A stretch of DNA of 64,000 nucleotides from an uncultured bacterium (GTDB lineage Bacteria; Acidobacteriota; Thermoanaerobaculia; Multivoradales; JAHZIX01). Shown piece after piece: positions 1 through 64,000 of this stretch (the first letter of the stretch is position 1; every line of letters begins with the position of its first letter). The translations under genes were made by a program, and so were the position numbers. The notes beneath the pieces are model-generated. The model had not been told where the DNA came from. It saw nothing but the letters and a program-made list of their open reading frames with translations, and searched no databases. Location: NCBI GenBank assembly GCA_965368975.1, contig CBDUPA010000004.1:299051-363050 (forward strand), written 5' to 3'.

Positions 1-1263
1 ACAGACCGGTTGCAGATCCAGGTGCTCGACGATTCGACCGACGAGACCCGTGACATCGTCGCGGCATGCGTCGCCCGGCATCGGCAGTGTGGCGTCGACA
101 TCGAGCATCTGCACCGTCGGGATCGCGAGGGCTACAAAGCGGGAGCGCTGGAGGCTGGCCTGGACACAGCCAGCGGTGAGCTGATCGCGGTGTTCGACGC
201 CGACTTCGTGCCGACGTCCGACTTCCTGCAAGTCACGGTGCCGTACTTCCAGGACGCCGAGATCGGTATGGTACAGGCACGCTGGGAGCACCTGAATCGG
301 GAATCGGGTCTGCTGACCCGCGTTCAGGCGATCTTTCTCGACGGCCACTTCCTCATCGAGCACACGGCGCGCAATCGTGAGGGTTGTTTCTTCAACTTCA
401 ACGGTACCGCTGGGATCTGGCGTCGCCGAGCGATCGAAGAGGCCGGCGGCTGGCAGCATGACACGCTGACCGAAGACCTCGACTTGAGCTACCGCGCGCA
501 GCTGGCGGGCTGGCGCTTCCTGTACTTGCCAGATCTTGCGGTGCCGTCGGAGCTTCCCGCGGACATCCGGGGCTTCAAGAGTCAGCAGCACCGCTGGGCC
601 AAAGGCTCGGTGCAGACCGGTCGCAAGTTGGTCTGGCGGGTGCTGCGTGCGTCGCTGCCTTGGCGCGTCAAATCCGAGGCGTTGGTGCACCTGACCAACA
701 ACGGTGCTTATCTGCTGATGTTGTTGCTGTCTTTGTTGGTGTTTCCGGCCATGTACCTGCGCCGGGGACAGTCGCTGGACGTGCTGCTGTGGATCGATCT
801 GCCACTCTTCGTCGCCGCGACGGGTTCGGTTCTTCTCTTCTACATGGTCAGCCAGATGGCGCGCGGAGACGGCTGGGCTCGGCGACTGTGGCAGCTGCCG
901 TCGCTGATGGGAATCGGGATCGGCCTGTCCGTGAACAACTCGCGAGCCGTGGTCGGCGGCTTGTTCCAGCGCGGCGGAGTGTTCCATCGCACGCCCAAGT
1001 ATCGCTTGCAGGACGGTAGCAGCGGCGCTGCATCGGGAGTTGTGCCCAAGGCGCCGGTGCAGTACCGAGCTCGGCGCAACGTGTCGGAGTGGGTCGAAGG
1101 GTTGCTCGCGCTCTATCTCACCGCCTGCTGCGTCGCGGCTATCTACTATCAGATGTGGTTCTCGTTGCCGTTCCTCTTTCTCTTCTGGCAGGGCTACTGC
1201 TACATGTTCGCGCTCTCTCTGCGAGGTGCGAGGCCGGTGTTGCCCGCCCGAGTACCAGCTTAG
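1..1263 (+). CDS. Processive GT2 glycosyltransferase (cellulose synthase-like), 5'-partial
   Basis: Frame open from position 1; YKAGAL, FDADF, TEDLD and QQHRW (QxxRW) motifs; C-terminal TM helices. Confidence 0.9.
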   Translation, partial: TDRLQIQVLDDSTDETRDIVAACVARHRQCGVDIEHLHRRDREGYKAGALEAGLDTASGELIAVFDADFVPTSDFLQVTVPYFQDAEIGMVQARWEHLNRESGLLTRVQAIFLDGHFLIEHTARNREGCFFNFNGTAGIWRRRAIEEAGGWQHDTLTEDLDLSYRAQLAGWRFLYLPDLAVPSELPADIRGFKSQQHRWAKGSVQTGRKLVWRVLRASLPWRVKSEALVHLTNNGAYLLMLLLSLLVFPAMYLRRGQSLDVLLWIDLPLFVAATGSVLLFYMVSQMARGDGWARRLWQLPSLMGIGIGLSVNNSRAVVGGLFQRGGVFHRTPKYRLQDGSSGAASGVVPKAPVQYRARRNVSEWVEGLLALYLTACCVAAIYYQMWFSLPFLFLFWQGYCYMFALSLRGARPVLPARVPA

Positions 1264-1299
1264 TCCCCGCCAGTCCGCTTACAAGAAAGCCAGCCGTGC

Positions 1300-1331
1300 A
1301 CAAGAAAGCCGCCCGAGACCAGGTGGGCGGC
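1300..1331 (-). terminator. Intrinsic terminator for the minus-strand gene ending at 1395
   Basis: Stem GCCGCCC (1308-1314)/GGGCGGC (1325-1331) followed on the minus strand by TTTCTTGT. Confidence 0.55.
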
Positions 1332-1394
1332 GATGAGGAGAGGAGAATCGACCTTCGGAGGGCGTCGGTCAGAAGGTCGGGTCGGAGGATTACG

Positions 1395-2477
1395 TTAGAA
1401 GGTGGGTAACTGTCCAGTGACTCGTTGGGTCTGGGGCTGCGCCCCGGTGTTGCGTACGAACTGGGTGACCGCGCCAGCGATCTCGTCTTGCTCGTAGACG
1501 CACAGATCCTCGGTCATGTCGGTGCTGAAGAGTGTCGCGCGGCGTTCGCCTGCGCCGAACCAGGTGCCGCCGGATTGCCAGCTGTAGTCGGTACAGCCGC
1601 CTTCGACGCTGAACGGTTGAAAGAACGAGGTCTTGCACTGTCCCGCCTGGAAGCCGACGCGGTTGCCGGCGAAGGCTAGGTTCAGTTCACGGCGCGCCGT
1701 CTCAGTCGCCTGTCCGCGCTCGAAGATGAAGCGACCATCCGAGTTACGGGCGTCGCGGATCACCAGGCCATCGCGGAAGATGAAGGCATCGTCGACAAAA
1801 CCGCCGTCGCCGCAGTCGGTGTCTTCCTGCAGTGTGTTGTGCACCACGTAGAGGAACTGGTCATCCGCGCGCTGGATCACTGGTGGCGTTATGGGTGGGG
1901 CGAACAAGCCGCGGACGAAATTCCACGCGGTGTGAGTGATGTCGAGTACTTCGTCGCTGCACCGAGTGCCAAAATTGTCGGTGACGTTAGCGTTTCCGAG
2001 CACCATGTGGTTGCTGCGGTTACCCTTGAGTCCGAACCAGCTGAAGGTGCCCCACTGTCCGATCTCGTCAGACGGCAGATCAATACCCGGGGCGATACTC
2101 GCGAAGACGTCGCAGGCTCCTTCCAAGGTCGCCACGCGAGTCGCCGCGAGTTCTTGGTGGAGGAAGGCCAGCCCACCGGGGCCGAGATCGTGACGGAATA
2201 TCGTCAGGGTGCCGTCCGGAGCTGTGTTGAAGAGGACCACCAAGCCGTCTCGGAACACCGCGGCCAGGGCTTCGCCGGTGCCTTCAGGGTAGGCACGTAC
2301 CTCGTGTAGACGTAGCAGCAGCCGCTCGCCTTGCGGCGCAGCATCGGCGACCGTTGGAGTCACGGCAGGCGTTGGCGCGAGAGACGTGGCGCGAGCGTCG
2401 CTGGTAGGCGTGAGCAGGAGGGTGGTAGTCAGCAGGGCGGTCAGTGACGACAGCAGGCGACGGGTAGACATGGGCAT
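1395..2477 (-). CDS. Secreted protein of unknown function with two internal FRDGL repeats (paralog 1)
   Basis: Signal-peptide-like N-terminus; ATG at 2477 preceded by GAGGA; clear similarity to 2624..3793. Confidence 0.8.
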   Translation of the reverse strand: MPMSTRRLLSSLTALLTTTLLLTPTSDARATSLAPTPAVTPTVADAAPQGERLLLRLHEVRAYPEGTGEALAAVFRDGLVVLFNTAPDGTLTIFRHDLGPGGLAFLHQELAATRVATLEGACDVFASIAPGIDLPSDEIGQWGTFSWFGLKGNRSNHMVLGNANVTDNFGTRCSDEVLDITHTAWNFVRGLFAPPITPPVIQRADDQFLYVVHNTLQEDTDCGDGGFVDDAFIFRDGLVIRDARNSDGRFIFERGQATETARRELNLAFAGNRVGFQAGQCKTSFFQPFSVEGGCTDYSWQSGGTWFGAGERRATLFSTDMTEDLCVYEQDEIAGAVTQFVRNTGAQPQTQRVTGQLPTF

Positions 2478-2549
2478 TGTCCTCAAGCGTTTCAGGGGTT
2501 ATGCAATGGGCATCTGTCATGCAGAGCCTGTTTACTGAGCTTTTGGACT

Positions 2550-2578
2550 ATGTTATTTGGCCATAATGACGGTGTCAA
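2550..2578 (-). promoter_or_regulatory. Sigma70-type promoter of paralog 1
   Basis: TTGACA-17 nt-TAACAT on the minus strand. Confidence 0.65.
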
Positions 2579-2623
2579 GTCTACGTTGGACAATGTGCAG
2601 AGACAGCATGCGGAGAAGGGACC

Positions 2624-3793
2624 TCAGCGGTCGGGCAAGTAGCCGGTGACGTGGTGCGTACGGTCCTGGGCGCCGGTGTTGCGCAGGAGTTGCGTGACGG
2701 CACCGGCGATCTCTTTCTGTTCGAAGGTGCAGCGTCGCACGGACGCTTGTGACCCGTAGAGGGTCGAGCGCCGATTCTTGGCGCCGTACCAGGTGGCGCC
2801 GGACTGCCAGGTGTAGTCGCCGCAACCGCCGCTGACGGTGAAAGGTTGGAAGAACCAGACCTTGCACTCGCCACCCTGGAACCCCACCCGGTTGGTTGTC
2901 AGCGCCGTGTTGAGTTCGCGCAAGGCGGTACCGGTCGCCTGGCCGCGCATCAGGCCGTAGCCGCCGCTGTAGGCCTGCGCGTTGCGGATCACCAGACCAT
3001 CACGGAAGACGAGGTAGTCGTCGATGAAGCCATCGTCGCCACAGACGGGATCTTCCTGGAAGCTGTTCTGCACCAAGTAGAGCACTTCGTCGTCGGCTCG
3101 GTTCAGCTGGGGGGGCGTGACCGGCGGATCGAGGGGACGTTGAATCAGGCCCGAGACTCTCAGGCTCAGCGACGTCAGGTCGTCGCTGCAGATGTTGCCG
3201 AAGTTGTCGGCGACATCGCTATAGCCGAAGCGCAAGTGGTTGCTGCGGCTCCGGTTGCCGAACCAGCTGAGGACACCGCTGCGGCCGGTGGCACCGTGGG
3301 GCAGGTCGAAGGCGGGGGCCAGCGTCCAGGGCAGGTCACAGTCGGCCAGCTGCATGCCGATCTGAACCCGGCGCAGCTCGCGGTGCAGGTCGGCGAGGTC
3401 TGTGGGCCGTGCATGGGCCCGGAAGACGCTGAGCTTGCCGCTCGGCGTCGTGTTGAAGAGCACGGTCAGGCCGTCGCGGAAGACGAACGCGAGCACTTCG
3501 CCGACGCCGTTCGGGTAGGTGACGGTTTCGTGGACGCGCAGCAGGAAGCCTTCGGCTGGATCCGGCTGCTTGTCCTCGTCAGGGTCACCGAAGTCCTTTG
3601 CGCCAGCGCCGGAAAGGTCGTCTTGCCAGCTCTGGGCCGTGGCGGGAGCCACGCCGGTGGCCAGCAGGACCGCGAGCAGCAACAGGCTGGAGACGAAGAT
3701 GTTCGGGCGGTGCGTGAGCATGCGGTGGAGCCTCTCTGCTGGTGAGTCCGCGGAGTGAGTCGTGGTCGTCGAGGAGCGATGGTCCTGTGACAT
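2624..3793 (-). CDS. Secreted protein of unknown function with two internal FRDGL repeats (paralog 2)
   Basis: Hydrophobic signal ending in ATA-Q; same domain pair as 1395..2477; start could be a downstream ATG (3721). Confidence 0.8.
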   Translation of the reverse strand: MSQDHRSSTTTTHSADSPAERLHRMLTHRPNIFVSSLLLLAVLLATGVAPATAQSWQDDLSGAGAKDFGDPDEDKQPDPAEGFLLRVHETVTYPNGVGEVLAFVFRDGLTVLFNTTPSGKLSVFRAHARPTDLADLHRELRRVQIGMQLADCDLPWTLAPAFDLPHGATGRSGVLSWFGNRSRSNHLRFGYSDVADNFGNICSDDLTSLSLRVSGLIQRPLDPPVTPPQLNRADDEVLYLVQNSFQEDPVCGDDGFIDDYLVFRDGLVIRNAQAYSGGYGLMRGQATGTALRELNTALTTNRVGFQGGECKVWFFQPFTVSGGCGDYTWQSGATWYGAKNRRSTLYGSQASVRRCTFEQKEIAGAVTQLLRNTGAQDRTHHVTGYLPDR

Positions 3794-3822
3794 GGAGCCT
3801 GGTGGCTCGAAATTCAGTGTTT

Positions 3823-3851
3823 ATGCTATTAGGGCATGGGCGATGTGTCAA
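3823..3851 (-). promoter_or_regulatory. Sigma70-type promoter of paralog 2
   Basis: TTGACA-17 nt-TAGCAT on the minus strand. Confidence 0.65.
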
Positions 3852-3904
3852 GCGCTCGTGGTCGATACAATCCGCGGCAGGAAGGGCCATTTCGAGGAGG
3901 ATCT

Positions 3905-6457
3905 GTGACCCGAGGCTTCATCTATCAGTCCGGCTACCGCATCGAATACATCCAGGGTGCCAAGCGGCCCATTGTCCAGCTCTTCGGCCGTCTGGAGAGC
4001 GGTGAGACGTTCCTGGTGCGCGACGATCGCGACGTGCCCACCTTCTACGTGCGGTGCCAGGACGAGGAACGGGCACGCCGTCTGGGTGCGTCGCCGCTGG
4101 CCGCCACCGAGCTGCGCACTCTGGGCGACGGCGACGAGGCGCTCCGTGTCGAGGTGCCGGTGCCACCGGAAACACCGCCACTGCGCGACCGCTTGCATGG
4201 CATGGGAATTCCGACCTGGGAGGCCGACGTGCGCTTCGCCATGCGTCATCTCATGCAGCGGGGTCTGCGCGGCAGCGCCGAGATCCACGGCGAGGCGCGG
4301 CCGGGGCCGTTCGCCGCCGAAGGCGGTGCGCAATTGTTGTTCGTCAATCCCGACCTGCGCCCCGCCGAGTGGGCGCCCGAGCCGCGTGTGTTGTCTCTCG
4401 ACATCGAGACCGACCCAGCGCACCGACGTCTGCTCTCGATCGCACTCTATGGTTGCGGCGCCGAAGAAGTTTTACTGTTGACACCGCCCGATCAAGGCTT
4501 CCGCGACACCGTAGCCTGCCCCGAGGGAGCCATTGCCTGCCGCGACGCGCGTGAACTGCTGCAATGTTTCGCCCGGCGGGTACGCGAACTCGACCCGGAC
4601 GTCCTTACCGGCTGGAGTGTCGTCGACTTCGACCTCACTGTGCTCGCCGATGCCGCGCAGCACCTGGGGGTGCCGCTGGAACTGGGACGCGCCCCTGGTG
4701 CTCTGCAGGTGCGTCCCGGCCGCTCGCGCTTCGAGCCGTCGCAGGTACGCCTGCCGGGCCGCGTCGTGCTGGATGGTCCGGCCCTGCTCCGCGGTGCCTT
4801 CATCCGCATGGAGCGTTACTCACTCGACTTCGTGGCGCGCGAGGTGCTGGGAGAAGGGAAAGTCTTCGGAGGACAACACGGCAGCAGTCAAGGGGGTGGC
4901 CGCCAGCACGTCGACGAGATTCTGCGCACCTTCGAGCACGACCGGGAACGCTTCGTCGCCTACAACCTCACCGATGCTCGCCTGGTGATCGACATTCTCG
5001 AGCGTCTCGGTCTGGTGCGCTTGGCCGTCCAGCGTAGCCTGCTGACCGGCATGCCCATGGACCGAGTCTCCAGCTCCGTCGCTGCCTTCGATTTCCTGTA
5101 CATGACGGCTCTACATCGTCGCGGATGGGTGGCACCTTCGGTGCAAGCGCCGTTGCCAGTGCACTCCGGTGCGCAGGAATCACCCTGGACTTCGTCGGAC
5201 GCCGACCCGTCGGAGCAGGAGGCTGACGAGGACTTCGCCGCTATAGATTCCGCGACCGTGCCCCCGGTACCGACGACGACCACCGTCACCACCGGTGGTT
5301 ACGTGCTCGAACCTGAGCCGGGTCTCTACCGCTACGTCCTGGTGCTCGACTTCCAGAGCCTGTATCCGAGCCTGATCCGTACCTTCCAGATCGATCCCGC
5401 GGGTTTCCTGGCGGCTCCGAGTGAACAGGACGATCCTATCGTCGCCCCCAACGGTGCCGCCTTCCGCCGTGGCGAAGGCATCCTGCCTGCCCTGCTCGAC
5501 GACCTGATGCCGCGCCGCCAGGCTGCCAAGCAGGCCGGGGACAAGGTCGCCAGCCAGGCGATCAAGATCTTGATGAACTCGTTCTACGGGGTCCTCGGTA
5601 CTTCCTCCTGCCGCTTCCACAATCCCGCCATCGCCAACGCCATCACGAGCTTCGGCCGCGAGCTGCTGCTGTGGTCCAAGGCGCGGATCGAGGGCTACGG
5701 CTACCGTGTACTCTATGGCGATACCGACAGTCTCTTCGTCGCCACCGGTGTCGAGGAGCCGGACGAGGCGAAGGGAGCCCGCGAAGCTCGCGCCCTCGGT
5801 GCCGACATCGCCGCCCGTCTGACCGCCGACTTGGCCGAGCACATCCAGGTGACTTGGGGTGTGGAGAGCCGGTTGCAGATGGAGTTCGAGCACCTCTACC
5901 TGCGCCTGCTGCTGCCCTCCATGCGCGGGTCCAGCGCTGGCGCCCGCAAGCGCTATGCTGGACTGGTGCAGGACGACGCCTCTGAGATCGGCGAGCCACA
6001 GGTCGTGTTCACCGGTATGGAAGTCGTGCGTCGCGACTGGACGGACCTGGCGCGCGGGGTGCAACGCCAACTCTACGAGCGCCTGTTCCATGATCGCCCC
6101 GTGGACGACTACCTGGCCCGTGTGGTCGAGGAGCTGCGGGCCGGCGAGCACGACGCCGAGCTGATCTACCGCAAGTCGTTGCGTAAGGATCTGAGCGAGT
6201 ACGCTGCCTCCAGCCCGCAGGTCGTCGCCGCCCGCAAGCTGCGTCGTAAGCCGGGTCGTCGCATCGCCTACGTCATCACCAAGCGTGGCCCTGAACCCGT
6301 CGACGAGCAGGGGCCGAAGCTGGATATTCCTGGTGACCTCGACCACGAGCACTACGTCGAGAAGCAGATTCGGCCTGTCGCCGAGCCGGTGCTCGAACAG
6401 TTGGGGCTGGACTTCGCCAAGGTCATCGGCGACGATCGGCAGCTGGAACTCTTCTAG
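3905..6457 (+). CDS. polB: DNA polymerase II (family B)
   Basis: Exo motifs LDIET, GWSVVDFD, YNLTD; polymerase motifs DFQSLYPS, KILMNSFYG, YGDTDS; C-terminal clamp-binding-like QLELF; GTG 3905 after GAGGAGG. Confidence 0.93.
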   Translation: MTRGFIYQSGYRIEYIQGAKRPIVQLFGRLESGETFLVRDDRDVPTFYVRCQDEERARRLGASPLAATELRTLGDGDEALRVEVPVPPETPPLRDRLHGMGIPTWEADVRFAMRHLMQRGLRGSAEIHGEARPGPFAAEGGAQLLFVNPDLRPAEWAPEPRVLSLDIETDPAHRRLLSIALYGCGAEEVLLLTPPDQGFRDTVACPEGAIACRDARELLQCFARRVRELDPDVLTGWSVVDFDLTVLADAAQHLGVPLELGRAPGALQVRPGRSRFEPSQVRLPGRVVLDGPALLRGAFIRMERYSLDFVAREVLGEGKVFGGQHGSSQGGGRQHVDEILRTFEHDRERFVAYNLTDARLVIDILERLGLVRLAVQRSLLTGMPMDRVSSSVAAFDFLYMTALHRRGWVAPSVQAPLPVHSGAQESPWTSSDADPSEQEADEDFAAIDSATVPPVPTTTTVTTGGYVLEPEPGLYRYVLVLDFQSLYPSLIRTFQIDPAGFLAAPSEQDDPIVAPNGAAFRRGEGILPALLDDLMPRRQAAKQAGDKVASQAIKILMNSFYGVLGTSSCRFHNPAIANAITSFGRELLLWSKARIEGYGYRVLYGDTDSLFVATGVEEPDEAKGAREARALGADIAARLTADLAEHIQVTWGVESRLQMEFEHLYLRLLLPSMRGSSAGARKRYAGLVQDDASEIGEPQVVFTGMEVVRRDWTDLARGVQRQLYERLFHDRPVDDYLARVVEELRAGEHDAELIYRKSLRKDLSEYAASSPQVVAARKLRRKPGRRIAYVITKRGPEPVDEQGPKLDIPGDLDHEHYVEKQIRPVAEPVLEQLGLDFAKVIGDDRQLELF

Positions 6458-6487
6458 CTGCCCGCCCATAGCGCCCGACCCAGAGAT

Positions 6488-7351
6488 ATGCCCGGCACCC
6501 TCTACCTCGTCGCCACGCCGATCGGCAACCCCGCCGACCTGAGCCCGCGTGCTCGCTCGATTCTCGACAGCGTCCACGTGATCGCCGCTGAGGACACCCG
6601 CATCGCGCGCACGCTCTTCCAACGCACCGGCCTCTCTGCAGCGGGCCAGGGGCGGGGTGAGCGTTCCTTGTTGAGCTACCACGATCACAACGAAGAAGGC
6701 CGCACGCCGCAGCTGCTAGAGCGCTTGGAGAACGGCGACGATATTGCCCTGATTTCGGATGCCGGCACCCCGCTGGTCAGTGACCCAGGCTTCACCCTGC
6801 TACGCGCCGCTTTGGATGCCGGGATCTCTGTCGTTCCCATCCCCGGTCCCTGCGCTGCCGTCACCGCACTCTCCGTCGCTGGCTTGCCGCCGGACCGCTT
6901 TGCTGTCCTCGGCTTCCCACCGCGCAAGGGCGGCAATCGTCGAGCCTGGTTCGACGAGCTGAAGCAGCTGCCTCTCACGCTCGTCTTCTACGAGTCCCCG
7001 CACCGTATCGTGGGAACCTTGGAAGATGCGCTACAGGTCCTCGGCGACCGGCCAGCCGCGCTCGCGCGCAGTCTGACCAAGGATGACGAGGAGGTTCTGC
7101 GTGGCTCGTTGAGCGAGTTGATCGCGCGGTTGCGGCAGCGATTGGAGACGCAGGAGCGTATCTACGGTGAACTCACCGTCGTGGTGTCTGGCGGTGAGAA
7201 GGTGCCGGCCTCGCAGGAGGCGGTGGATCGGGCGATCCGGCGCTTGTTGGCAGAAGGGCTGAGCGTCAAGCAAGTGCGCGACGTCGTCGCGGACCTGTAC
7301 GAGTTACCGCGGCGCGAGGTGTATCAGCGAGTGTTGGAACTGCGGGACTGA
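6488..7351 (+). CDS. rsmI: 16S rRNA (C1402-2'-O)-methyltransferase
   Basis: LYLVATPIGN, AEDTR, SDAGTPLVSDPG, FYESPHR motifs. Confidence 0.95.
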   Translation: MPGTLYLVATPIGNPADLSPRARSILDSVHVIAAEDTRIARTLFQRTGLSAAGQGRGERSLLSYHDHNEEGRTPQLLERLENGDDIALISDAGTPLVSDPGFTLLRAALDAGISVVPIPGPCAAVTALSVAGLPPDRFAVLGFPPRKGGNRRAWFDELKQLPLTLVFYESPHRIVGTLEDALQVLGDRPAALARSLTKDDEEVLRGSLSELIARLRQRLETQERIYGELTVVVSGGEKVPASQEAVDRAIRRLLAEGLSVKQVRDVVADLYELPRREVYQRVLELRD

Positions 7352-7481
7352 ACCGCGACGGCTGCTGGGTCTTCGAACCCGTTTGACAGGATGCTGATCC
7401 AGTTGCGGGAAGAGGTCGGTCGGGACTGCTGAATCCTCTGTCTGTGCTGTGAAAGGTCGACAACTGGCAAGGGAGATGGCT

Positions 7482-7512
7482 CGCGGCCTACGCCGACGAA
7501 GCGTAGGCCGCG
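7482..7512. terminator. 12-bp hairpin between convergent rsmI and precursor genes
   Basis: CGCGGCCTACGC-7 nt-GCGTAGGCCGCG perfect inverted repeat about 25 nt past the precursor A stop; no clear U-tract. Confidence 0.5.
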
Positions 7513-7536
7513 CATCCCCGTAGGGAGGGCGAACTG

Positions 7537-7716
7537 TCAGTAGACTGTGCAGGTCAGGCACAGAGAAATGTTGGTTCTCGGACAGCCTTGGCTGGTTGTG
7601 CAGGCTTCGGTGACGATGCCTCCACGGGCGACCTCGAGTTCGGTCGCATCGAAGTTCTGCAGAGCCGTGATAGTGGTCTTCTTCAGCTGCAGCCTACGGG
7701 TGATTCTCTTCTTCAT
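7537..7716 (-). CDS. RiPP (class I lanthipeptide-like) precursor peptide A, 59 aa
   Basis: MKKRITRRLQLKKTTITALQNFDATELEVARGG-IVTEACTTSQGCPRTNISLCLTCTVY; AGAGGAG RBS before ATG 7716; LxLxKx5L leader motif; Cys/Ser/Thr-rich core. Confidence 0.8.
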   Translation of the reverse strand: MKKRITRRLQLKKTTITALQNFDATELEVARGGIVTEACTTSQGCPRTNISLCLTCTVY

Positions 7717-7825
7717 CGGTGTCTCCTCTCTGGTTCGGATGGGCTGAACTTCAACTCGGGGATCTACCGAGTGATCGCTCGGTGTGTAGGAGCGGCAAAT
7801 GTCTGTTGAATATTTCTGGGGGAAG

Positions 7826-7993
7826 CTACTGAGCGTGGCACAGGATCTCGCCAATGGAGTTCCCGGTGCCACACTCCATGCCGGCGCAGTTGGTGACAGA
7901 GCAGTTGTTCGTGAAGGCACCGCCGCGGGCTAGTTGGAGCATTTTGAGGGTGTCTTTCTTCAGTTGTAGCTTGGTAAACGCTCTCTTCTTCAT
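7826..7993 (-). CDS. RiPP (class I lanthipeptide-like) precursor peptide B, 55 aa; not in ORF track
   Basis: Hand translation MKKRAFTKLQLKKDTLKMLQLARGG-AFTNNCSVTNCAGMECGTGNSIGEILCHAQ*; GAGGAGGAG RBS; leader homologous to peptide A. Confidence 0.8.
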   Translation of the reverse strand: MKKRAFTKLQLKKDTLKMLQLARGGAFTNNCSVTNCAGMECGTGNSIGEILCHAQ

Positions 7994-8098
7994 CAGGGCT
8001 CCTCCTCAGGATGGATGAGTTTTCAGTAGAGAATGCAGCATCGCTCAAGGATATATCGATGCCTTGGTTTAATGCCGCAATGGCGATGAGAAGGCAGT

Positions 8099-9145
8099 TT
8101 AGCATGTAGGAGTGCTTTTCCGCACTCGGCAGACGAAGAAGCCCTCCATTGCCGCTCCTGGCAGGAGTCGCAGTGCCCGTCGTAGGCGTGGATCGAAGAT
8201 CTGGCCGTCCCAGCTGCTCAGGCCGCTAGCGACTGAATCCGGTGACGTAGCCGCGACATCGACCGGCACCTCCTCGACGTCCGCTTCAGGACGATGACGC
8301 AGTAGCCGATCCACCGGAGCTTCGTTCTCCTCCGGCGCGAAGGTGCACGTCGAATACACGAGCACCCCACCTGGCTTCAGCAGGTCGAACGCGACGGTGA
8401 GCATCTTGCTCTGGAGACGCGCATTCTTGGTAATGCGGGGAAGGGACCAGAAGCGCAGGCCCTGCGGATGCCCCAGATCGATGTGGCCTTCGCCGCTGCA
8501 CTGGGCGTCGAGCAGAATTCGATCGAAGCCCAATGCCGGTAGTTCTGCGGGATCGAGGTACTTGTCGAGGTATTGCCCCGGATGCTCGGTGATGGTGGCG
8601 CAAGTGACGTTGAGCAGTTCTAAGACCTCACGCAATTTTTGTGCGCGTGGTTTGATGGCATCGTTGGCCCAGATCTGGCAGTCGTTCTCGACGATGGCTG
8701 CCAGATGCGCCGTCTTGCCACCGGGAGCGGCACAGACGTCCAGGATAGTGTCGCCGGGTACGGGTGCGAGTGCGAGTGCAGGGACAAGGCTGGAGGCGAC
8801 CTGCAGGTAAATCTCGCCCTGTTCGAAGAGGCTGGATCCCGACAGTGCCCGCTTGTCGCCGTGCAACTGATAGGCATCTGGGCACCAAGGAATGGGCGTG
8901 AGTTCGACATCGTTCTGTCGAGCCAAGTGCTGCAGGTCGTCGACGATCTCTGCCGTGGGTCGAGCCGCCAGCCGGTTGATGCGCACACTGCGCCCCGGTG
9001 GTTTGGACAGGCGTGCCTCGCTCTCGCCTTGTGGCAAGCCGAGGATCTGGCTCAGGCGGTCGAGAAACAGGCGGCGAGGATCACTGGCTTTGGTGCCGCG
9101 TGTAGGTCGGCGAGACCTGCTGCGAGAGGAACGGGATGAAGCCAT
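8099..9145 (-). CDS. RsmB/RsmF (NOL1/NOP2/Sun) family RNA m5C methyltransferase
   Basis: LDVCAAPGGKT, FDRILLDAQCSGEG, LVYSTCTFAPEENE motifs. Confidence 0.9.
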   Translation of the reverse strand: MASSRSSRSRSRRPTRGTKASDPRRLFLDRLSQILGLPQGESEARLSKPPGRSVRINRLAARPTAEIVDDLQHLARQNDVELTPIPWCPDAYQLHGDKRALSGSSLFEQGEIYLQVASSLVPALALAPVPGDTILDVCAAPGGKTAHLAAIVENDCQIWANDAIKPRAQKLREVLELLNVTCATITEHPGQYLDKYLDPAELPALGFDRILLDAQCSGEGHIDLGHPQGLRFWSLPRITKNARLQSKMLTVAFDLLKPGGVLVYSTCTFAPEENEAPVDRLLRHRPEADVEEVPVDVAATSPDSVASGLSSWDGQIFDPRLRRALRLLPGAAMEGFFVCRVRKSTPTC

Positions 9146-9183
9146 GACGGGGTCATCTTAAACCGCCACCATGGGACTGAGCC

Positions 9184-9666
9184 CTACTCGAAGAAGTTCT
9201 GATACTCCTCCAGGAGCCCGTGCACCTTCTGTGCACTGGCTAGTTGTCCACTCTCTTGCAGTGAGCTCACGGCCGGCATATACGCTCCCAGGTACTTGTG
9301 CAGTTCGTTGTGTCCGGCACCGGTCATCGTGCAGCCCGCGATCAAGGCGTCGATATCTTCGCGCAGTGCAGCACCAAGGGCGGCCAACTCTTCCGGCGAA
9401 GCTTCTTCTTCCTCGAGGCCTTCGAACCTACCTGCCATGGTCGAGAACATGGATCGGGTGTGGTCGTCCATGAGCCACTTCTCCTCGCCGTTGAGGGATA
9501 GGGCTAGCGGTGCAGCATCGGAGCTCGAAGGCGCTGCGTGGTCTTCGTGACTCTCGTGGTCTTCGTGACTCTCGTGATGGGCGTCCGTGGCCTCATGGTG
9601 GCCGCCGCAGCCCACGATCAAGATGATGAGAGCTAGGCTGAGGCTGAGTAGCAAGGTTGCTTTCAT
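9184..9666 (-). CDS. His-rich lipoprotein with helical domain (DnrO-like)
   Basis: MKATLLLSLSLALIILIVGC lipobox-like signal; HHEATDAHHESHEDHESHEDH; LNGEEKW..D and CTMTG..HNELH motifs. Confidence 0.65.
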   Translation of the reverse strand: MKATLLLSLSLALIILIVGCGGHHEATDAHHESHEDHESHEDHAAPSSSDAAPLALSLNGEEKWLMDDHTRSMFSTMAGRFEGLEEEEASPEELAALGAALREDIDALIAGCTMTGAGHNELHKYLGAYMPAVSSLQESGQLASAQKVHGLLEEYQNFFE

Positions 9667-9736
9667 GAAGGTCTCCACTGGCTTGCGCGGATGTAGGTTC
9701 TCGTCGTTATGAGTGATCTGGCTGCATACGCTTCCG

Positions 9737-10045
9737 CTACCGCTCTGTCGGTGGCGTGTCCACGACGGTGTTCGCAAGGATCCCATGTGCCGTGACATCG
9801 ACGGGCCGGTGCGTTACCTCGATCGAGGCGGGATACTTTCCGAGGAAGTTTCCGCCCTTCAGATCCTGCCGCGGCCGGATAGGGCGGGGCCAAAAACCGC
9901 CGCCACAATTTGGGCAGACATTCTTCAAAGCTCCCTCGACGCAAGACCTGCAGAAGGTGCACTCGAAGGAACAGATTCTGGCTTCTGTAGATTCGGGAGG
10001 CAAGGGGGTGTTGCAGTTTTCGCACGTCGGTCGAAGTTCAAGCAC
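9737..10045 (-). CDS. DUF1272 family Cys-rich small protein
   Basis: MLELRPTCENC...ARICSFECTFCRSC...CPNCGG signature. Confidence 0.88.
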   Translation of the reverse strand: MLELRPTCENCNTPLPPESTEARICSFECTFCRSCVEGALKNVCPNCGGGFWPRPIRPRQDLKGGNFLGKYPASIEVTHRPVDVTAHGILANTVVDTPPTER

Positions 10046-10239
10046 TGGAATTCCTCAAAGCTGGATTAGGGACGTTGGGATCTTGCTTGCGAATCCGGCT
10101 GACGAACTTGCTTCTAGGTCCGTCCTGCCAGAGACGCATCGCTCTACGAAGACGCCAGCCAGAGTTCTGACCTTGCTGGCTGCTCAGGTCCATCTTAGAC
10201 CGCAGGGCTCCGTGCTGGGTGATGCGGTAGAGTTGAGGC

Positions 10240-11022
10240 ATGGACGAACAGATCCGGGACCTGACGGTGGCCGAAGAGCCCTGCGTCTACCTCTCGGGTC
10301 AGCGAGCCCGGCTGCACTACCGCTACATCGAGGGCTGCCATGCCGAGACCTACCAGGAGATGTTGGAGCGGGGTTGGCGGCGTTTCGGACGGGGCTTTTT
10401 CCGGCCGGAGTGCCAGGCTTGCGCCGAGTGTCGCAGCCTGCGAGTGTGCGTCGAGGACTTCCAGCCAGATCGCTCCATGCGCCGCACGGCTCGCCGCAAT
10501 CGAGACCTGCGGGTACAGCTGGCGCGGCCCGGAGTGACGCCGGAGCACCTCGACCTCTATCACCGCTACCACGCGGACATGAGCGAGCGGAAGCAGTGGC
10601 CGCGTTCGCGCTCGGGACCGCTGGACTACTTTCACACCTTCGTCGAGGGCTACGAGGAGTTTGGCTACGAGCTGCGGTTCCGTCTGCAGGACGAGTTGCT
10701 CGGCGTGGCGCTGGTCGATCTGCTGCCGCAGGCGCTGTCCGCGGTCTACTGCTACTACGCGCCGGAGCAGCGGCAGCGTGGCCTCGGTGTCTTCTCGGTG
10801 TTGCAGCAGGTGGCCCTGGCGCGGCAGCTACAAAGGCCTCGGGTCTACCTGGGTTTTCTGGTGGAAGGCAACGCCAGCATGCGGTACAAGGCGCGCTACC
10901 GTCCGTATGAGTTGCTGAGCGGCCGGCCGTCCTTCGACGAGGCCCCCACGTGGGCGCTACCCGTCGAGATGTGCGACGTTCCGGCGCCGGCCGCGCAATC
11001 CTCATCGGCGGAGACTTCATGA
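10240..11022 (+). CDS. Arginyl-tRNA-protein transferase family (Ate/Bpt)
   Basis: PCVYL, GWRRFG, CQACAEC, LSAVYCYYAP, YLGF...MRYKARYRP motifs. Confidence 0.9.
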   Translation: MDEQIRDLTVAEEPCVYLSGQRARLHYRYIEGCHAETYQEMLERGWRRFGRGFFRPECQACAECRSLRVCVEDFQPDRSMRRTARRNRDLRVQLARPGVTPEHLDLYHRYHADMSERKQWPRSRSGPLDYFHTFVEGYEEFGYELRFRLQDELLGVALVDLLPQALSAVYCYYAPEQRQRGLGVFSVLQQVALARQLQRPRVYLGFLVEGNASMRYKARYRPYELLSGRPSFDEAPTWALPVEMCDVPAPAAQSSSAETS

Positions 11023-12692
11023 CGCACAGTCCAAGCTCTTCTTCTCAGCGTTCCACACCCTCCACACCTGCCGCCCCTGGCGCCTCGGCGCGGCACCGGC
11101 GCTGGCTCGGTGGCGTGATCGTGGTGTTCTGGCTGCTCGTCATGGGCTGGTGGCTGTCCGGTCAGCTCGGCCGCACGGCTTCGCTGCCGGCCGGGGGTAT
11201 CGCCGCGCCCTCGGACAGCTGGTACGGGCTCTACCTGGGAGACGTGACGCCGGACCAACTGGCTACGGCCGAGCGGCAGCAGATCGGTCGCTTGCATGTG
11301 GTGCAGGAGCCGGAGGAGCGCAGCGGAGAGGGAGGCCGGCCCGAAGAGGGCCAGCGCACCGAACTGACCGCTGAGCTGGCGTTGACCCTGTTCGGCGAAG
11401 CGACGCAGCTGCAGCTCGACGGGCAGCTGTGGCGGGCGCTCGATGGTGAACCGGTGGAGTTGCGCTTTGCCTTGACCTCGCGCGGGCAGAGCACGAACGC
11501 CCGCGCCCGCGTGGCTGAAGGGCGGCTGCGGGGCACGGTGGAGACGGGTGGGGAAGAGACGCCGCTCGACTTTCCGGTCGACGGAGACCTGCTGCTGGCC
11601 GGCGGTTTTGGTGCGTCGCTGCAGTTGCCGGTGCCGGCCGTCGGCGAGGAGGTGCGGCTCGACAGCTTCGATCCGATGACGCTCGGTCGCGGCGAGGCAA
11701 GGCTGCGGGCGTTGCGTGTCGAGATGGTCGAGATCGATGATGAGCAGGTCGAGGCGACTGTGGTCGAGGTCACGACAGCAGGTCTCAGCTCGACCGCCTG
11801 GGTCTCGGCGAACGGTGACGTGCTGCGCGCGACGACTCCGCTCGGACTGACGCTGGAGCGCATCGCCGCACCAGTGGAAGGTGATGTCGAGATCGCCAGC
11901 GGACCGGACGGCTCCCTCCTAGAGCTGACCGCGATCCGACCGACGGGGCCACCTGAGGGGCAACGTGTCGAGCGCGGGATGCGGCATCTGAAGCTGCGTC
12001 TACGCGGGGCTGCCGAGGCGTTGGCGGCGATTCCCGGAGATCGAGTGCAGCGCCGCGCGGCGGACGGGCGGGAAGGCGTTGTCCTCGACATAACAGTTCC
12101 CAACATACCCGTGTCGTCGCCACCCAACGGCGAAAGCACGGCCGCCGCGGTGGATCCGGAGCCCGCCTGGCTGGCCGCCGCGCCTTTTGTGCAGAGCGAC
12201 CATCCACGCATCCGTGAGCAGGCCGCGCGCATTCTCGCCGACGCCGGCGTCAGCGACGCCGATCCGTGGACGCGGGCGCGGGCCCTCGCCGACTGGGTCT
12301 ATGCAGCGCTCGACAAGCGAGCTGTGCTCAGCGTGCCGTCGGCGCTCGACGTGCTGGCCACGCGCGAGGGCGACTGCAACGAGCACACAGTGCTCTACAC
12401 CGCGCTAGCGCGGGCGTCCGGCATTCCGTCGCGCATCGCGATTGGTCTCGTCTGGAGCGACGAGGCGCCTGGGCTAGAAGGAGAGGGTGGCTTCTACTAC
12501 CACGCCTGGCCCGAAGTTCTGACCGCCGACGGCTGGCTGTGGCTCGATCCGACGCTCGGTCAGCCGCTGGCCGACGCGACCCACGTCAAGCTGCTCAACG
12601 GTGGCATCGAGACCTGGACCCGCCTGCTCCCTCACCTCGGGCGCTTGCAGATCGACGTTCTGGAGGCAGAACTTCCGGAGACCACGCCATGA
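11019..12692 (+). CDS. Membrane-anchored transglutaminase-like protein
   Basis: N-terminal TM; catalytic triad GDCNEH / YYHAWPE / WLDPT; ATG 11019 overlaps the upstream stop. Confidence 0.87.
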   Translation: MTHSPSSSSQRSTPSTPAAPGASARHRRWLGGVIVVFWLLVMGWWLSGQLGRTASLPAGGIAAPSDSWYGLYLGDVTPDQLATAERQQIGRLHVVQEPEERSGEGGRPEEGQRTELTAELALTLFGEATQLQLDGQLWRALDGEPVELRFALTSRGQSTNARARVAEGRLRGTVETGGEETPLDFPVDGDLLLAGGFGASLQLPVPAVGEEVRLDSFDPMTLGRGEARLRALRVEMVEIDDEQVEATVVEVTTAGLSSTAWVSANGDVLRATTPLGLTLERIAAPVEGDVEIASGPDGSLLELTAIRPTGPPEGQRVERGMRHLKLRLRGAAEALAAIPGDRVQRRAADGREGVVLDITVPNIPVSSPPNGESTAAAVDPEPAWLAAAPFVQSDHPRIREQAARILADAGVSDADPWTRARALADWVYAALDKRAVLSVPSALDVLATREGDCNEHTVLYTALARASGIPSRIAIGLVWSDEAPGLEGEGGFYYHAWPEVLTADGWLWLDPTLGQPLADATHVKLLNGGIETWTRLLPHLGRLQIDVLEAELPETTP

Positions 12693-13414
12693 TCCACCTG
12701 CAGAGTCTGACCAAGCGCTTCGGTGCCAAGACGGCTGTCGACAATCTCGACCTGCGCATCGACGAGGGCGAGTTCTTCTGCTTCCTCGGTCCGAACGGTG
12801 CCGGTAAGACCACCACCATCAAGATGCTCACCGGGCTCATTCACCCGACTGAGGGGCGCGCGGTGGTCGGCGGTTTTGACGTGCGTGAGCATCCCGTCGA
12901 GGCCAAGCGCCTGCTCGGCTACATCCCGGATCACCCCTTTCTCTACGACAAGCTCACCGGTCGCGAGCTGATGCGCTTCGTCGCCGGTCTCTACCAACTC
13001 GACGCCGCGCGCGCTGAGCAGCGCACCGAGGAACTGCTGGAGCAGTTCGAGATCCGTCACGTCGGTGATCAGTTGGTCGAGGACTACAGCCACGGCATGC
13101 GCCAGAAGCTCAGTTTCGCTTCCACCTTCCTGCACGAGCCAAGGGCGGTGATCGTCGACGAGCCATGGGTCGGCCTCGACCCGAAGAACATCCACAGCGT
13201 CAAGGCCTACCTGCGCGAGCAGGCGCGCCACGGGCTGACGATCTTCATGTCGACGCACACGCTGAGCATTGCCGAAGAGGTCGCGGACCGCGTTGGCATC
13301 ATCCACGGAGGCCGCTTGCGCCACGTCGGTACGGTCGACGAGATCAAAGCGCTGGCCGAGCACCCCGGCTCGCTGGAGGAGATCTTCCTGCGCCTGACGG
13401 AGGACGCCGCCTGA
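12689..13414 (+). CDS. ABC transporter ATP-binding protein (ABC-2 type)
   Basis: GPNGAGKTT, YSHGMRQK, IVDEP, STH motifs; ATG 12689 overlaps the upstream stop. Confidence 0.95.
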   Translation: MIHLQSLTKRFGAKTAVDNLDLRIDEGEFFCFLGPNGAGKTTTIKMLTGLIHPTEGRAVVGGFDVREHPVEAKRLLGYIPDHPFLYDKLTGRELMRFVAGLYQLDAARAEQRTEELLEQFEIRHVGDQLVEDYSHGMRQKLSFASTFLHEPRAVIVDEPWVGLDPKNIHSVKAYLREQARHGLTIFMSTHTLSIAEEVADRVGIIHGGRLRHVGTVDEIKALAEHPGSLEEIFLRLTEDAA

Positions 13415-15144
13415 TGCGGCGACGCTGGGGCGGTCCACTGGCCGCCTTGTTCTGGGCCAAGCTGCGGCAGTCGCGCCATGCCATCGCGTCCGTGCGCCGG
13501 GAGTCGCGGCTCAAGGTGGCGCTGGTGTCGGTGTCGACGTTGCTGCTGTGGAGCGGTGGCTTCTGGCTCAGCCGCCGTGGTCTGCGCTGGCTGGACGGTA
13601 TCGGCGGTGAGATTCTCGGTCTCGGCCGCGCCGACATCCCGCTCGATGAACTGGTGCTGGCGCGGCTGCTGTCGCTGGCGGCGCTGGCGTTGCTCGTCTT
13701 GCTGGTGTTCTCGAACATCCTGGTCGCCTACGCCACCTTCTACCGCTCGCGCGAGGTGGCTTACCTGATCCATGCGCCGCTCGGTTGGCGCACGATCTTC
13801 CTTGGCCGTTTCGCCGAGTGCGTCAGTCTCAGTTCCTGGGCCTCCGCCTTCCTGGGTTCGCCGCTCCTGCTCGCCTATGGCTTGCACGTTGACGCGCCCG
13901 TCGGCTTCTACCTTGCCCTGCTCCTGGTCTACGTTCCCTTCGTCACCCTGCCGGCGGCAGCCGGGACTGCCGTCACGTTGATACTGGTACGTTGGCTGCC
14001 ACGGTTGCGCGAGCGCGCAGCGCTTCTGCTCGCCGTCGCCGTACTGGCGCTCGGTGGCCTCTACGTGCTTTTCCGCACGCGACTGCAGCTGCCCGATTTC
14101 ACCGGTGTTGCGACGTTGCCGGCCATCCTCGATCTCATGGGCAGCGGTCAGAGCGCCTTCCTGCCCAGTCAGTGGGCGGTCGACGCCGTGCTCGCGGCGG
14201 CGGCCGGAGACTGGATGACGCTGGCGGGGCGCTGGCTGTTGCTGGTCGCCAACGCCGCCTTCGTCGTCTTCCTGGTGGCCGAGCTTGCCGCGCGCTGGTT
14301 CCATCCCGGCTGGTCCGGTCTGATCGGCATGGATCGTCAACGTCTCAAGCCGCTGGGCAAGGGGCCCCTGGCCTGGTTCGAACGCGCTCTGTCGCCCCTG
14401 CCCGAGCCGCTGCGCTCGCTGCTGGTCAAGGACATCAAGCTCTTCTGGCGCGACCCGGCGCAGTGGACGCAATTCGTTCTCTTCTTCGGCGTCCTGATTC
14501 TCTACGCCGCCAACCTGCGCAGCACGTCGCCCGCGCTCGACCCTGAGCTGTGGCAGAGCCTGATCACCCTGCTCAACCTGGTCGTCTCGATGCTCATCCT
14601 GGCGACGCTCACGACACGCTTCATCTTCCCGCTGATCAGCCTCGAAGGTCGCCGCTTCTGGATCCTCGGCTTGGCACCGTTGACCCTGCGGCAGGTGGTG
14701 CGCCAGAAGCTGCTCTTGAGCGTCGGCCTGACCTCGACCTTCACCGTCGCCCTGATTACGCTTACCAGCCTGCGCCTCGGTCTCGACGCCGGCGCCATGT
14801 GGCTCAGCCTCTACGGCATCGGCGCCGCCAACCTGGCGCTCTCCGGGCTGGCCGTGGGCCTTGGAGCGCTCTATCCGAACTTCCGCGAGGACAACCCCTC
14901 GCGCATCGTCTCCGGTCTCGGCGGCACCCTCACGTTCATCCTCAGCATGGTCTTCGTTGTGCTCATGGGCAGCGTGTTGACGGTCTTGCTGCAGTGGCCC
15001 TTCCTGAGTCGCGTCGGCGGTTGGACGTGGCCCTACGAGCAGGTGCTGGCGATCGGTGTCGTGGTCGTCGCGGTGCTCTCCGGCGTCACGTGCCTGCTGC
15101 CCCTGCGCCTCGGCCTGCGACACTTGCAGCGCGCCGACTTCTGA
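13414..15144 (+). CDS. ABC transporter permease (multi-TM)
   Basis: Many TM segments; KDIKLFWRDP and ISLEGRRFWIL motifs; TGATG overlap with the ATPase. Confidence 0.85.
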   Translation: MRRRWGGPLAALFWAKLRQSRHAIASVRRESRLKVALVSVSTLLLWSGGFWLSRRGLRWLDGIGGEILGLGRADIPLDELVLARLLSLAALALLVLLVFSNILVAYATFYRSREVAYLIHAPLGWRTIFLGRFAECVSLSSWASAFLGSPLLLAYGLHVDAPVGFYLALLLVYVPFVTLPAAAGTAVTLILVRWLPRLRERAALLLAVAVLALGGLYVLFRTRLQLPDFTGVATLPAILDLMGSGQSAFLPSQWAVDAVLAAAAGDWMTLAGRWLLLVANAAFVVFLVAELAARWFHPGWSGLIGMDRQRLKPLGKGPLAWFERALSPLPEPLRSLLVKDIKLFWRDPAQWTQFVLFFGVLILYAANLRSTSPALDPELWQSLITLLNLVVSMLILATLTTRFIFPLISLEGRRFWILGLAPLTLRQVVRQKLLLSVGLTSTFTVALITLTSLRLGLDAGAMWLSLYGIGAANLALSGLAVGLGALYPNFREDNPSRIVSGLGGTLTFILSMVFVVLMGSVLTVLLQWPFLSRVGGWTWPYEQVLAIGVVVVAVLSGVTCLLPLRLGLRHLQRADF

Positions 15145-15156
15145 GCCGGTCCCGCG

Positions 15157-15229
15157 AGGACACGAACCCAGGAACATGTTTGCGGGACGCGAACCCAGGA
15201 ACATGTTTGCGGGACGCGAACCCAGGAAC
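15157..15229. repeat. 27-bp tandem repeat, about 2.7 copies
   Basis: GGGACGCGAACCCAGGAACATGTTTGC units starting at 15157 (2 mismatches), 15184 and 15211 (partial). Confidence 0.9.
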
Positions 15230-15313
15230 TCAGGGGATTGTGTCGCGCTGAGTCGGCGCGTATCCTTCGGGATGACAGTACATGACTTCCGTGTCTCGCT
15301 CCTGGAGGAACCC

Positions 15314-17503
15314 ATGCTCAATCTCAGCCTTTCCCCAGCCCTCGGCTCGTCCGGGCTCGATAGCTCCGTCGACGGCGGACCCGTCATCGCCGTGCTGGTC
15401 ATGATCCTGGCGCTCGCCCTCGGTCTCGGCGCCGGTCGTGTCGCCAGTGCCAGCACTTCCGAGGTGTCGCCTTCGCCCGCCCACGTGGCCGATGCCGAGG
15501 TACAAGCCGCCATCGACGCGCTCGTTGAGCAGCACGGTGATGCCGAAGCCGAGCGCATCCGCCGCGGTGTCGCCCAGGTGCGCGATTTCTGGCGCCTGGG
15601 TGAGGATGGTGATGCCGATGCCTTCCGCGCCTTCGTCGAGGCCGAGTTCGTGCCCCAAGGCGAGCAGCTGGACGAGGTCTTCGAGCGCTTCGAGTTCGCC
15701 CTTGAACGGATCGACGGCTACTTCAACTCGATGGGCCGCGACCTCAGCCTGCAAGCCGATCTCGACCGCGGGCCTCTGCTGTCGCTCGACCATCGCCTGG
15801 CCGCCTACAACCCAGGTGCTCACGTGCTCGATGACATGTTCCAGAACCAGATGGCCTTCATCGCGCTGCTCAATTTCCCGCTCAGCAGCCTCGACCAGCG
15901 CCTCGAAGAGGGCATGGAGTGGTCGCGTCGCCAGTGGGCCGAGGCACGCCTGGCGCAGTACTTCTCGAGCCGCGTACCGGCGTCGGTGAGCCAGCGCATC
16001 AGCCAGACCATGTCGGACGCCGATTCCTACATCAACGCCTATAACATCTACATGCACAACCTGCTCACGGACGACGGCAGGCGTCCCTTTCCCGAAGGGC
16101 TGCGGTTGATCAGCCATTGGGGGCTGCGTGACGAGCTGAAGGCGCGCTACGCCGACCCGCAGGGTCTGGAGAAGCAGCGCCTCATCAAGACCGTCTTCGA
16201 CCGCATTGTGCGCCAGGAGATCCCCGCCGCCGTGGTCGACAATCCGAGTCTGGACTGGAATCCGGTGACCAACGACGTACGGGTTTCGGCGTTGCAGTCC
16301 GAGGATCGGCTAGATGCCAAGGTGTCTACGGCGCGCGAGCCGGACACGCGCTACCAGCACTGGCTGGGTATCTTCCAGGCCGTCCGCCTGGCTGATCCCT
16401 ACTACCCCGGTGACATGACCTTCATCGATCGTCGTTTCGAACGCGGTCGTGAGATCCCTGAGGCAGAGGTCCAGGAGCTGTTCGAGACGCTGCTGGCTGC
16501 GCCGGTGGGTAAGCAGGTTGCCGAGCTGGTCTCCCAGCGCCTCGGCCGACCGCTCGAACCCTTCGACATTTGGTACACCGGCTTCAAGCCCGGTGGTGGT
16601 TACCCTGAAGAGCAGCTCGACGAGGTCACGGAAGCGCGCTACCCGAGTGTCGACGCCTACGCCAAAGACATGCCGCGCCTGCTGCAGGATCTTGGTTTCA
16701 CCGAAGAGAAGGCTCAGTTCCTGGCCGAGAACATCGTCGTCCAGCGCTCGCGCGGTGCCGGGCACGCGCTCGGCGCGGCTCGCCGCGACGACAAGGCGTA
16801 CCTGCGCACCCGCGTTGCCGGTGAAGGCATGAACTACAAGGGCTTCAACATCGCGGTGCACGAGATGGGGCACACCGTCGAGCAAGTCTTCTCGATCACT
16901 ACGATCGACCACACCCTGCTCGAAGGCGTCCCCAACACCGCCTTCACCGAAGCGCTGGCCTTCGTCTTCCAGGATCGCGATCTCGAGCTGCTCGGCCTCA
17001 CCGAACCGGACGCCTCCGCTGAGCACTTTGCCGCGCTCGACAACTTCTGGAACAGCCGCGAGATCATGGGCGTCGCCCTGGTGGACATGGCCGCCTGGAA
17101 CTGGCTCTACGAGCACCCGGAAGCCACGGCCAGCGAGTTCCGCGACGCCGTCCTGACCATCGCGCGCGACATCTGGAACCGCTACTACGCGGACATCTTC
17201 GGCAGCCGCGACGAGACCCTGCTGGCGGTCTACTCGCACATGGTCGACGGCGCCATGTACACCCCCGACTACCCCCTCGGTCATGTCATCGCCTTCCAGA
17301 TCGAGAGCTACTTCCGCGGCTCTGACAAGCCGCTCGGCGTCGAGTACGAGCGCCTGTGCAAACTCGGTCAGATCACTCCGGATGCCTGGCTGCGCCAAGG
17401 GCTCGGCGCCCCGCTCTCCGTGCAGCCCCTGCTCGACGCCAGCGCCGAGGCGGTCGAGGCTCTGAGTGGTTCGGGTGAGGTGACCGCCGCGGCAGGAAAC
17501 TGA
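15314..17503 (+). CDS. Exported gluzincin-type (M3/M2-like) zinc metallopeptidase
   Basis: HEMGH followed by NTAFTEA third-ligand motif; N-terminal hydrophobic signal; ATG 15314 after GGAGGA. Confidence 0.65.
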   Translation: MLNLSLSPALGSSGLDSSVDGGPVIAVLVMILALALGLGAGRVASASTSEVSPSPAHVADAEVQAAIDALVEQHGDAEAERIRRGVAQVRDFWRLGEDGDADAFRAFVEAEFVPQGEQLDEVFERFEFALERIDGYFNSMGRDLSLQADLDRGPLLSLDHRLAAYNPGAHVLDDMFQNQMAFIALLNFPLSSLDQRLEEGMEWSRRQWAEARLAQYFSSRVPASVSQRISQTMSDADSYINAYNIYMHNLLTDDGRRPFPEGLRLISHWGLRDELKARYADPQGLEKQRLIKTVFDRIVRQEIPAAVVDNPSLDWNPVTNDVRVSALQSEDRLDAKVSTAREPDTRYQHWLGIFQAVRLADPYYPGDMTFIDRRFERGREIPEAEVQELFETLLAAPVGKQVAELVSQRLGRPLEPFDIWYTGFKPGGGYPEEQLDEVTEARYPSVDAYAKDMPRLLQDLGFTEEKAQFLAENIVVQRSRGAGHALGAARRDDKAYLRTRVAGEGMNYKGFNIAVHEMGHTVEQVFSITTIDHTLLEGVPNTAFTEALAFVFQDRDLELLGLTEPDASAEHFAALDNFWNSREIMGVALVDMAAWNWLYEHPEATASEFRDAVLTIARDIWNRYYADIFGSRDETLLAVYSHMVDGAMYTPDYPLGHVIAFQIESYFRGSDKPLGVEYERLCKLGQITPDAWLRQGLGAPLSVQPLLDASAEAVEALSGSGEVTAAAGN

Positions 17504-17504
17504 C

Positions 17505-18557
17505 GTGGTGTCCACGGGAACCGCCGGTGGCGTCTGGGTCGATCCAGACGCCCTGGCGGCTGTCATGCACCGTGCGCTCACCGCGCGCGACCTGAGCGAA
17601 GAGCATGCCGGCTTCGTCGTCGATGGTCTCGTCGAGGCGTCCAAGCGGGGTGTCGATACCCATGGCGTGCGTCTGTTCAGGACCTACCTCAACGAACTCG
17701 ACGGTGGCCGAGCCAAGGCCCATCCGCAGTTCCAGTGGCACGAAGCCGGCACCGCAGCCCGCGTCCTCGACGCCGGTGCCGCACTCGGCATGGTCGCCGG
17801 TCGCAGTGCCGCCGCCGAAGCCGTGAATCTGGCCAAGCAGCACGGTGTCGGCGTCGTCGTGGTGCGCAACTCCAACCACTTCGGTCCCGCCTCCTGCTAC
17901 ACCCTGGAGATGGCGCGCCACCGTGTCCTCGGCCTCGCCTGCACCAACAGTGATGCCCTCGTTGCGCCCTTCGGTGGATGCAGCCCTCTCGTCGGCACCA
18001 ATCCCATCAGCATGACGGTCGAAGCCGATGAAGACGACCTCTTCTGTGCCGACTTCGCCACCAGCCAGGTCTCCTACTCCAAGGTCAAGCACTATCGCGC
18101 CCACGGTCGAGACCTGGAAGCCGGTTGGGCCGTCAACGCCGAGGGTGTCGACGTGGCCAGGTCGGAGGATCGGGATGTGGCAGCGCTACAGCCCTTGGGT
18201 GGTTACAAGGGAGAGTGTCTCGGGCTGATGGTCGAGATCCTGTGCCCCCTGCTCGCCGGCGAACCCTACGACCACGAGCTGAGTCACCTTTACGGCGAAC
18301 CCTACGATGAACCACGCCGCGTCGCCCACTTCTTCCTCGGTCTGCACCTGCCGCTGTTTACGGATGAGCAGGTGTTCCGTGCTCGCCTGCGGCAAATGCT
18401 GCAACGCGTGCGCGCCGAGTCGGGGGAGCGGGGAGACGTGATGGTGCCGGGCGATCCGGAGACCCGCTACGCGGCACAGCGTCGAGAGAAGGGTATTCCC
18501 TTGACGGACGAAGAGGCGTCGTGGTTCCGGGGGCTGCCTGGAGGCGAGAGCCTGTAA
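17505..18557 (+). CDS. Ldh_2 family (AllD/ComC-like) oxidoreductase
   Basis: RGVDTHG, RNSNHFG, GTNPIS, DFATS, PLGGYKG, VPGDPE motifs. Confidence 0.9.
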   Translation: MVSTGTAGGVWVDPDALAAVMHRALTARDLSEEHAGFVVDGLVEASKRGVDTHGVRLFRTYLNELDGGRAKAHPQFQWHEAGTAARVLDAGAALGMVAGRSAAAEAVNLAKQHGVGVVVVRNSNHFGPASCYTLEMARHRVLGLACTNSDALVAPFGGCSPLVGTNPISMTVEADEDDLFCADFATSQVSYSKVKHYRAHGRDLEAGWAVNAEGVDVARSEDRDVAALQPLGGYKGECLGLMVEILCPLLAGEPYDHELSHLYGEPYDEPRRVAHFFLGLHLPLFTDEQVFRARLRQMLQRVRAESGERGDVMVPGDPETRYAAQRREKGIPLTDEEASWFRGLPGGESL

Positions 18558-18569
18558 GGTGGGCGCCGC

Positions 18570-21005
18570 TCAGGGTTGCCGCAGAGTCTGCGCTGGGTCA
18601 AGATCGACTGCGCCACGTGTCACTCGATAGATGGTGAGCAGCGCCAGTACGCCTAGCAAGAGGGGGACTGCAATGAGCTGCCAGCTCTTGAGATCGGGAG
18701 CCAGCGGGGTCGTCCCCTGCAGATAGGAGTCGAGCAGCAGCGCGAGGCCGACCCCGACCAGGAGCGCAGCGGCGATCCCGCGCCCGCTCTGCCAGAGTGC
18801 TTGCCGCAGCAAGTCTCCCGGCTGCGCACCCAAGGCCAAACGCACGGCATGATCAAAGTGGCGCCGCTGTGCCGCCGCGGCCGTGACCGTGACCACGCTG
18901 AACAGTGCCAGGCACAAGCCCACGGCGGCGAAGAGGGACGAGAGTCCTGCCAGCAGCCGCTGCCGCTGGAGGCCGGTGTCGAGATAGTGCTGCAGGGGCA
19001 CGGCGTCGGACAGCAGGAGGTAGGGATTGAGCGCGCGCACTCGCCGCCGCACCTCGTCAGCCAGGACGCTGGGCGGCACGCGGGTCCGGGCCACCAGGGT
19101 CATGCGTAGATGTGGTAGTGCCGAGAACGGCAGGTACGCTTCCGCGATCGCCGGTGCGGTGGGGCCTCCAGGGCGGGTATCGGCGACGATCCCGATGACA
19201 CGCTTCGGCGCTTTGTCGGCCCAGTTGAACTGGACCTGGCTGCCGACTAGCTGGCTGCCCGGTTTCAGGTCCAGGCCCAGCTGCCGTACCGCGGTTTCGT
19301 TGAGCAGGACGACCTCTGTGGCTGTCACGTGGCCATCGCTACCGGCGGGTGAGGTTCGCACTTCGAAGCCTCGACCTTGTAGTAGGTGGATCTCCAAGGT
19401 CGAGAGATACCCGGGACTGATGCCACGCAAGGCGATACGGTCGCTGGAGTGCTCGTCGGGCGCTTTTTCCCCGACCCTGGAGCCTTTCACTTGGAAGAGT
19501 GCGCCGGTCAAAGGGAGATGGCTGACCACTGCGGCGTGCAGGATGCGAGCATCTTGCTCGAGCTGAGCCGGCAGGGCGTCGAGAAACTGGAGGCGCTGAG
19601 CCTCCGTGAGCTGGCGTCTCGGTAGCTCCATCTGGAGCGTCAAGACCGCGTCGGGTTCGAAGCCGAGTGGCGTCGAGGCCAGTCTTGCGAAGTGGCTCAC
19701 AAGGAGGACGGCACCGAGGCAAAGCGCGGTTCCCAGGGCGACCTCGACGACCATGATGCCCGTATAGATCCCTCGCAGCGCGGGTGGCAAGCCGTCCCGT
19801 GCTCCGGGACGAAGGAGCGTGGTGCGACGCAGCGGAGACAGGCGGCCGTAGGGAAGCAGGTGGAGCAAGAAAGTCGCGAGCAGGGTCAGGCCCAAGACGA
19901 AGGCGAACGTCGCCCCCCGTGGTCGCAGTTGCACCAGCCAGGCCACCTGCGCCGGAAGAAAGCGGGGCAAGATGTCCAGCGCAAGGCTTGCCAGCCACCA
20001 GCCCAAGAGTGCACTCGCGAGGAGCCAGGGAAGGTTCTCGACCACCAGCTGCCGTAGCAGACGGCCACGTCCGGCACCGAAGGCCGCTCGTAGCGCCAAC
20101 TCCTGACGTCGCCGTTCCAGGTCCACCGTCAGCAAGCCTGCGACGTTGACACAGGCAAGCAGCAAGACCAGGGCGCTGGCAGCGAGCAACCACAGCAGCG
20201 CCGGTCGCACCGGCGCGACTGTCAAGTCATGCAAAGAGGCCGCGCGGCCCCGCCACGCTTCGTTGTCAGCCGGATGTTCCCGTGCCAGGGCCTCACTCAC
20301 TGCCGCCAGTTCCGCCATCGCTTGCTGCTCATTTACAGCTGGCCGTAGACGTCCCAGCACGCGTAGCATGCGATTGCCGCGCAGGAACCAGGGTAAGTTC
20401 AGCGGTAGGACGGCGATCACATCGACTCGCTGTTCGCTGACAGGGGTACCGAGGGAGAAGGAAGCGGGTAAGACCCCCACCACGGTGATCGCTTCCCCAT
20501 CCAGCGTCAAGCTCTTTCCGACCGCTTCCGGCTCCCCTCCCAGCTGTCGTTGCCAGAAGCTGTAGCTCACCACTGCAGCGGGTGGCGCACCGCTCTTGTG
20601 ATCGGGTGAGCCCAACAGTCGGCCCATTGAGGCTTTGATGTCGAGAACCTCGAAGAAGTCATCCGTCACCAGGAGTCCTGAAAGCTTCAGGGGTTCTCGG
20701 GTACTTTGCCAGGTAGGCTGCCACATGAAGGTAGCGGTTAGCTGCTCGAAGCTGCGCAGGCGTTGCTGCCAGTCCTGAAAGTTGGGCAGCGAGGCAACAC
20801 GTCCTTCGCCAGTCGCGGTAGGTTCTTGCTCCCACAACAGCATCAACAGGCCAGCGTTGGGATAGGGGAGAGATCCCTCGAGTGTCGACTGGACCAGGGT
20901 GCCGATGGTCGTCGCGAAGCCAAGTCCCAGCGCCAAGGAGAGCACCAAGCCTAGTGCAAGGAGAGGGCGCCGCAGCATGCGGTATAGGTCTTGATGCAGG
21001 GGCAA
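18570..21005 (-). CDS. ADOP/MacB-FtsX-like duplicated ABC permease, likely RiPP export
   Basis: SLPNFQDWQ, VVSYSFWQRQLGG, LVLLLACVNVAGLL, GFEPDAVLT, VRLALGA motifs; two periplasmic + TM halves. Confidence 0.85.
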   Translation of the reverse strand: MPLHQDLYRMLRRPLLALGLVLSLALGLGFATTIGTLVQSTLEGSLPYPNAGLLMLLWEQEPTATGEGRVASLPNFQDWQQRLRSFEQLTATFMWQPTWQSTREPLKLSGLLVTDDFFEVLDIKASMGRLLGSPDHKSGAPPAAVVSYSFWQRQLGGEPEAVGKSLTLDGEAITVVGVLPASFSLGTPVSEQRVDVIAVLPLNLPWFLRGNRMLRVLGRLRPAVNEQQAMAELAAVSEALAREHPADNEAWRGRAASLHDLTVAPVRPALLWLLAASALVLLLACVNVAGLLTVDLERRRQELALRAAFGAGRGRLLRQLVVENLPWLLASALLGWWLASLALDILPRFLPAQVAWLVQLRPRGATFAFVLGLTLLATFLLHLLPYGRLSPLRRTTLLRPGARDGLPPALRGIYTGIMVVEVALGTALCLGAVLLVSHFARLASTPLGFEPDAVLTLQMELPRRQLTEAQRLQFLDALPAQLEQDARILHAAVVSHLPLTGALFQVKGSRVGEKAPDEHSSDRIALRGISPGYLSTLEIHLLQGRGFEVRTSPAGSDGHVTATEVVLLNETAVRQLGLDLKPGSQLVGSQVQFNWADKAPKRVIGIVADTRPGGPTAPAIAEAYLPFSALPHLRMTLVARTRVPPSVLADEVRRRVRALNPYLLLSDAVPLQHYLDTGLQRQRLLAGLSSLFAAVGLCLALFSVVTVTAAAAQRRHFDHAVRLALGAQPGDLLRQALWQSGRGIAAALLVGVGLALLLDSYLQGTTPLAPDLKSWQLIAVPLLLGVLALLTIYRVTRGAVDLDPAQTLRQP

Positions 21006-21020
21006 GGGCTTGTTCCTGGG

Positions 21021-22292
21021 TCAGGTGGAGTGTGCCAAGGGAGTGAGTTGCGGGTCTTGGGTTCCATGTTGAGAGCGCCGTAACAGCGGTTTGCTCAGTT
21101 TCCAAGCCAGCGTTCCAACCATGAGTAGCATGACGAGCTGCGCTGATAGGTCGGCCAATGCTGAATACAGATGAGGGCTTCCTTGGGGATGGTGCAACAG
21201 TTGCAAGACCATGGCGCACGTCGAGGGGAACTGCGCGATCTGCCTGGCTACAGCGGGAATAGCATGGAATAGAAAGTAACCCCAGACCAGGATGGCGCCC
21301 AGCGAGTAAGCACTGAGCAGCAGGATAAGCCATGTAGGCCATGGCAGGGCACTCTCGGTCTTGCCGCGGAGTCGTTGTGCTAAGTGGCGCAGGATGGTTG
21401 CTGGTTGCCGGGACAGGTTCGTGACCCCCAGACTGTCTGCCAGCACCCAATAGCCATCGAATCGGAAGATCGGATTGAGAGAGAAAACAAGTACCGAGAA
21501 GACCAAGGTGGCAGCCATCCAAAATCCAGGCCAGCCGGTAGTCAGGTATCCAGTGAAGAAGATGCTTGCTGTGAGCATGTGGAGGTAGGGACCTCCAAGA
21601 TCGACGATCACGCGTTGCCAGCGGCGAAGTTGCCAGGCTGCTGTGACGTCGCTGTAGAGAACTGGATAGATCAGATACATTCCAAAGCCGATTTCACGCG
21701 GCTTGGCACCGAAATGAGCAGAAGCACTCGCATGTCCGAGCTCGTGCACCAGGAGAGAACCCAGAAAGAGCAAGAAGCCTGGCCAAGCCATCGTTCCAGA
21801 CAGGGTGGCTGGCGGACCCACTTGGAGAGCCCATGCGACCGTAGCGGTAAACCAGGTCAGCATGAATACGCAAGGCAGGGGGTAGAAGAACGGGCGTAGG
21901 AGGTTGGCCAGGCGGGTGACGATCTCAGCTGGAACCAGAGATGCTGTGAACCAAAAACCAGTGGGTAGAGCAGGTCTCTTGTCTGCTTGCTCCAACTGGG
22001 CCCTCAGGGACCGTTCGACCTTACCGTAGGCTTCGCGAACTTCCGTCTCAGAGACGTTCTTCGGCCCGCACGCGCTGAACTCCGAAGCGATCTCCTCAAA
22101 GGTGTGTCCCTCGTACACTCGCTGCACGAGATTATAGGCGCCTGAAGCGAGTTTCAGATGACTACCGTTCCGGGTCACCAGCAAAAAGTGTTGTCCATGG
22201 TCTCGCGAGTCGAGCGGAATCTCCCGATCCAGCCCTCGCAGGGCTGTCAGATCGAGGGAGCCTACCGGATCCTTGGCAATGGACATTGTCAT
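21021..22292 (-). CDS. M50 (site-2) family membrane metallopeptidase with N-terminal PqqD/RRE-like region
   Basis: HELGH, YSDVTAAW, LNPIFRFDGYW; soluble N-terminal region with beta-beta-beta-helix-like pattern. Confidence 0.8.
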   Translation of the reverse strand: MTMSIAKDPVGSLDLTALRGLDREIPLDSRDHGQHFLLVTRNGSHLKLASGAYNLVQRVYEGHTFEEIASEFSACGPKNVSETEVREAYGKVERSLRAQLEQADKRPALPTGFWFTASLVPAEIVTRLANLLRPFFYPLPCVFMLTWFTATVAWALQVGPPATLSGTMAWPGFLLFLGSLLVHELGHASASAHFGAKPREIGFGMYLIYPVLYSDVTAAWQLRRWQRVIVDLGGPYLHMLTASIFFTGYLTTGWPGFWMAATLVFSVLVFSLNPIFRFDGYWVLADSLGVTNLSRQPATILRHLAQRLRGKTESALPWPTWLILLLSAYSLGAILVWGYFLFHAIPAVARQIAQFPSTCAMVLQLLHHPQGSPHLYSALADLSAQLVMLLMVGTLAWKLSKPLLRRSQHGTQDPQLTPLAHST

Positions 22293-22307
22293 GAAGCGGG
22301 TCGACTC

Positions 22308-22508
22308 TCAGCCCACCTCGAAGGTCGTGCAGCCAAAATCAGCACAAGTCGCGAAGCTGCTGCAAGTGAACACTCCGCAGTCGAAGGAATCTTGGACCAT
22401 TACCATCTCAAGCCGCTGATCGAGTACTTCGACGGTCAGGTTCTCATCATCCAGGCTGAACAGGCTCTCGTTCAGACTGACCATTTCTGCAGGCTCTTTC
22501 TTCTTCAT
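22308..22508 (-). CDS. Radical SAM-modified RiPP precursor, 66 aa, 4x CxxF core
   Basis: MKKKEPAEMVSLNESLFSLDDENLTVEVLDQRLEM-VMVQDSFDCGVFTCSSFATCADFGCTTFEVG; GAGGAAG RBS; lies between maturase and peptidase. Confidence 0.88.
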   Translation of the reverse strand: MKKKEPAEMVSLNESLFSLDDENLTVEVLDQRLEMVMVQDSFDCGVFTCSSFATCADFGCTTFEVG

Positions 22509-22545
22509 CGCATCTTCCTCATTCAGAGTTGGTCCTTGGTTTGAC

Positions 22546-24048
22546 CTAGAGGCCACAAGCCGTAGCGGCTTCGGCAATCGATGGCTTTCCCGCGGAGAAG
22601 TCGAGAAAGGCTTCAGCGACAGCCTTGCGGAACCGGTTTGCGTAACCGTCGCAGTAGTTGCGATAGAAGTCGCCGTTGTTGTCCTGTGCCAGGACAGCAC
22701 AACCGCCGCCGCAGTGGAGGTTGTACCGGCACTTCATGCAGACGGAGTTTGTCGTCACCGTGCGGCCCCGCCAGTGGTCGTGCATTCGCGCGTTCAACTG
22801 CAGGTGATCGTGCGCATCAATGTGACCGATACGGATTCGCTGGTCACCGGTTCTCTCCCAGCAAGCATAGATATCTCCGAACGCGTCGAAGATGTACATG
22901 CCGAGGTGAGCTGAACAGAAGCTGGGTCTGAGGGCAGGCAAGCCGCGGCCGCTGAAAATTCGCAGCGCTTGTTGTCGGATTGGGTCGTCAACGGTCCCCA
23001 GGATCCTCAGTACCGGATGCTTTTCACGCAGTTCTGCCAGAGAACGGTCCAGTTCCCAGCTACCTAGTACGCTGGTGGTATCCGTGTGGTCGTTGGAGGC
23101 ACGGATGGCCGCGACCTGGGCTTTGAAGAGTGGTTGTTCATGCCACCCTAATAGCTCGAAGGTTTCTGCTAGCGCTACGAGGCTGGGCAGATTCGAACGG
23201 TCGACGTTGGTTCGAATCGTGATGGAGACACCTCGCTGGAAGCACAGTTCGATGTTGCGCTGGATTCGTTCCCAGGAGCCGCTGCCATCAGCATACTTTC
23301 TGCGGGCATCGTGCTCGTCCGGAGGTCCATCGAGTGTGATCTGAATACTGCTCAACCGCTCCGGGTGCAGCAGGTCGGCGTAGGCTTCGAGTTCGGTCCC
23401 GTTCGAGATGGCCCAGAAGTGAGCCTCTCCACGCTGCTCAGCTCTCTCGATGATGTACTGAACGATCTCGCGGTTGCTCGCCAGGAGAGGTTCTCCACCG
23501 AAGAAGCCAACATCGATCCTTCTTGGTTCGGTCTCTGGTATGCCATGGCGTTCTTCGATCTTGGGCATGACGGTGAAGATCCGATTCACCATGTCCTTGC
23601 TCATGCGCTTCAGGAGTCGACGAAAGCTGGGATCGGTCCGCATGTGATCCTGGAAGCAATACGGACACCGGAGGTTGCAATCATAGTTGGGCATGAAGAG
23701 GTACTTTGGCCAGGAGCGCGAGTAGGTGGCATGTAGCTTCTCGACGAAGCGACGCAAGAAGCCCTCTTCTTCTTCCTGCGTCAGGGTGGTCAAATAGCCG
23801 CGTTGCTTGAGGCGTCGAAGTGTCTCTTCCGATGGGACTTCGGTGGTTTTGGAAGCGAAGGCTGCCTCCTCGGCCCATTTCCCGTAGAGAGGCTTGGGGC
23901 GTGGTCCGACCTCCAGCGAGCGCAGGTACGAGGCCACTCGGCTCGATACCTTGTCGAAGGCACCGGTATACGTTTGCACCAGGAGGAGTTCGTCCTGCTG
24001 GTTGGGCAAGTCGACGTAGATTGTGTAGCTGCTGGTACGAAGACTCAT
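22546..24048 (-). CDS. Radical SAM/SPASM peptide maturase with N-terminal RRE-like region
   Basis: CNLRCPYC, FFGGEPLL, QITLDGP; SPASM Cys: CSAH..YACWE..CMKCRYNLHCGGGC..YC; alternative TTG start at 24057. Confidence 0.93.
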   Translation of the reverse strand: MSLRTSSYTIYVDLPNQQDELLLVQTYTGAFDKVSSRVASYLRSLEVGPRPKPLYGKWAEEAAFASKTTEVPSEETLRRLKQRGYLTTLTQEEEEGFLRRFVEKLHATYSRSWPKYLFMPNYDCNLRCPYCFQDHMRTDPSFRRLLKRMSKDMVNRIFTVMPKIEERHGIPETEPRRIDVGFFGGEPLLASNREIVQYIIERAEQRGEAHFWAISNGTELEAYADLLHPERLSSIQITLDGPPDEHDARRKYADGSGSWERIQRNIELCFQRGVSITIRTNVDRSNLPSLVALAETFELLGWHEQPLFKAQVAAIRASNDHTDTTSVLGSWELDRSLAELREKHPVLRILGTVDDPIRQQALRIFSGRGLPALRPSFCSAHLGMYIFDAFGDIYACWERTGDQRIRIGHIDAHDHLQLNARMHDHWRGRTVTTNSVCMKCRYNLHCGGGCAVLAQDNNGDFYRNYCDGYANRFRKAVAEAFLDFSAGKPSIAEAATACGL

Positions 24049-24136
24049 AGACTTCAAGTTGCCGGTTCTTCTTAACCAGTTTCGAGGCGGGACTGGCCGT
24101 TAGTCTGAAGACCGATAGCGGTCAGGGGATCTCCTG

Positions 24137-25036
24137 TCAAGATACCACGGAGCAAGTCCTGTCTCGTGCCTCGCTGGTGGCCGAGCGTCGCGCGCGAAAC
24201 AGCTGCACGAGCTGCTCCCGGCTGTCGCTGTAGTCCTGGAAGGAGCAGCTCTCCAGGAGTCGCTCGATCTCACCTTCGGCGAAGAAGTGCATTCCTTCGA
24301 GCGGGCGGCCGTTCCGGAGCGAGGTGAGGGGACGCCCGGGGCCTTGCGTGAAGTTCAGGCCGGAGAAGACGGAACCCGGTCGAAGGCAGCGGCTGATTTC
24401 AGAAACGCTCTGGCCGAGGTCAGTGAAGAGGTGCATCGCACCACAACAGTTGGCGCCATCGAAGGCTGCGGACACGAAGGGGAGGGCGAGCGCAGATGCT
24501 CGCAAGAAGGCGATATTGGTGATCCCCTGCGCCGTCGCGAGATGATGCGCTCTGGAGAGCATCGTCTGGGAGATGTCCACTCCGATCACCGTCGTCTCAG
24601 GATGGCGCTGGGCCAGGGCGCGAGTGAAGTTTCCCGTGCCACACCCGACATCGAGCAGGAAGCCTCCGGGCTCGGGCGAATGCCAGCTACTGAGGAGCTC
24701 CGCCTGTGCGGCAAAGCGTGACCGGGTCACGAGCCGGCATAGGGACGGTCGCCAGTAGTCTTCGTAGATGCGGACCAGCCCAGAGGTATGCAGGAAGCGA
24801 GCTGCAAGCGACAGCTGCGGAGGTTCGTTGAGAAGGTCGAGCACGCCGCTGCGGAGCGGCATGTTTCGCTCGCATTGCATGCAGACCGCCATGGCTACCT
24901 CGGCAGTCAGAGGTCCTGTGCACTGGTGGCAGGTGAGAATCTCGAGGTATCTGCTGAAGTCCATGCCGTTGTCCACTCGAGGCTCTGTGCGATTCGGGAA
25001 TTGACCAGAATCTACCATGGAGGAGATGCTGGTCAT
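24137..25036 (-). CDS. Class I SAM-dependent methyltransferase with N-terminal CxxC..CxxC zinc-ribbon-like module
   Basis: LLDVGCGTG, GVDIS, ALALPF...FD, RCLRPG; CHQC/CMQC; true start may be a downstream ATG. Confidence 0.85.
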   Translation of the reverse strand: MTSISSMVDSGQFPNRTEPRVDNGMDFSRYLEILTCHQCTGPLTAEVAMAVCMQCERNMPLRSGVLDLLNEPPQLSLAARFLHTSGLVRIYEDYWRPSLCRLVTRSRFAAQAELLSSWHSPEPGGFLLDVGCGTGNFTRALAQRHPETTVIGVDISQTMLSRAHHLATAQGITNIAFLRASALALPFVSAAFDGANCCGAMHLFTDLGQSVSEISRCLRPGSVFSGLNFTQGPGRPLTSLRNGRPLEGMHFFAEGEIERLLESCSFQDYSDSREQLVQLFRARRSATSEARDRTCSVVS

Positions 25037-25063
25037 CGCCTCAGTGAGTCGGAGTCGAGAGAC

Positions 25064-25091
25064 GTGGCAGGTCCACCGTTGAACCTGCCAC
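25064..25091. terminator. 9-bp hairpin between arsI-like gene and methyltransferase
   Basis: GTGGCAGGT-10 nt-ACCTGCCAC; no U-tract on the minus strand. Confidence 0.35.
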
Positions 25092-25099
25092 TCCAGGAC

Positions 25100-25564
25100 T
25101 CAGGCGCAGCAAGCGGCGCCGTCACCGCAGGTCGCACTCTGAGTCTGCAGCTCTGGTGCGGTGTCGCCGACCTTGACCACGAAGACCTCCCAGCCGTTGC
25201 CGTCCGGATCCCGTACCCACACTTTGTCCTGCAGGGCATAGCAGCAGTCGGTGTCGGATTCTTCGAAGGTCGCCATGCCGGCATCTTTCAGCCGCTGTGC
25301 CGCCTCGCGCACGATCTCGGTACTGTCGACCTGGATGCCCAGGTGGTTGAGGGCACCGACACGGGCGCCGTGTTCGCCGGCTTCGGGGATGGCGGTGGGT
25401 TCGGTGGAGGTGTTCTCGTTGAGCGTCAGGTTGAGACCGGGGTCTTCGATGTCGAATTTGGCGTAGCCCGGCTTCAGCTTGACGGGATCCTGACCGAAGA
25501 AGGCGCGGTAGAAATCGACCGAGGTCTGGAAGTGGGCGGTGTTGAGGGCGAGATGGGTCTTCAT
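25100..25564 (-). CDS. ArsI/CadI family VOC metalloenzyme (C-As lyase-like)
   Basis: HLALN, KPGYAKF, LNHLGIQV, TDCCYALQDKVWVRDPDGNGWEVF. Confidence 0.9.
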   Translation of the reverse strand: MKTHLALNTAHFQTSVDFYRAFFGQDPVKLKPGYAKFDIEDPGLNLTLNENTSTEPTAIPEAGEHGARVGALNHLGIQVDSTEIVREAAQRLKDAGMATFEESDTDCCYALQDKVWVRDPDGNGWEVFVVKVGDTAPELQTQSATCGDGAACCA

Positions 25565-25653
25565 GGTGAGTCTCCTTGTGTTTGTGTTTCTAGCAGGGTC
25601 GAATTATGAATTCGCAACTGTTGGATGGATCGAGTCCGGAGTGCGTCACGAAC

Positions 25654-26043
25654 TCAGCCGCAGCCCGGTCCGCACGTTCCCTCATCGACCCCGATCGGCA
25701 GACCGGGGGACGTGACACTTTGAGGGGCAAGAACGGTTTGGCGGGTGCAGCATTCGGCGTAGAGGAAGCCGAGCAGCCGGCGCAGGGCGTCGGTGCCGGC
25801 GCGGTAGCGCAGGAAGCGGCCTTCACGCTCTTGGGTGATCAGACCTTCCTGGCGCAGAGCGTCGAGATGGTGCGAGAGCGTCGAGGGCGGGATCTGGACT
25901 TCCGACTTGATCTCGCCGACCACTAGCCCCACCGGATGCGCCGCCAGCAGCGCGCGCAGGATCTCGACGCGGGCCTCGTGGCCCAGAGCGGCGAACATGC
26001 TGGCGAACTGTTTGGCGTCTTCTTCGTGGTGCTTCCTGCTCAT
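25654..26043 (-). CDS. arsR: ArsR/SmtB family repressor with C-terminal vicinal Cys
   Basis: FAALGHEARVEI, STLSHHLDALRQEGLI, LYAECC; adjacent arsI-like gene. Confidence 0.85.
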   Translation of the reverse strand: MSRKHHEEDAKQFASMFAALGHEARVEILRALLAAHPVGLVVGEIKSEVQIPPSTLSHHLDALRQEGLITQEREGRFLRYRAGTDALRRLLGFLYAECCTRQTVLAPQSVTSPGLPIGVDEGTCGPGCG

Positions 26044-26048
26044 GACTA

Positions 26049-26081
26049 GATGATTCTAGAATCATCGAATCAATGTGTCAA
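26049..26081 (-). promoter_or_regulatory. arsR promoter with overlapping palindromic operator
   Basis: TTGACA (26081-26076)-17 nt-TAGAAT (26058-26053); perfect 18-bp palindrome GATGATTCTAGAATCATC at 26049-26066. Confidence 0.8.
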
Positions 26082-26120
26082 GCCTCTCGCGACTTCGACA
26101 GCGAGGACAGAACCATGCGG

Positions 26121-26960
26121 TCATCCTAGGAGACAGCGGAACCCGACCCACTCTCCTGCCTGACGCTCTTGCTCGACCCGGAATCCGACGTCTTCCAGGC
26201 GATCGCTGATCTCAGCACCACGCGTGGCCAGGATGCCGGAGAACACCGCTTCCCCTCCTCGGCGCAATCTCGACGGTAGCAACGGCAGGTGGGGTAGGAA
26301 GTTCTCGGGCAGGATGTTGATCAGCGCGACGTCGAAGCCGGCTCCGGGGGCGATGACGGCGAGATCTCCGGCGAACAACGTTGGTTCGGGGCCCGGATTC
26401 AAGGCCCGGAATTGACCGGCGTGCAGGATGGCGACGGGGTCGACGTCGAAGCCGACGGCGGTTCGGGCGCCCAGGCGCAGGGCGGCGAAGGCGAGGATGC
26501 CGCTGCCGGTGCCGACGTCCAGGAAGCGCCGGCCATCGAAGGCCAGGCCTTCCATCAACTCCAGCGCCAGGCGCGTGCTCTCGTGACTGCCGGTGCCAAA
26601 GGCTTCGCGAGCCGGGAGGCGGAGCAGGATTCGACCGTCGGAAGGTTCTTGCGTCGCGCTCTCGTCGGGCTCGCGCGGATCGATGCGGAAGCGCTCACCA
26701 ATCTCGAGCGGCTGGACGTGACGCCGGTAGGCGGCCATCCAATCGTCGGCCGGCAGTTCTTCGCTGCCGAGAAACTCTGCGCCTGCTGGTGCTTGTGGAG
26801 GCGAAGTTTCCAGGTCGACGAAGGCGTCGACTTCGAGCTGACCGCCCGGGCGCTCACGCTGTTCCAGACCGAGAATGCCGTCGGCCCACAGCTGGGCGGT
26901 GACGGCTTCCTCCAACGCTGCCGGCAGGAGATACCGGCAGCGCCGGTAGGAGGTGGCCAT
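26121..26960 (-). CDS. prmA: Ribosomal protein L11 methyltransferase
   Basis: DW...Y, AFGTGSHESTRL, LDVGTGSGIL, FSGIL motifs. Confidence 0.9.
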   Translation of the reverse strand: MATSYRRCRYLLPAALEEAVTAQLWADGILGLEQRERPGGQLEVDAFVDLETSPPQAPAGAEFLGSEELPADDWMAAYRRHVQPLEIGERFRIDPREPDESATQEPSDGRILLRLPAREAFGTGSHESTRLALELMEGLAFDGRRFLDVGTGSGILAFAALRLGARTAVGFDVDPVAILHAGQFRALNPGPEPTLFAGDLAVIAPGAGFDVALINILPENFLPHLPLLPSRLRRGGEAVFSGILATRGAEISDRLEDVGFRVEQERQAGEWVGFRCLLG

Positions 26961-26964
26961 GGGA

Positions 26965-28155
26965 TCAGCCGATCTTCAGCTCCAGCGGTTGATCGCTGCC
27001 GAGGAGGTCGCCACCGTCGAGCAAGTCGTCGCCAGAGCCGGCTTCCAGGTTCGAGTCCATTTCTTCGCGTGCAATGTCGGCGGTGAACTGGACGCCCTCG
27101 ATCTTGAGCTTGAATTCGTCCGGGTTGGTGGCGCGGCGTAGGGCTTCTTCGAGCGTGATCAGGCCCTGCTTGTAGAGCACGTACAGGGCTTGGTCGAACG
27201 TCTGCATACCGTACTGGCTGGTACCGAGCGCGATCTGCTCGCGGATGTACTTGGTCTTTTCTTTCTGCTCGATGCACTCGCGGATGTAGGGCGTCGTGAT
27301 CATGATCTCGGCCGCGGGTACACGGCCGATGCCATCGGAGCGAGGTACCAGGCGCATCGAGATGACGGATTTGAGAACCTGCCCGAGCTGAATACGCACC
27401 TGCTTCTGGTGGTGCGGTGGGAAGACGGAGATGATGCGGTTGATGGTCTCGGCAGCATCCATGGTGTGCAGGGTAGAGAACACCAAGTGGCCGGTCTCGG
27501 CCGCGTGCAGCGCCGTCTCGATGGTCTCGAAGTCGCGCATTTCACCGACCAGCACGACATCCGGATCCTGGCGCATGGCGGCGCGCAGGGCGGAGGGGAA
27601 GGTACGGGTGTCGACATCGATCTCGCGCTGATTGACCAGTGACTTCTTGTCACGATGCAGGAACTCGATCGGATCTTCGATGGTGATGATGTGCTCGGCG
27701 CGGCGCGTGTTGATGTGGTCGACCATGGCGGCCAGAGTGGTCGACTTACCGGAACCGGTGGTGCCGGTCACCAGTACCAGGCCACGACGTTCCTCGCAGA
27801 TCTTCTCGACCACCGCCGGCATCATCAGTTCGCGGATGGTCTTGATCTTGGACGGAATGACACGCATGACGAGGCCCACGGCACCTCGCTGCTGGAAGGC
27901 GTTGACGCGGAAGCGACCGAGCCCCGGCACGGAGTAGCTGAGGTCGAGTTCGAGCTCTTCTTTGAAGCGCTGCTTCTGACGGCCGTTCATCATCGAGAAC
28001 GCCATCTGGATGGTGTCCTCTTGCATCAAGCGCTTGATGTCACGGGTCTCTTGCAACTCGCCGTCGATACGGCACATCGGATGGCAACCCACCTTGAGAT
28101 GGATATCGGAAGCCTTCCGCTCGACGGCTATGTTGAGCAGCTCATTGATGTTCAT
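26965..28155 (-). CDS. pilT: Type IV pilus retraction ATPase PilT/PilU family
   Basis: ASDIHL, RFRVNAF, GTTGSGKSTT, TIEDPIE, MRQDPDVVLVGEMRD, GMQTFDQ. Confidence 0.9.
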   Translation of the reverse strand: MNINELLNIAVERKASDIHLKVGCHPMCRIDGELQETRDIKRLMQEDTIQMAFSMMNGRQKQRFKEELELDLSYSVPGLGRFRVNAFQQRGAVGLVMRVIPSKIKTIRELMMPAVVEKICEERRGLVLVTGTTGSGKSTTLAAMVDHINTRRAEHIITIEDPIEFLHRDKKSLVNQREIDVDTRTFPSALRAAMRQDPDVVLVGEMRDFETIETALHAAETGHLVFSTLHTMDAAETINRIISVFPPHHQKQVRIQLGQVLKSVISMRLVPRSDGIGRVPAAEIMITTPYIRECIEQKEKTKYIREQIALGTSQYGMQTFDQALYVLYKQGLITLEEALRRATNPDEFKLKIEGVQFTADIAREEMDSNLEAGSGDDLLDGGDLLGSDQPLELKIG

Positions 28156-28235
28156 CGGTCACTCCTGGGGCTGTCACTCTTGGCGTGGAAGAAGGGGTCG
28201 GGGCTCAGTGATCGTATTGGTGCGCGGCGGAGGTG

Positions 28236-28979
28236 TCAACGCGCCGCACCTGGGGCTTGGAAGGGCTCTCGAGGCGGCTGCAGCAGGATCGCGGCACCGG
28301 CCAGAGCAGCCGTCTCGATGCGCAGGACGGTGGAGCCAAGACCGCGCGGTTGCGTGCCGAGTTGGTCGAGTTGCGCGCGCTCGTCGTTGCTCCAGCCACC
28401 TTCTGGGCCGACCAGCAAGATGGCGCTCGGTGGACTGTCGACCCGTGGCGCGGCCAGGGCAGGAGCACCAGGGTCGAGGCGGTAAACGGAGCGCGGCTCG
28501 TGTACGGCGGTGAGCAACGCGGGCACTTCGTGCCAGTCGTGGACACCACTGAGCGTCGGTAGACGCGAGCGCTGACACTGTTCGAGCGCTGCTACCGCGA
28601 CGCGGCGCAGGCGTTCGAGGTTGCCGTCGCCGTAGCCCCGCGGATCTCGCTCGGTTCGCAGGAAGCGGATCGTCGTGACGCCGAGTTCGGTCGCCTTCTC
28701 GACCAGCCAGCTGGCGCGCTGGAAGCGTGGAGCCGCGACCAGCAGGTGTAGGTGCAGATTGGGCTCGCCGTTGGGTAGGGCTTCTCCCGTACCGACGCGG
28801 GCCTCCTTGCTGCCGACGTGCTCGACGAGGCCGGAGCGCGCTTGACCGGCTCCATCGACCAGTCGTAGCTCGGCACCAACGGGCAGCCGGCGCGAGCGAA
28901 ACAGGTGCCGATACGCATCGCCGCGCACCTGGAGGTGCGCGGCGTGGAATTCCTCAGCGGAAACGAGAAGCGTGATCAG
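28236..28979 (-). CDS. rsmE: 16S rRNA m3U1498 methyltransferase
   Basis: EKATELGV, AALEQCQR, LVGPEGGW, LRIETAA; start is either CTG 28979 or GTG 28928. Confidence 0.9.
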   Translation of the reverse strand: MITLLVSAEEFHAAHLQVRGDAYRHLFRSRRLPVGAELRLVDGAGQARSGLVEHVGSKEARVGTGEALPNGEPNLHLHLLVAAPRFQRASWLVEKATELGVTTIRFLRTERDPRGYGDGNLERLRRVAVAALEQCQRSRLPTLSGVHDWHEVPALLTAVHEPRSVYRLDPGAPALAAPRVDSPPSAILLVGPEGGWSNDERAQLDQLGTQPRGLGSTVLRIETAALAGAAILLQPPREPFQAPGAAR

Positions 28980-29014
28980 CCTGTCGGCCCTCTAAGCTTG
29001 GACTCGTCCTGGGA

Positions 29015-30703
29015 TCAGTTCGGTTTCTCGACGGCCTGCTTTTCCGCCAGCTGGGCCCGCTCTTCACGCAACTGGTGGCGGCGCGTGAGCAGGTCCCCGG
29101 CTTCGTCGAAGAGGCCGAGCGCGGTTTGGATCTGGTTGTCACCTTCTGCCAATGCGCGGTGCCAGGCGTCTTGGCCGAAGGCCGCGTTGAATACCTCGGC
29201 CCGGATCTGACGCATCGCGTAGTCGCGGTTCTTGGGCTCTTGCATCGCCTCGTCCCATTCTTCGGCGGTGGCGATCTCTTCGCTCACGACCCAATCACGG
29301 AAGGCGTTCAGCGTGCCCCCGTTGGGTTGCCAGGCCTCGTTGCGCACGGGCTTCTTGCCTTGGTAGTCGATGCCGAAGTTGAAGAAGGCGTTGTTGATCA
29401 ACAGCCGCTGACCGAAGCGTGGGATGGTCTGCGAGCGCACGGAAACGTCCGGTGTGATGCCGCCACCGGCATACACCGAGCGGCCCAGGTCCGTGGCGAA
29501 GACTTCGACGTCCTCGCCCAGCTCCAGATTCTCGCGTGTGATCTCCGGGCTGGTGCCGCTAGCGGCTTCGTTGGCTGCTTCCGTCTCGCCCGCTTCTTCT
29601 TCTGGGGCTCCGCCATCGTAGGCGTAGTAGTCGTAGAAGGAGGTGTAGTCGCGCTGGATCAGGCGTCCCGAGGGGGTGTAGTAGCGCGCAGTGGTCAGTG
29701 CCAGGCCAGCACCGTAGGACAGGCTGTAGACGGTCTGCACCAGCCCCTTGCCCCAGGTGCGGGTGCCGGTGATGACGCCGACGTCGTGGTCCTGGATGGC
29801 GCCGGCGAGAATCTCGGCCGCGGATGCGGTACCGCTGTTGACCAGCACGACCACTGGCAAGTCGAGATCTTCGTAGTTCTCACCAGCGTAGAACGCCTGG
29901 AAGCTGTTGCGGGTACGGCCTCGTGTCTCGACGATCTTGGTGCCTTCGGGCACGAACTGCTCGGAGACCTCGATCGCCTGGTCGAGCAGGCCGCCGCCGT
30001 TGTTGCGCAGGTCGATCAGCAGTTGCTGCATGCCCTGTTCCTTGAGCTTGTCGAGCGTGTCCGCGACTTCCGAGCCGGTACTGCGGTTGAAGTCCGTGAT
30101 GCGCAGGTAGCCGGTTTCCGGTGTCAGCATGTAGGCGTAGCGTACGGTGGTTTGCGGGATCTCCGCTCGCGTCACGCTCATCGCCAGCGGCTCGTCGACG
30201 CCGCCGCGCAGGACCGTGATGTCGACCTCGGTGCCCTTCGGGCCCTTGAGCTTGCTCACGGCTTCGTCGAGCGTGATCGACTCGGTGCTCTCGCCGCCGA
30301 TCGTGTCGATGATGTCTCCAGCTTGGATGCCCAGCCGTGCCGCGGGTCCGCCCTCGATCGGGGTGATCACTGTGACCCGTCCGTTACGGATACCGACCAT
30401 GATGCCGAGACCGTAGAAGTGCGAGCGCTGACGGTCGCGCATGTCGTCGTAGGCGCGTGGCGGCAGGAAGTTGGTGTGAGGATCGAGGGTGCGGGTCATG
30501 CCGTTGATCGAGGCATAGACCAGGTCTTGGTAGGTCACCTCGTCGCCGTAGTGCTGGTGTGCGGCGGTGATCAGCTCGGTGTAGAGCCGGAGCGAGGAGC
30601 GGGCCTCGTCGGTCATGGCCTGGATGTGCGTGCCGTAAAGGCCGCCGGCCACAACTGCGAGGACGAAGAGGAGGACGGTCGTGTTGCGCCAGGACTTTCT
30701 CAT
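29015..30703 (-). CDS. S41 carboxy-terminal processing protease with PDZ domain
   Basis: LDPHT, DLRNNGGGLL, TASAAEILAGAIQD, GKGLVQ, RYYTPSGR, GGITPD. Confidence 0.93.
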   Translation of the reverse strand: MRKSWRNTTVLLFVLAVVAGGLYGTHIQAMTDEARSSLRLYTELITAAHQHYGDEVTYQDLVYASINGMTRTLDPHTNFLPPRAYDDMRDRQRSHFYGLGIMVGIRNGRVTVITPIEGGPAARLGIQAGDIIDTIGGESTESITLDEAVSKLKGPKGTEVDITVLRGGVDEPLAMSVTRAEIPQTTVRYAYMLTPETGYLRITDFNRSTGSEVADTLDKLKEQGMQQLLIDLRNNGGGLLDQAIEVSEQFVPEGTKIVETRGRTRNSFQAFYAGENYEDLDLPVVVLVNSGTASAAEILAGAIQDHDVGVITGTRTWGKGLVQTVYSLSYGAGLALTTARYYTPSGRLIQRDYTSFYDYYAYDGGAPEEEAGETEAANEAASGTSPEITRENLELGEDVEVFATDLGRSVYAGGGITPDVSVRSQTIPRFGQRLLINNAFFNFGIDYQGKKPVRNEAWQPNGGTLNAFRDWVVSEEIATAEEWDEAMQEPKNRDYAMRQIRAEVFNAAFGQDAWHRALAEGDNQIQTALGLFDEAGDLLTRRHQLREERAQLAEKQAVEKPN

Positions 30704-30871
30704 AGATGGAGTGTATCATTCGGCCTGTGCCGTATCCGACGCCGTGCATTCGACGCCGGAGCGTGTTTCTAGAACTTACGTACCGCTGGTCAGGCTGGAT
30801 TATTCCGCTGCGAACCCGTTCGTTGGCAGCACCTCCCAGGCCGGTGAGTCCCGGATCGACCTCCTGAATCC

Positions 30872-31300
30872 ATGATCGGCTCCCTGGGCTTCGCAGAAGT
30901 CGCCTTCATCGTCCTCCTCGCCTTGCTCATCTTCGGCCCGCGCAAGCTGCCGGAGCTGGCTCGCTCGGCGGGCAAGGCCATGGGGGAACTGCGCCGGGCG
31001 ACCGACGAGGTCAAGCGCACGTTCAACACCGAGCTGGCCCTGGATCCCGACGAAGCTCCGCGCACGGAGCGACGGCCGAGCATGGCGCCCAAACAGGCGC
31101 AGCTACCCGAAGACGATGCATCGACGATCGACCCATCCCCGCGCATCGCCGTCGCCAGTGGTGCGCAGCCGCAGCAGGGCTTGTCGTCGCGAGCGGTGTC
31201 GGAAGAGCCACATCAGCAGGACGAGTCACCTCGCCGGCCGGCTCACGGGGAAGATCCTGACGCCGAGGTTGCCGCTTCCGAGTCGTCGCGGGAGGCCTGA
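30872..31300 (+). CDS. Twin-arginine translocase TatA/TatB subunit
   Basis: GFAEVAFIVLLALLIFGPRKLPELARSAGK; upstream of tatC. Confidence 0.9.
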   Translation: MIGSLGFAEVAFIVLLALLIFGPRKLPELARSAGKAMGELRRATDEVKRTFNTELALDPDEAPRTERRPSMAPKQAQLPEDDASTIDPSPRIAVASGAQPQQGLSSRAVSEEPHQQDESPRRPAHGEDPDAEVAASESSREA

Positions 31301-31305
31301 ATTCC

Positions 31306-32190
31306 GTGACCGACCGCGCGCTGCCGCCGTCCGAGCCAGACCCTGACGGGCGGCTTGCTTCTGCGGGCTCCGCTGCTGTGCCAGGCTCGGCTTCGAAGGG
31401 TCAGGCCGCCGCCGAAGAGCTGCCCCGCATGGGCTTGCTCGATCACCTGGACGAACTGCGCAAGCGAATCCTGCGCAGCGTCATCGTGGTGATCGTTGGC
31501 TTCCTCGGTTGCTGGTCCTTCGCCCCCTGGTTCGTCGAGATCCTCAGCCGGCCGATCACGCCTCTGCTGCCCGCCGATCGCAAGCTCGCCTTCTTCGCCC
31601 CCACCGAAGCCTTCATGCTCTACATCAAGGTGTCGCTCTTGGTGTCGATCTTCTTGATGGCTCCGTTCCTGCTCTACCAGCTGTGGGCCTTCATCTCTCC
31701 CGGGCTGTACCGCAAGGAAAAGCGTTTCGCCATCCCTTTCATCTTCTTTGGCAGCGTCTTCTTCCTCGCCGGTGGCGTCTTCGCCTACTACGTCGCGCTG
31801 CCGTTCGCGCTCGAGTTTCTGGTCGACCTCGGCAGCGAGCAGTTCGAGCCGCTCATCTCAGCCACCACGTACTTCCACTTTATGATGGCGGTCGTGCTCG
31901 GCCTCGGCGTCATGTTCGAGTTGCCGATCCTGATCTTCCTGCTCTCCTGGATCGGCATCGTGACCCCGCGCTTCCTGATGCGGCACTTCCGCTGGGCGGT
32001 GCTGCTGATCTTCATCGTTTCGGCGATCATCACGCCGACGCCGGACATCTTCAATCTGTGCTTGTTCGCGCTGCCGACGTTGGCGCTCTACCTGCTCGGC
32101 GTCGGGGTGTCGGCGGTGGTGTTGGGGAATCGGAAGCGGCTGGCCACACAGAAAGCTGCTGACGTCGAGGGTTCCGAGGGCGAGACCTAG
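31306..32190 (+). CDS. tatC: Twin-arginine translocase subunit TatC
   Basis: MGLLDHLDELRKR, YQLWAFISPGLY, FELP, IITPTPD. Confidence 0.95.
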   Translation: MTDRALPPSEPDPDGRLASAGSAAVPGSASKGQAAAEELPRMGLLDHLDELRKRILRSVIVVIVGFLGCWSFAPWFVEILSRPITPLLPADRKLAFFAPTEAFMLYIKVSLLVSIFLMAPFLLYQLWAFISPGLYRKEKRFAIPFIFFGSVFFLAGGVFAYYVALPFALEFLVDLGSEQFEPLISATTYFHFMMAVVLGLGVMFELPILIFLLSWIGIVTPRFLMRHFRWAVLLIFIVSAIITPTPDIFNLCLFALPTLALYLLGVGVSAVVLGNRKRLATQKAADVEGSEGET

Positions 32191-34076
32191 AGTAGCTCCG
32201 CGATCTCTCTCGACCGCTGGACCAACTCCTCGACCATCGCCTCGACGTCCGTCAGCTTCGGCACTTGACGCAGATACTCGATGTCGTCGAGCAGCTTCTC
32301 GAGTTCCGCCATGGTCGCTTGCTGCACCTTGCGGTGGCGCAGGAAGCGTCCCCAGTCTGCCTGTGGGGTGTCCTTGGGGAGGAGCTCGCGCGTGATCAGG
32401 AAGTGTTCCCAGGCGACGACGGCTTCACTGACGGCGCGGCGAGCGGCACGGTGGCGGAAGGCGGCGGTGAGCTCGTGGACGAGGTGTTCGACCTGGTCTC
32501 GCCGTTGGCGTCGACGTGCCAGGCGGGTCTGGATCTGTTCGCGGCGGCTGAGTAGCGTGAAAGCGATGGAGACGGCGGCGAGGATGGGCCACCACCATCT
32601 AGAGAGGTGCTGTGGCTCGGCGGTGGTTTGCGTTCCGGTGGTTTGCGTCTCGGCGGTCGGCTCCTCGCCGGTCGTTGTCTTGGGGAGAGGGTTGGCCGGA
32701 TCGACGACCAGCTGCAACTCGTCTGTGGTCGCCAGGTGGTAGGCCTTGGATTCGGGATCAAAGTAGAGGAGGCGCACCGCGGGGACGGTGAAGGTGCCCT
32801 CGTGCTCCGGCACCAGGACGTAGCCCCATCTCTGGGTTTGCCAGACGACGTCGTTCTCGATCTTTTGCTCGGTACGCTGTTCTGGCGGCAGTTGCTGGAA
32901 GCTCTCGGGCAGCGTGAAGGTTGGAGCCGGGAGGACTTGCAGGTGGCCGTTGCTGACGGCAGTGAGCGTCCAGGTGGTGGCGGTGCCGGCGGCGACGCTA
33001 GCTGGCGTCAGCGTCGCGCTGAAGTCGACCTCGCCTACCAGGGTCTGGCCGAGCTGTCCCGAACGCAGGACGCCTTGGGCGGTCAAGTCCGCGATGGACA
33101 CACCGTCGACCTCGTCCGGCAGGGGGGGCAGCTCGCGGGCCTGGAGGGCGAGGCGGTTGCTGCGCCGGCGAACCTGTTCCTCGGTGGGGGCACCTGGTGG
33201 CCTATCGGGAGTTTGAGCGGAAGGTAGCTTGATATTCATCTGCGCCTCGGCGGCTTCGAGGACCAACTCACCGGATTGCAGCGGGAAGAGGGCGCGCTGC
33301 AGCAGGATGGCGCGACTGAAACGCTCGCCGCCGTCTTCGATGCTGCGGGCGGGGCGTTGACCGACGATCATTTCGTGCACCCAGAAGCCGCGAAACTCGG
33401 GCAGGGCCCGCGGGCGAATGCCACTGATGTTGCTCTGGTAGTCGAGGTACAGGCGGTAGCGGATCTGCTGACCGACGTAGGGCTGGCTGGGTGTGATGGT
33501 GGCGCGCAGCCGCACCTGCGGTGGTGAACGCGGGGGAGGAGGGGACGGCGGTGGTGGCGTGGTGGCACGAGGCAGGGTGCGGCGGGGACTCACGCCAGCC
33601 GCTCGCGGCGGCGCCTCGACCTGTACGTCGATGTACTGGCTGGGAAGTTCGAAGGTGCGACTGCCCAGGCGGACGCGGATTTTACGCACGCGTGCCTTGC
33701 CGACTCGCTGCGGTCGCAGGTGCCAGACCCAGGCGTCGAGACTGGACTGTAGGCCCTGGCGACGCAGAGCGTCACCGCGGCGGCGCTCAGGGCCACGAAC
33801 AACTTCGAGGTTGTCGAGTTCGAAGTCGACGATCGGCTTGTGGGTGGCGAGGCCCCGGCCGCCCAGATTGTGCACGAAGATCTGGAACTGGACCTCTTCG
33901 TCGAGGCCGATCAGTGCCGGTTCCAGGACGGCTTGCAGGCGCAGGTCGCTGTTGGCGTGCACGGGTCGTTCCGCACTCGCGACCACGGCCAGGAGCAGCA
34001 TGGCGACCAGCAGGCGTGTCTTCAGCTGGACACCGACCCGGACTCGCCCGCATGGAGCGTTACCAGTCAGGTGCAC
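32187..34076 (-). CDS. BatD-like protein
   Basis: PYVGQQ, ALFPLQSG, YFDP motifs; end of moxR-VWA operon; start uncertain. Confidence 0.75.
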   Translation of the reverse strand: MHLTGNAPCGRVRVGVQLKTRLLVAMLLLAVVASAERPVHANSDLRLQAVLEPALIGLDEEVQFQIFVHNLGGRGLATHKPIVDFELDNLEVVRGPERRRGDALRRQGLQSSLDAWVWHLRPQRVGKARVRKIRVRLGSRTFELPSQYIDVQVEAPPRAAGVSPRRTLPRATTPPPPSPPPPRSPPQVRLRATITPSQPYVGQQIRYRLYLDYQSNISGIRPRALPEFRGFWVHEMIVGQRPARSIEDGGERFSRAILLQRALFPLQSGELVLEAAEAQMNIKLPSAQTPDRPPGAPTEEQVRRRSNRLALQARELPPLPDEVDGVSIADLTAQGVLRSGQLGQTLVGEVDFSATLTPASVAAGTATTWTLTAVSNGHLQVLPAPTFTLPESFQQLPPEQRTEQKIENDVVWQTQRWGYVLVPEHEGTFTVPAVRLLYFDPESKAYHLATTDELQLVVDPANPLPKTTTGEEPTAETQTTGTQTTAEPQHLSRWWWPILAAVSIAFTLLSRREQIQTRLARRRQRRDQVEHLVHELTAAFRHRAARRAVSEAVVAWEHFLITRELLPKDTPQADWGRFLRHRKVQQATMAELEKLLDDIEYLRQVPKLTDVEAMVEELVQRSREIAELL

Positions 34077-35895
34077 CGCTGTTGGGCCGGGCCCGCTGAG
34101 GCTCGGACTGCTCCTGTTGCTGCTGGCGTTCCAGGTTGTCGACCGCGTTGAGCAGAGCCTGCGCTTGCTCGGGCGTCATCTCTTCTTGCTCCTCGAAGCC
34201 GTCCGATGGCTGTGGCTGTGGCTGTGGTGGAGGCGGTTCGGGCGCTGGTGGCGGTGGTGGCTGCGGTGGTGCGGAGGGCGACTCGGGCTGTTGTTGCAGC
34301 AAGGCCCATTCGAGGTTGAACTTGGCGTCCTGGTGGCCGGGGTCGACGCGCAGCGCTTGTTTGTAGGCCTCGATAGCGGCCGCGGCATCGTTGGCGTCGA
34401 GATGGGCGTTGCCGAGGTTGTACCAGGCGTCGGCGGCCAGGTCACTCCCTGCCGTGGCTCCAGCAGCCATTGCTGCGTCGGCGGCGGCCTGCAGCAACTC
34501 GATGGCGTCCTCGATGTCGCTACCGGAGGCGGAGAGGCTTGTCCCAGCGTTGTAGAGGACGCGCGGATCGTCCGGCGCCCAGCGGCGTGCTTGTTCGAAG
34601 TCTTCGGCGGCACTGGTGAAGTTGCCCTCGCGGTAGGCGGCGAGGCCGCTGCCGGTGGCGGCACGCGGGTTGTGCCACAGGCGCTCATTCCAGCTGGGGT
34701 CGTCGCTGGTGGCTGGGGCCGCGGCGAGTGCCGGATCCGAGGTCGCACCGACGGCCGACGAAGGCCCGTCTGGCGTGGTCGGGCGATCCTGCGCGTGCGG
34801 TACAGGGCCCGGCAGGACGAGCAAGAGCCCAGCGAGAGCCGCGGTGATTCGCGGGCGGCGCCGTGGCCGAGGGGGGCTGGCGCCAGGAGTCGAGGGCGGA
34901 GCGGGGCGCAGGAAGAGCTGCAGCAGCAGGGCGACAACGGCAGCGACGAGCGGCAGCTGGAAGCGCTCTCGCAGCGTCTCGTTGCGCGCGCCGGGTCGAG
35001 TATCGGCGAGCAGGGGCTGGCCGCGCAGCTGGTCGAGGTGCTGTAGCAGCGGTGCTGGATCGATGCCGGCACGCTGTGCTTCCAGGTACAGACCGCCGGT
35101 GGCGTCGACGAGTTGCTGCAGCGGTTCTGGCCGCAGCCGGCTGATGACCGGGCTGCCGTCGCTATGGCGCTTGAAATCGCTGTCGCCGACAGCGGCTGGA
35201 ACCCGTGCGCCCTCGAGGGTGCCGATGCCCACCGCATAGACGGTGATGCCAGCATTGCGCAGCCGTTGCAGCTGCATCGCGAGCTCGCCGGAATGGTCCT
35301 CGCCGTCGGTGAGTAGCAGGATCACGCGCTGGCGGTCGCCAGTGTCGGCGAGCAAGGCAGCGGCCTGCGGCAGAGCGGCCGCCAGCGAGGTGCCGGGGAC
35401 GATCAGGCTGCCGGCATGGACGCTGTCGAGCATCAAGTCGAGGCCGTCGAGATCGGGTGTCAACGGCGAAATGACATGGCCTTGTCCCTCCATCAGAACC
35501 AGCGCGACACGGCCGCCTCGCAGTTCGGGCAGGAGTTGTCGAGTCAGTGACTTGGCAGCGTCCAGGCGGGACGGCAGGACGTCGTCGACGGCCATCGACA
35601 GGGAGGCGTCGAGCAACAGCACGACATCGGCTCCGCGCGCTGGGCGGCTGGAGCCATCGTGGCCCCAGCGCGGTCTCGCCAGTCCGATCACGATGGCGAG
35701 GACGGCGACGGTGAGCAGCACTGTCGCCGTCCACAAGCGCCAGGGCTCGATGCAGTAGTCGAGGCGTCGCCACAGTCCGCGCGCTGCCCAAGCACGGCTG
35801 GCGCGCATCCAGCGCCGCCACAGCAGCACCGCGGTCAGCGCTGCCAGGGGAGCCAGCGGCAGCAGCCAGAGCGCGGAGGGTTGCTGGAAGTTCAT
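34060..35895 (-). CDS. BatB/BatC-like VWA-TPR fusion
   Basis: ARPRWG, DASLSM MIDAS, TDGED; TPR WYNLGN..YKQAL..DAKFNLE; MTPEQAQALL. Confidence 0.85.
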   Translation of the reverse strand: MNFQQPSALWLLPLAPLAALTAVLLWRRWMRASRAWAARGLWRRLDYCIEPWRLWTATVLLTVAVLAIVIGLARPRWGHDGSSRPARGADVVLLLDASLSMAVDDVLPSRLDAAKSLTRQLLPELRGGRVALVLMEGQGHVISPLTPDLDGLDLMLDSVHAGSLIVPGTSLAAALPQAAALLADTGDRQRVILLLTDGEDHSGELAMQLQRLRNAGITVYAVGIGTLEGARVPAAVGDSDFKRHSDGSPVISRLRPEPLQQLVDATGGLYLEAQRAGIDPAPLLQHLDQLRGQPLLADTRPGARNETLRERFQLPLVAAVVALLLQLFLRPAPPSTPGASPPRPRRRPRITAALAGLLLVLPGPVPHAQDRPTTPDGPSSAVGATSDPALAAAPATSDDPSWNERLWHNPRAATGSGLAAYREGNFTSAAEDFEQARRWAPDDPRVLYNAGTSLSASGSDIEDAIELLQAAADAAMAAGATAGSDLAADAWYNLGNAHLDANDAAAAIEAYKQALRVDPGHQDAKFNLEWALLQQQPESPSAPPQPPPPPAPEPPPPQPQPQPSDGFEEQEEMTPEQAQALLNAVDNLERQQQQEQSEPQRARPNSGAPDW

Positions 35896-35923
35896 CAGGG
35901 CTCGAGCCTCAACAGTTCGACTC

Positions 35924-37033
35924 TCAGGGCTCTACCGTCCAGCCCACGGCCGAAGCCAGCAGTGGCAACAGCAGCAGCGCCAGGCCGGTGAGGGCGAAGG
36001 GCGGGAAGATCTCGCGGTACTCGACGTGCTCGCGCACCGTGCGCTCGGTGGTCTCGAGACGGTCGATCTCGGCGAAGATGCGGCGTAGGGCGTCGGGATC
36101 GCTGGCGAGGAAGAAGCGGCCACCGGTGTGGTCGGCGATGTGCTGCAGTAGTTCCTCGTCGACCTCCATGCGGGTGTAGACGCGCTCGACCTGGCGCTGG
36201 CCGGTGCGCGGGTCGACGTAGGTGCGTGGAACCGGTACCTGGCCGTCCGTGCCGACGCCGACGGTGTAGACCTTGAGGCCCAGGCCGCGGCAGAGCGAGG
36301 CTGCCGATCGCGGGTCGATCTCACCGCCGTTGTTGGCGCCATCGGTGACCAGTACGACGACGCGGGAAGTGGCATCGGAGGTGCGTAGGCGCGCCGCGGC
36401 GGTGGCCAGAGCGACGCCGATAGCGGTACCGTCCGGCAATGTTTCCAGCTGCACACCATCGACCATGCGTTGCAGCGCTGGGCCGTCGGTGGTCAGCGGT
36501 GAGCGGGTGACCGCGCTGCCGGCGAAGATCACCAAGCCGACACGGTCGCGCCGTGAGTCGGGGGCGAAGCGTGGTGTCCGGCTGCCGGGGTCCGCGGCCG
36601 TGGTGCTGGGGCCGCGGCCGCTGGCGGTGCGGCTGGCGACGAATTGCTTGACCACGTCCTTGGCCACCGCCAGGCGGTTGCGTGGTTGGAAGTCTTCGGC
36701 AGCCATCGAACCGGAGACGTCGAGCGCGATCTGGATGTCGATGCCTTCGGTGGTGATCTCTTCCCAGGTCTGGCCCAGTTGTGGACGCGCCAGGGCGATG
36801 ATGAGCAGCGCCAGCGCCAGCAGTCGGCAGTAGATGGGCAGGTGCAGCCGCCAAGCACCACCACTGCCGGCTGGCAAGCGGCTGTAGGTGAGGGCGGGCA
36901 GTCGGTCCCGGGTGGCGTGTCGATGGTGACGCCAGAGCAGCAATGGCACGGCGAGCAGGAGTAGCAACCACGCCGGATCGGCGAGCTGGGGTTGGCTCGC
37001 GGCGAGCAGGGAGCTGGGCGCGAGCAGGTTCAT
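35924..37033 (-). CDS. BatA-like VWA protein
   Basis: ALARPQ, DVSGSMAAEDF, GTAIG, TDGANNGG, TGGRFF. Confidence 0.88.
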   Translation of the reverse strand: MNLLAPSSLLAASQPQLADPAWLLLLLAVPLLLWRHHRHATRDRLPALTYSRLPAGSGGAWRLHLPIYCRLLALALLIIALARPQLGQTWEEITTEGIDIQIALDVSGSMAAEDFQPRNRLAVAKDVVKQFVASRTASGRGPSTTAADPGSRTPRFAPDSRRDRVGLVIFAGSAVTRSPLTTDGPALQRMVDGVQLETLPDGTAIGVALATAAARLRTSDATSRVVVLVTDGANNGGEIDPRSAASLCRGLGLKVYTVGVGTDGQVPVPRTYVDPRTGQRQVERVYTRMEVDEELLQHIADHTGGRFFLASDPDALRRIFAEIDRLETTERTVREHVEYREIFPPFALTGLALLLLPLLASAVGWTVEP

Positions 37034-38301
37034 GCCTCGGACCTCCTGGGTACCGCTGCCGCGGGGCTCTTGGGTCGCGTGGGGGGGCGCAGCTCACGGT
37101 CCAGGTTCTGCACCAGGCGCCGGGTCTCGCCGAGGCGGCGTCGCAGGTCCGCGGGATCGACGACAGCAGCCGCGAATTTGACGCGGTCGCAGGCGTGCAA
37201 GAGGTCGATGGTTTCGCGGCTGGTCTCGAGCCTCGGTCGGCGCAAGCGCCGGCGCTGGGTGTCGAGGTGGTGAACCACCTCGCGCGTCGTGCACTCGGTG
37301 GCGGCGAAGTCGAGGGTCCGGCCGAGGTACTGACGCAGGCCCCAGCTCAGCTTGACGTGAAAGGCCTCGGCGGAGGCTTCCTGGCGCAGCGCGTCGAGCA
37401 GGCTGAGCAGGTCGGCGAGGGCGCCGCCAGCCGTCGCCGCGGACTCGGCGGGTACGGGGCCTTGGCGCCACAGGTGCCCGGCCAGCAGGAGGCACGCGAG
37501 AGCGAGGACGGCGGCGGTCCACCAGAAGGGTCGGCCCAGCGGCAGTTGCACCGGAGGGTGATAGGGGCGCGCTTCGAGACTGGCGGCTCCGTCTGCGGGA
37601 CGGGCGTTGGTGTCGACCAGCTCGTCACCGCTGGTGAGCACTGAGCGAATCTCCAGGCGCGCCGGTGGGGTCAGCAGCTCGACGTTGCCGAGCGGCAGCG
37701 GCAGCGGTGGCAGCTCGAGACTGCCGCTGCGGAAAACGGTGATGGTCACTTCGCGGCTCAGGCGGATGCGGCCTTCACTGCTGCTGCGACGGGTGGAGCC
37801 GGTGCGCAGGATCTCGGCGTCGCCCCAGGAGCTGCCGGCGTGCAAGGTTTCGGTCTCGAACGGGTCGGCCTCGAGACTGTCCGCCACCGCCTCGGGCACG
37901 CTGAGTGTCAGCGTTACAGGGATCGGGTCACCGACGGTGGGGGCATCCGGCTCGGCCTCGAGCCGCAGGCGCACACCGTTCTGTCCGGTAGACACGGCGC
38001 GGATCGTCGAGGTGTCCTCCTCGCGGTCTCCTCTGGTGGTGGCGGCAAGCGCTGCCGTTTCCGAGCCGTCGGCGGGGGGGCCTGCTGGTCGCGGGCCGGC
38101 GTTTCCGCGCGTCGTGCTGCTGGTGCTGGTGCCGGCGGCTCCGGTGCCGAGGCCGAAGTACGCGACCATCGCGACGCCGCCGAGCAACACGGCCATCAGG
38201 CCGGCCAGGATGGCCCACGGCAGCATCGCAGCCCGCAGCCTGTCGTCAGTCGTGCCGTGTGTGGCGGCGTTGTGTTGCGGGGTCTCGGAGCGAGTGGCCA
38301 T
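37030..38301 (-). CDS. Membrane protein of moxR/bat operon
   Basis: ATG 38301 just after the DUF58 stop; two TM segments; LRQYL...TTRE and DRVKFA motifs. Confidence 0.7.
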   Translation of the reverse strand: MATRSETPQHNAATHGTTDDRLRAAMLPWAILAGLMAVLLGGVAMVAYFGLGTGAAGTSTSSTTRGNAGPRPAGPPADGSETAALAATTRGDREEDTSTIRAVSTGQNGVRLRLEAEPDAPTVGDPIPVTLTLSVPEAVADSLEADPFETETLHAGSSWGDAEILRTGSTRRSSSEGRIRLSREVTITVFRSGSLELPPLPLPLGNVELLTPPARLEIRSVLTSGDELVDTNARPADGAASLEARPYHPPVQLPLGRPFWWTAAVLALACLLLAGHLWRQGPVPAESAATAGGALADLLSLLDALRQEASAEAFHVKLSWGLRQYLGRTLDFAATECTTREVVHHLDTQRRRLRRPRLETSRETIDLLHACDRVKFAAAVVDPADLRRRLGETRRLVQNLDRELRPPTRPKSPAAAVPRRSEA

Positions 38302-38303
38302 GC

Positions 38304-39308
38304 TCAGCGCCTCCGTCGCATGCGTTTGCGCCGGGCTTCGAAGAAGGCCAACAGGGAGGGCAGATACGGCCGGTCGGTGCGCAGCTCGATATGGTCGGCG
38401 CCGAGGCGCCGGGTCAGTCGTCGTAGCTCGCCGCGCCGCTGCCGCCGCAACTCCGCGTGCTCGCGCGCCAGGACTCGACCGTGCACGACGGCGGTGCGAC
38501 CGTCCTCGGCGTCGCGCAGCAGGACCGGCGCGACGGCGGGGAGATCGTCGTCGAGCGGGTCGAGTAGTTCGACTACCACCAGGTCGTGGCGCGCCGCCGC
38601 CGCGCGCAGGGCGCGGCGCGGTAGTTCCGGACTGCCGGGAGCGGGTAGGAAGTCGGAGATGACGAACAGGACCGCGCGCCGTCGCAGTTGGCGCAGGGCG
38701 TCGCTGAGGCCCTTGCTGAAGTCGTCGCCGACACCGTCGCGGATCTCGCTGCCGGAGCCGGTCTCGAGCGAAGCTGCCGGCTGCGATCGGTAGGCGAGCA
38801 CGTCGCGCACCATGCGCAGCACATGGTTGCGGCGGCGCTTGGGCTTGAGGAGCTGGCGCAAGGAGTCGTCGAGCAGCGCCGCGCCGACGCGATCCCCGTT
38901 GCGCAGAGCGGCGAAGGCGAGCAGGGCGGTCAGTTCGGCGGCCAGTTCGCGCTTGAGCACCGCGCGCGAGCCGAAACCAAGGCTGCCGGAGACGTCGAGA
39001 GCGAGGAACAGCGTCAAGTCCCGCTCTTCGACGTATTGCTTGACGTACGGTGCACCCATGCGGGCGGTGACGTTCCAGTCGAGCGTACGGTGGTCGTCGC
39101 CTGGCTGATACGGGCGCACCTCGGCGAAGTCCATGCCGCGACCGCGGAATACTGAGTGGTAGTCCCCTGCCAGGCCCTGCTCGACCAGGTGGTCGGTGAC
39201 CAGCTCGATCTGACGCACCTTGCGCATCAGGTCGCGCGGCAGCGGCGCGGTGTCGTCCTCTGCCTGGGGTACTGTCGGTGAGCCCCAGAAGTTCCTCCAC
39301 CAGCTCAT
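38304..39308 (-). CDS. DUF58 family protein
   Basis: YHSVFRGRGMDFAEVRPYQPGDD, DWNVTAR, DVSGS, ISDF. Confidence 0.92.
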   Translation of the reverse strand: MSWWRNFWGSPTVPQAEDDTAPLPRDLMRKVRQIELVTDHLVEQGLAGDYHSVFRGRGMDFAEVRPYQPGDDHRTLDWNVTARMGAPYVKQYVEERDLTLFLALDVSGSLGFGSRAVLKRELAAELTALLAFAALRNGDRVGAALLDDSLRQLLKPKRRRNHVLRMVRDVLAYRSQPAASLETGSGSEIRDGVGDDFSKGLSDALRQLRRRAVLFVISDFLPAPGSPELPRRALRAAAARHDLVVVELLDPLDDDLPAVAPVLLRDAEDGRTAVVHGRVLAREHAELRRQRRGELRRLTRRLGADHIELRTDRPYLPSLLAFFEARRKRMRRRR

Positions 39309-39345
39309 GGCCAGCTCCTCGAGGTCGTGCGGCTCGCTGCGGACG

Positions 39346-40419
39346 TCACGGCACGCGCACGCGCTGCAGCAACCGCTCGATCAACTGGTCAGGGGTGACT
39401 TCGTCCGCCTCCGCCTCGTAGGTGGGGACGAGGCGGTGGCGCAGCACGTCCGGCGCGATCTCCTTGACATCCTCCGGCAAGACAAACGTGCGGCCTCGGA
39501 CCAGCGCCATCGCCTTGGCGGCCCGCGCCAAGAACAGCGTCGCGCGCGGCGAGGCGCCGAAAGCGATCAGGTCGGCGAGGTCGGCCAGGCCGGCGCGCTC
39601 CGGATTACGGGTGGCGAGCACCAAGTCGAGGATGTAGTTGCGGATCTTGGGATCCAAGCGAACCGCGTCGGCAGCCCGTCGCAGCGTCAGCAGACCCTCG
39701 GCGTCGAGCACCGCCTCGACTTGCAGCTTGGCCGGCCGCTCGACCAGCAGGCGATCGAGGATCTCGGCTTCTTCGGCGCGGCTCGGGTAGTCGAGGTGCA
39801 GCTTGAGCATGAAGCGGTCCACCTGCGCTTCGGCCAGCGGGTAGGTGCCTTCCTGCTCGATCGGGTTCTGCGTCGCCATGACCAGGAACGGCTCGGGCAA
39901 GGTGTGCGTGGTGTCCCCGAGCGTCACTTGCTTCTCTTCCATGCACTCGAGTAGCGCGCTCTGTACCTTGGCGGGAGCACGATTGATCTCATCGGCCAGC
40001 AGCAGGTGGGTGAACACCGGTCCTTTGTGCGGCTTGAAGGTGCTCTTGCGCTGGTCGTAGATCAGGGTGCCGACGAGGTCGGCGGGCAACAGGTCCGGAG
40101 TGAACTGGATGCGCTGGAAGTCGAGGTGTTGGCTGGCGGCCAGGGTCTTGACGGTCAACGTCTTGGCCAGGCCGGGCACGCCTTCGATCAGGGCGTGGCC
40201 GCGCGCCAGCAAGACGACGAAAAGGCGGTCGAGGAGGTAGTCCTGGCCGACCAGGACGCGCCGCACCTCGGTCTCGACGCGCTGCAGTTGCTCGATGTGC
40301 TCTTCGAGCTTGTCTTCCAGCTCGCGGCTCTGGGCTTCCGCCGATGCCTCTATCTCGAGGTCGGCGGCGTCGGGGCTGGGCTGGGTCTTGGATTTGCGGG
40401 TAGCGGGGCGCTGGCTCAA
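39346..40419 (-). CDS. MoxR family AAA+ ATPase
   Basis: EGVPGLAKT, RIQFTPDLLPAD, DEINRAPAKVQSALLE, NPIEQEGTYPL. Confidence 0.95.
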   Translation of the reverse strand: MSQRPATRKSKTQPSPDAADLEIEASAEAQSRELEDKLEEHIEQLQRVETEVRRVLVGQDYLLDRLFVVLLARGHALIEGVPGLAKTLTVKTLAASQHLDFQRIQFTPDLLPADLVGTLIYDQRKSTFKPHKGPVFTHLLLADEINRAPAKVQSALLECMEEKQVTLGDTTHTLPEPFLVMATQNPIEQEGTYPLAEAQVDRFMLKLHLDYPSRAEEAEILDRLLVERPAKLQVEAVLDAEGLLTLRRAADAVRLDPKIRNYILDLVLATRNPERAGLADLADLIAFGASPRATLFLARAAKAMALVRGRTFVLPEDVKEIAPDVLRHRLVPTYEAEADEVTPDQLIERLLQRVRVP

Positions 40420-40488
40420 GGAAATCCTCCGGCGGGTCGCGGTCGGCAGTTCGCTGATTGTAACGGAAAGGTCTGATAGGTTGCCGTC

Positions 40489-41361
40489 GTGGCGTCTTCA
40501 CCTCACTTTCGCGATGCCGTCATGGCCCGCCGTGTCCGCGCAGGTCGCGGGCCCGTGCTGCGCAAGTCCTTAGGGCAGCACCACTTGGTGGATGGCAAGT
40601 TGTGCCGCCCGCTGGTCGAGTTTCTCGGTGAGGACAGGCAGTTCCCTGGCCTGGTTGTGGAGATCGGCCCGGGTGGCGGTGTTCTGACGCGCGAGTTGCT
40701 GGCGACCGGTGCCCGGGTGGTCGGTTGGGAGTTGGACGCCGCCTGGGCCGCCGAGCTGCCGCGGCGCCTGGGGGCCACGCTCTGCCGCAGGCTGAAGCTC
40801 GTGGTCGCGGACGCTCTCGAGTTGCCGTGGACGCGGTTGCCGGCGCAGACGCTGGTGGCTGGCAATCTACCGTACAACGTCGCGACGGTGCTCCTGCGGC
40901 GCATGCTGGAGCAGGCCGGCACCCGCGTCGCGCGCGCCGGAGTGCTGGTGCAACGCGAGGTGGCCCAGCGACTGGCCGCCGAGCCGGGCGGTCGAGACTA
41001 CGGTGCGCTCAGTGTACTGGTGGCGGCGCGCGCGGACGTGCGCATCTTGGGCCGTGTCAAGCCTGGGAGCTTTCGACCACCGCCCAAGGTCGAGTCGGCG
41101 TTTGTCGGCCTGGTGCCCAAGGAGCCACCGCTGCCGGAGTTCGAGATGGGGTCCTTCACGGCTACAGTGCACGCTGCCTTTGCGCAGCGGCGCAAGAAGT
41201 TGCGCAACGCCCTGGCGGTCACAGGCTGCAGCAAGCCGCAAGTGGAACAAGCGCTCGACAGCGCGGGTCTGGACGCCGAGGCACGGGCGGAGCAGCTGTC
41301 CTTGCGCGACTTCGTGCGCCTGCACCAGGAGCTGCGCTTGGTGCGTCGAGCCGATCAATGA
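40489..41361 (+). CDS. rsmA: 16S rRNA dimethyltransferase KsgA
   Basis: KSLGQH, EIGPGGG, GNLPYNV, QREVAQR, FRPPPKVES, FAQRRK; alternative start ATG 40522. Confidence 0.93.
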   Translation: MASSPHFRDAVMARRVRAGRGPVLRKSLGQHHLVDGKLCRPLVEFLGEDRQFPGLVVEIGPGGGVLTRELLATGARVVGWELDAAWAAELPRRLGATLCRRLKLVVADALELPWTRLPAQTLVAGNLPYNVATVLLRRMLEQAGTRVARAGVLVQREVAQRLAAEPGGRDYGALSVLVAARADVRILGRVKPGSFRPPPKVESAFVGLVPKEPPLPEFEMGSFTATVHAAFAQRRKKLRNALAVTGCSKPQVEQALDSAGLDAEARAEQLSLRDFVRLHQELRLVRRADQ

Positions 41362-41511
41362 TATGATATGCCGACATTTAGCTATCGCTTCCTGAGCATG
41401 CTAAAAACCTTTCAACTCCTTCGACACGACTTCCCCGGCAGTCCGATTCTCTAGAAGGGCCGGTTACGGAGATCGCCGGTTGCCGAAGACGACGACAAGA
41501 ACGATCACAGC

Positions 41512-44280
41512 ATGGCCGACCCGGACGACGACAAGATTCCCACAGCTACCGACGGCGTTGGTGATGCCGACACCGCGGTCAAGCCGAAGCGCCGCAAGAA
41601 GGCGGGCGCCACGGCTGGGACGCGTGCGCGCAAAGCCGGTGGCGAGAGAATTGCCAATGAGGCTGGCGCGGGATCGCCTCAGGGTTCGCCGCGGGTGCGG
41701 CCGCTGGCACCCGAGAAGGGACGCGAACTCCTCGGTATCCTGATGCTCGTCGCTGGCGTCATGCTCTTGGCCAGTTTGCTGACCTACCATCCCGACGACG
41801 CCAGCTGGTTCCGTGCTGGGGGAACGAGCGAGGGTACATCCAACCTGATCGGACCGGTCGGTGCTCAAGTTTCCGCCCTGGCGTTCGAACTGGTGGGTCT
41901 GACGTCCTTCGTCTTCGTGGTCTTGTTGCTGGTGGCGGGGGTTCGCCGCTGGCGGCAACGTAGCGCGGAGACCGACCTGTGGCGCATCTGCGGCTTGGTC
42001 TTGCTGTTCACGTCGCTGCCGGGATTGACGCAGCTGCTGTTAGGTGAGATCAGCTGGCGCGGCCGGGACATCGCGACTGGCGGTGCGCTGGGCACCTTGC
42101 TCGATCGCTTCCTGCAGGCTCAGGTCGGCTTCCTCGGTGGTTTCTTGTTGCTAGTCCTGACCCTCGCCGCCGGTGTTTCGCTGGTCGTGCAGACGACGCT
42201 CAACGAGATGTGCTTGCGGCTGTGGCAACGCAGCCAGGACCTGCTCCAGGACTGGCACTTGTCTCGTGAACGACGCCAGGAGCGTAAGCACAAGGAGCAG
42301 GCGCGCGAGCGCGTCTTGCGCAAGCACCTGCAGCGCACGGCGTCGGGCGGTCCTGCGCGCTATGGGAAAGAAGCGGATTCGGAGTTGGGCTTGGAAGAGG
42401 CAGGCGCCCAGGAGGGTGGTTTCCCATTCGAAGGTTCTCCCGTCGAGTTGCGTGCACCAGCGCCGGTAATGCCGCTGCGCGTCACCGAGCGCAAGGGGCC
42501 GGGGAGTTTCTCCGTACGGCGTGTACGCGTAGGAGACGTCGACGACGGGTTCGAGGGCGATGGTGCCGATCGCGTCGTGCCGTTCCCGGTGCCGGAGTCG
42601 ACATCGCCAGCGCGAATCCCCGCGGCTGAGGAGGGCAGCGCTCCACGAGCACCAGACACGCCGCCGCCGCGAATGCCGACGCCGAGTCCACGGAGATCGA
42701 GTCAGCCGGCCGCCGCGCCTGCGACCAGCAAGCCGCGGGGTCAACAGCGCCTGGTGTTCGCCAAGGACGGTGCCGAGCCCGGTCTGCCGCCGGTCAACCT
42801 GCTGCAACTGACGGACGAAGACGCGTTGGTGGACGAGAACGAGCTGGTCCGCCAGGGTGAGACGATCCGTGCCCGCTGCGCCGAATTCGGGGTCGAGGGC
42901 ACGGTGGTCAGCATCAATCCGGGGCCGGTGATCACCGTCTTCGAATTCCAGCCGGCACCGGGCGTCAAAGTCAGTCAGATCGTCAACCTGCAGGACGAGC
43001 TGGCGATGGCTCTGCGCGCCGACTCCGTACGTATCGATCGCCTGGCCGGCCGTTCGACGCTCGGCATCGAGGTGCCCAACAAGCAGCGCGCCATTATCCA
43101 CCTGGGGCCGCAGCTGGAAAACGAGAGTTTCCACAAGTCGCACTCGCCGCTGACCCTGGCACTGGGTGTCGACATCGGTGGCCGCCCGGTGTTCACCGAC
43201 CTGGCGACCATGCCGCACCTGATCGTCGCTGGTGCCACGGGCGCCGGCAAGAGCGTCGGCCTGCAGACCATGATCACGTCGATCCTCTACAAGGCCACGC
43301 GCGAAGACGTGCAGTTCATCTTCATCGATCCCAAGCGCATCGAGTTGGGGGTCTACGCTGACATTCCGCACCTCAAGACCGAGGTGGTGGTCGATCCCAA
43401 GAAGGCAGCCAACGCGCTGCAGTGGGCGGTCGCCGAGATGGAGCGTCGCTACCGTCTGCTGGCCGAAGTGCACGTGCGCTCGATCGCCTACTACAACCAG
43501 GCGATCCAGGATCCGGAAGTGCAGAAGCGTCTGTCGCTGTCCGACGACGACGAGGCTGCGCCGACGCCGCAGGATCTCAAGAAGCTGCCCTATTACGTCA
43601 TTGTCATCGACGAGCTGGCCGACTTGATGATGGTCTCGTCCTCCGAGGTCGAGACCTGTATCGCGCGCCTGGCGCAGATGGCGCGTGCCGTCGGCATCCA
43701 CCTGATCATCGCCACGCAGCGGCCGTCGGTCGACGTGCTTACCGGCACCATCAAGGCCAACTTCCCCTGCCGTATTGCCTTCGCTACGGCCACCCGCCAC
43801 GACTCGCGAACCATTCTCGACCAAGTGGGGGCGGAGAAACTGTTGGGCAAAGGCGATATGCTGTTCATGCCGCCCGGCACCTCGCGCGTGCGGCGCCTCC
43901 ACGGCGCCTACATCAGCGAGCAGGAGACGGCGGCCTTGATCCGCTGGTTGAAGAAGCAGGGCAAGCCGGAACTGGATCCGGACGTCCTGAAGGGGACGGA
44001 CAACGGCAAGGGTGGCGCTGGCGGCGGCGAAGACAACGACGACGAGCTGTACGACGAGGCCGCCCGCCTGGTGGTGGCCGAGGGGCAGGCGTCAGCGAGC
44101 TTCCTGCAGCGTCGCCTGCGTGTTGGCTTCTCGCGGGCCGCCCGCCTGATCGACATCATGGAGCGCGACGGCCTGCTCGGGCCGCCGCAAGGCTCCAAGC
44201 CGCGGGAAGTTCTGGTGCCGCCTGGCTACTTCGAAGAGATCGACCGCGCCCGCCACGACGACGAGAACTACAATCCGTGA
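41512..44280 (+). CDS. ftsK: DNA translocase FtsK
   Basis: N-terminal TMs, MPHLIVAGATGAGKSV, VIDELADLMM, ATQRPSVDV, gamma domain LQRRLRVGFSRAAR. Confidence 0.96.
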   Translation: MADPDDDKIPTATDGVGDADTAVKPKRRKKAGATAGTRARKAGGERIANEAGAGSPQGSPRVRPLAPEKGRELLGILMLVAGVMLLASLLTYHPDDASWFRAGGTSEGTSNLIGPVGAQVSALAFELVGLTSFVFVVLLLVAGVRRWRQRSAETDLWRICGLVLLFTSLPGLTQLLLGEISWRGRDIATGGALGTLLDRFLQAQVGFLGGFLLLVLTLAAGVSLVVQTTLNEMCLRLWQRSQDLLQDWHLSRERRQERKHKEQARERVLRKHLQRTASGGPARYGKEADSELGLEEAGAQEGGFPFEGSPVELRAPAPVMPLRVTERKGPGSFSVRRVRVGDVDDGFEGDGADRVVPFPVPESTSPARIPAAEEGSAPRAPDTPPPRMPTPSPRRSSQPAAAPATSKPRGQQRLVFAKDGAEPGLPPVNLLQLTDEDALVDENELVRQGETIRARCAEFGVEGTVVSINPGPVITVFEFQPAPGVKVSQIVNLQDELAMALRADSVRIDRLAGRSTLGIEVPNKQRAIIHLGPQLENESFHKSHSPLTLALGVDIGGRPVFTDLATMPHLIVAGATGAGKSVGLQTMITSILYKATREDVQFIFIDPKRIELGVYADIPHLKTEVVVDPKKAANALQWAVAEMERRYRLLAEVHVRSIAYYNQAIQDPEVQKRLSLSDDDEAAPTPQDLKKLPYYVIVIDELADLMMVSSSEVETCIARLAQMARAVGIHLIIATQRPSVDVLTGTIKANFPCRIAFATATRHDSRTILDQVGAEKLLGKGDMLFMPPGTSRVRRLHGAYISEQETAALIRWLKKQGKPELDPDVLKGTDNGKGGAGGGEDNDDELYDEAARLVVAEGQASASFLQRRLRVGFSRAARLIDIMERDGLLGPPQGSKPREVLVPPGYFEEIDRARHDDENYNP

Positions 44281-45314
44281 ACATCGAGCGAATCCTCTTT
44301 TTCGGTACCCCGGAATTCGCGGTACCGACCCTGGAGGCGTTGGTTGCTGCTGGCCGCCGGCCGATGCAGGTGATCACGCAGCCGTCCCGCCGTGCTGGTC
44401 GTGGCAAGCGCCTGCAGCCGCCGCCGGTGGCAGTCGCCGCGCAGCGACTGGAGTTGCCGGTGGTGCAGCCGGCCAAAGTCAAGGCCCCGGAGTTCCTGGC
44501 CGCCGTCGAAGCCTGGCAGCCGGACGTCGCGGTGGTGGTCGCCTTCGGGCAGATCTTCCCGCGGCGCCTGTTGGCGTTGCCAAAGGCCGGCTGCATCAAC
44601 CTGCACGCCTCGTTGCTGCCGGCATGGCGTGGTGCCGCACCGATCCAAGCGGCCATCGCCCACGGGGATGCGACCACTGGCGTGTGCACCATGCAGATGG
44701 AGGCGGGGCTCGACAGCGGCCCGTCGTTGCTGTGCGCCGAGACGCCGATCGGTGTCTCCGAGACGGCCGAGGAACTCTCTGAGCGCTTGGCGTGCTTGGG
44801 CGCCGAACTGACGGTGCGTACGCTCGACGCCCTGGAAGCCGGTGACCTGACACCAAAGCCGCAGGACGACGCGCGGGCAACCTACGCGCCGCGCATCCAG
44901 AAGTCGGATGGAGTCGTCGACTGGAACCTGTCGGCGCGCGAGTTGTTCAACTGTCTTCGTGCCTTCACTCCCTGGCCGGGACTGACCGCGCGTCTCGGGG
45001 ACAAGCCCGTACGCCTGGGCTGGGCGCGTGTCTTGACCGGTGAGGACGCGGTGATCCCCAGCGATATGGCCGGGGCTCCCGCCGGCACGCTCCTCGGTCT
45101 GCGCGGCGACGATCCACCGTGTCTTGCAGTCGTGTGCGGTCCGGCCGGTACTGGCACCAGCGCGCGCGGCGTGCTGGGTCTGGAAGAAGTGCAGCGTCCA
45201 GGTAAACGCGCCTTGCCGGCCGCCGATTTCTGGAACGGCGAACGGTTGCATGCCGGTGATCGCTTCGACGTGCCCGCTAGCGGAACTTCCCAGGCGCCGG
45301 CCGGGGACGGCTGA
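44277..45314 (+). CDS. fmt: Methionyl-tRNA formyltransferase
   Basis: FFGTPEFA, INLHASLLPAWRGAAPIQ, GLDSG; GTG 44277 overlaps the ftsK stop. Confidence 0.95.
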   Translation: MNIERILFFGTPEFAVPTLEALVAAGRRPMQVITQPSRRAGRGKRLQPPPVAVAAQRLELPVVQPAKVKAPEFLAAVEAWQPDVAVVVAFGQIFPRRLLALPKAGCINLHASLLPAWRGAAPIQAAIAHGDATTGVCTMQMEAGLDSGPSLLCAETPIGVSETAEELSERLACLGAELTVRTLDALEAGDLTPKPQDDARATYAPRIQKSDGVVDWNLSARELFNCLRAFTPWPGLTARLGDKPVRLGWARVLTGEDAVIPSDMAGAPAGTLLGLRGDDPPCLAVVCGPAGTGTSARGVLGLEEVQRPGKRALPAADFWNGERLHAGDRFDVPASGTSQAPAGDG

Positions 45315-45320
45315 CGTAGC

Positions 45321-46769
45321 ATGCCGCGCCGTGCTTCCAACCGTGCCTCGCGGGGTGGCCGCGTGCCACGCCAAGTAGGCCCCAATCGTCGCCAGACGGT
45401 GCGGGGCCGCACGCCTCAGGACAACGTGCGCGTGGCGGCGGCCTGGGTGCTGGAGCGGACCCTGGCATCATTGTCACCGGTGGGTGCCTTCCTCGGTACC
45501 GTCCTCGAGCGTTATGACGAGCGAGACCAGGGGCTGCTGCGTGAGCTGGTTTTCGGCACCCTGCGCTGGATGCGGCGGCTCGACCACGTCATCGAGATCG
45601 CCGCTGGCCGCTCCCTGGACAAGATCGAACCGGTGCTACATGCGCCGCTACGAGTCGCAGTGTACCAACTCTTGTTCCTCGATCGTGTGCCCGCGCATGC
45701 AGCCGTGCACGAAGCGGTCGAACAGGCGCATGCGCTGAGTCATCGTGGTGCTGCCAGCTTTGTCAACGCCGTCCTGCGCCGTATCGCCCGCGAATCGCAA
45801 CTCTCGGCCTGGCCGGTACGGGAATCCGACCCGGTGCGCCGGCTGGGGATCGAGCTCAGTCACCCGGACTTGCTGGTGTCTCGCTGGTTGGAAACGTACG
45901 GTGCGCAGGAGACGGAGCGTTTGCTGCGCGCCAACAACCAAGCCAAGCCGCTGCAACTGCTCGCGTTCCGCCATCGCGGCGGGCGTGAGTTGCTGGCTGA
46001 ATCTCTGATCGACGCTGGCCTCGACGTGGAGCCGTCGGCCTTGTCGTTGGTCGGGCTGACCGTGCGTCGGGGCAACCCGCTGAACACCGACGCCTTCCGG
46101 CGCGGTGAGTTCTACATCCAGGACGAAGTCAGCCAAATGGCAGCCCTGCTGCCGCCGCCCAAGCCCGGGGAGCGCATTCTCGACGCCGCCGCGGCGCCGG
46201 GTGGCAAGAGCTTCGCGCTCAAGGCCTGGGAGCCGGACGTCGACGTCCTGTTGGCCGACGTGTCGCTTGACCGCATCGGCCGCCTGCGCGCCAACCTGCG
46301 ACGGCTCGAGCTCGACTTGCCAGTGCTGGTCGCCGATGCCGGCGCACCGCCGTTCGCGCGTGGTCCAGGCGCCAGAGAGTGCGACCGCTTCGATCGCGTC
46401 GTTCTCGATCTACCGTGCAGCGGCACCGGCACGCTACGGCGCAAGCCGGAGCTGAAGTGGCGGTTGAGTGCTGGTGAGATCGGTCGCCTGGCGAGCAGTG
46501 GCCTGCGTTTGCTCGAAGGTTGCGCGCCCTTGGTGCGGCCCGAGGGGCTCCTGGTGGCCATCACTTGTTCGGTGGAAGCGGAGGAGAACGAGGCGGTCGT
46601 CTCGCGTTTCCTTTCGAAGCATCCCGAGTGGCGTCCGTATCCCTTGGAGACGACAGTTCCCCAGCCGCTCCAAACGGCTATCGCTGGGCCAGGGTTTTGG
46701 CGTATGCTCCCCGGCGACGATCACGACGGCTTCACGGTACACGTGATGAGCCGTCGCGGCACTGAATAA
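45321..46769 (+). CDS. rsmB: 16S rRNA m5C967 methyltransferase (NusB-like N-terminus)
   Basis: FVNAVLR, SHP, YIQDE, AAPGGKS, DLPCSGTG; follows fmt. Confidence 0.9.
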   Translation: MPRRASNRASRGGRVPRQVGPNRRQTVRGRTPQDNVRVAAAWVLERTLASLSPVGAFLGTVLERYDERDQGLLRELVFGTLRWMRRLDHVIEIAAGRSLDKIEPVLHAPLRVAVYQLLFLDRVPAHAAVHEAVEQAHALSHRGAASFVNAVLRRIARESQLSAWPVRESDPVRRLGIELSHPDLLVSRWLETYGAQETERLLRANNQAKPLQLLAFRHRGGRELLAESLIDAGLDVEPSALSLVGLTVRRGNPLNTDAFRRGEFYIQDEVSQMAALLPPPKPGERILDAAAAPGGKSFALKAWEPDVDVLLADVSLDRIGRLRANLRRLELDLPVLVADAGAPPFARGPGARECDRFDRVVLDLPCSGTGTLRRKPELKWRLSAGEIGRLASSGLRLLEGCAPLVRPEGLLVAITCSVEAEENEAVVSRFLSKHPEWRPYPLETTVPQPLQTAIAGPGFWRMLPGDDHDGFTVHVMSRRGTE

Positions 46770-46894
46770 CGCGTGATCCCTAGAGGGCCGTGAGTTTCGT
46801 TGCGGCTGCGAGAGATCGTTCAAGTTACGAAGTCGAGGTTTCAAGATCGGGCTTATGATGGCCGGCAAAAAGTGCTCCGGGGCACGAAAAGCCA

Positions 46895-46923
46895 TTGACA
46901 CGGCCGAAGTGATACCGTATCTT
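46895..46923 (+). promoter_or_regulatory. Sigma70-type promoter of HU gene
   Basis: TTGACA-17 nt-TATCTT. Confidence 0.6.
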
Positions 46924-46984
46924 CCCGACACTGCTAAATAACCCCCCGGGAAAGTACCGGAAAGAGACCGGAAAAGGAGGAGTC

Positions 46985-47266
46985 ATGGCTGGTAAGGCTG
47001 ACATCGTCAATCATCTGGTGGATAACGTCGAGGGACTGACCAAGAAGCAGGCCGCCGAAGCGTTCGACGCCACTTTCAATGCCATTACTGATCTGTTGAA
47101 CGATGGCGAGCGGGTCAATGTATCCGGCTTTGGCAGCTTCTCGGTTGCCGACCGCGCTGCTCGTACGGGCCGCAACCCGGCGACGGGTGCCACGATTCAG
47201 ATTCCCGCCCGCCGTACGGCGCGCTTCAAGGAAGGCAAGGAGCTGAAGGAAACCCTCAACGCCTGA
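46985..47266 (+). CDS. hup: HU family DNA-binding protein
   Basis: GFGSF, ARTGRNPATG, F..GKELKE; AAGGAGGAG RBS. Confidence 0.95.
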   Translation: MAGKADIVNHLVDNVEGLTKKQAAEAFDATFNAITDLLNDGERVNVSGFGSFSVADRAARTGRNPATGATIQIPARRTARFKEGKELKETLNA

Positions 47267-47304
47267 GGTTTCGACCAGCATTCTGCTCCGGCAGTTCCGC
47301 TCTG

Positions 47305-47358
47305 AAGAGGCCCCGCGGTCTGGTGTTCCAATGCCAGCCTCGCGGGGCTTTCTGTTTC
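47305..47358 (+). terminator. Intrinsic terminator after HU gene
   Basis: GCCCCGCG...CGCGGGGC stem followed by TTTCTGTTT. Confidence 0.6.
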
Positions 47359-47389
47359 TACTCGCCTGCCGCGCAGTTGCATGCAGGCA

Positions 47390-48103
47390 TCAACGGATGT
47401 CGCGGTAGAGGCGAGCCAGGCTCGCAACCGGCACACCGAGGCCATAGAGCGCGAAGATCAGCCAGTTGCGCACGGTGGTGCGGATCAGGCCTCCCTGGCG
47501 GTAGCGCCGGGCACTGGTGACGATTGGTGGCTGCAGAATCGCTAGGCGCCCAACCTGGCGCAGGCGCCGAATGAACTCCAGGTCTTCGAGGATCGGCCAG
47601 TCTGGAAAGCCACCGATGGCGTCGAAGGCGTCGCGTCGGACGAACTGGCCCTGGTCGCCGAGCGCCATGCCGTAGCGGCGGCTGCGCTGCGCCACTACCC
47701 ACTCGCCCAGCCGGTAGAGCCGGGCTCGACCATCGAAGCGCAAAACGAAGGCGCCGCCCACCGCGCCGCCCTCCGTGCTGTTGCTGATGTCGAGAGCCCG
47801 ACGGATGTTCGCCGCGCCCCCTGCAGGCGGTACACTGTCGGCGTGCAAGAACCAGAGGATTTCCGCCTCGGTAGCCGCGGCGCCCGCGTTGAGCTGTGGG
47901 CCTCGGCCGCGTGGTGCATGGACGACGCGCACGCCAGCCTCGGCGGCGATCTGCAGCGTGCGATCCCGAGAGCCGCCGTCGACCAGCACGATGTCGTCGA
48001 TCATCGCTTCCTGAGGCCCCTCGAGAACCTCGAGCAGCCGCGGTAGGGTGCTGTGCAGGGCGACTTCTTCGTCGAGAGTTGGGATGACGACGGCGATTCG
48101 CAA
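47390..48103 (-). CDS. GT2 glycosyltransferase, TIGR04283-like
   Basis: VIPTLDEE, DGGSRD, RGPQLNAGA, FLHADS, GDQGQF, ILEDLE, TSARR. Confidence 0.85.
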   Translation of the reverse strand: MRIAVVIPTLDEEVALHSTLPRLLEVLEGPQEAMIDDIVLVDGGSRDRTLQIAAEAGVRVVHAPRGRGPQLNAGAAATEAEILWFLHADSVPPAGGAANIRRALDISNSTEGGAVGGAFVLRFDGRARLYRLGEWVVAQRSRRYGMALGDQGQFVRRDAFDAIGGFPDWPILEDLEFIRRLRQVGRLAILQPPIVTSARRYRQGGLIRTTVRNWLIFALYGLGVPVASLARLYRDIR

Positions 48104-48201
48104 AGTCGGAGGATGCTAGCACGCGCGCGGGTTGGGCCGTTCGAGCGCCAACCCCTCAGGATTAGAGACAATCCCGGTAGATACGCCACTCAGGAGGACC
48201 C

Positions 48202-48723
48202 ATGGCCCCGACCCAGAGCCGTTCTGACGAGACTCCATTCAGTCACCTGGACACGCAAGGGCGCGCCCAGATGGTGGACGTCTCCACCAAGGCCGTCACC
48301 CGCCGGGTCGCCGAGGCATCGTGCCGCGTTGTGCTCTCCGCGTCGACGGTGGCACGGTTGCGCGATCTACCCAAGGGAGACGCCGTTACCATCGCCCGGC
48401 TGGCCGGCATCCAGGCGGCCAAGCGCACCGACGAGCTGATTCCGCTGGCGCATCCGCTGCCACTCGACCAGGTCGAGGTCGACGTGACCGCTGTACCCGA
48501 GGGCGTCGAGATCCGCAGCCGCGTGGTGGTCACCGCCCGCACCGGTGCCGAAATGGAAGCGCTTGCCGCGTGCTCTGGCGCGGCCCTGGCGCTCTACGAC
48601 ATGGTCAAGGCAGTCGAGCGCCAGGCGGTCATCACCGACCTACGCCTCGACGCCAAGAGTGGCGGCCGGAGCGGTGACTATCGGCGAAAGGCATCGGGGG
48701 CGGACCAGGAAGTCGAAGCGTGA
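48202..48723 (+). CDS. moaC: Cyclic pyranopterin monophosphate synthase
   Basis: SHLD..G.AQMVDVS, AGIQAAKRT..LIPLAHP, TGAEMEAL, YDMVKA, KSGG. Confidence 0.95.
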   Translation: MAPTQSRSDETPFSHLDTQGRAQMVDVSTKAVTRRVAEASCRVVLSASTVARLRDLPKGDAVTIARLAGIQAAKRTDELIPLAHPLPLDQVEVDVTAVPEGVEIRSRVVVTARTGAEMEALAACSGAALALYDMVKAVERQAVITDLRLDAKSGGRSGDYRRKASGADQEVEA

Positions 48724-49877
48724 ATTCCCTGAACCCCAGGAGCTCCCTCAGCAGAGACGAGACCGTCGAGGTGCGTGGAGGCGAAGAGCTGGATGTACCG
48801 CGGTTGCACGCATACTTGCGCTCTCATCTTCCGTCTGACCTCCGAGCTGCTCTGCCGGCACAGGCAGATCTCGAAGTGCGAAAGTTTCCCGGTGGCTACT
48901 CCAATCTCACGTATCTGCTGACCCTTGGTGGCCTGGACTTCGTGCTGCGACGACCACCCGTAGGCAACCAGGTGCAGGGGGCCCATGACATGGGCCGCGA
49001 GTATCGTGTGCTCGACGCGCTGGCGCCGGTTTACGCTGTGGCTCCCCGCGCCTATCTGTACTGCGATGACCTCGACGTCTTGGGAGTCCCCTTCTATGTC
49101 ATGGAGCGGTGCCAGGGAGTCATCCTGCGGCGCGGCGGTGTAACAGGGCGAGACGGGTTTCCAGGGCCGGGTGGGTGCCTCGGTGAGGGCGAGCTGCGAC
49201 GTCTGAGCGAGGCTTTCGTCGACCAGCTGGCCGATCTTCATGGCCTCGACTATGCGGCCGCCGGCCTGGGCGACCTCGGTCGTCCCGAGGGGTATGTGGA
49301 ACGTCAGGTCAAGGGCTGGACGGAGCGCTACCGCAAGGCGCAGACGGATGAACTGACACCGGTCGAGGCGGTCATCGGCTGGCTGGATGAGCAGCTGCCG
49401 TCGATGGCCCACGCGCTCAGTCCGGCACGCGCGGGAGCCGCGTTGCTGCACAACGACTACAAGTACGACAACCTGGTGCTCGATCCTGACGATCTGACGC
49501 GCGTGCGTGCGGTGCTCGACTGGGAGATGTGCACCGTCGGCACGCCGCTGCTGGACCTCGGCACCAGTCTGGCTTACTGGATCGAGGCCGCGGACGGGGA
49601 TGCCTTTCTCGCCCAGGCTTTCGGCCCGACCTACCTGGCGGGTAGCCTGACCCGTAGCGAGCTGGCCGAGCGCTACGCGGCGCGCACCGGTGCGGATCTC
49701 GGTCCGCTGCTCTTCGCCTACGTCACCGGCCTGTTCAAGCTGGCGGTCATCGGACAGCAGATCTACGCGCGGTATCGCCGCGGTCTGACGCGTGACGAAC
49801 GCTTCGCGGGGCTCGGCAAGCTCGTCGCTGGCTGCGGCATGCTGGCGCTGAGGGCGCTGGATCAGGGCTCGGTCTGA
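48720..49877 (+). CDS. Phosphotransferase family protein (APH/ACAD10-like)
   Basis: GGYSNLTY, VLRRPP, HDMGRE, HNDYKYDN, VLDWEM. Confidence 0.88.
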   Translation: MNSLNPRSSLSRDETVEVRGGEELDVPRLHAYLRSHLPSDLRAALPAQADLEVRKFPGGYSNLTYLLTLGGLDFVLRRPPVGNQVQGAHDMGREYRVLDALAPVYAVAPRAYLYCDDLDVLGVPFYVMERCQGVILRRGGVTGRDGFPGPGGCLGEGELRRLSEAFVDQLADLHGLDYAAAGLGDLGRPEGYVERQVKGWTERYRKAQTDELTPVEAVIGWLDEQLPSMAHALSPARAGAALLHNDYKYDNLVLDPDDLTRVRAVLDWEMCTVGTPLLDLGTSLAYWIEAADGDAFLAQAFGPTYLAGSLTRSELAERYAARTGADLGPLLFAYVTGLFKLAVIGQQIYARYRRGLTRDERFAGLGKLVAGCGMLALRALDQGSV

Positions 49878-49989
49878 CCCAACGCCGGATTCGCAATCGA
49901 TGGCAGAATGCTGTAGCGTCATACGCTTGAACCCCGAATCGGGCTCCCGGGCCTGACTACCGCTCGCGACCTGTTGAGGAGAAACATCC

Positions 49990-51612
49990 ATGTCGAGTCG
50001 ACTTGCTCTCGTCTGCCAACTGTCCATTGCCGCTCTGCTGACCGCGTTCTTGGTACCGCCAGCTTCTTCCCAGACCTCGCTGCAGTCCGCGGATCCATCG
50101 GTGATCACGCCGTGGAGCACGCCCGCGAGTTCAGGCCCAGTCAGCTCGAGATTGCGCTTCTTGCAACCGCGCATCGTCAACGGTGAGAGCAGTGTCATTG
50201 CCGGTGTCGCCGCGATTCTCGACAAGTCCTCCGGTTCTTCCTTCTGCACCGGTACGCTGATCGGGTGCAACACGGTGTTGACCGCCGCGCACTGCGTGTG
50301 CTTCGGCGACGGCGACCAGTGCCAGGCGGGCGGCAGCGAGCTGGTGCCGGCGAGTAGCATCCAGGTGTATCTGCAGACCGGCGGCATCTTCGACGTGCAG
50401 TCGATCGACGTGCCGTCAAATTTCGTGTTTGGTGATCGCAGTGACGTCGCCGTCCTGCATCTGGCGGACGAAGTCACCGGCGTTGGCCCCTTCGGGATCA
50501 ACACGGCTGGCTCCGTCGCCAACGGCACCAACGCCGTGATCAGTGGTTTCGGCCTCACCAACGGCAACAACGACGATTCCGGCATCCTGCGCGTCGGTGG
50601 GGTCGTCACCTCGGCGTGCACGGTGGTGCCGGACAACCCGCACGTGTGCTGGCGCTTCCAGAATCCGGTGGGTGCGGTGGGCGTGGACTCCAACACCTGC
50701 TCGGGAGATTCGGGCGGTCCGTTGTTCGTCTCCTCGGGGTCCAACGTCGTGGTCGGTGGCGTGACCTCTGGGGGTATCAGTGGTGACTGTACGGCGCCGG
50801 ACAGCAGCTGGGACGCCGAGGTCTTCTTCGATCGCAACTTCATCCAGAACCGAGCAGGTGGCGACCTGGGGACCGCTGTCTGTGGTGATCCCTACGAGTC
50901 GACGGTCGGTGTCGGCAGCGGCACGCTGAGCGCCGGCAACACCAGCGACTCGTTCCAGTTCGATGTACCTGCCGATACGGCGGTGCTGCGTGTCGCGCTG
51001 AACGGTGAGGACGGCCCGTTCGTCTCGCCCAACAACTTCGACCTCTACGTCAACCAAGGCGGTAGCGTCAGCACCAGCAACTTCGACTGCCAGTCGCGCA
51101 ACGACGGCACGTTCGAGTTCTGCGACTTCCTAAGCCCTCAGTCGGGTACCTGGAGCCTGCTGGTGCAGCGCGTTGCCGGCCAGGGTGAGTTCCAGCTGAT
51201 CGCCAGCGCCTTGACCGGCAGCAACCCGACTACCTGTGTGCCCGACGCCACGACCCTCTGCATCGACGTCGAGCCGGGGGATCAGCGTTTCAAGGCCACG
51301 GTGAGCTTCGACACGACCCTCGGCGGCGGCCGTGAAGGTGACGCCACCGCGACACCGCTGGCGCCGCTGGGCATCACCCGCGGTGGCATCTTCAGCTTTT
51401 TCAACGCCACCAATCCGGAAATGCTGTTGAAGGTGCTCAACGGCTGCAACAACAACGGTCACTTCTGGGTTTTCTACGCCGCCACCACCACCGTTGGGTT
51501 TGAGCTGACGGTCGAAGACACCCAAACCGGTGCCGTCAAGGTCTACACCAACCCAGATCTACAGGCGGCAGAACCGATCACCGATACTCAGGCATTCGCG
51601 ACCTGTCCCTGA
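49990..51612 (+). CDS. Secreted S1 (trypsin-like) protease with PPC domain and C-terminal Cys-bracketed domain
   Basis: RIVNG, LTAAHC, DVAVL, CSGDSGGPL; NFDLYV PPC-like segment; C-terminal KVLNGC..NGHFWVF..DTQAFATCP. Confidence 0.9.
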   Translation: MSSRLALVCQLSIAALLTAFLVPPASSQTSLQSADPSVITPWSTPASSGPVSSRLRFLQPRIVNGESSVIAGVAAILDKSSGSSFCTGTLIGCNTVLTAAHCVCFGDGDQCQAGGSELVPASSIQVYLQTGGIFDVQSIDVPSNFVFGDRSDVAVLHLADEVTGVGPFGINTAGSVANGTNAVISGFGLTNGNNDDSGILRVGGVVTSACTVVPDNPHVCWRFQNPVGAVGVDSNTCSGDSGGPLFVSSGSNVVVGGVTSGGISGDCTAPDSSWDAEVFFDRNFIQNRAGGDLGTAVCGDPYESTVGVGSGTLSAGNTSDSFQFDVPADTAVLRVALNGEDGPFVSPNNFDLYVNQGGSVSTSNFDCQSRNDGTFEFCDFLSPQSGTWSLLVQRVAGQGEFQLIASALTGSNPTTCVPDATTLCIDVEPGDQRFKATVSFDTTLGGGREGDATATPLAPLGITRGGIFSFFNATNPEMLLKVLNGCNNNGHFWVFYAATTTVGFELTVEDTQTGAVKVYTNPDLQAAEPITDTQAFATCP

Positions 51613-51631
51613 GATTGGCTCAGAATCGCGA

Positions 51632-51659
51632 AGGGCACCCACCGGTGGGTGGGTGCCCT
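51632..51659. terminator. Hairpin between convergent genes
   Basis: AGGGCACCCACC-GGTG-GGTGGGTGCCCT 12-bp stem. Confidence 0.6.
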
Positions 51660-51695
51660 CACGAACTCAGCGACAGTCAGGCTCCGGCTCTGAGG

Positions 51696-52085
51696 CTAGT
51701 CGCCCAGGCCGACCAGCCAGTCCGCCATCGTCTGTAGCTCTTCTTCCGAGCCCTTCGGCTTGGGGCCCTTGTGGTTCTTGCCGTCCATCTGCGTCTCGCG
51801 CTGGACGTAGTCGACGATCCAGGCCGCTTCGTGCTTGCTGCCAACATCGTCGAGTGCAGGGCCAGCCATCGGGCCGGTGGTGAACTTCGCCTCGATTCCC
51901 TCGGCCTCGATACCGTGGCAGTTGCCGCACTTTTGAGCCACGAAGATCTGCTTGCCTTCCGGCTCGCCGTCAGCGGCGGCGACGGATACTGGAACCACGG
52001 CTGCCGAACTGATCAACAGCAGTCCGGCGGCGATCGCCAGTGCTAGAAGGAATGCCTCGTGGATCCGAGTCTTGGGTTGCCGCAT
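51696..52085 (-). CDS. Periplasmic monoheme cytochrome c
   Basis: Signal peptide, single CGNCH, GPAL; ATG 52085 after CAGGAGG. Confidence 0.85.
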   Translation of the reverse strand: MRQPKTRIHEAFLLALAIAAGLLLISSAAVVPVSVAAADGEPEGKQIFVAQKCGNCHGIEAEGIEAKFTTGPMAGPALDDVGSKHEAAWIVDYVQRETQMDGKNHKGPKPKGSEEELQTMADWLVGLGD

Positions 52086-52157
52086 TTCTGCCTCCTGATT
52101 CTGATGGATAGTCTCGAAGCCATCGACAGGCTCCACTTCTGTATTACTGTATACCGA

Positions 52158-52186
52158 TTGCAGCGAGCTCGCGGAACTACTATTAT
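52158..52186 (+). promoter_or_regulatory. Putative sigma70 promoter of the mtrAB-like operon
   Basis: TTGCAG-17 nt-TATTAT in an AT-rich divergent intergenic region. Confidence 0.45.
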
Positions 52187-52353
52187 TTGTAGCCAGCCGC
52201 CACTCAAAAAGGTGGGCCCCGAAGCCCATCTTGCCCACCTCGCGGTCCTACCCTCGTGGGCGGTGTGGCTGTGCTGCGAAGCCGTTAGCTTTGCTCTAGA
52301 CGTCGGAGAATGACACCCGGAACGAACAATCACCCTCTGTGGGGAGGCCGGTG

Positions 52354-53265
52354 ATGCGACAACGCGTATTCCTATTCTTACTGCCCTTGATCGGGGGCCT
52401 GATGGTGCTTGGCGCCATCGGTTCGCCCGAAGTCGGGGCCGAGGACTCTGCTGGCACAGACATCGAGATGTGCGCCACGTGCCACGAAGACCAGGCGACG
52501 ATCCTGGCTCGGCGCCCGCACTCCTTGCTCGATTCAGACGACTGGGCCGGGGGAGCTAGCCTCGGCAGCTGCAATTATTGCCATGGCGACGCCAGCGCGC
52601 ATATGGACGCCGGTGGCGGCGAGGGCAATATCTTTGCCTTCACCGCGGACGACGGCTTCCGCGCCAAGAGCGATGTCTGCCAGACCTGCCATGCGGACTC
52701 TCATCCGAACTTCATGGCGAGTTCGCACGCTGCCGCGGCGGTTGGTTGTACCGATTGCCATTCGGTGCATGACGCCCATGTTGGCGGTGCCATGTTGCAG
52801 CTGGCCGATGCTCCCGTGCAGGTGGGGCGCAACCGGATCGACGCTGCTTCGGCCAGTTGTGCGAGCTGCCACGCCAACGTGCTGACACAGTTCGAGTTCA
52901 ACGAACGCCACCGTTTGCAGGAAGGTATCCTGTCCTGCTCCTCGTGCCACAATCCGCACGAACCGGAAGCGCGCTTGGCCCTAGGGGGCTTCAAGCAGCA
53001 GGCTTGCACGGACTGCCACGCGGACAAAGAAGGTCCGTTCGTCTTCGAGCACGGCAGTGGCATGGTCGATGGTTGCACCTCGTGTCACACGCCGCACGGC
53101 TCGCCCAACCGCCACATGTTGACGTTCCAGGCCGTGGGTGAGCAGTGCTACAGCTGCCACGCGGCGGTACCGGGCTTCCATTCCCGCTTCACGCTGGACT
53201 CCAACTGCACCAACTGCCATTCCACCATTCACGGCTCGAACTTCGATCCGTACTTCCTGAAGTGA
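52354..53265 (+). CDS. Decaheme c-type cytochrome, MtrA/MtoA/DmsE family
   Basis: Ten CxxCH motifs counted; GPFVFEH, CHTPHGS, CHSTIHGSN; signal peptide; GGGGAGG RBS before ATG 52354. Confidence 0.93.
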   Translation: MRQRVFLFLLPLIGGLMVLGAIGSPEVGAEDSAGTDIEMCATCHEDQATILARRPHSLLDSDDWAGGASLGSCNYCHGDASAHMDAGGGEGNIFAFTADDGFRAKSDVCQTCHADSHPNFMASSHAAAAVGCTDCHSVHDAHVGGAMLQLADAPVQVGRNRIDAASASCASCHANVLTQFEFNERHRLQEGILSCSSCHNPHEPEARLALGGFKQQACTDCHADKEGPFVFEHGSGMVDGCTSCHTPHGSPNRHMLTFQAVGEQCYSCHAAVPGFHSRFTLDSNCTNCHSTIHGSNFDPYFLK

Positions 53266-53276
53266 GGAGACCGGCC

Positions 53277-55160
53277 ATGAGACGCGCAATCCAACTGATC
53301 GCCCTCGCTGCGCTGGTGCCGCTTCTGGTGCCGGCTCCGGCGTTGGCCCAAACTGGCTCCGTCAGCGGTGAGTTCCTGATCGGCTACCGCTCCGTGAGCA
53401 CGGATGGTTCCGAGAACAAGTACAAGGAAGATATCAATCTCGACGACGGTCCCCGCCTGTTCAATCTCAAGCTCGACTTCGTGCCTAGCGGCGAGCTACG
53501 TAGCATGGTCGACGAGGTTCGGCTGGACATGGACAACTATGGCGGCGATCCCTTCGAGACCCTGCACCTGGGAGTTCGCAAGTTCGGCTCGTACAGCTTC
53601 CGCTTCGATCGTCGGAAGTCCGAGTACTTCTACGAAGACATCATCGAACCCGTAGGCCTGAGCAACCCTGCGCTGGCCTTTGCAGGTGACTTCCACCATT
53701 TCGACTACGAGCGCGTGCATGACACCGCTTCTCTGGATGTCGATCTCAACCAGCGGGCCAAGTTGAGCTTTGGTTTCGATCGCTATACGAAGCGTGGAGA
53801 GAGCACCACGACGCTGGACATCAGCCGCGACGAGTTCGAGTTCGACAAGCCGGTGGACGAGTCCCTGAACTCATATCGAGTCGGCTTCTCTTACTCCTGG
53901 GACAAGGTTACCCTGGTACTCGAGGAGAGCCAGCGCGAGTTCGAGAATGACGTCCATCTCTTCCTGCCCGGCTTCTCGTTGGGTGAAGATCCGGCCGACG
54001 CCACCACGTTGTCCTCCTTCTTTCTCAACCAGCCGTATGAGACCGAGACCACTCAGCACACGCTGCGCTTGATCGCCAAGCCGAACAACAAGCTGACGGT
54101 GCGTTTGTCTGGTGTCATCCAGGAGACCGAGACGGAAGCCGTCGGCGATGAACGCTCGATCGGTGTCGCCTTCAACGGAAATCCGTTCACTACGAACCTG
54201 AGCGGTGCAGGCGAGATCGAGCGCGATGTCGAGATGTTCGACCTCGACATCAACTACTTGGTCAACGACCGCTTCGCCCTTGTCGGCAAGGCCTGGCAGC
54301 GTGAGTTGGATCAAGAAGGCGATTTCTTCTGGTCCGGCAATCTGCATGCCGGTCTCTGGGAGGTCGAGACCTCCGGCTTCCAGGGTGGACTGCAGTTTGC
54401 GGTCTCCCCGAAGGTGACGGTTGCGGCCGGATTCCGCGTTGAAGAGCGCGATGTGACGCACGCCTTCACCGAGGATGATGTGACAGATCCCCTTGATCCG
54501 GAGACTGAGACCACCGAGCAGGACGGCCTCTACGCCAACCTGACCTGGCGTCCGACGCGCGCCTTCGACTTGTCGCTGCGCTGGGAAGACTTCAGCATTG
54601 ACGATCCCTTCACGCTTGCGTCTCCCACGGATCGCGAGCGGCTGACGCTGCGTGGCCGCTATCGCCTGGCCAGCGGCCTCTCCCTCAACGGTACCTACAG
54701 CACCAACGAGATGGACAACAGTAACTCGGGCTATGCCTCGAGCTACGATCAGGTCCAGGTGGGCCTCGCTTATCGCAAGAACGGTTTCGACGCTTCGATC
54801 AGCTACGGCAACATCGAGATCGAGCGTGCGGTCGACCGCGTTGTGGTGACTCTGCCAGGTTTCGGCGGCGGCCAGTTGATTCCGCTACCGATCGATTACC
54901 AGGCGGACTCCGACTTCTTCGATGCCCGCATGCGCTGGACCCGAGACGATCTGTCGCTGGGTGCCAGCTACCGTGAGTATGAGAACGATGGCTCGTTCGC
55001 GCTCGACCGCGAGGATGCGCGTGTCTTTGCCGAGTACACCTGCCCCGGTGGTTATCTGCTCTACGCGGCCTACCGCACGGTGGACTACAACGAGGCGCAG
55101 TTCAACTTCGACGACTACGACGCGGACATCACCGAGATCGCGGTCGGTTACCGCTGGTAA
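53277..55160 (+). CDS. Outer-membrane beta-barrel, MtrB/PioB-like porin
   Basis: Signal peptide, alternating beta strands, C-terminal VGYRW; immediately downstream of the decaheme gene. Confidence 0.82.
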   Translation: MRRAIQLIALAALVPLLVPAPALAQTGSVSGEFLIGYRSVSTDGSENKYKEDINLDDGPRLFNLKLDFVPSGELRSMVDEVRLDMDNYGGDPFETLHLGVRKFGSYSFRFDRRKSEYFYEDIIEPVGLSNPALAFAGDFHHFDYERVHDTASLDVDLNQRAKLSFGFDRYTKRGESTTTLDISRDEFEFDKPVDESLNSYRVGFSYSWDKVTLVLEESQREFENDVHLFLPGFSLGEDPADATTLSSFFLNQPYETETTQHTLRLIAKPNNKLTVRLSGVIQETETEAVGDERSIGVAFNGNPFTTNLSGAGEIERDVEMFDLDINYLVNDRFALVGKAWQRELDQEGDFFWSGNLHAGLWEVETSGFQGGLQFAVSPKVTVAAGFRVEERDVTHAFTEDDVTDPLDPETETTEQDGLYANLTWRPTRAFDLSLRWEDFSIDDPFTLASPTDRERLTLRGRYRLASGLSLNGTYSTNEMDNSNSGYASSYDQVQVGLAYRKNGFDASISYGNIEIERAVDRVVVTLPGFGGGQLIPLPIDYQADSDFFDARMRWTRDDLSLGASYREYENDGSFALDREDARVFAEYTCPGGYLLYAAYRTVDYNEAQFNFDDYDADITEIAVGYRW

Positions 55161-55200
55161 GACCGTGATGCGGTCGTAACGCGCCGCAAGTACAGCGCAG

Positions 55201-56784
55201 TCAGTCTTGACGGTGTTCGGCCTTGAGTAGGTCGAACACCGTTTTTACTGGTGCGAACGTTTCCGCTGGTACTTCGACGAAGACTGTGTTCCAGTGCGCC
55301 ATGGCGCCGTTCCACAGACCCGGACGCTCCAGCGCACGCAACTCGCGGCCCTGGTGCGACTTGATCGACAGAAAAACGGCGCGTGGGTCGACGAATCGCT
55401 GCAGGTCGAAGGCCGCGCCGCGCCAGTCGCGCACGCCGCAGGCAAGGTCGACTGGGTTGAAGTGAGTCGATTCGGTGAGGATCTGGCGCTGCTTGGGGTT
55501 CTTGAGGTCGACCTGCGCGGTTTCGACGATCTGTGGCGTCACCGCGCCGGTCTCGGGAGCACGGACCCAGAACGGGCCACCACCCGGCTGGCCTTCATTC
55601 TTCACCACGCCGCACACCCGCAGCGGGCGATCGAGCTGGAGAATGGCGAACTCGCGGCGAGCCGCCCGGCTCTCGGGCCAGGCGTCGATCGGCAGGCCGA
55701 AGTGTTCCCGGCACAGCTCGCGGGCCGCGTCGATCTCCGCCTCGCTGTTCCGCGTGTGTAGCTCCTCGAGCAGCTCGAAGATGCGTGCCTGCAGTTGGAC
55801 CAGGTAGCCGCCCAGCACGCGTTTCCAGCGCAGTGTGGTCGCCTTGCGCGCGTCCGGCAGCACATTGTCAATATTCTTGATCAAGACCAGGTCGGCCTCG
55901 AGTGCGGTTAGATTGCTCAGCAGGGCGCCGTGCCCACTCGGCCTGAGAAGCAGGCGGCCATCTGTCTCGCGGAACGGCAAGCGGTCTTCTTGGCTCAGAG
56001 CCAGCGTGTCTGTGGACGGAGCCTGTACGGAAAGGCCGATGTCGAAGTGCACGCCGCGCTCCTCGTGTAGCCGCGCCGCGACCGCATCCAGGTGCTCGCG
56101 GAATCGCGCCTCGAAGCGAGCCGGCACGGTGAAGTGCAAGCGACAGCGCCCTTCGCGGTCGGCCAGCGTGTGCACCGCTTCTACAAGATGCTCGCCGAGG
56201 GCGCTCCGGCATCCGTCGCGATAGCGATGAAAGGGGAGAAGTCCCTTGGGCAACACGGCGTAGTCGAGGCCTTGGGAACCCAGCAGCTGGGAGACGACCT
56301 GCCGATACGCTCCTCGGGCCAGGTCGGCTTCCAGCCTCCGTTGCAGCTCCGGGCTGAGGGCATCCCAGAAGGCGAAGTCACGCAGACGACTGCAGAAGGC
56401 CAGCAGGTCGGCTGCTGCCTGCTCGCCCTCGGCGGCTCGTCGCTCCAGCTCTTCACCGGCCTCTGGCGCATCAGTGTCGAGGTCGGCGTTCGCCTCCAGG
56501 TACGGCAGCAGGCGTCGGAACATGCGACTGGCGGCACCGGAAGCGGGTACGAACTTGCAGGCGCGTCCTGCAGCGGCTGCGGCGTCCCACGTGCCTGCGA
56601 GCGTGTCGAGGTCCTCAGCGTCCAACTGCAGCACGCCGTCGCCCGGTGTGCAGGCCCGGTCGAGCTGCGCCGGCGCCGGTGGTTGCAGCAGCAGGTCGAG
56701 CTGCCGATGAGCCTCGGCCGCGTCGATGCCCTGTGCCGCCAGCTGCCTGACGTCCTCCGGTGTGAGGAGCACCTCCTGCGTCAT
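55201..56784 (-). CDS. DUF4301 family protein (nucleotidyltransferase-like fold)
   Basis: KFVPASGAASRMF, PKGLLPFH, RPSGHGALL, IKNIDNV, GGGPFW, THFNPVDL, ALERPGLWNGAM. Confidence 0.88.
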   Translation of the reverse strand: MTQEVLLTPEDVRQLAAQGIDAAEAHRQLDLLLQPPAPAQLDRACTPGDGVLQLDAEDLDTLAGTWDAAAAAGRACKFVPASGAASRMFRRLLPYLEANADLDTDAPEAGEELERRAAEGEQAAADLLAFCSRLRDFAFWDALSPELQRRLEADLARGAYRQVVSQLLGSQGLDYAVLPKGLLPFHRYRDGCRSALGEHLVEAVHTLADREGRCRLHFTVPARFEARFREHLDAVAARLHEERGVHFDIGLSVQAPSTDTLALSQEDRLPFRETDGRLLLRPSGHGALLSNLTALEADLVLIKNIDNVLPDARKATTLRWKRVLGGYLVQLQARIFELLEELHTRNSEAEIDAARELCREHFGLPIDAWPESRAARREFAILQLDRPLRVCGVVKNEGQPGGGPFWVRAPETGAVTPQIVETAQVDLKNPKQRQILTESTHFNPVDLACGVRDWRGAAFDLQRFVDPRAVFLSIKSHQGRELRALERPGLWNGAMAHWNTVFVEVPAETFAPVKTVFDLLKAEHRQD

Positions 56785-57350
56785 CGGCCGTAGTGCTGCA
56801 AACGGTCCAGGCTCTCGTCGAGCGTAGGGGCTTCGGTGTCCTTGGCCGACAGGATTGGTGGTTCACCGTCCAAGAGCGGCCATTCGATCGCCAGCTCGGG
56901 GTCGTTCCAGCGCACGCTGAAATCGTATTCGATGCTGTAGAAATCGGTGCACTTGTACTCGACCTGGGCTGAGTCCGACAGGACATAGAAGCCGTGCAGG
57001 AAGCCTGGAGGCACGTAGAGCTGCTCGAAATTCTCGGCTGTGAGTTCCAAGGCCAGCCATTGCTTGAACTGCGGTGAGCCGATGCGGGCGTCGACGACGA
57101 CATCCCAGATCCGACCCTCGACGCAGCGAATCAGCTTGCCCTGCGGCTGTTGCGACTGCGCATGCAGGCCCCGCAGGATGCCGCGTTTGGAGCGCGAGTG
57201 GTTGTCCTGCACAAAGGTCGCATCGAGCCCGGCCTGGCGGTACTTCTCGGCGTGGTACGTCTCGAGAAAGAAACCGCGCTCGTCACCGAACACCTGCGGC
57301 TTGATGTGGAGCACTCCGTCCAGCTCGGTGGGCTCGATGGTCGGACTCAT
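56781..57350 (-). CDS. rfbC: dTDP-4-dehydrorhamnose 3,5-epimerase
   Basis: FGDERGFF, FVQDNHSRS, LRGLH, PPGFLHGF, YKC. Confidence 0.95.
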   Translation of the reverse strand: MSPTIEPTELDGVLHIKPQVFGDERGFFLETYHAEKYRQAGLDATFVQDNHSRSKRGILRGLHAQSQQPQGKLIRCVEGRIWDVVVDARIGSPQFKQWLALELTAENFEQLYVPPGFLHGFYVLSDSAQVEYKCTDFYSIEYDFSVRWNDPELAIEWPLLDGEPPILSAKDTEAPTLDESLDRLQHYGR

Positions 57351-58459
57351 GTCTTGCCCCCTGTGCCCAGGCCGATGCGCTTGCGGGCGTCGAGGTCAGC
57401 CTGGACGGCGGCGCACCAGTCGCGGTTGTCCAGATACCAGCGGACCGTGTCTTCGAGGCCCGAGGTGAAGTCGTGCCGCGGTGTCCAGCCCAGCTCGCGC
57501 TCGGCCTTGGACGCGTCGATCGCGTAGCGCCAGTCGTGCCCTGGTCGATCGCGCACGAAGCGCTTGAGGCTCGCGTAGGCGTCCAGGTCGCGTGCCTGCA
57601 GCGCGGCGTTGTCAGCGGCTGGCAACAGCTGCTCCAGGTGATCGCAGATGGTGTCGACCACCTGCAGGTTGCTGCGTTCGGCGTTGCCACCGAAGTTGTA
57701 CTTCTCTCCCGGCCGTCCCCGTTGCAGGGCAACCAGCACGCCCTCGCCGTGGTCGCGCACGTGGATCCAGTCGCGCACGTTGGAACCGTCGCCGTAGATC
57801 GGCAGATCCTTGCCCTCGGCGGCGTTGAGGATCATCAGCGGGATCAGCTTTTCTGGGAACTGGTACGGTCCGTAGTTGTTCGAGCAATTGGTGACCAGCG
57901 CCGGCAGCTTGTGGGTGTGGAAGTAGGCGCGCACCAGGTGGTCGGCCCCCGCCTTCGACGCTGCATAGGGTGAGTTGGGAGCGTAGGACGTCGTCTCGGT
58001 GAACAGTCCCTCTTTGCCCAGGGAGCCGTAGACCTCGTCCGTCGAGACGTGGACAAAGCGAAAGGCTTCTGCCAGCGTGGCACCGTTGTGCTCGTCGGCC
58101 CCGTGCGCATCGAGATGGCGCCGTGCCGCTTCCAGCAACTCGAAGGCGCCGACGATGTTGGTGCGGATGAATTCCGAGGCGTCGTCGATCGAGCGATCAA
58201 CGTGGCTCTCAGCCGCGAAGTTGATCACGGCTGTCGGTTGCTGCTGCTCGAAGATGCTGCGTACCGTACCCCGGTCGGCGATATCGGCCTGTTCGAAACG
58301 AAATCGTGGGCTGTCCTCAAAGTCCGCCAGGTTCTCCCGCCGTCCAGCGTAGGTGAGCTTGTCCAGCACAACGACACGGGCGTTCGTACGCTCCAACAGA
58401 AGGCGCACAAAATTGCTGCCGATGAAACCGGCACCGCCGGTGACCAGGATGGTGTCCAT
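57347..58459 (-). CDS. rfbB: dTDP-glucose 4,6-dehydratase
   Basis: GGAGFIGSNF, DKLTYAG, AAESHVDRSI, STDEVYG, YAASKA, DRPGHD. Confidence 0.96.
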   Translation of the reverse strand: MDTILVTGGAGFIGSNFVRLLLERTNARVVVLDKLTYAGRRENLADFEDSPRFRFEQADIADRGTVRSIFEQQQPTAVINFAAESHVDRSIDDASEFIRTNIVGAFELLEAARRHLDAHGADEHNGATLAEAFRFVHVSTDEVYGSLGKEGLFTETTSYAPNSPYAASKAGADHLVRAYFHTHKLPALVTNCSNNYGPYQFPEKLIPLMILNAAEGKDLPIYGDGSNVRDWIHVRDHGEGVLVALQRGRPGEKYNFGGNAERSNLQVVDTICDHLEQLLPAADNAALQARDLDAYASLKRFVRDRPGHDWRYAIDASKAERELGWTPRHDFTSGLEDTVRWYLDNRDWCAAVQADLDARKRIGLGTGGKT

Positions 58460-58619
58460 GACTGTCCTCGGTGAGAAACTGAAGGAGTGTTTGGCAGCTT
58501 CGTGCCGCTCAGGTGGGGCCGCAACGGGAACCGCCGCGGCGAGGTCGGGTTAGTATACCCCGCGTCGCCCCGGCGACTGTAACTTTCATGTGTAGACAAC
58601 CCTTCTTGGAGTACCTTTC

Positions 58620-59462
58620 GTGGACAGCACCCTGACCCCCTGGCAGGCGATCCTGCTCGCTCTCGTACAGGGCGTGACCGAGTTCTTGCCGATCAGCTCG
58701 TCCGCCCACCTGATCCTGGTACCTCATGTCTTCGGCTGGCCGGACCAGGGCCTGCCCTTCGACATCGCTGTCAACACCGGGACGCTGTTGGCTGTCGTTG
58801 TGTATTTCCGCCACGATCTGGTGCGTCTGGCCCGCGCGGGTTTGGCCAGTGTTGGCCTCGGTCGCATAGCTGGTGCTGCGGATGTCGAGCCCGGTGAGAC
58901 CAAGCTTGCCTGGGCCATCGTAGTCGGCACCATTCCGGTGGGAATCTGCGGTCTGGCCTTTTATGACTGGATTGCCACCGCTGGCCGTGATCCCCTGATC
59001 ATCGCCGCAGCTTCGATCGGCTTCGGTCTCCTGCTCTGGTGGGCCGATCGCCTTTCCGGAAGAGAGCGTGACCTCAGTCGTCTGACCTGGAGAGATGTTG
59101 CCGTAATGGGGGCCTTCCAGGCCTTGGCCCTGATTCCTGGCACCTCACGCTCGGGCATCACCATCACTGCTGGTCTCCTGCTCGGTTTTCGTCGCCCCGA
59201 GGCGGCCAGGTTCTCCTTCCTGCTCGCCGTGCCGGTGGGTTTCTTGGCTGCGGCCAAGGATCTTTGGGACATCGTGCAAGCACCACCACCATCGCAGGAT
59301 CTGCTGTGGATGGCCGTTTCTCTCGTGGTTGCTGCTGTCTCCGCCTACCTGGTCATTGGCTGGCTACTCGACTGGTTGCAGCGTCAGAATATGACCCCGT
59401 TTGTCGTCTACCGGGTTGCGCTCGGTTTGGTCATCGTCGGAGTCTGGTGGAGCTTCGTCTGA
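58620..59462 (+). CDS. uppP: Undecaprenyl-diphosphatase
   Basis: VQGVTEFLPISSSAHL, ALIPGTSRSGIT, ARFSFLL. Confidence 0.95.
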   Translation: MDSTLTPWQAILLALVQGVTEFLPISSSAHLILVPHVFGWPDQGLPFDIAVNTGTLLAVVVYFRHDLVRLARAGLASVGLGRIAGAADVEPGETKLAWAIVVGTIPVGICGLAFYDWIATAGRDPLIIAAASIGFGLLLWWADRLSGRERDLSRLTWRDVAVMGAFQALALIPGTSRSGITITAGLLLGFRRPEAARFSFLLAVPVGFLAAAKDLWDIVQAPPPSQDLLWMAVSLVVAAVSAYLVIGWLLDWLQRQNMTPFVVYRVALGLVIVGVWWSFV

Positions 59463-59535
59463 GCTGGCTGCCGCAATGTTTCTTTCAGTAGGCCCAGAGC
59501 TTTTTCGTGGTTGCTTTGAATGAGCTGGCTACTGC

Positions 59536-59700
59536 CTAGACCGCTCTTGCGTCGTCTGCACAGGCGACCTCGAGGAAGGCTTGCCGTTCCTCTCGGGGGC
59601 GGATCAGCGCCTCGTGTACCAGCTCGAAGAGCTTCTCGGCCTGTCGCTGCGGGCGAGTCATGATGGAGTCGTCGGTAGGGTTATCTGGCTTAGCCATCAT
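59536..59700 (-). pseudogene. Truncated N-terminal remnant of a kinase-TPR paralog
   Basis: LFELVHEALIRPREERQAFLEVACADD matches LFEVVHEALQLPRASRRNFLETACAND of the adjacent kinase, then stops. Confidence 0.7.
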
Positions 59701-62224
59701 GTGTCGTCGTATCGGCTTCGGGGCCGTCCTCCGTTGGTCCACCGAAGACCATCACACCGAAAGGGTCTCTCTCGCTCGTGGCCTGGGGCAGCGTCGCCAA
59801 GCGCCTTTCCCAGTAATCGGCTCGATCGTCTTGGCCCAGTTCCCGTTGGAGAGGGATCAAGGTGCTCATTAGCTGACGTATCAGAGTTCGCTCGGTTGAT
59901 GTGGGCAGCAAGTAAACGCGGATCGCTTCTTCCAGGTACTCGACAGCTTTTGCGATCTGGTTGTTGAGCTCTGCAGCTGTTGCCAGGTTGACCAATGCGG
60001 CACCGCTCAGGGGATGATCCGAACCCAGGGAGTCACGGACTCTCTTCAGACCTTCGAGCAGATAGGATTCAGCCTCCTGTCCACGCTCCATCTCGAGATA
60101 AACGACCCCAAGATTGACATAGGCGTACGCAATATCCGGATGATCCTCCGGCAGCTGAGCCTCACGGATCTGGAGAACGCGCCTGTAAGTAGCTTCGGCT
60201 TGCCGGAGTTGCCCGAGTCGTAGTTGCGAGTTGCCTAGCTCGCTCAGCTCGCCGACCAGTTCCAGGTGAGAGTCCCCCACTCTAGCTTCCTGGATCCGAA
60301 TGCATTGCTTCAGTACTTCGACAGCCTTCTCGGCCTGATCTTGAAGGAGATAGGCATCGCCGATCTCGCACAGTGCCTCGGTCCAATAAGCCTCGGAGTA
60401 CTCTGCTTTCTGGATGTCGCCACTGGCCAGGATTTCCTCCAAGTAGGGGATCGCAGCTCCCGGTTGATTGGCAAGATTGTAGAACTCGCCCAACGCCAGC
60501 AGGGATGGAGCGAGATCCGGGTGCTCTGGTCCGATCTGTTGGCGGTGGAGTTCCAGCGCACTGAGCAACAGCTCCTCTGCAGCCTCAGCCTGCCGTAGGG
60601 AGCGGTAGGCCTTGCCCAAGGTTCGTAGTCGCTGGACACGCTCGAGCGGTGGCTCGGGAAGAGCTTCGCTGTAGATCTGTTCGACCTTCTCCAGTAGTTG
60701 ACGGGCCAGGTCGTGGTCACCCAGAAACAGGTACACCCTCCCCATGGTGCCGAGCAGGCGGGCGCGCACTGCTGGCTCTTGCGCAAAGCTCTTGTCGATG
60801 CGCTCAGCGCCGCGGTCGAGGACTTGCCGTAGGGTGACTTCTTCCGCTTCAGACCCTGGAGGTCGGGCATCCTCAAACAACTCGAGCAGAAAGTCGGTCA
60901 CCTCTTGGGCCTCGGCTTGGGCCAGCCGGGCTCGCTGGGCTTCAATATCGCGCGCGATCAGGCCAGCAACCAACGCTAGCAAGATCAGCGTGGCTGCGGC
61001 GGCGGCCGCACGATTGCGACGCAGGAACTTGCGGAACAGGTAGATCTGGCCGGGAGGTCGTGCCTGTACCGGTTCGAAGGCCAGGAAGCGCTGTATGTCC
61101 TCGCCGAGTGCTGCTGCAGAGTCGTAGCGCTCTTCGCGCTCGCGAGCCAGTGCCTTGAGGAGAATCCTGTCGAGATCGCCCTTCAGGCGCCGGTGTAGCC
61201 GCTGTGCCGAGATGCTGCGAACGCGCGCGATCTCAGCCTGTGTGGGCATTGGCAGCTCTTCGAAGCGGGAACTCGGGGGTGTGGGATCTGTCTCCGTGAG
61301 CTTGCGGAAGTAGTCGAGCACCGTCTGGTCCTGAACATCGTGCGGCATCTCGCCTGCCAGTAGTAGGTGAAGCAGCACTCCCAGGGAGTAGACGTCCGAG
61401 CGAATGTCGACGTTGTCTTTACCGTCGCGCTCGCTGGCCATTTCTGGGCTTGCGAAAGCAGGCGTGCCGACGAGAATGCCGACAGTCAACTGCGCGTCGG
61501 CACTGGTGTCGAGTTCCTTGGCGATGCCAAAGTCCAGGATCTTGACCACGGCTCGCTGAGAGCCTCCGGGCTCGTCCTGGTCGGTTACCAGCAAGTTGAG
61601 AGGCTTGATGTCTCGATGCAGAACGCCCTTTTGATGGGCATGGTGAATGCCAGCGCAGACCTGCAAGAAGAGCCGTAGTCGGGCTTCGACATCGAGGTGA
61701 TTCTCGTCGCAGTAGCGATCGATCGGAACCCCTGGTACGTGCTCCATCACTAGATAAGGCTGTCCGTCGTCCAAGTCGCCTGCTTCCAAGATCTGCGCGA
61801 TGTTGGGGTGGTTCATACGCGCCAGGGTCCGACGCTCCAGCTCGAAGCGCAGCCGACTGTTGTTCGCCTTGTCAACTTCGGAGGGGCGGCGTGATCGTGT
61901 CACCTTGACCGCCACATGGCGCCGGATAGGCTCCTGCTGCTCCGCCAGATAGACGGTACCCATGCCGCCTTCACCGAGCACTTCCACCAAATGGTACGGG
62001 CCGATCTGGCGTGGAACCCTCGTCTTGGCGGTCTGTTCGGGAGGTCCAGGCTGGAGGAGGGTCGTGTCCTGATCCAAAGCTGGCAGCAGCAAGCGTGCTT
62101 TGCGCAGCAGCTTGGAGTCATTGGCGCAGGCGGTCTCCAAGAAGTTTCGCCTCGAGGCGCGCGGCAGTTGCAGTGCCTCGTGCACGACTTCGAAGAGACG
62201 TGCATCAGGCGGTGAGGGCTTCAT
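59690..62224 (-). CDS. Hanks-type Ser/Thr protein kinase with TPR repeats
   Basis: GEGGMGTVY, VAVK, HRDIKPLN, DFG, SPE, SDVYSLG; TM/helical linker; TPR array. Confidence 0.93.
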   Translation of the reverse strand: MKPSPPDARLFEVVHEALQLPRASRRNFLETACANDSKLLRKARLLLPALDQDTTLLQPGPPEQTAKTRVPRQIGPYHLVEVLGEGGMGTVYLAEQQEPIRRHVAVKVTRSRRPSEVDKANNSRLRFELERRTLARMNHPNIAQILEAGDLDDGQPYLVMEHVPGVPIDRYCDENHLDVEARLRLFLQVCAGIHHAHQKGVLHRDIKPLNLLVTDQDEPGGSQRAVVKILDFGIAKELDTSADAQLTVGILVGTPAFASPEMASERDGKDNVDIRSDVYSLGVLLHLLLAGEMPHDVQDQTVLDYFRKLTETDPTPPSSRFEELPMPTQAEIARVRSISAQRLHRRLKGDLDRILLKALAREREERYDSAAALGEDIQRFLAFEPVQARPPGQIYLFRKFLRRNRAAAAAATLILLALVAGLIARDIEAQRARLAQAEAQEVTDFLLELFEDARPPGSEAEEVTLRQVLDRGAERIDKSFAQEPAVRARLLGTMGRVYLFLGDHDLARQLLEKVEQIYSEALPEPPLERVQRLRTLGKAYRSLRQAEAAEELLLSALELHRQQIGPEHPDLAPSLLALGEFYNLANQPGAAIPYLEEILASGDIQKAEYSEAYWTEALCEIGDAYLLQDQAEKAVEVLKQCIRIQEARVGDSHLELVGELSELGNSQLRLGQLRQAEATYRRVLQIREAQLPEDHPDIAYAYVNLGVVYLEMERGQEAESYLLEGLKRVRDSLGSDHPLSGAALVNLATAAELNNQIAKAVEYLEEAIRVYLLPTSTERTLIRQLMSTLIPLQRELGQDDRADYWERRLATLPQATSERDPFGVMVFGGPTEDGPEADTTTHDG

Positions 62225-62364
62225 GAGCACCAACTTACGTGCGAGGCCACCTGCTCCCGCCTGTACGACGCGGACAGGGTGAGGCCGTTCCTAGATGTTG
62301 CTAGTCTAGTCTAGGACAGGCAACTGCTTGCCCGCGAGCCGCGTTCCACGAATAGCCCGGTGGC

Positions 62365-62559
62365 TTACTGAGCCTTCCTCAGGATCTTCTCCAGTGGGCA
62401 GAAACCGGTAAAGGAACTCTGCAGCAGGTTCACGCCGACGAATGCGGTGAACAGGAAGAAGCCCGGATGGAGCCACCAGCCGAGCGCGAGACTGGCCAGT
62501 ACGAAGACTCCGGCGAAAGCTCGGATCTGATTCTCTATCGTGCGTGGGAGAAAGCTCAT
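62365..62559 (-). CDS. DUF2892 (YgaP-like) membrane protein
   Basis: R.FAG..VL..FVGVNLLQSSFTGFCPL; GGAGGG RBS before ATG 62559. Confidence 0.85.
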   Translation of the reverse strand: MSFLPRTIENQIRAFAGVFVLASLALGWWLHPGFFLFTAFVGVNLLQSSFTGFCPLEKILRKAQ

Positions 62560-62819
62560 ATCGTTTCCCTCCTGGGGCGTGTCCGAGAGAAGGGGCCCCC
62601 CCGATCCAGAGGATCGAGAGGGTCGAGATTGAGGACTTGGAACGAAATGCCGCTTACTTTTCGTGGGGAGGAGCAAGCGGTTCCGAAGTCATAGAGCCAC
62701 CATCGCGGCGGAGGTTACAGTGCGGGCGATTCAAGGGCACGTAGTAACCGTGCGGTGCACAGGTCCGGTGTTGTTCTTGGTCGGCGCGCGGATCGGCATC
62801 CAGCTATCAGGGTGTCGCT

Positions 62820-64000
62820 CTACTGCTCCTCAACTGTGCCGTCCTGTCTTGGGCTTGCGGGATCTTCTCTGGTTTCTGGGTCGAGGGTCTTGGAACCGAA
62901 TGGATCCCTTTCGTCTTCGACAGTCGGGAGCGCTGCCAGCCTCTCCGCCCAGGACTCAGCCTGTGCATTCCGGCCGAGTTGCTGGTTGAAGCTCGACAGT
63001 GCGCTCATCAACTGGCGTGGCAGCGGTTGCTCGGGCGGCATGTGGAGCAAGAAGATGCGGAGCGCCTCCTCCATGAACTCGATCGAGCGCTCGAGCTGAT
63101 CTTCGAGCTCCGCGACAGCCGCCAGGTTGACCAGAACCGAACCGATCGCCAGATGGTCGGGGCCGAGTGCGCTGCGGAGTCGATCGAGGCCCTCGAGTAG
63201 GTAGGATTCGGCCTCGTCGGTGCGCTGCATGTGGATATTGACGGTTCCAAGATTGACATGAGCGTACGCGATTTCCGGATGATCATCGGGCTGACGAGCT
63301 TGGCGGATCTGGAGCACGCGCTTGAACGAAGCCTCGGCCTGTTCGAACTGTTCCAGTTGTAGTTGTGCGGTTCCCAGGTCAGCCAGTTGGACCACCAGGT
63401 CCAGGTGGGAATCTCCGAGCTGGGCTTCTCGAACTTGAATGCACTGCTCCAAGACCTCCACCGCTCGCTCGGTTTCGTCTAGCAGAAGGTAGGAGCTGCC
63501 GAGTTCACACAGAGCCTCTGACTGAGCTTGGGCGACGCCTTCCGCTTCGATGCCTGCGCGGTTGGTTAGGACTTCTTCCAAGTAGGGGATTGCAGCTTCC
63601 GGCTGGTTGGCGAGGTTGTAGAACTCACCCAACGCCAGGAGAGACGGCGCCAGATCCGGGTGCTCCGGCCCCAAGAGGTCGCGGTGAAGCTCGAGCGCGT
63701 GGAGTAGAAGGCCTTCTGCTCCGTCAGCTTGTCGCAGGGAGCGATGGGACATACCCAGGGCACGAAGCCGCTGGACACGGTCGAGTGGTGGTTCGGGAGG
63801 ATACTCGCTATAGAGCTGTCCGGCTTCCTCCAGCAGTTGGCGTGCAAGGTTGTAGTTGCCCAGGGATTGGTAGACTCGCCCCATTGTGGCAAGCAGGCGA
63901 GCGCGAACCACGGGTTCGTCCGCGAAGCTGCGCTCGATGCGCTCGGTACCGCGCTCGAGTACCTGCCGTAGGGTGACCTCCTCCGCCTCGGAGCCTGGAG
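62820..64000 (-). CDS. TPR region of a second kinase-TPR paralog, 5'-partial
   Basis: Frame open to the window end (EEVTLRQVLERG..); highly similar to the C-terminal half of 59690..62224. Confidence 0.85.
   Translation of the reverse strand, partial: PGSEAEEVTLRQVLERGTERIERSFADEPVVRARLLATMGRVYQSLGNYNLARQLLEEAGQLYSEYPPEPPLDRVQRLRALGMSHRSLRQADGAEGLLLHALELHRDLLGPEHPDLAPSLLALGEFYNLANQPEAAIPYLEEVLTNRAGIEAEGVAQAQSEALCELGSSYLLLDETERAVEVLEQCIQVREAQLGDSHLDLVVQLADLGTAQLQLEQFEQAEASFKRVLQIRQARQPDDHPEIAYAHVNLGTVNIHMQRTDEAESYLLEGLDRLRSALGPDHLAIGSVLVNLAAVAELEDQLERSIEFMEEALRIFLLHMPPEQPLPRQLMSALSSFNQQLGRNAQAESWAERLAALPTVEDERDPFGSKTLDPETREDPASPRQDGTVEEQ

What the first reader, a model, noticed from the sequence alone, without database searches (positions are those of the whole stretch)
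18570..25036. Complete radical SAM RiPP gene cluster with an unusual enzyme set
Seen: five co-oriented, tightly spaced genes: methyltransferase, rSAM/SPASM maturase, 66-aa precursor, M50 peptidase and ADOP permease. Established: RRE-containing SPASM enzymes next to Cys-rich peptides install thioether cross-links (sacti- and ranthipeptides such as AlbA, PapB and CteB products). Inference: the cluster encodes modification, tailoring, leader removal and export of a polycyclic, possibly methylated peptide. From memory, the maturase and acidic E.L..RLE leader resemble the bioinformatically defined Cys-every-fifth (CefA/CefB) family, for which I know no characterised product; this resemblance needs checking.
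Basis: partly seen in the sequence, partly recalled or inferred. Interest (0 to 1): 0.9.

Follow-up and report, generated by a model that had tools for sequence, protein, structure and literature searches.

The report
Uncharacterised radical-SAM cysteine-repeat peptide cluster
This is a real gene cluster for a ribosomal peptide that a radical-SAM enzyme probably cross-links at four Cys-x-x-Phe repeats; it belongs to a large, widespread enzyme family that nobody appears to have named or studied, and it is not the "Cys-every-fifth" family.

Summary
All five co-oriented genes are at the stated coordinates. The rSAM/SPASM enzyme, precursor, M50-type protease and ADOP permease form a comparatively supported RiPP unit.

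- **Maturase family.** It has 120 or more close homologue clusters, all generically named. It falls below every NCBIfam equivalog cutoff: PapB 117.7/340, CefB 112.4/600.
- **Precursors.** 45 precursors in 25 of 44 sources share an L-[ED]-x-R-[LMIV]-E-[LM] leader. In their cores the residue three after Cys is F/Y/W/N/D in 104 of 156 cases, against 20% in shuffles. The window peptide has four C-x-x-F units. No NCBIfam precursor model matches.
- **Fold.** The maturase model matches CteB over its full length, RRE included (Z 23.1).
- **Protease.** It keeps HExxH and NPxxxxDG and has an RRE-like N-terminal domain.
- **Permease.** It groups with RiPP-linked ADOPs from other organisms, not with 33 paralogues in its own genome.
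- **Methyltransferase.** Comparison does not support it: 0 of 50 related loci carry a homologue, and it lies just downstream of arsR-arsI.

Best reading: i-to-i+3 thioether rings, leader removal by the M50 protease, export or immunity by ADOP. The chemistry is inferred.

The parts
22546..24057 (-). Radical SAM/SPASM peptide maturase, 503 aa (probable ATG start at 24048, giving 500 aa). It has an N-terminal RRE-like domain, an rSAM core with C127/C131/C134, and a seven-Cys SPASM domain.
   Evidence: PF04055 56.6 bits and TIGR04085 48.1 bits against a cutoff of 27. The Cys residues are invariant in 16 homologues. AlphaFold model pLDDT is 80.2, with a three-strand, three-helix N-terminal domain. 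The best structural match is CteB 5why/5wgg, Z 23.1/22.8 over model residues 9-485. The profile search of the PDB gives CteB at E 2.9e-19.
22308..22508 (-). 66-aa precursor peptide MKKKEPAEMVSLNESLFSLDDENLTVEVLDQRLEMVMVQDSFDCGVFTCSSFATCADFGCTTFEVG
   Evidence: ATG start with GAGGAAG five bases upstream. Homologous peptides of 42-50% identity lie directly after the rSAM gene in L088, L089, L090, L093, L097, L113 and L117. It is the only strong match in the genome to the precursor HMM, E 6.5e-22.
22404..22424 (-). Conserved leader motif, residues 29-35, of the type L-[ED]-x-R-[LMIV]-E-[LM]
   Evidence: R32 and E34 are invariant in 24 aligned precursors. The motif occurs in 45 peptides from 25 of 44 sources.
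22320..22385 (-). Core repeat region, residues 42-63. It has four C-x-x-F units (Cys44/Phe47, Cys49/Phe52, Cys55/Phe58, Cys60/Phe63) plus Phe42.
   Evidence: Read from the sequence. Across the family, position +3 after Cys is F 52, N 28, D 15, L 14 and Y 8 of 156. F/Y/W/N/D account for 104 of 156, against a shuffle mean of 20%; 0 of 2000 shuffles reach the observed value.
21021..22292 (-). M50 (site-2-protease-like) intramembrane metalloprotease, 423 aa, with an N-terminal RRE-like winged-helix domain. It is the presumed leader peptidase.
   Evidence: PF02163 29.2 bits against 27.2. Daptide HExxH model NF041824 scores 101.2 bits against 300. H183, E184, H187, N273, P274, D279 and G280 are invariant or nearly so in 10 homologues. 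Residues 114-344 match S2P 3b4r at Z 9.3, and residues 12-100 match the lasso RRE TbiB1 5v1u at Z 7.0, rmsd 2.8, 78 of 84 residues. Homologues lie in 13 of 44 sources.
18570..21005 (-). ADOP-type duplicated FtsX/MacB-like permease, 811 aa. It is the presumed exporter or immunity component, and no ATPase gene lies in the cluster.
   Evidence: TIGR03434 540.4 bits against 622.3, aligned over residues 9-810; MacB_PCD and FtsX each give two stretches. It forms a clade with the ADOPs that follow the precursors in L088, L089 and L097, apart from 33 paralogues in its own genome: SH-like support 99 in FastTree and SH-aLRT 100 in IQ-TREE.
24137..25036 (-). Class I SAM-dependent methyltransferase with an N-terminal Cys4 zinc-ribbon-like segment. 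It is a neighbour whose membership in the pathway is doubtful.
   Evidence: Methyltransf_25 83 bits; no NCBIfam equivalog is reached, the best being UbiE at 62.8 bits against 216. A homologue is found in 0 of 50 related loci and in 0 of 20 relatives. Only one homologue above 50% identity exists in the protein collection. GC3 is 0.747.

Best explanation
The locus encodes a ribosomally made, post-translationally cross-linked peptide of an uncharacterised radical-SAM family.

1. The maturase has the three-part build of the thioether-forming enzyme CteB: an N-terminal leader-recognition (RRE) domain, a radical SAM core, and a SPASM domain with two auxiliary Fe-S clusters.
2. It binds the conserved acidic, helical leader (SLN...L.VE.L[DE]xRLE[LM]) of the 66-aa precursor encoded directly downstream (inferred).
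3. It uses 5'-deoxyadenosyl radicals to join each of the four core cysteines (Cys44, 49, 55, 60) to the residue three positions on (Phe47, 52, 58, 63). This would give four small i-to-i+3 rings and a mass change of about -8 Da (inferred).
4. The bond is most likely a thioether to a side-chain carbon, that is, ranthipeptide-like at the beta-carbon. The reason is that the +3 position across the family is filled by Phe, Tyr, Asn or Asp, which all carry a beta-CH2 next to an sp2 centre (inferred).
5. The membrane M50 metalloprotease has its own RRE-like N-terminal domain. It then recognises the same leader and cuts it off at the membrane (inferred).
6. The co-inherited ADOP (duplicated MacB/FtsX-type) permease exports the product or protects the producer, using an ATPase encoded elsewhere (inferred).
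7. The neighbouring methyltransferase is probably not a conserved part of the pathway.

Shown here: the gene content, the conserved synteny, the leader and core motifs, the folds and the catalytic motifs. Inferred: every chemical step.

The confidence of 0.6 is for the pathway as a whole, meaning an rSAM-cross-linked Cys-repeat RiPP with M50 and ADOP as functional partners. For the specific i-to-i+3 beta-thioether pairing I would give about 0.4-0.45.
For: **Architecture.** The maturase has CxxxCxxC and seven SPASM cysteines, invariant in 16 homologues, and SPASM model TIGR04085 scores above its cutoff. The full-length structural match to CteB gives Z 23.1, rmsd 4.0 and 384 residues aligned over model residues 9-485, which includes the RRE. 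CteB is also the best hit by sequence profile, E 2.9e-19.

**Substrate link.** Peptides with the leader motif lie directly after the rSAM gene in 25 of 44 sources, 45 peptides in all. tblastn finds homologues of the window precursor at 42-50% identity in the closest loci. The window peptide is the only strong hit to the precursor HMM in the whole genome.

**Core motif.** Position +3 after Cys is F/Y/W/N/D in 104 of 156 cases, against 20% in shuffles, and 0 of 2000 shuffles reach that value. Positions +1 and +2 favour G and T. The window core has four C-x-x-F units.

**Protease.**
- HExxH and NPxxxxDG are conserved.
- The core has the S2P fold, Z 9.3, and the N-terminal residues 12-100 match the RRE TbiB1, Z 7.0.
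- Homologues lie in 13 of 44 sources.
- M50 proteases are known leader or scaffold peptidases in epipeptides and pearlins (PMC10885120, passages read).
- The complex prediction of the M50 N-terminal domain with the precursor gave weak support: score 0.33, best of 3 controls 0.02. The mark was reached by 58 of 80 solved complexes and 2 of 110 mismatched pairs, but a score of 0.60 or under was seen in only 7 of those 80 solved complexes and in both mismatches. The runs agree in at least 50% of contacts, and partner pLDDT is 45-47.

**Permease.** It forms a four-member clade with the RiPP-linked ADOPs of L088, L089 and L097, with support 99 and 100, away from 33 paralogues in its own genome.

**Acquired island.**
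- GC3 is 0.63-0.69 for the M50, precursor and rSAM genes, against 0.74-0.84 for the flanking genes.
- The rSAM is found in 3 of 401 genomes of the phylum.
Against: - No chemistry was or could be tested. Thioether formation, the i-to-i+3 pairing and the beta-carbon site are all inferences from motif statistics and from analogy to PapB, NxxcB and QhpD, which I recall and did not fetch.
- The sequences in the motif count are related, so the shuffle test overstates independence.
- In the window's own clade Phe also sits two residues before each Cys (FYW at -2 in 34 of 169 cases; 0 of 2000 shuffles reach this). An F-x-C pairing or a different ring pattern therefore fits equally well.
- Leu fills 14 of the 156 +3 positions, which does not fit the 'beta-CH2 next to sp2' rationale.
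- The closest loci (L088, L089, L093) have no M50 gene within 6 kb, so the protease is not obligatory.
- The RRE match of the M50 N-terminus has a middling Z, and other winged-helix domains score 5.7-6.8. The profile comparison of the M50 and rSAM families was not significant, E 0.5.
- The ADOP permease has no ATPase partner in the cluster, and G000 holds 35 ADOP copies.
Confidence: 0.6

Rival explanations
1. Sactipeptide-type product. The maturase links the Cys sulfur to alpha-carbons, possibly with a nested hairpin topology as in subtilosin or thuricin, rather than making local i-to-i+3 side-chain thioethers.
For: The closest solved structure is CteB, deposited under a sactipeptide title. 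Phe alpha-carbons are acceptors in subtilosin A (recalled). The architecture is the same as that of AlbA-type enzymes.
Against: The core is a tandem repeat of short C-x-x-[F/N/D] units, with donor and acceptor interleaved, rather than a Cys-rich half facing an acceptor half. Asn and Asp acceptors at a fixed short spacing resemble the beta-thioether systems (PapB, NxxcB; recalled). Sequence alone cannot tell an alpha-carbon from a beta-carbon link.
Confidence: 0.15
2. The maturase performs different radical chemistry, such as a C-C cyclophane, an ether, epimerisation or another change at the aromatic, Asn or Asp residues. In that case the cysteines form disulfides, bind metal or stay free.
For: rSAM/SPASM enzymes of similar build make C-C, C-O and C-S links. 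NCBIfam hits of similar strength include DynA (83.8 bits), YhhB and FxsB cyclophane formers (57.8, 49.9) and the QhpD-type maturase (75.6). No named family is reached, so the chemistry cannot be transferred by homology.
Against: Cys is the one invariant core residue in the alignment (C49), and it is the anchor of the repeat. The top three NCBIfam matches and the best structure match are maturases of Cys-rich peptides; PapB, QhpD and CteB form thioethers.
Confidence: 0.15
3. The methyltransferase is a tailoring enzyme of this particular cluster, so the product is methylated (+14 Da).
For: It is co-oriented and lies 79 bp upstream of the rSAM gene. No terminator-like site was found between them. 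It is absent from 20 relatives, like the rSAM. Related clusters carry other tailoring genes in variable positions, for example a GT1 glycosyltransferase in 10 loci.
Against: A homologue is found in 0 of 50 related loci, 20 of which have an rSAM of at least 47% identity and at least 1 kb upstream. It has a single homologue above 50% identity. Its GC3 of 0.747 is closer to the host range than that of the rSAM or M50 genes. It directly follows arsR-arsI, which has a strong sigma-70-like site (11 of 12 matches) upstream at 26081-26053. It may therefore simply be the last gene of, or an insertion next to, that unit.
Confidence: 0.3
4. The cluster is a member of the Cys-every-fifth (CefA/CefB) family.
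For: The Cys spacing in the window core is 5, 6, 5. CefB is the second-best NCBIfam match.
Against: CefB scores 112.4 bits against a cutoff of 600, in two stretches, no better than PapB or the geopeptide maturase. No NCBIfam model matches the precursor or 24 relatives. Ten sampled family representatives of 30-47% identity also reach no named equivalog. No G000 protein reaches E 1e-60 to NF038107.
Confidence: 0.03

Closest known systems
CteB (SCIFF/thermocellin maturase, PDB 5WGG/5WHY)
   Same: It has the same three-domain build: RRE, rSAM core and SPASM with two auxiliary clusters. It is the best structural match (Z 23.1 over residues 9-485) and the best sequence-profile match (E 2.9e-19). Its substrate is also Cys-rich.
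   Different: Identity is only 19-20%. The SCIFF model TIGR03974 scores 70.2 bits against 425. The leader and the core repeat are different.
PapB / freyrasin-type ranthipeptides
   Same: PapB is the best NCBIfam match, at 117.7 bits. Its substrate has tandem short repeats with a Cys donor and an acceptor at a fixed short distance, and it forms a side-chain thioether (the PapB chemistry is recalled).
   Different: The score is far below the cutoff of 340. The window motif is C-x-x-F (i to i+3, aromatic acceptor), not C-x3-D. PapB is not known to me to come with an M50 protease or an ADOP permease.
CefA/CefB 'Cys-every-fifth' family (NCBIfam NF038107)
   Same: It pairs an rSAM/SPASM maturase with a precursor holding regularly spaced cysteines. 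The window spacing is 5, 6, 5.
   Different: The score is 112.4 bits against a cutoff of 600. No NCBIfam model matches the precursor. Membership is rejected.
Daptide, epipeptide and pearlin M50 proteases (MpaP-type NF041824; EpeP/YydH; TglG)
   Same: They are membrane HExxH proteases encoded in RiPP clusters that release the product. NF041824 aligns to residues 44-366 at 101.2 bits, and YydH/LiaK model NF058609 scores 43.9 bits. Their roles are reviewed in PMC10885120 (passages read).
   Different: The window protease is below both cutoffs (300 and 225). It is paired here with an rSAM thioether-type maturase. Its N-terminal domain is best matched by a lasso-peptide RRE.
ADOP (TIGR03434) / MacB-FtsX permeases
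   Same: The full-length match scores 540.4 bits, and the protein has duplicated MacB_PCD and FtsX domains.
   Different: The score is just under the subfamily cutoff of 622.3. The permease belongs to a distinct clade that travels with this RiPP cluster, whereas ADOPs are described as orphans (recalled).

Membership tests
Radical SAM / SPASM superfamily | CxxxCxxC cluster motif plus a SPASM seven-Cys domain | tested here: met
   C127/C131/C134 and C381, C399, C440, C443, C449, C453 and C469 are invariant in 16 sequences. PF04055 scores 56.6 bits against 29.5. TIGR04085 scores 48.1 bits against 27.
RRE-dependent RiPP maturases (CteB-like) | N-terminal PqqD-like RRE domain fused to the rSAM core | tested here: met
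   The model shows strands 12-16, 23-28 and 34-38 followed by helices 39-47, 77-86 and 94-113. The CteB alignment starts at model residue 9 and chain residue 1. Binding of the leader was not tested.
CefB (NF038107) Cys-every-fifth maturase | Score at or above the curated cutoff of 600 bits | tested here: not met
   The score is 112.4 bits in two stretches. No G000 protein reaches E 1e-60 to the model.
CefA precursor | Match to an NCBIfam precursor model; Cys at every fifth residue | tested here: not met
   The window peptide matches 0 families at E up to 0.01. None of 24 family precursors matches a RiPP precursor model at a meaningful E; the best is 0.16-0.21 to unrelated models. The Cys spacing of 5, 6, 5 is only approximately every fifth residue. 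I did not identify the CefA model accession; the whole library was scanned.
PapB family ranthipeptide maturase (NF047865) | Score at or above 340 bits; C-x3-D/E substrate motif | tested here: not met
   The score is 117.7 bits. The core motif is C-x-x-F.
Ranthipeptide or sactipeptide (as a product class) | Cys-S to carbon thioether (non-alpha or alpha carbon) installed by the rSAM enzyme | not testable with these tools
   This needs MS and NMR of the modified peptide.
Peptidase M50 (site-2 protease) | HExxH and a downstream NPxxxxDG zinc-ligand motif in a polytopic membrane core | tested here: met
   PF02163 scores 29.2 bits against 27.2. H183, E184, H187, P274, D279 and G280 are invariant and N273 is at 90% or more. 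The match to S2P 3b4r gives Z 9.3, rmsd 3.6 and 153 residues aligned.
Daptide HExxH protease (NF041824) | Score at or above 300 bits | tested here: not met
   The score is 101.2 bits.
ADOP duplicated permease (TIGR03434) | Full-length match at or above 622.3 bits; two MacB_PCD plus FtsX modules | tested here: inconclusive
   The score is 540.4 bits, aligned over residues 9-810 to profile positions 10-802 of 803, which is below the cutoff. The domain pair is present twice.
Class I SAM methyltransferase | Rossmann-type SAM-binding domain | tested here: met
   Methyltransf_25 scores 83 bits against 27. No NCBIfam equivalog is reached; UbiE scores 62.8 against 216 and ArsM-type NF008823 scores 41.1 against 263.

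The most novel reading that the evidence does not exclude
This enzyme family installs a cross-link type not yet described: a Cys sulfur joined to the beta (benzylic) carbon of Phe or Tyr three residues downstream. The same position accepts Asn or Asp in sister clades. That would make it a general 'C-x-x-Z' stapling enzyme producing strings of four-residue thioether rings. It would define a new, widespread RiPP class found in Acidobacteriota, Chloroflexota, Cyanobacteria and Myxococcota, with an RRE-guided intramembrane leader peptidase and a dedicated ADOP permease. The latter would give a first functional context for an 'orphan' ADOP clade.
Probability: 0.35. Interest if true: 0.75.

Novelty: new variant of a known kind. 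Interest (0 to 1): 0.55.

Why it matters
Radical-SAM/SPASM maturases that act on Cys-rich peptides are a known kind, but this clade has no name and no characterised member.

- **Size and spread.** The clade has 120 or more 90%-identity clusters above 50% identity. At 50% clustering, 599 clusters have E up to 1e-30. None of 10 sampled representatives reaches a named family.
- **No match in print.** Seven full-text searches found no paper on it.
- **A testable hypothesis.** The leader and the C-x-x-[F/Y/N/D] repeat give a specific prediction of i-to-i+3 rings. This would be a compact enzymatic peptide-stapling motif that tolerates chemically different acceptors.
- **First functional contexts.** The accessory genes suggest a role for an ADOP permease clade and point to an M50 protease with a leader-recognition domain.

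Acidobacteriota are abundant soil bacteria whose natural products are little studied.

Tried and rejected
- **CefA/CefB and PapB membership.** Tested with NCBIfam and rejected.
- **Synteny with relatives.** I tried to set the island borders this way. Only the Ldh_2-family dehydrogenase gene (window 17505-18557) was found in four relatives' regions, and none of the other 11 window proteins searched, so no borders could be drawn.
- **M50 against rSAM families.** The profile-profile comparison was not significant (probability 0.11, E 0.5), although it paired the two N-terminal domains.
- **M50 model by Foldseek alone.** It gave no match at E up to 0.001 (best S2P 7.5e-3, TbiB1 0.18). The VIA second look gave the Z values quoted.
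- **Promoter and terminator scan.** It found no terminator-like site on the minus strand between the methyltransferase and the ADOP gene other than one inside the ADOP gene. Overall site counts were not above shuffles, so operon structure is not settled.
- **Rfam.** No family reached its gathering score in 17500-27000.
- **ESM Atlas with the precursor.** All hits were at 0.83, which makes them leads only.
- **Sequencing runs.** None was listed for 18400-26200 and no RNA holder was listed.
- **Third rSAM match in G000.** The match at C13 has 25% identity and was not pursued.
- **Bacillus and Paenibacillus loci (L014, L015, L018).** These have 26-30% identity. L014 and L015 hold two rSAM genes, an M50 gene and a different Cys-rich peptide. 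They are distant relatives, not members.
- **Literature.**
  - Seven searches returned no paper on this family. The library covers open-access papers and bioRxiv only, so subscription papers could have been missed.
  - Of the papers listed I read passages of PMC10885120 and of PMC8692599 (not relevant). The others I saw only as search listings. I asked for no supplements.

Full report
**Observation.**
- Methyltransferase, 24137-25036.
- rSAM/SPASM enzyme, 22546-24057. The database gene call of 500 aa implies the ATG at 24048 as the start.
- Precursor of 66 aa, 22308-22508, with GAGGAAG five bases before its ATG.
- M50-type protease, 21021-22292.
- ADOP permease, 18570-21005.

The gaps between genes are 79, 37, 15 and 15 bp. 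Pfam and NCBIfam confirm the domain calls. The co-oriented run continues upstream through an ArsI/CadI-family gene (25100-25564; NF041414 156.7 bits against a cutoff of 116) and an ArsR-family regulator (25654-26043). A strong sigma-70-like site (11 of 12 matches) lies at 26081-26053. Orientation alone therefore does not delimit the cluster.

**The maturase is not a named family.** Every NCBIfam equivalog is missed by a wide margin: PapB 117.7/340, CefB 112.4/600, geopeptide maturase 109.4/400, TIGR04463 98/525, SCIFF 70.2/425. Yet the protein has many close relatives.
- The 120 best clusters in the 5.8-billion-protein collection are all 51-63% identical over nearly the whole length. Their sources name them only 'radical SAM protein', 'SPASM domain-containing protein' or 'uncharacterized protein'.
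- Source labels include Acidobacteria, Thermoanaerobaculia, Dehalococcoidia, Roseiflexaceae, a cyanobacterium and Microcystis.
- Genome records add a Polyangium MAG (48%) and Ktedonosporobacter rubrisoli (36%).
- In the library clustered at 50% identity, 599 clusters have E up to 1e-30, and the 150 best score 207-497 bits.
- Ten representatives sampled at 30-47% identity reach no named equivalog either.
- Within the window's own phylum the enzyme is rare: 3 of 401 genomes at E up to 1e-60, counting G000.
- The rSAM, precursor and M50 genes have GC3 of 0.63-0.69, against 0.74-0.84 in flanking genes. This fits horizontal acquisition.

**Fold of the maturase.** With a 16-sequence alignment the AlphaFold model has pLDDT 80.2 and pTM 0.81. 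Its N-terminal domain has three strands followed by three helices. The best structural matches were:
- CteB, Z 23.1/22.8, rmsd 4.0, 384-405 residues aligned, model residues 9-485/487 against chain residues 1-448/450.
- anSME, Z 22.3, starting at model residue 115.
- ChlB, Z 21.0.
- TigE, Z 20.0, model residues 2-488.

CteB is also the best hit by sequence profile, E 2.9e-19. The three rSAM cysteines and seven SPASM cysteines are invariant. The enzyme therefore has the build of an RRE-dependent maturase with two auxiliary clusters. That is what it works like. It does not fix the chemistry.

**The precursor family.** I scanned the window and 43 related loci. Peptides ending within 8-60 residues after an L-[ED]-x-R-[LMIV]-E-[LM]-type motif, with at least two core cysteines, were found in 25 of the 44 sources. 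There were 45 peptides in all, up to 10 copies in one locus (L108) and 6 in Ktedonosporobacter (L012).
- In an alignment of 24 of them, R32, E34 and one core Cys are invariant. The consensus leader reads SLN..DL.VEELE.RLELA.
- No NCBIfam or Pfam model matches the window peptide or any of the 24.
- Other family loci (L004, L006, L009, L011, L100, L101) carry peptides with different leaders but similar C-x-x-F-T-C-type cores.

**The core motif.** In 44 unique cores, the residue three positions after each Cys is F 52, N 28, D 15, L 14 and Y 8 of 156.
- F/Y/W/N/D together make 104 of 156 (67%), against 20% in residue shuffles of the same cores, and 0 of 2000 shuffles reach the observed value.
- Positions +1 and +2 favour Gly and Thr, so the commonest unit is C-G-T-F.
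- The window core has four such units: Cys44/Phe47, Cys49/Phe52, Cys55/Phe58 and Cys60/Phe63.
- Different clades use different acceptors at the same spacing: C-W-x-N and C-G-x-N in L092, L094 and L103; C-G-T-N in L107; C-x-x-D in L012.
- Two caveats apply. The peptides are related, so the shuffle test overstates independence. In the window's clade an aromatic residue also sits two before each Cys (34 of 169; 0 of 2000 shuffles), which allows another pairing.

**Mechanism proposed (inferred).** By analogy with local thioether-forming systems (PapB C-x3-D, NxxcB N-x-x-C, QhpD; all recalled, not fetched), I propose that each Cys sulfur is joined to the residue at +3. The most likely site is its beta-carbon, because Phe, Tyr, Asn and Asp share a beta-CH2 next to an sp2 centre. 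This would give four four-residue rings and about -8 Da. An alpha-carbon (sactionine) link or non-thioether chemistry cannot be excluded from sequence.

**The protease.**
- The 423-aa protein keeps HExxH (H183, E184, H187) and NPxxxxDG (N273, P274, D279, G280) in 10 homologues.
- Its core matches the M. jannaschii site-2 protease (Z 9.3, rmsd 3.6, 153 aligned), RseP (8.7) and SpoIVFB (8.4).
- Its N-terminal residues 12-100 match the lasso-peptide RRE TbiB1 solved with its leader (Z 7.0, rmsd 2.8, 78 of 84 residues). Generic winged-helix domains score 5.7-6.8, so this Z is middling and the assignment is moderate.
- A complex prediction of that domain with the precursor gave weak support. The score was 0.33 and the best of 3 controls 0.02. 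The mark was reached by 58 of 80 solved complexes and 2 of 110 mismatches, but a score of 0.60 or under was seen in only 7 of those 80 and in both mismatches. The runs agree in at least 50% of contacts, and partner pLDDT is 45-47.
- M50 homologues occur in 13 of 44 sources, with further tblastn hits in L011 (weak), L110 (partial) and in distant loci (L014, L015, L018).
- The three closest full loci (L088, L089, L093) lack one within 6 kb.
- M50 proteases are documented in epipeptide and pearlin maturation (PMC10885120, passages read).

**The permease.** G000 has 35 ADOP matches, so adjacency alone would mean little. However, the window's copy is closer to the ADOPs that directly follow the precursors in L088, L089, L093, L113 and L097 (32-39% identity) than to any paralogue in its own genome (33% or less).
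- In trees of 39 sequences it forms a four-member clade with L088, L089a and L097, with SH-like support 99 (FastTree) and SH-aLRT 100 (IQ-TREE).
- The permease is therefore a co-inherited part of this clade's cluster.
- Its role as exporter or immunity protein, with an ATPase encoded elsewhere, is inferred.

**The methyltransferase.**
- A homologue is found in 0 of 50 related loci by tblastn. Twenty of these loci have an rSAM of at least 47% identity and at least 1 kb upstream.
- It is found in 0 of 20 relatives.
- It has one homologue at 54% identity and four at 34-37% in the large collection.
- It reaches no equivalog: UbiE 62.8/216 and ArsM-type 41.1/263.
- It may be a locus-specific tailoring enzyme. 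Related clusters do carry variable tailoring genes, notably a GT1 glycosyltransferase in 10 loci and a 743-aa protein with a weak squalene-hopene-cyclase-C match in 8. Nothing here links it to the peptide beyond position.

**Verdict.**
- The RiPP interpretation is supported for four genes.
- The CefA/CefB lead is rejected.
- The methylation idea is unsupported.
- The cluster is a member of a large, unnamed rSAM RiPP family with its own leader and a C-x-x-[F/Y/N/D] repeat.
- I rate it a new variant of a known kind, with interest 0.55.
- No paper on this family turned up in seven full-text searches of the open-access library. Subscription literature was not searchable.

Noticed in passing
L004 (G000 contig C18:26000-44000): rSAM 8866-10401 (+), peptide about 10510-10702 (+), ADOP 10815-13436 (-), peptide at 13706 (+), M50 13948-15396 (+): The same genome holds a second, paralogous cluster. 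Its rSAM is 52% identical and is followed by a peptide with a different leader and a single C-x-x-F-T-C unit. Two ABC-2 permease genes lie upstream and a convergent ADOP gene of a different clade lies downstream. A second short peptide with the canonical LEDRLEL motif sits just before an M50 gene.
   Followed up: partly
window 25100-26081 (-): An arsR-family regulator (25654-26043) and an ArsI/CadI-family metalloenzyme gene (25100-25564; 156.7 bits against a cutoff of 116) lie directly upstream of the methyltransferase. A strong sigma-70-like site (11 of 12 matches) is at 26081-26053.
   Followed up: partly
L097:7809-9080, L114:1366-2718 and 8 further loci (L099, L100, L102, L107, L109, L110, L116, L117): A GT1-type glycosyltransferase (EryCIII-like_C, UDPGT, Glyco_transf_28) lies within related clusters in 10 loci, which suggests glycosylated members of the family. 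The window has none.
   Followed up: partly
L098:2216-4447 and L012, L019, L086, L092, L094, L095, L103: A conserved protein of about 743 aa follows the precursors in 8 related loci. Its only Pfam match is a weak one to the squalene-hopene cyclase C-terminal domain (27.4 bits against 26.1). Its function is unknown.
   Followed up: no
L108:1263-3720; L012:8511-10069: Some family loci encode many precursor copies with hypervariable cores behind a near-identical leader: 10 in L108 and 6 in Ktedonosporobacter rubrisoli (L012).
   Followed up: no
G000, whole genome: The genome holds 35 ADOP-type permease matches at E up to 1e-10, one of them with an internal TAG.
   Followed up: partly
L014 and L015 (Bacillus bruguierae, B. 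paranthracis), about 5130-9370: These are distantly related clusters (26-30% identity) with two tandem rSAM/SPASM genes, an M50 protease and a 54-aa peptide ending in a dense C-F-N-C / C-C repeat.
   Followed up: no
L088:5427-5705, L089:5571-5894, L090:261-674, L093:5562-5894: A short conserved ORF of about 100-137 aa with no Pfam match lies just upstream of the rSAM gene in the four closest loci. It takes the place of the window's methyltransferase. An equally conserved ORF on the opposite strand makes the coding strand uncertain.
   Followed up: no
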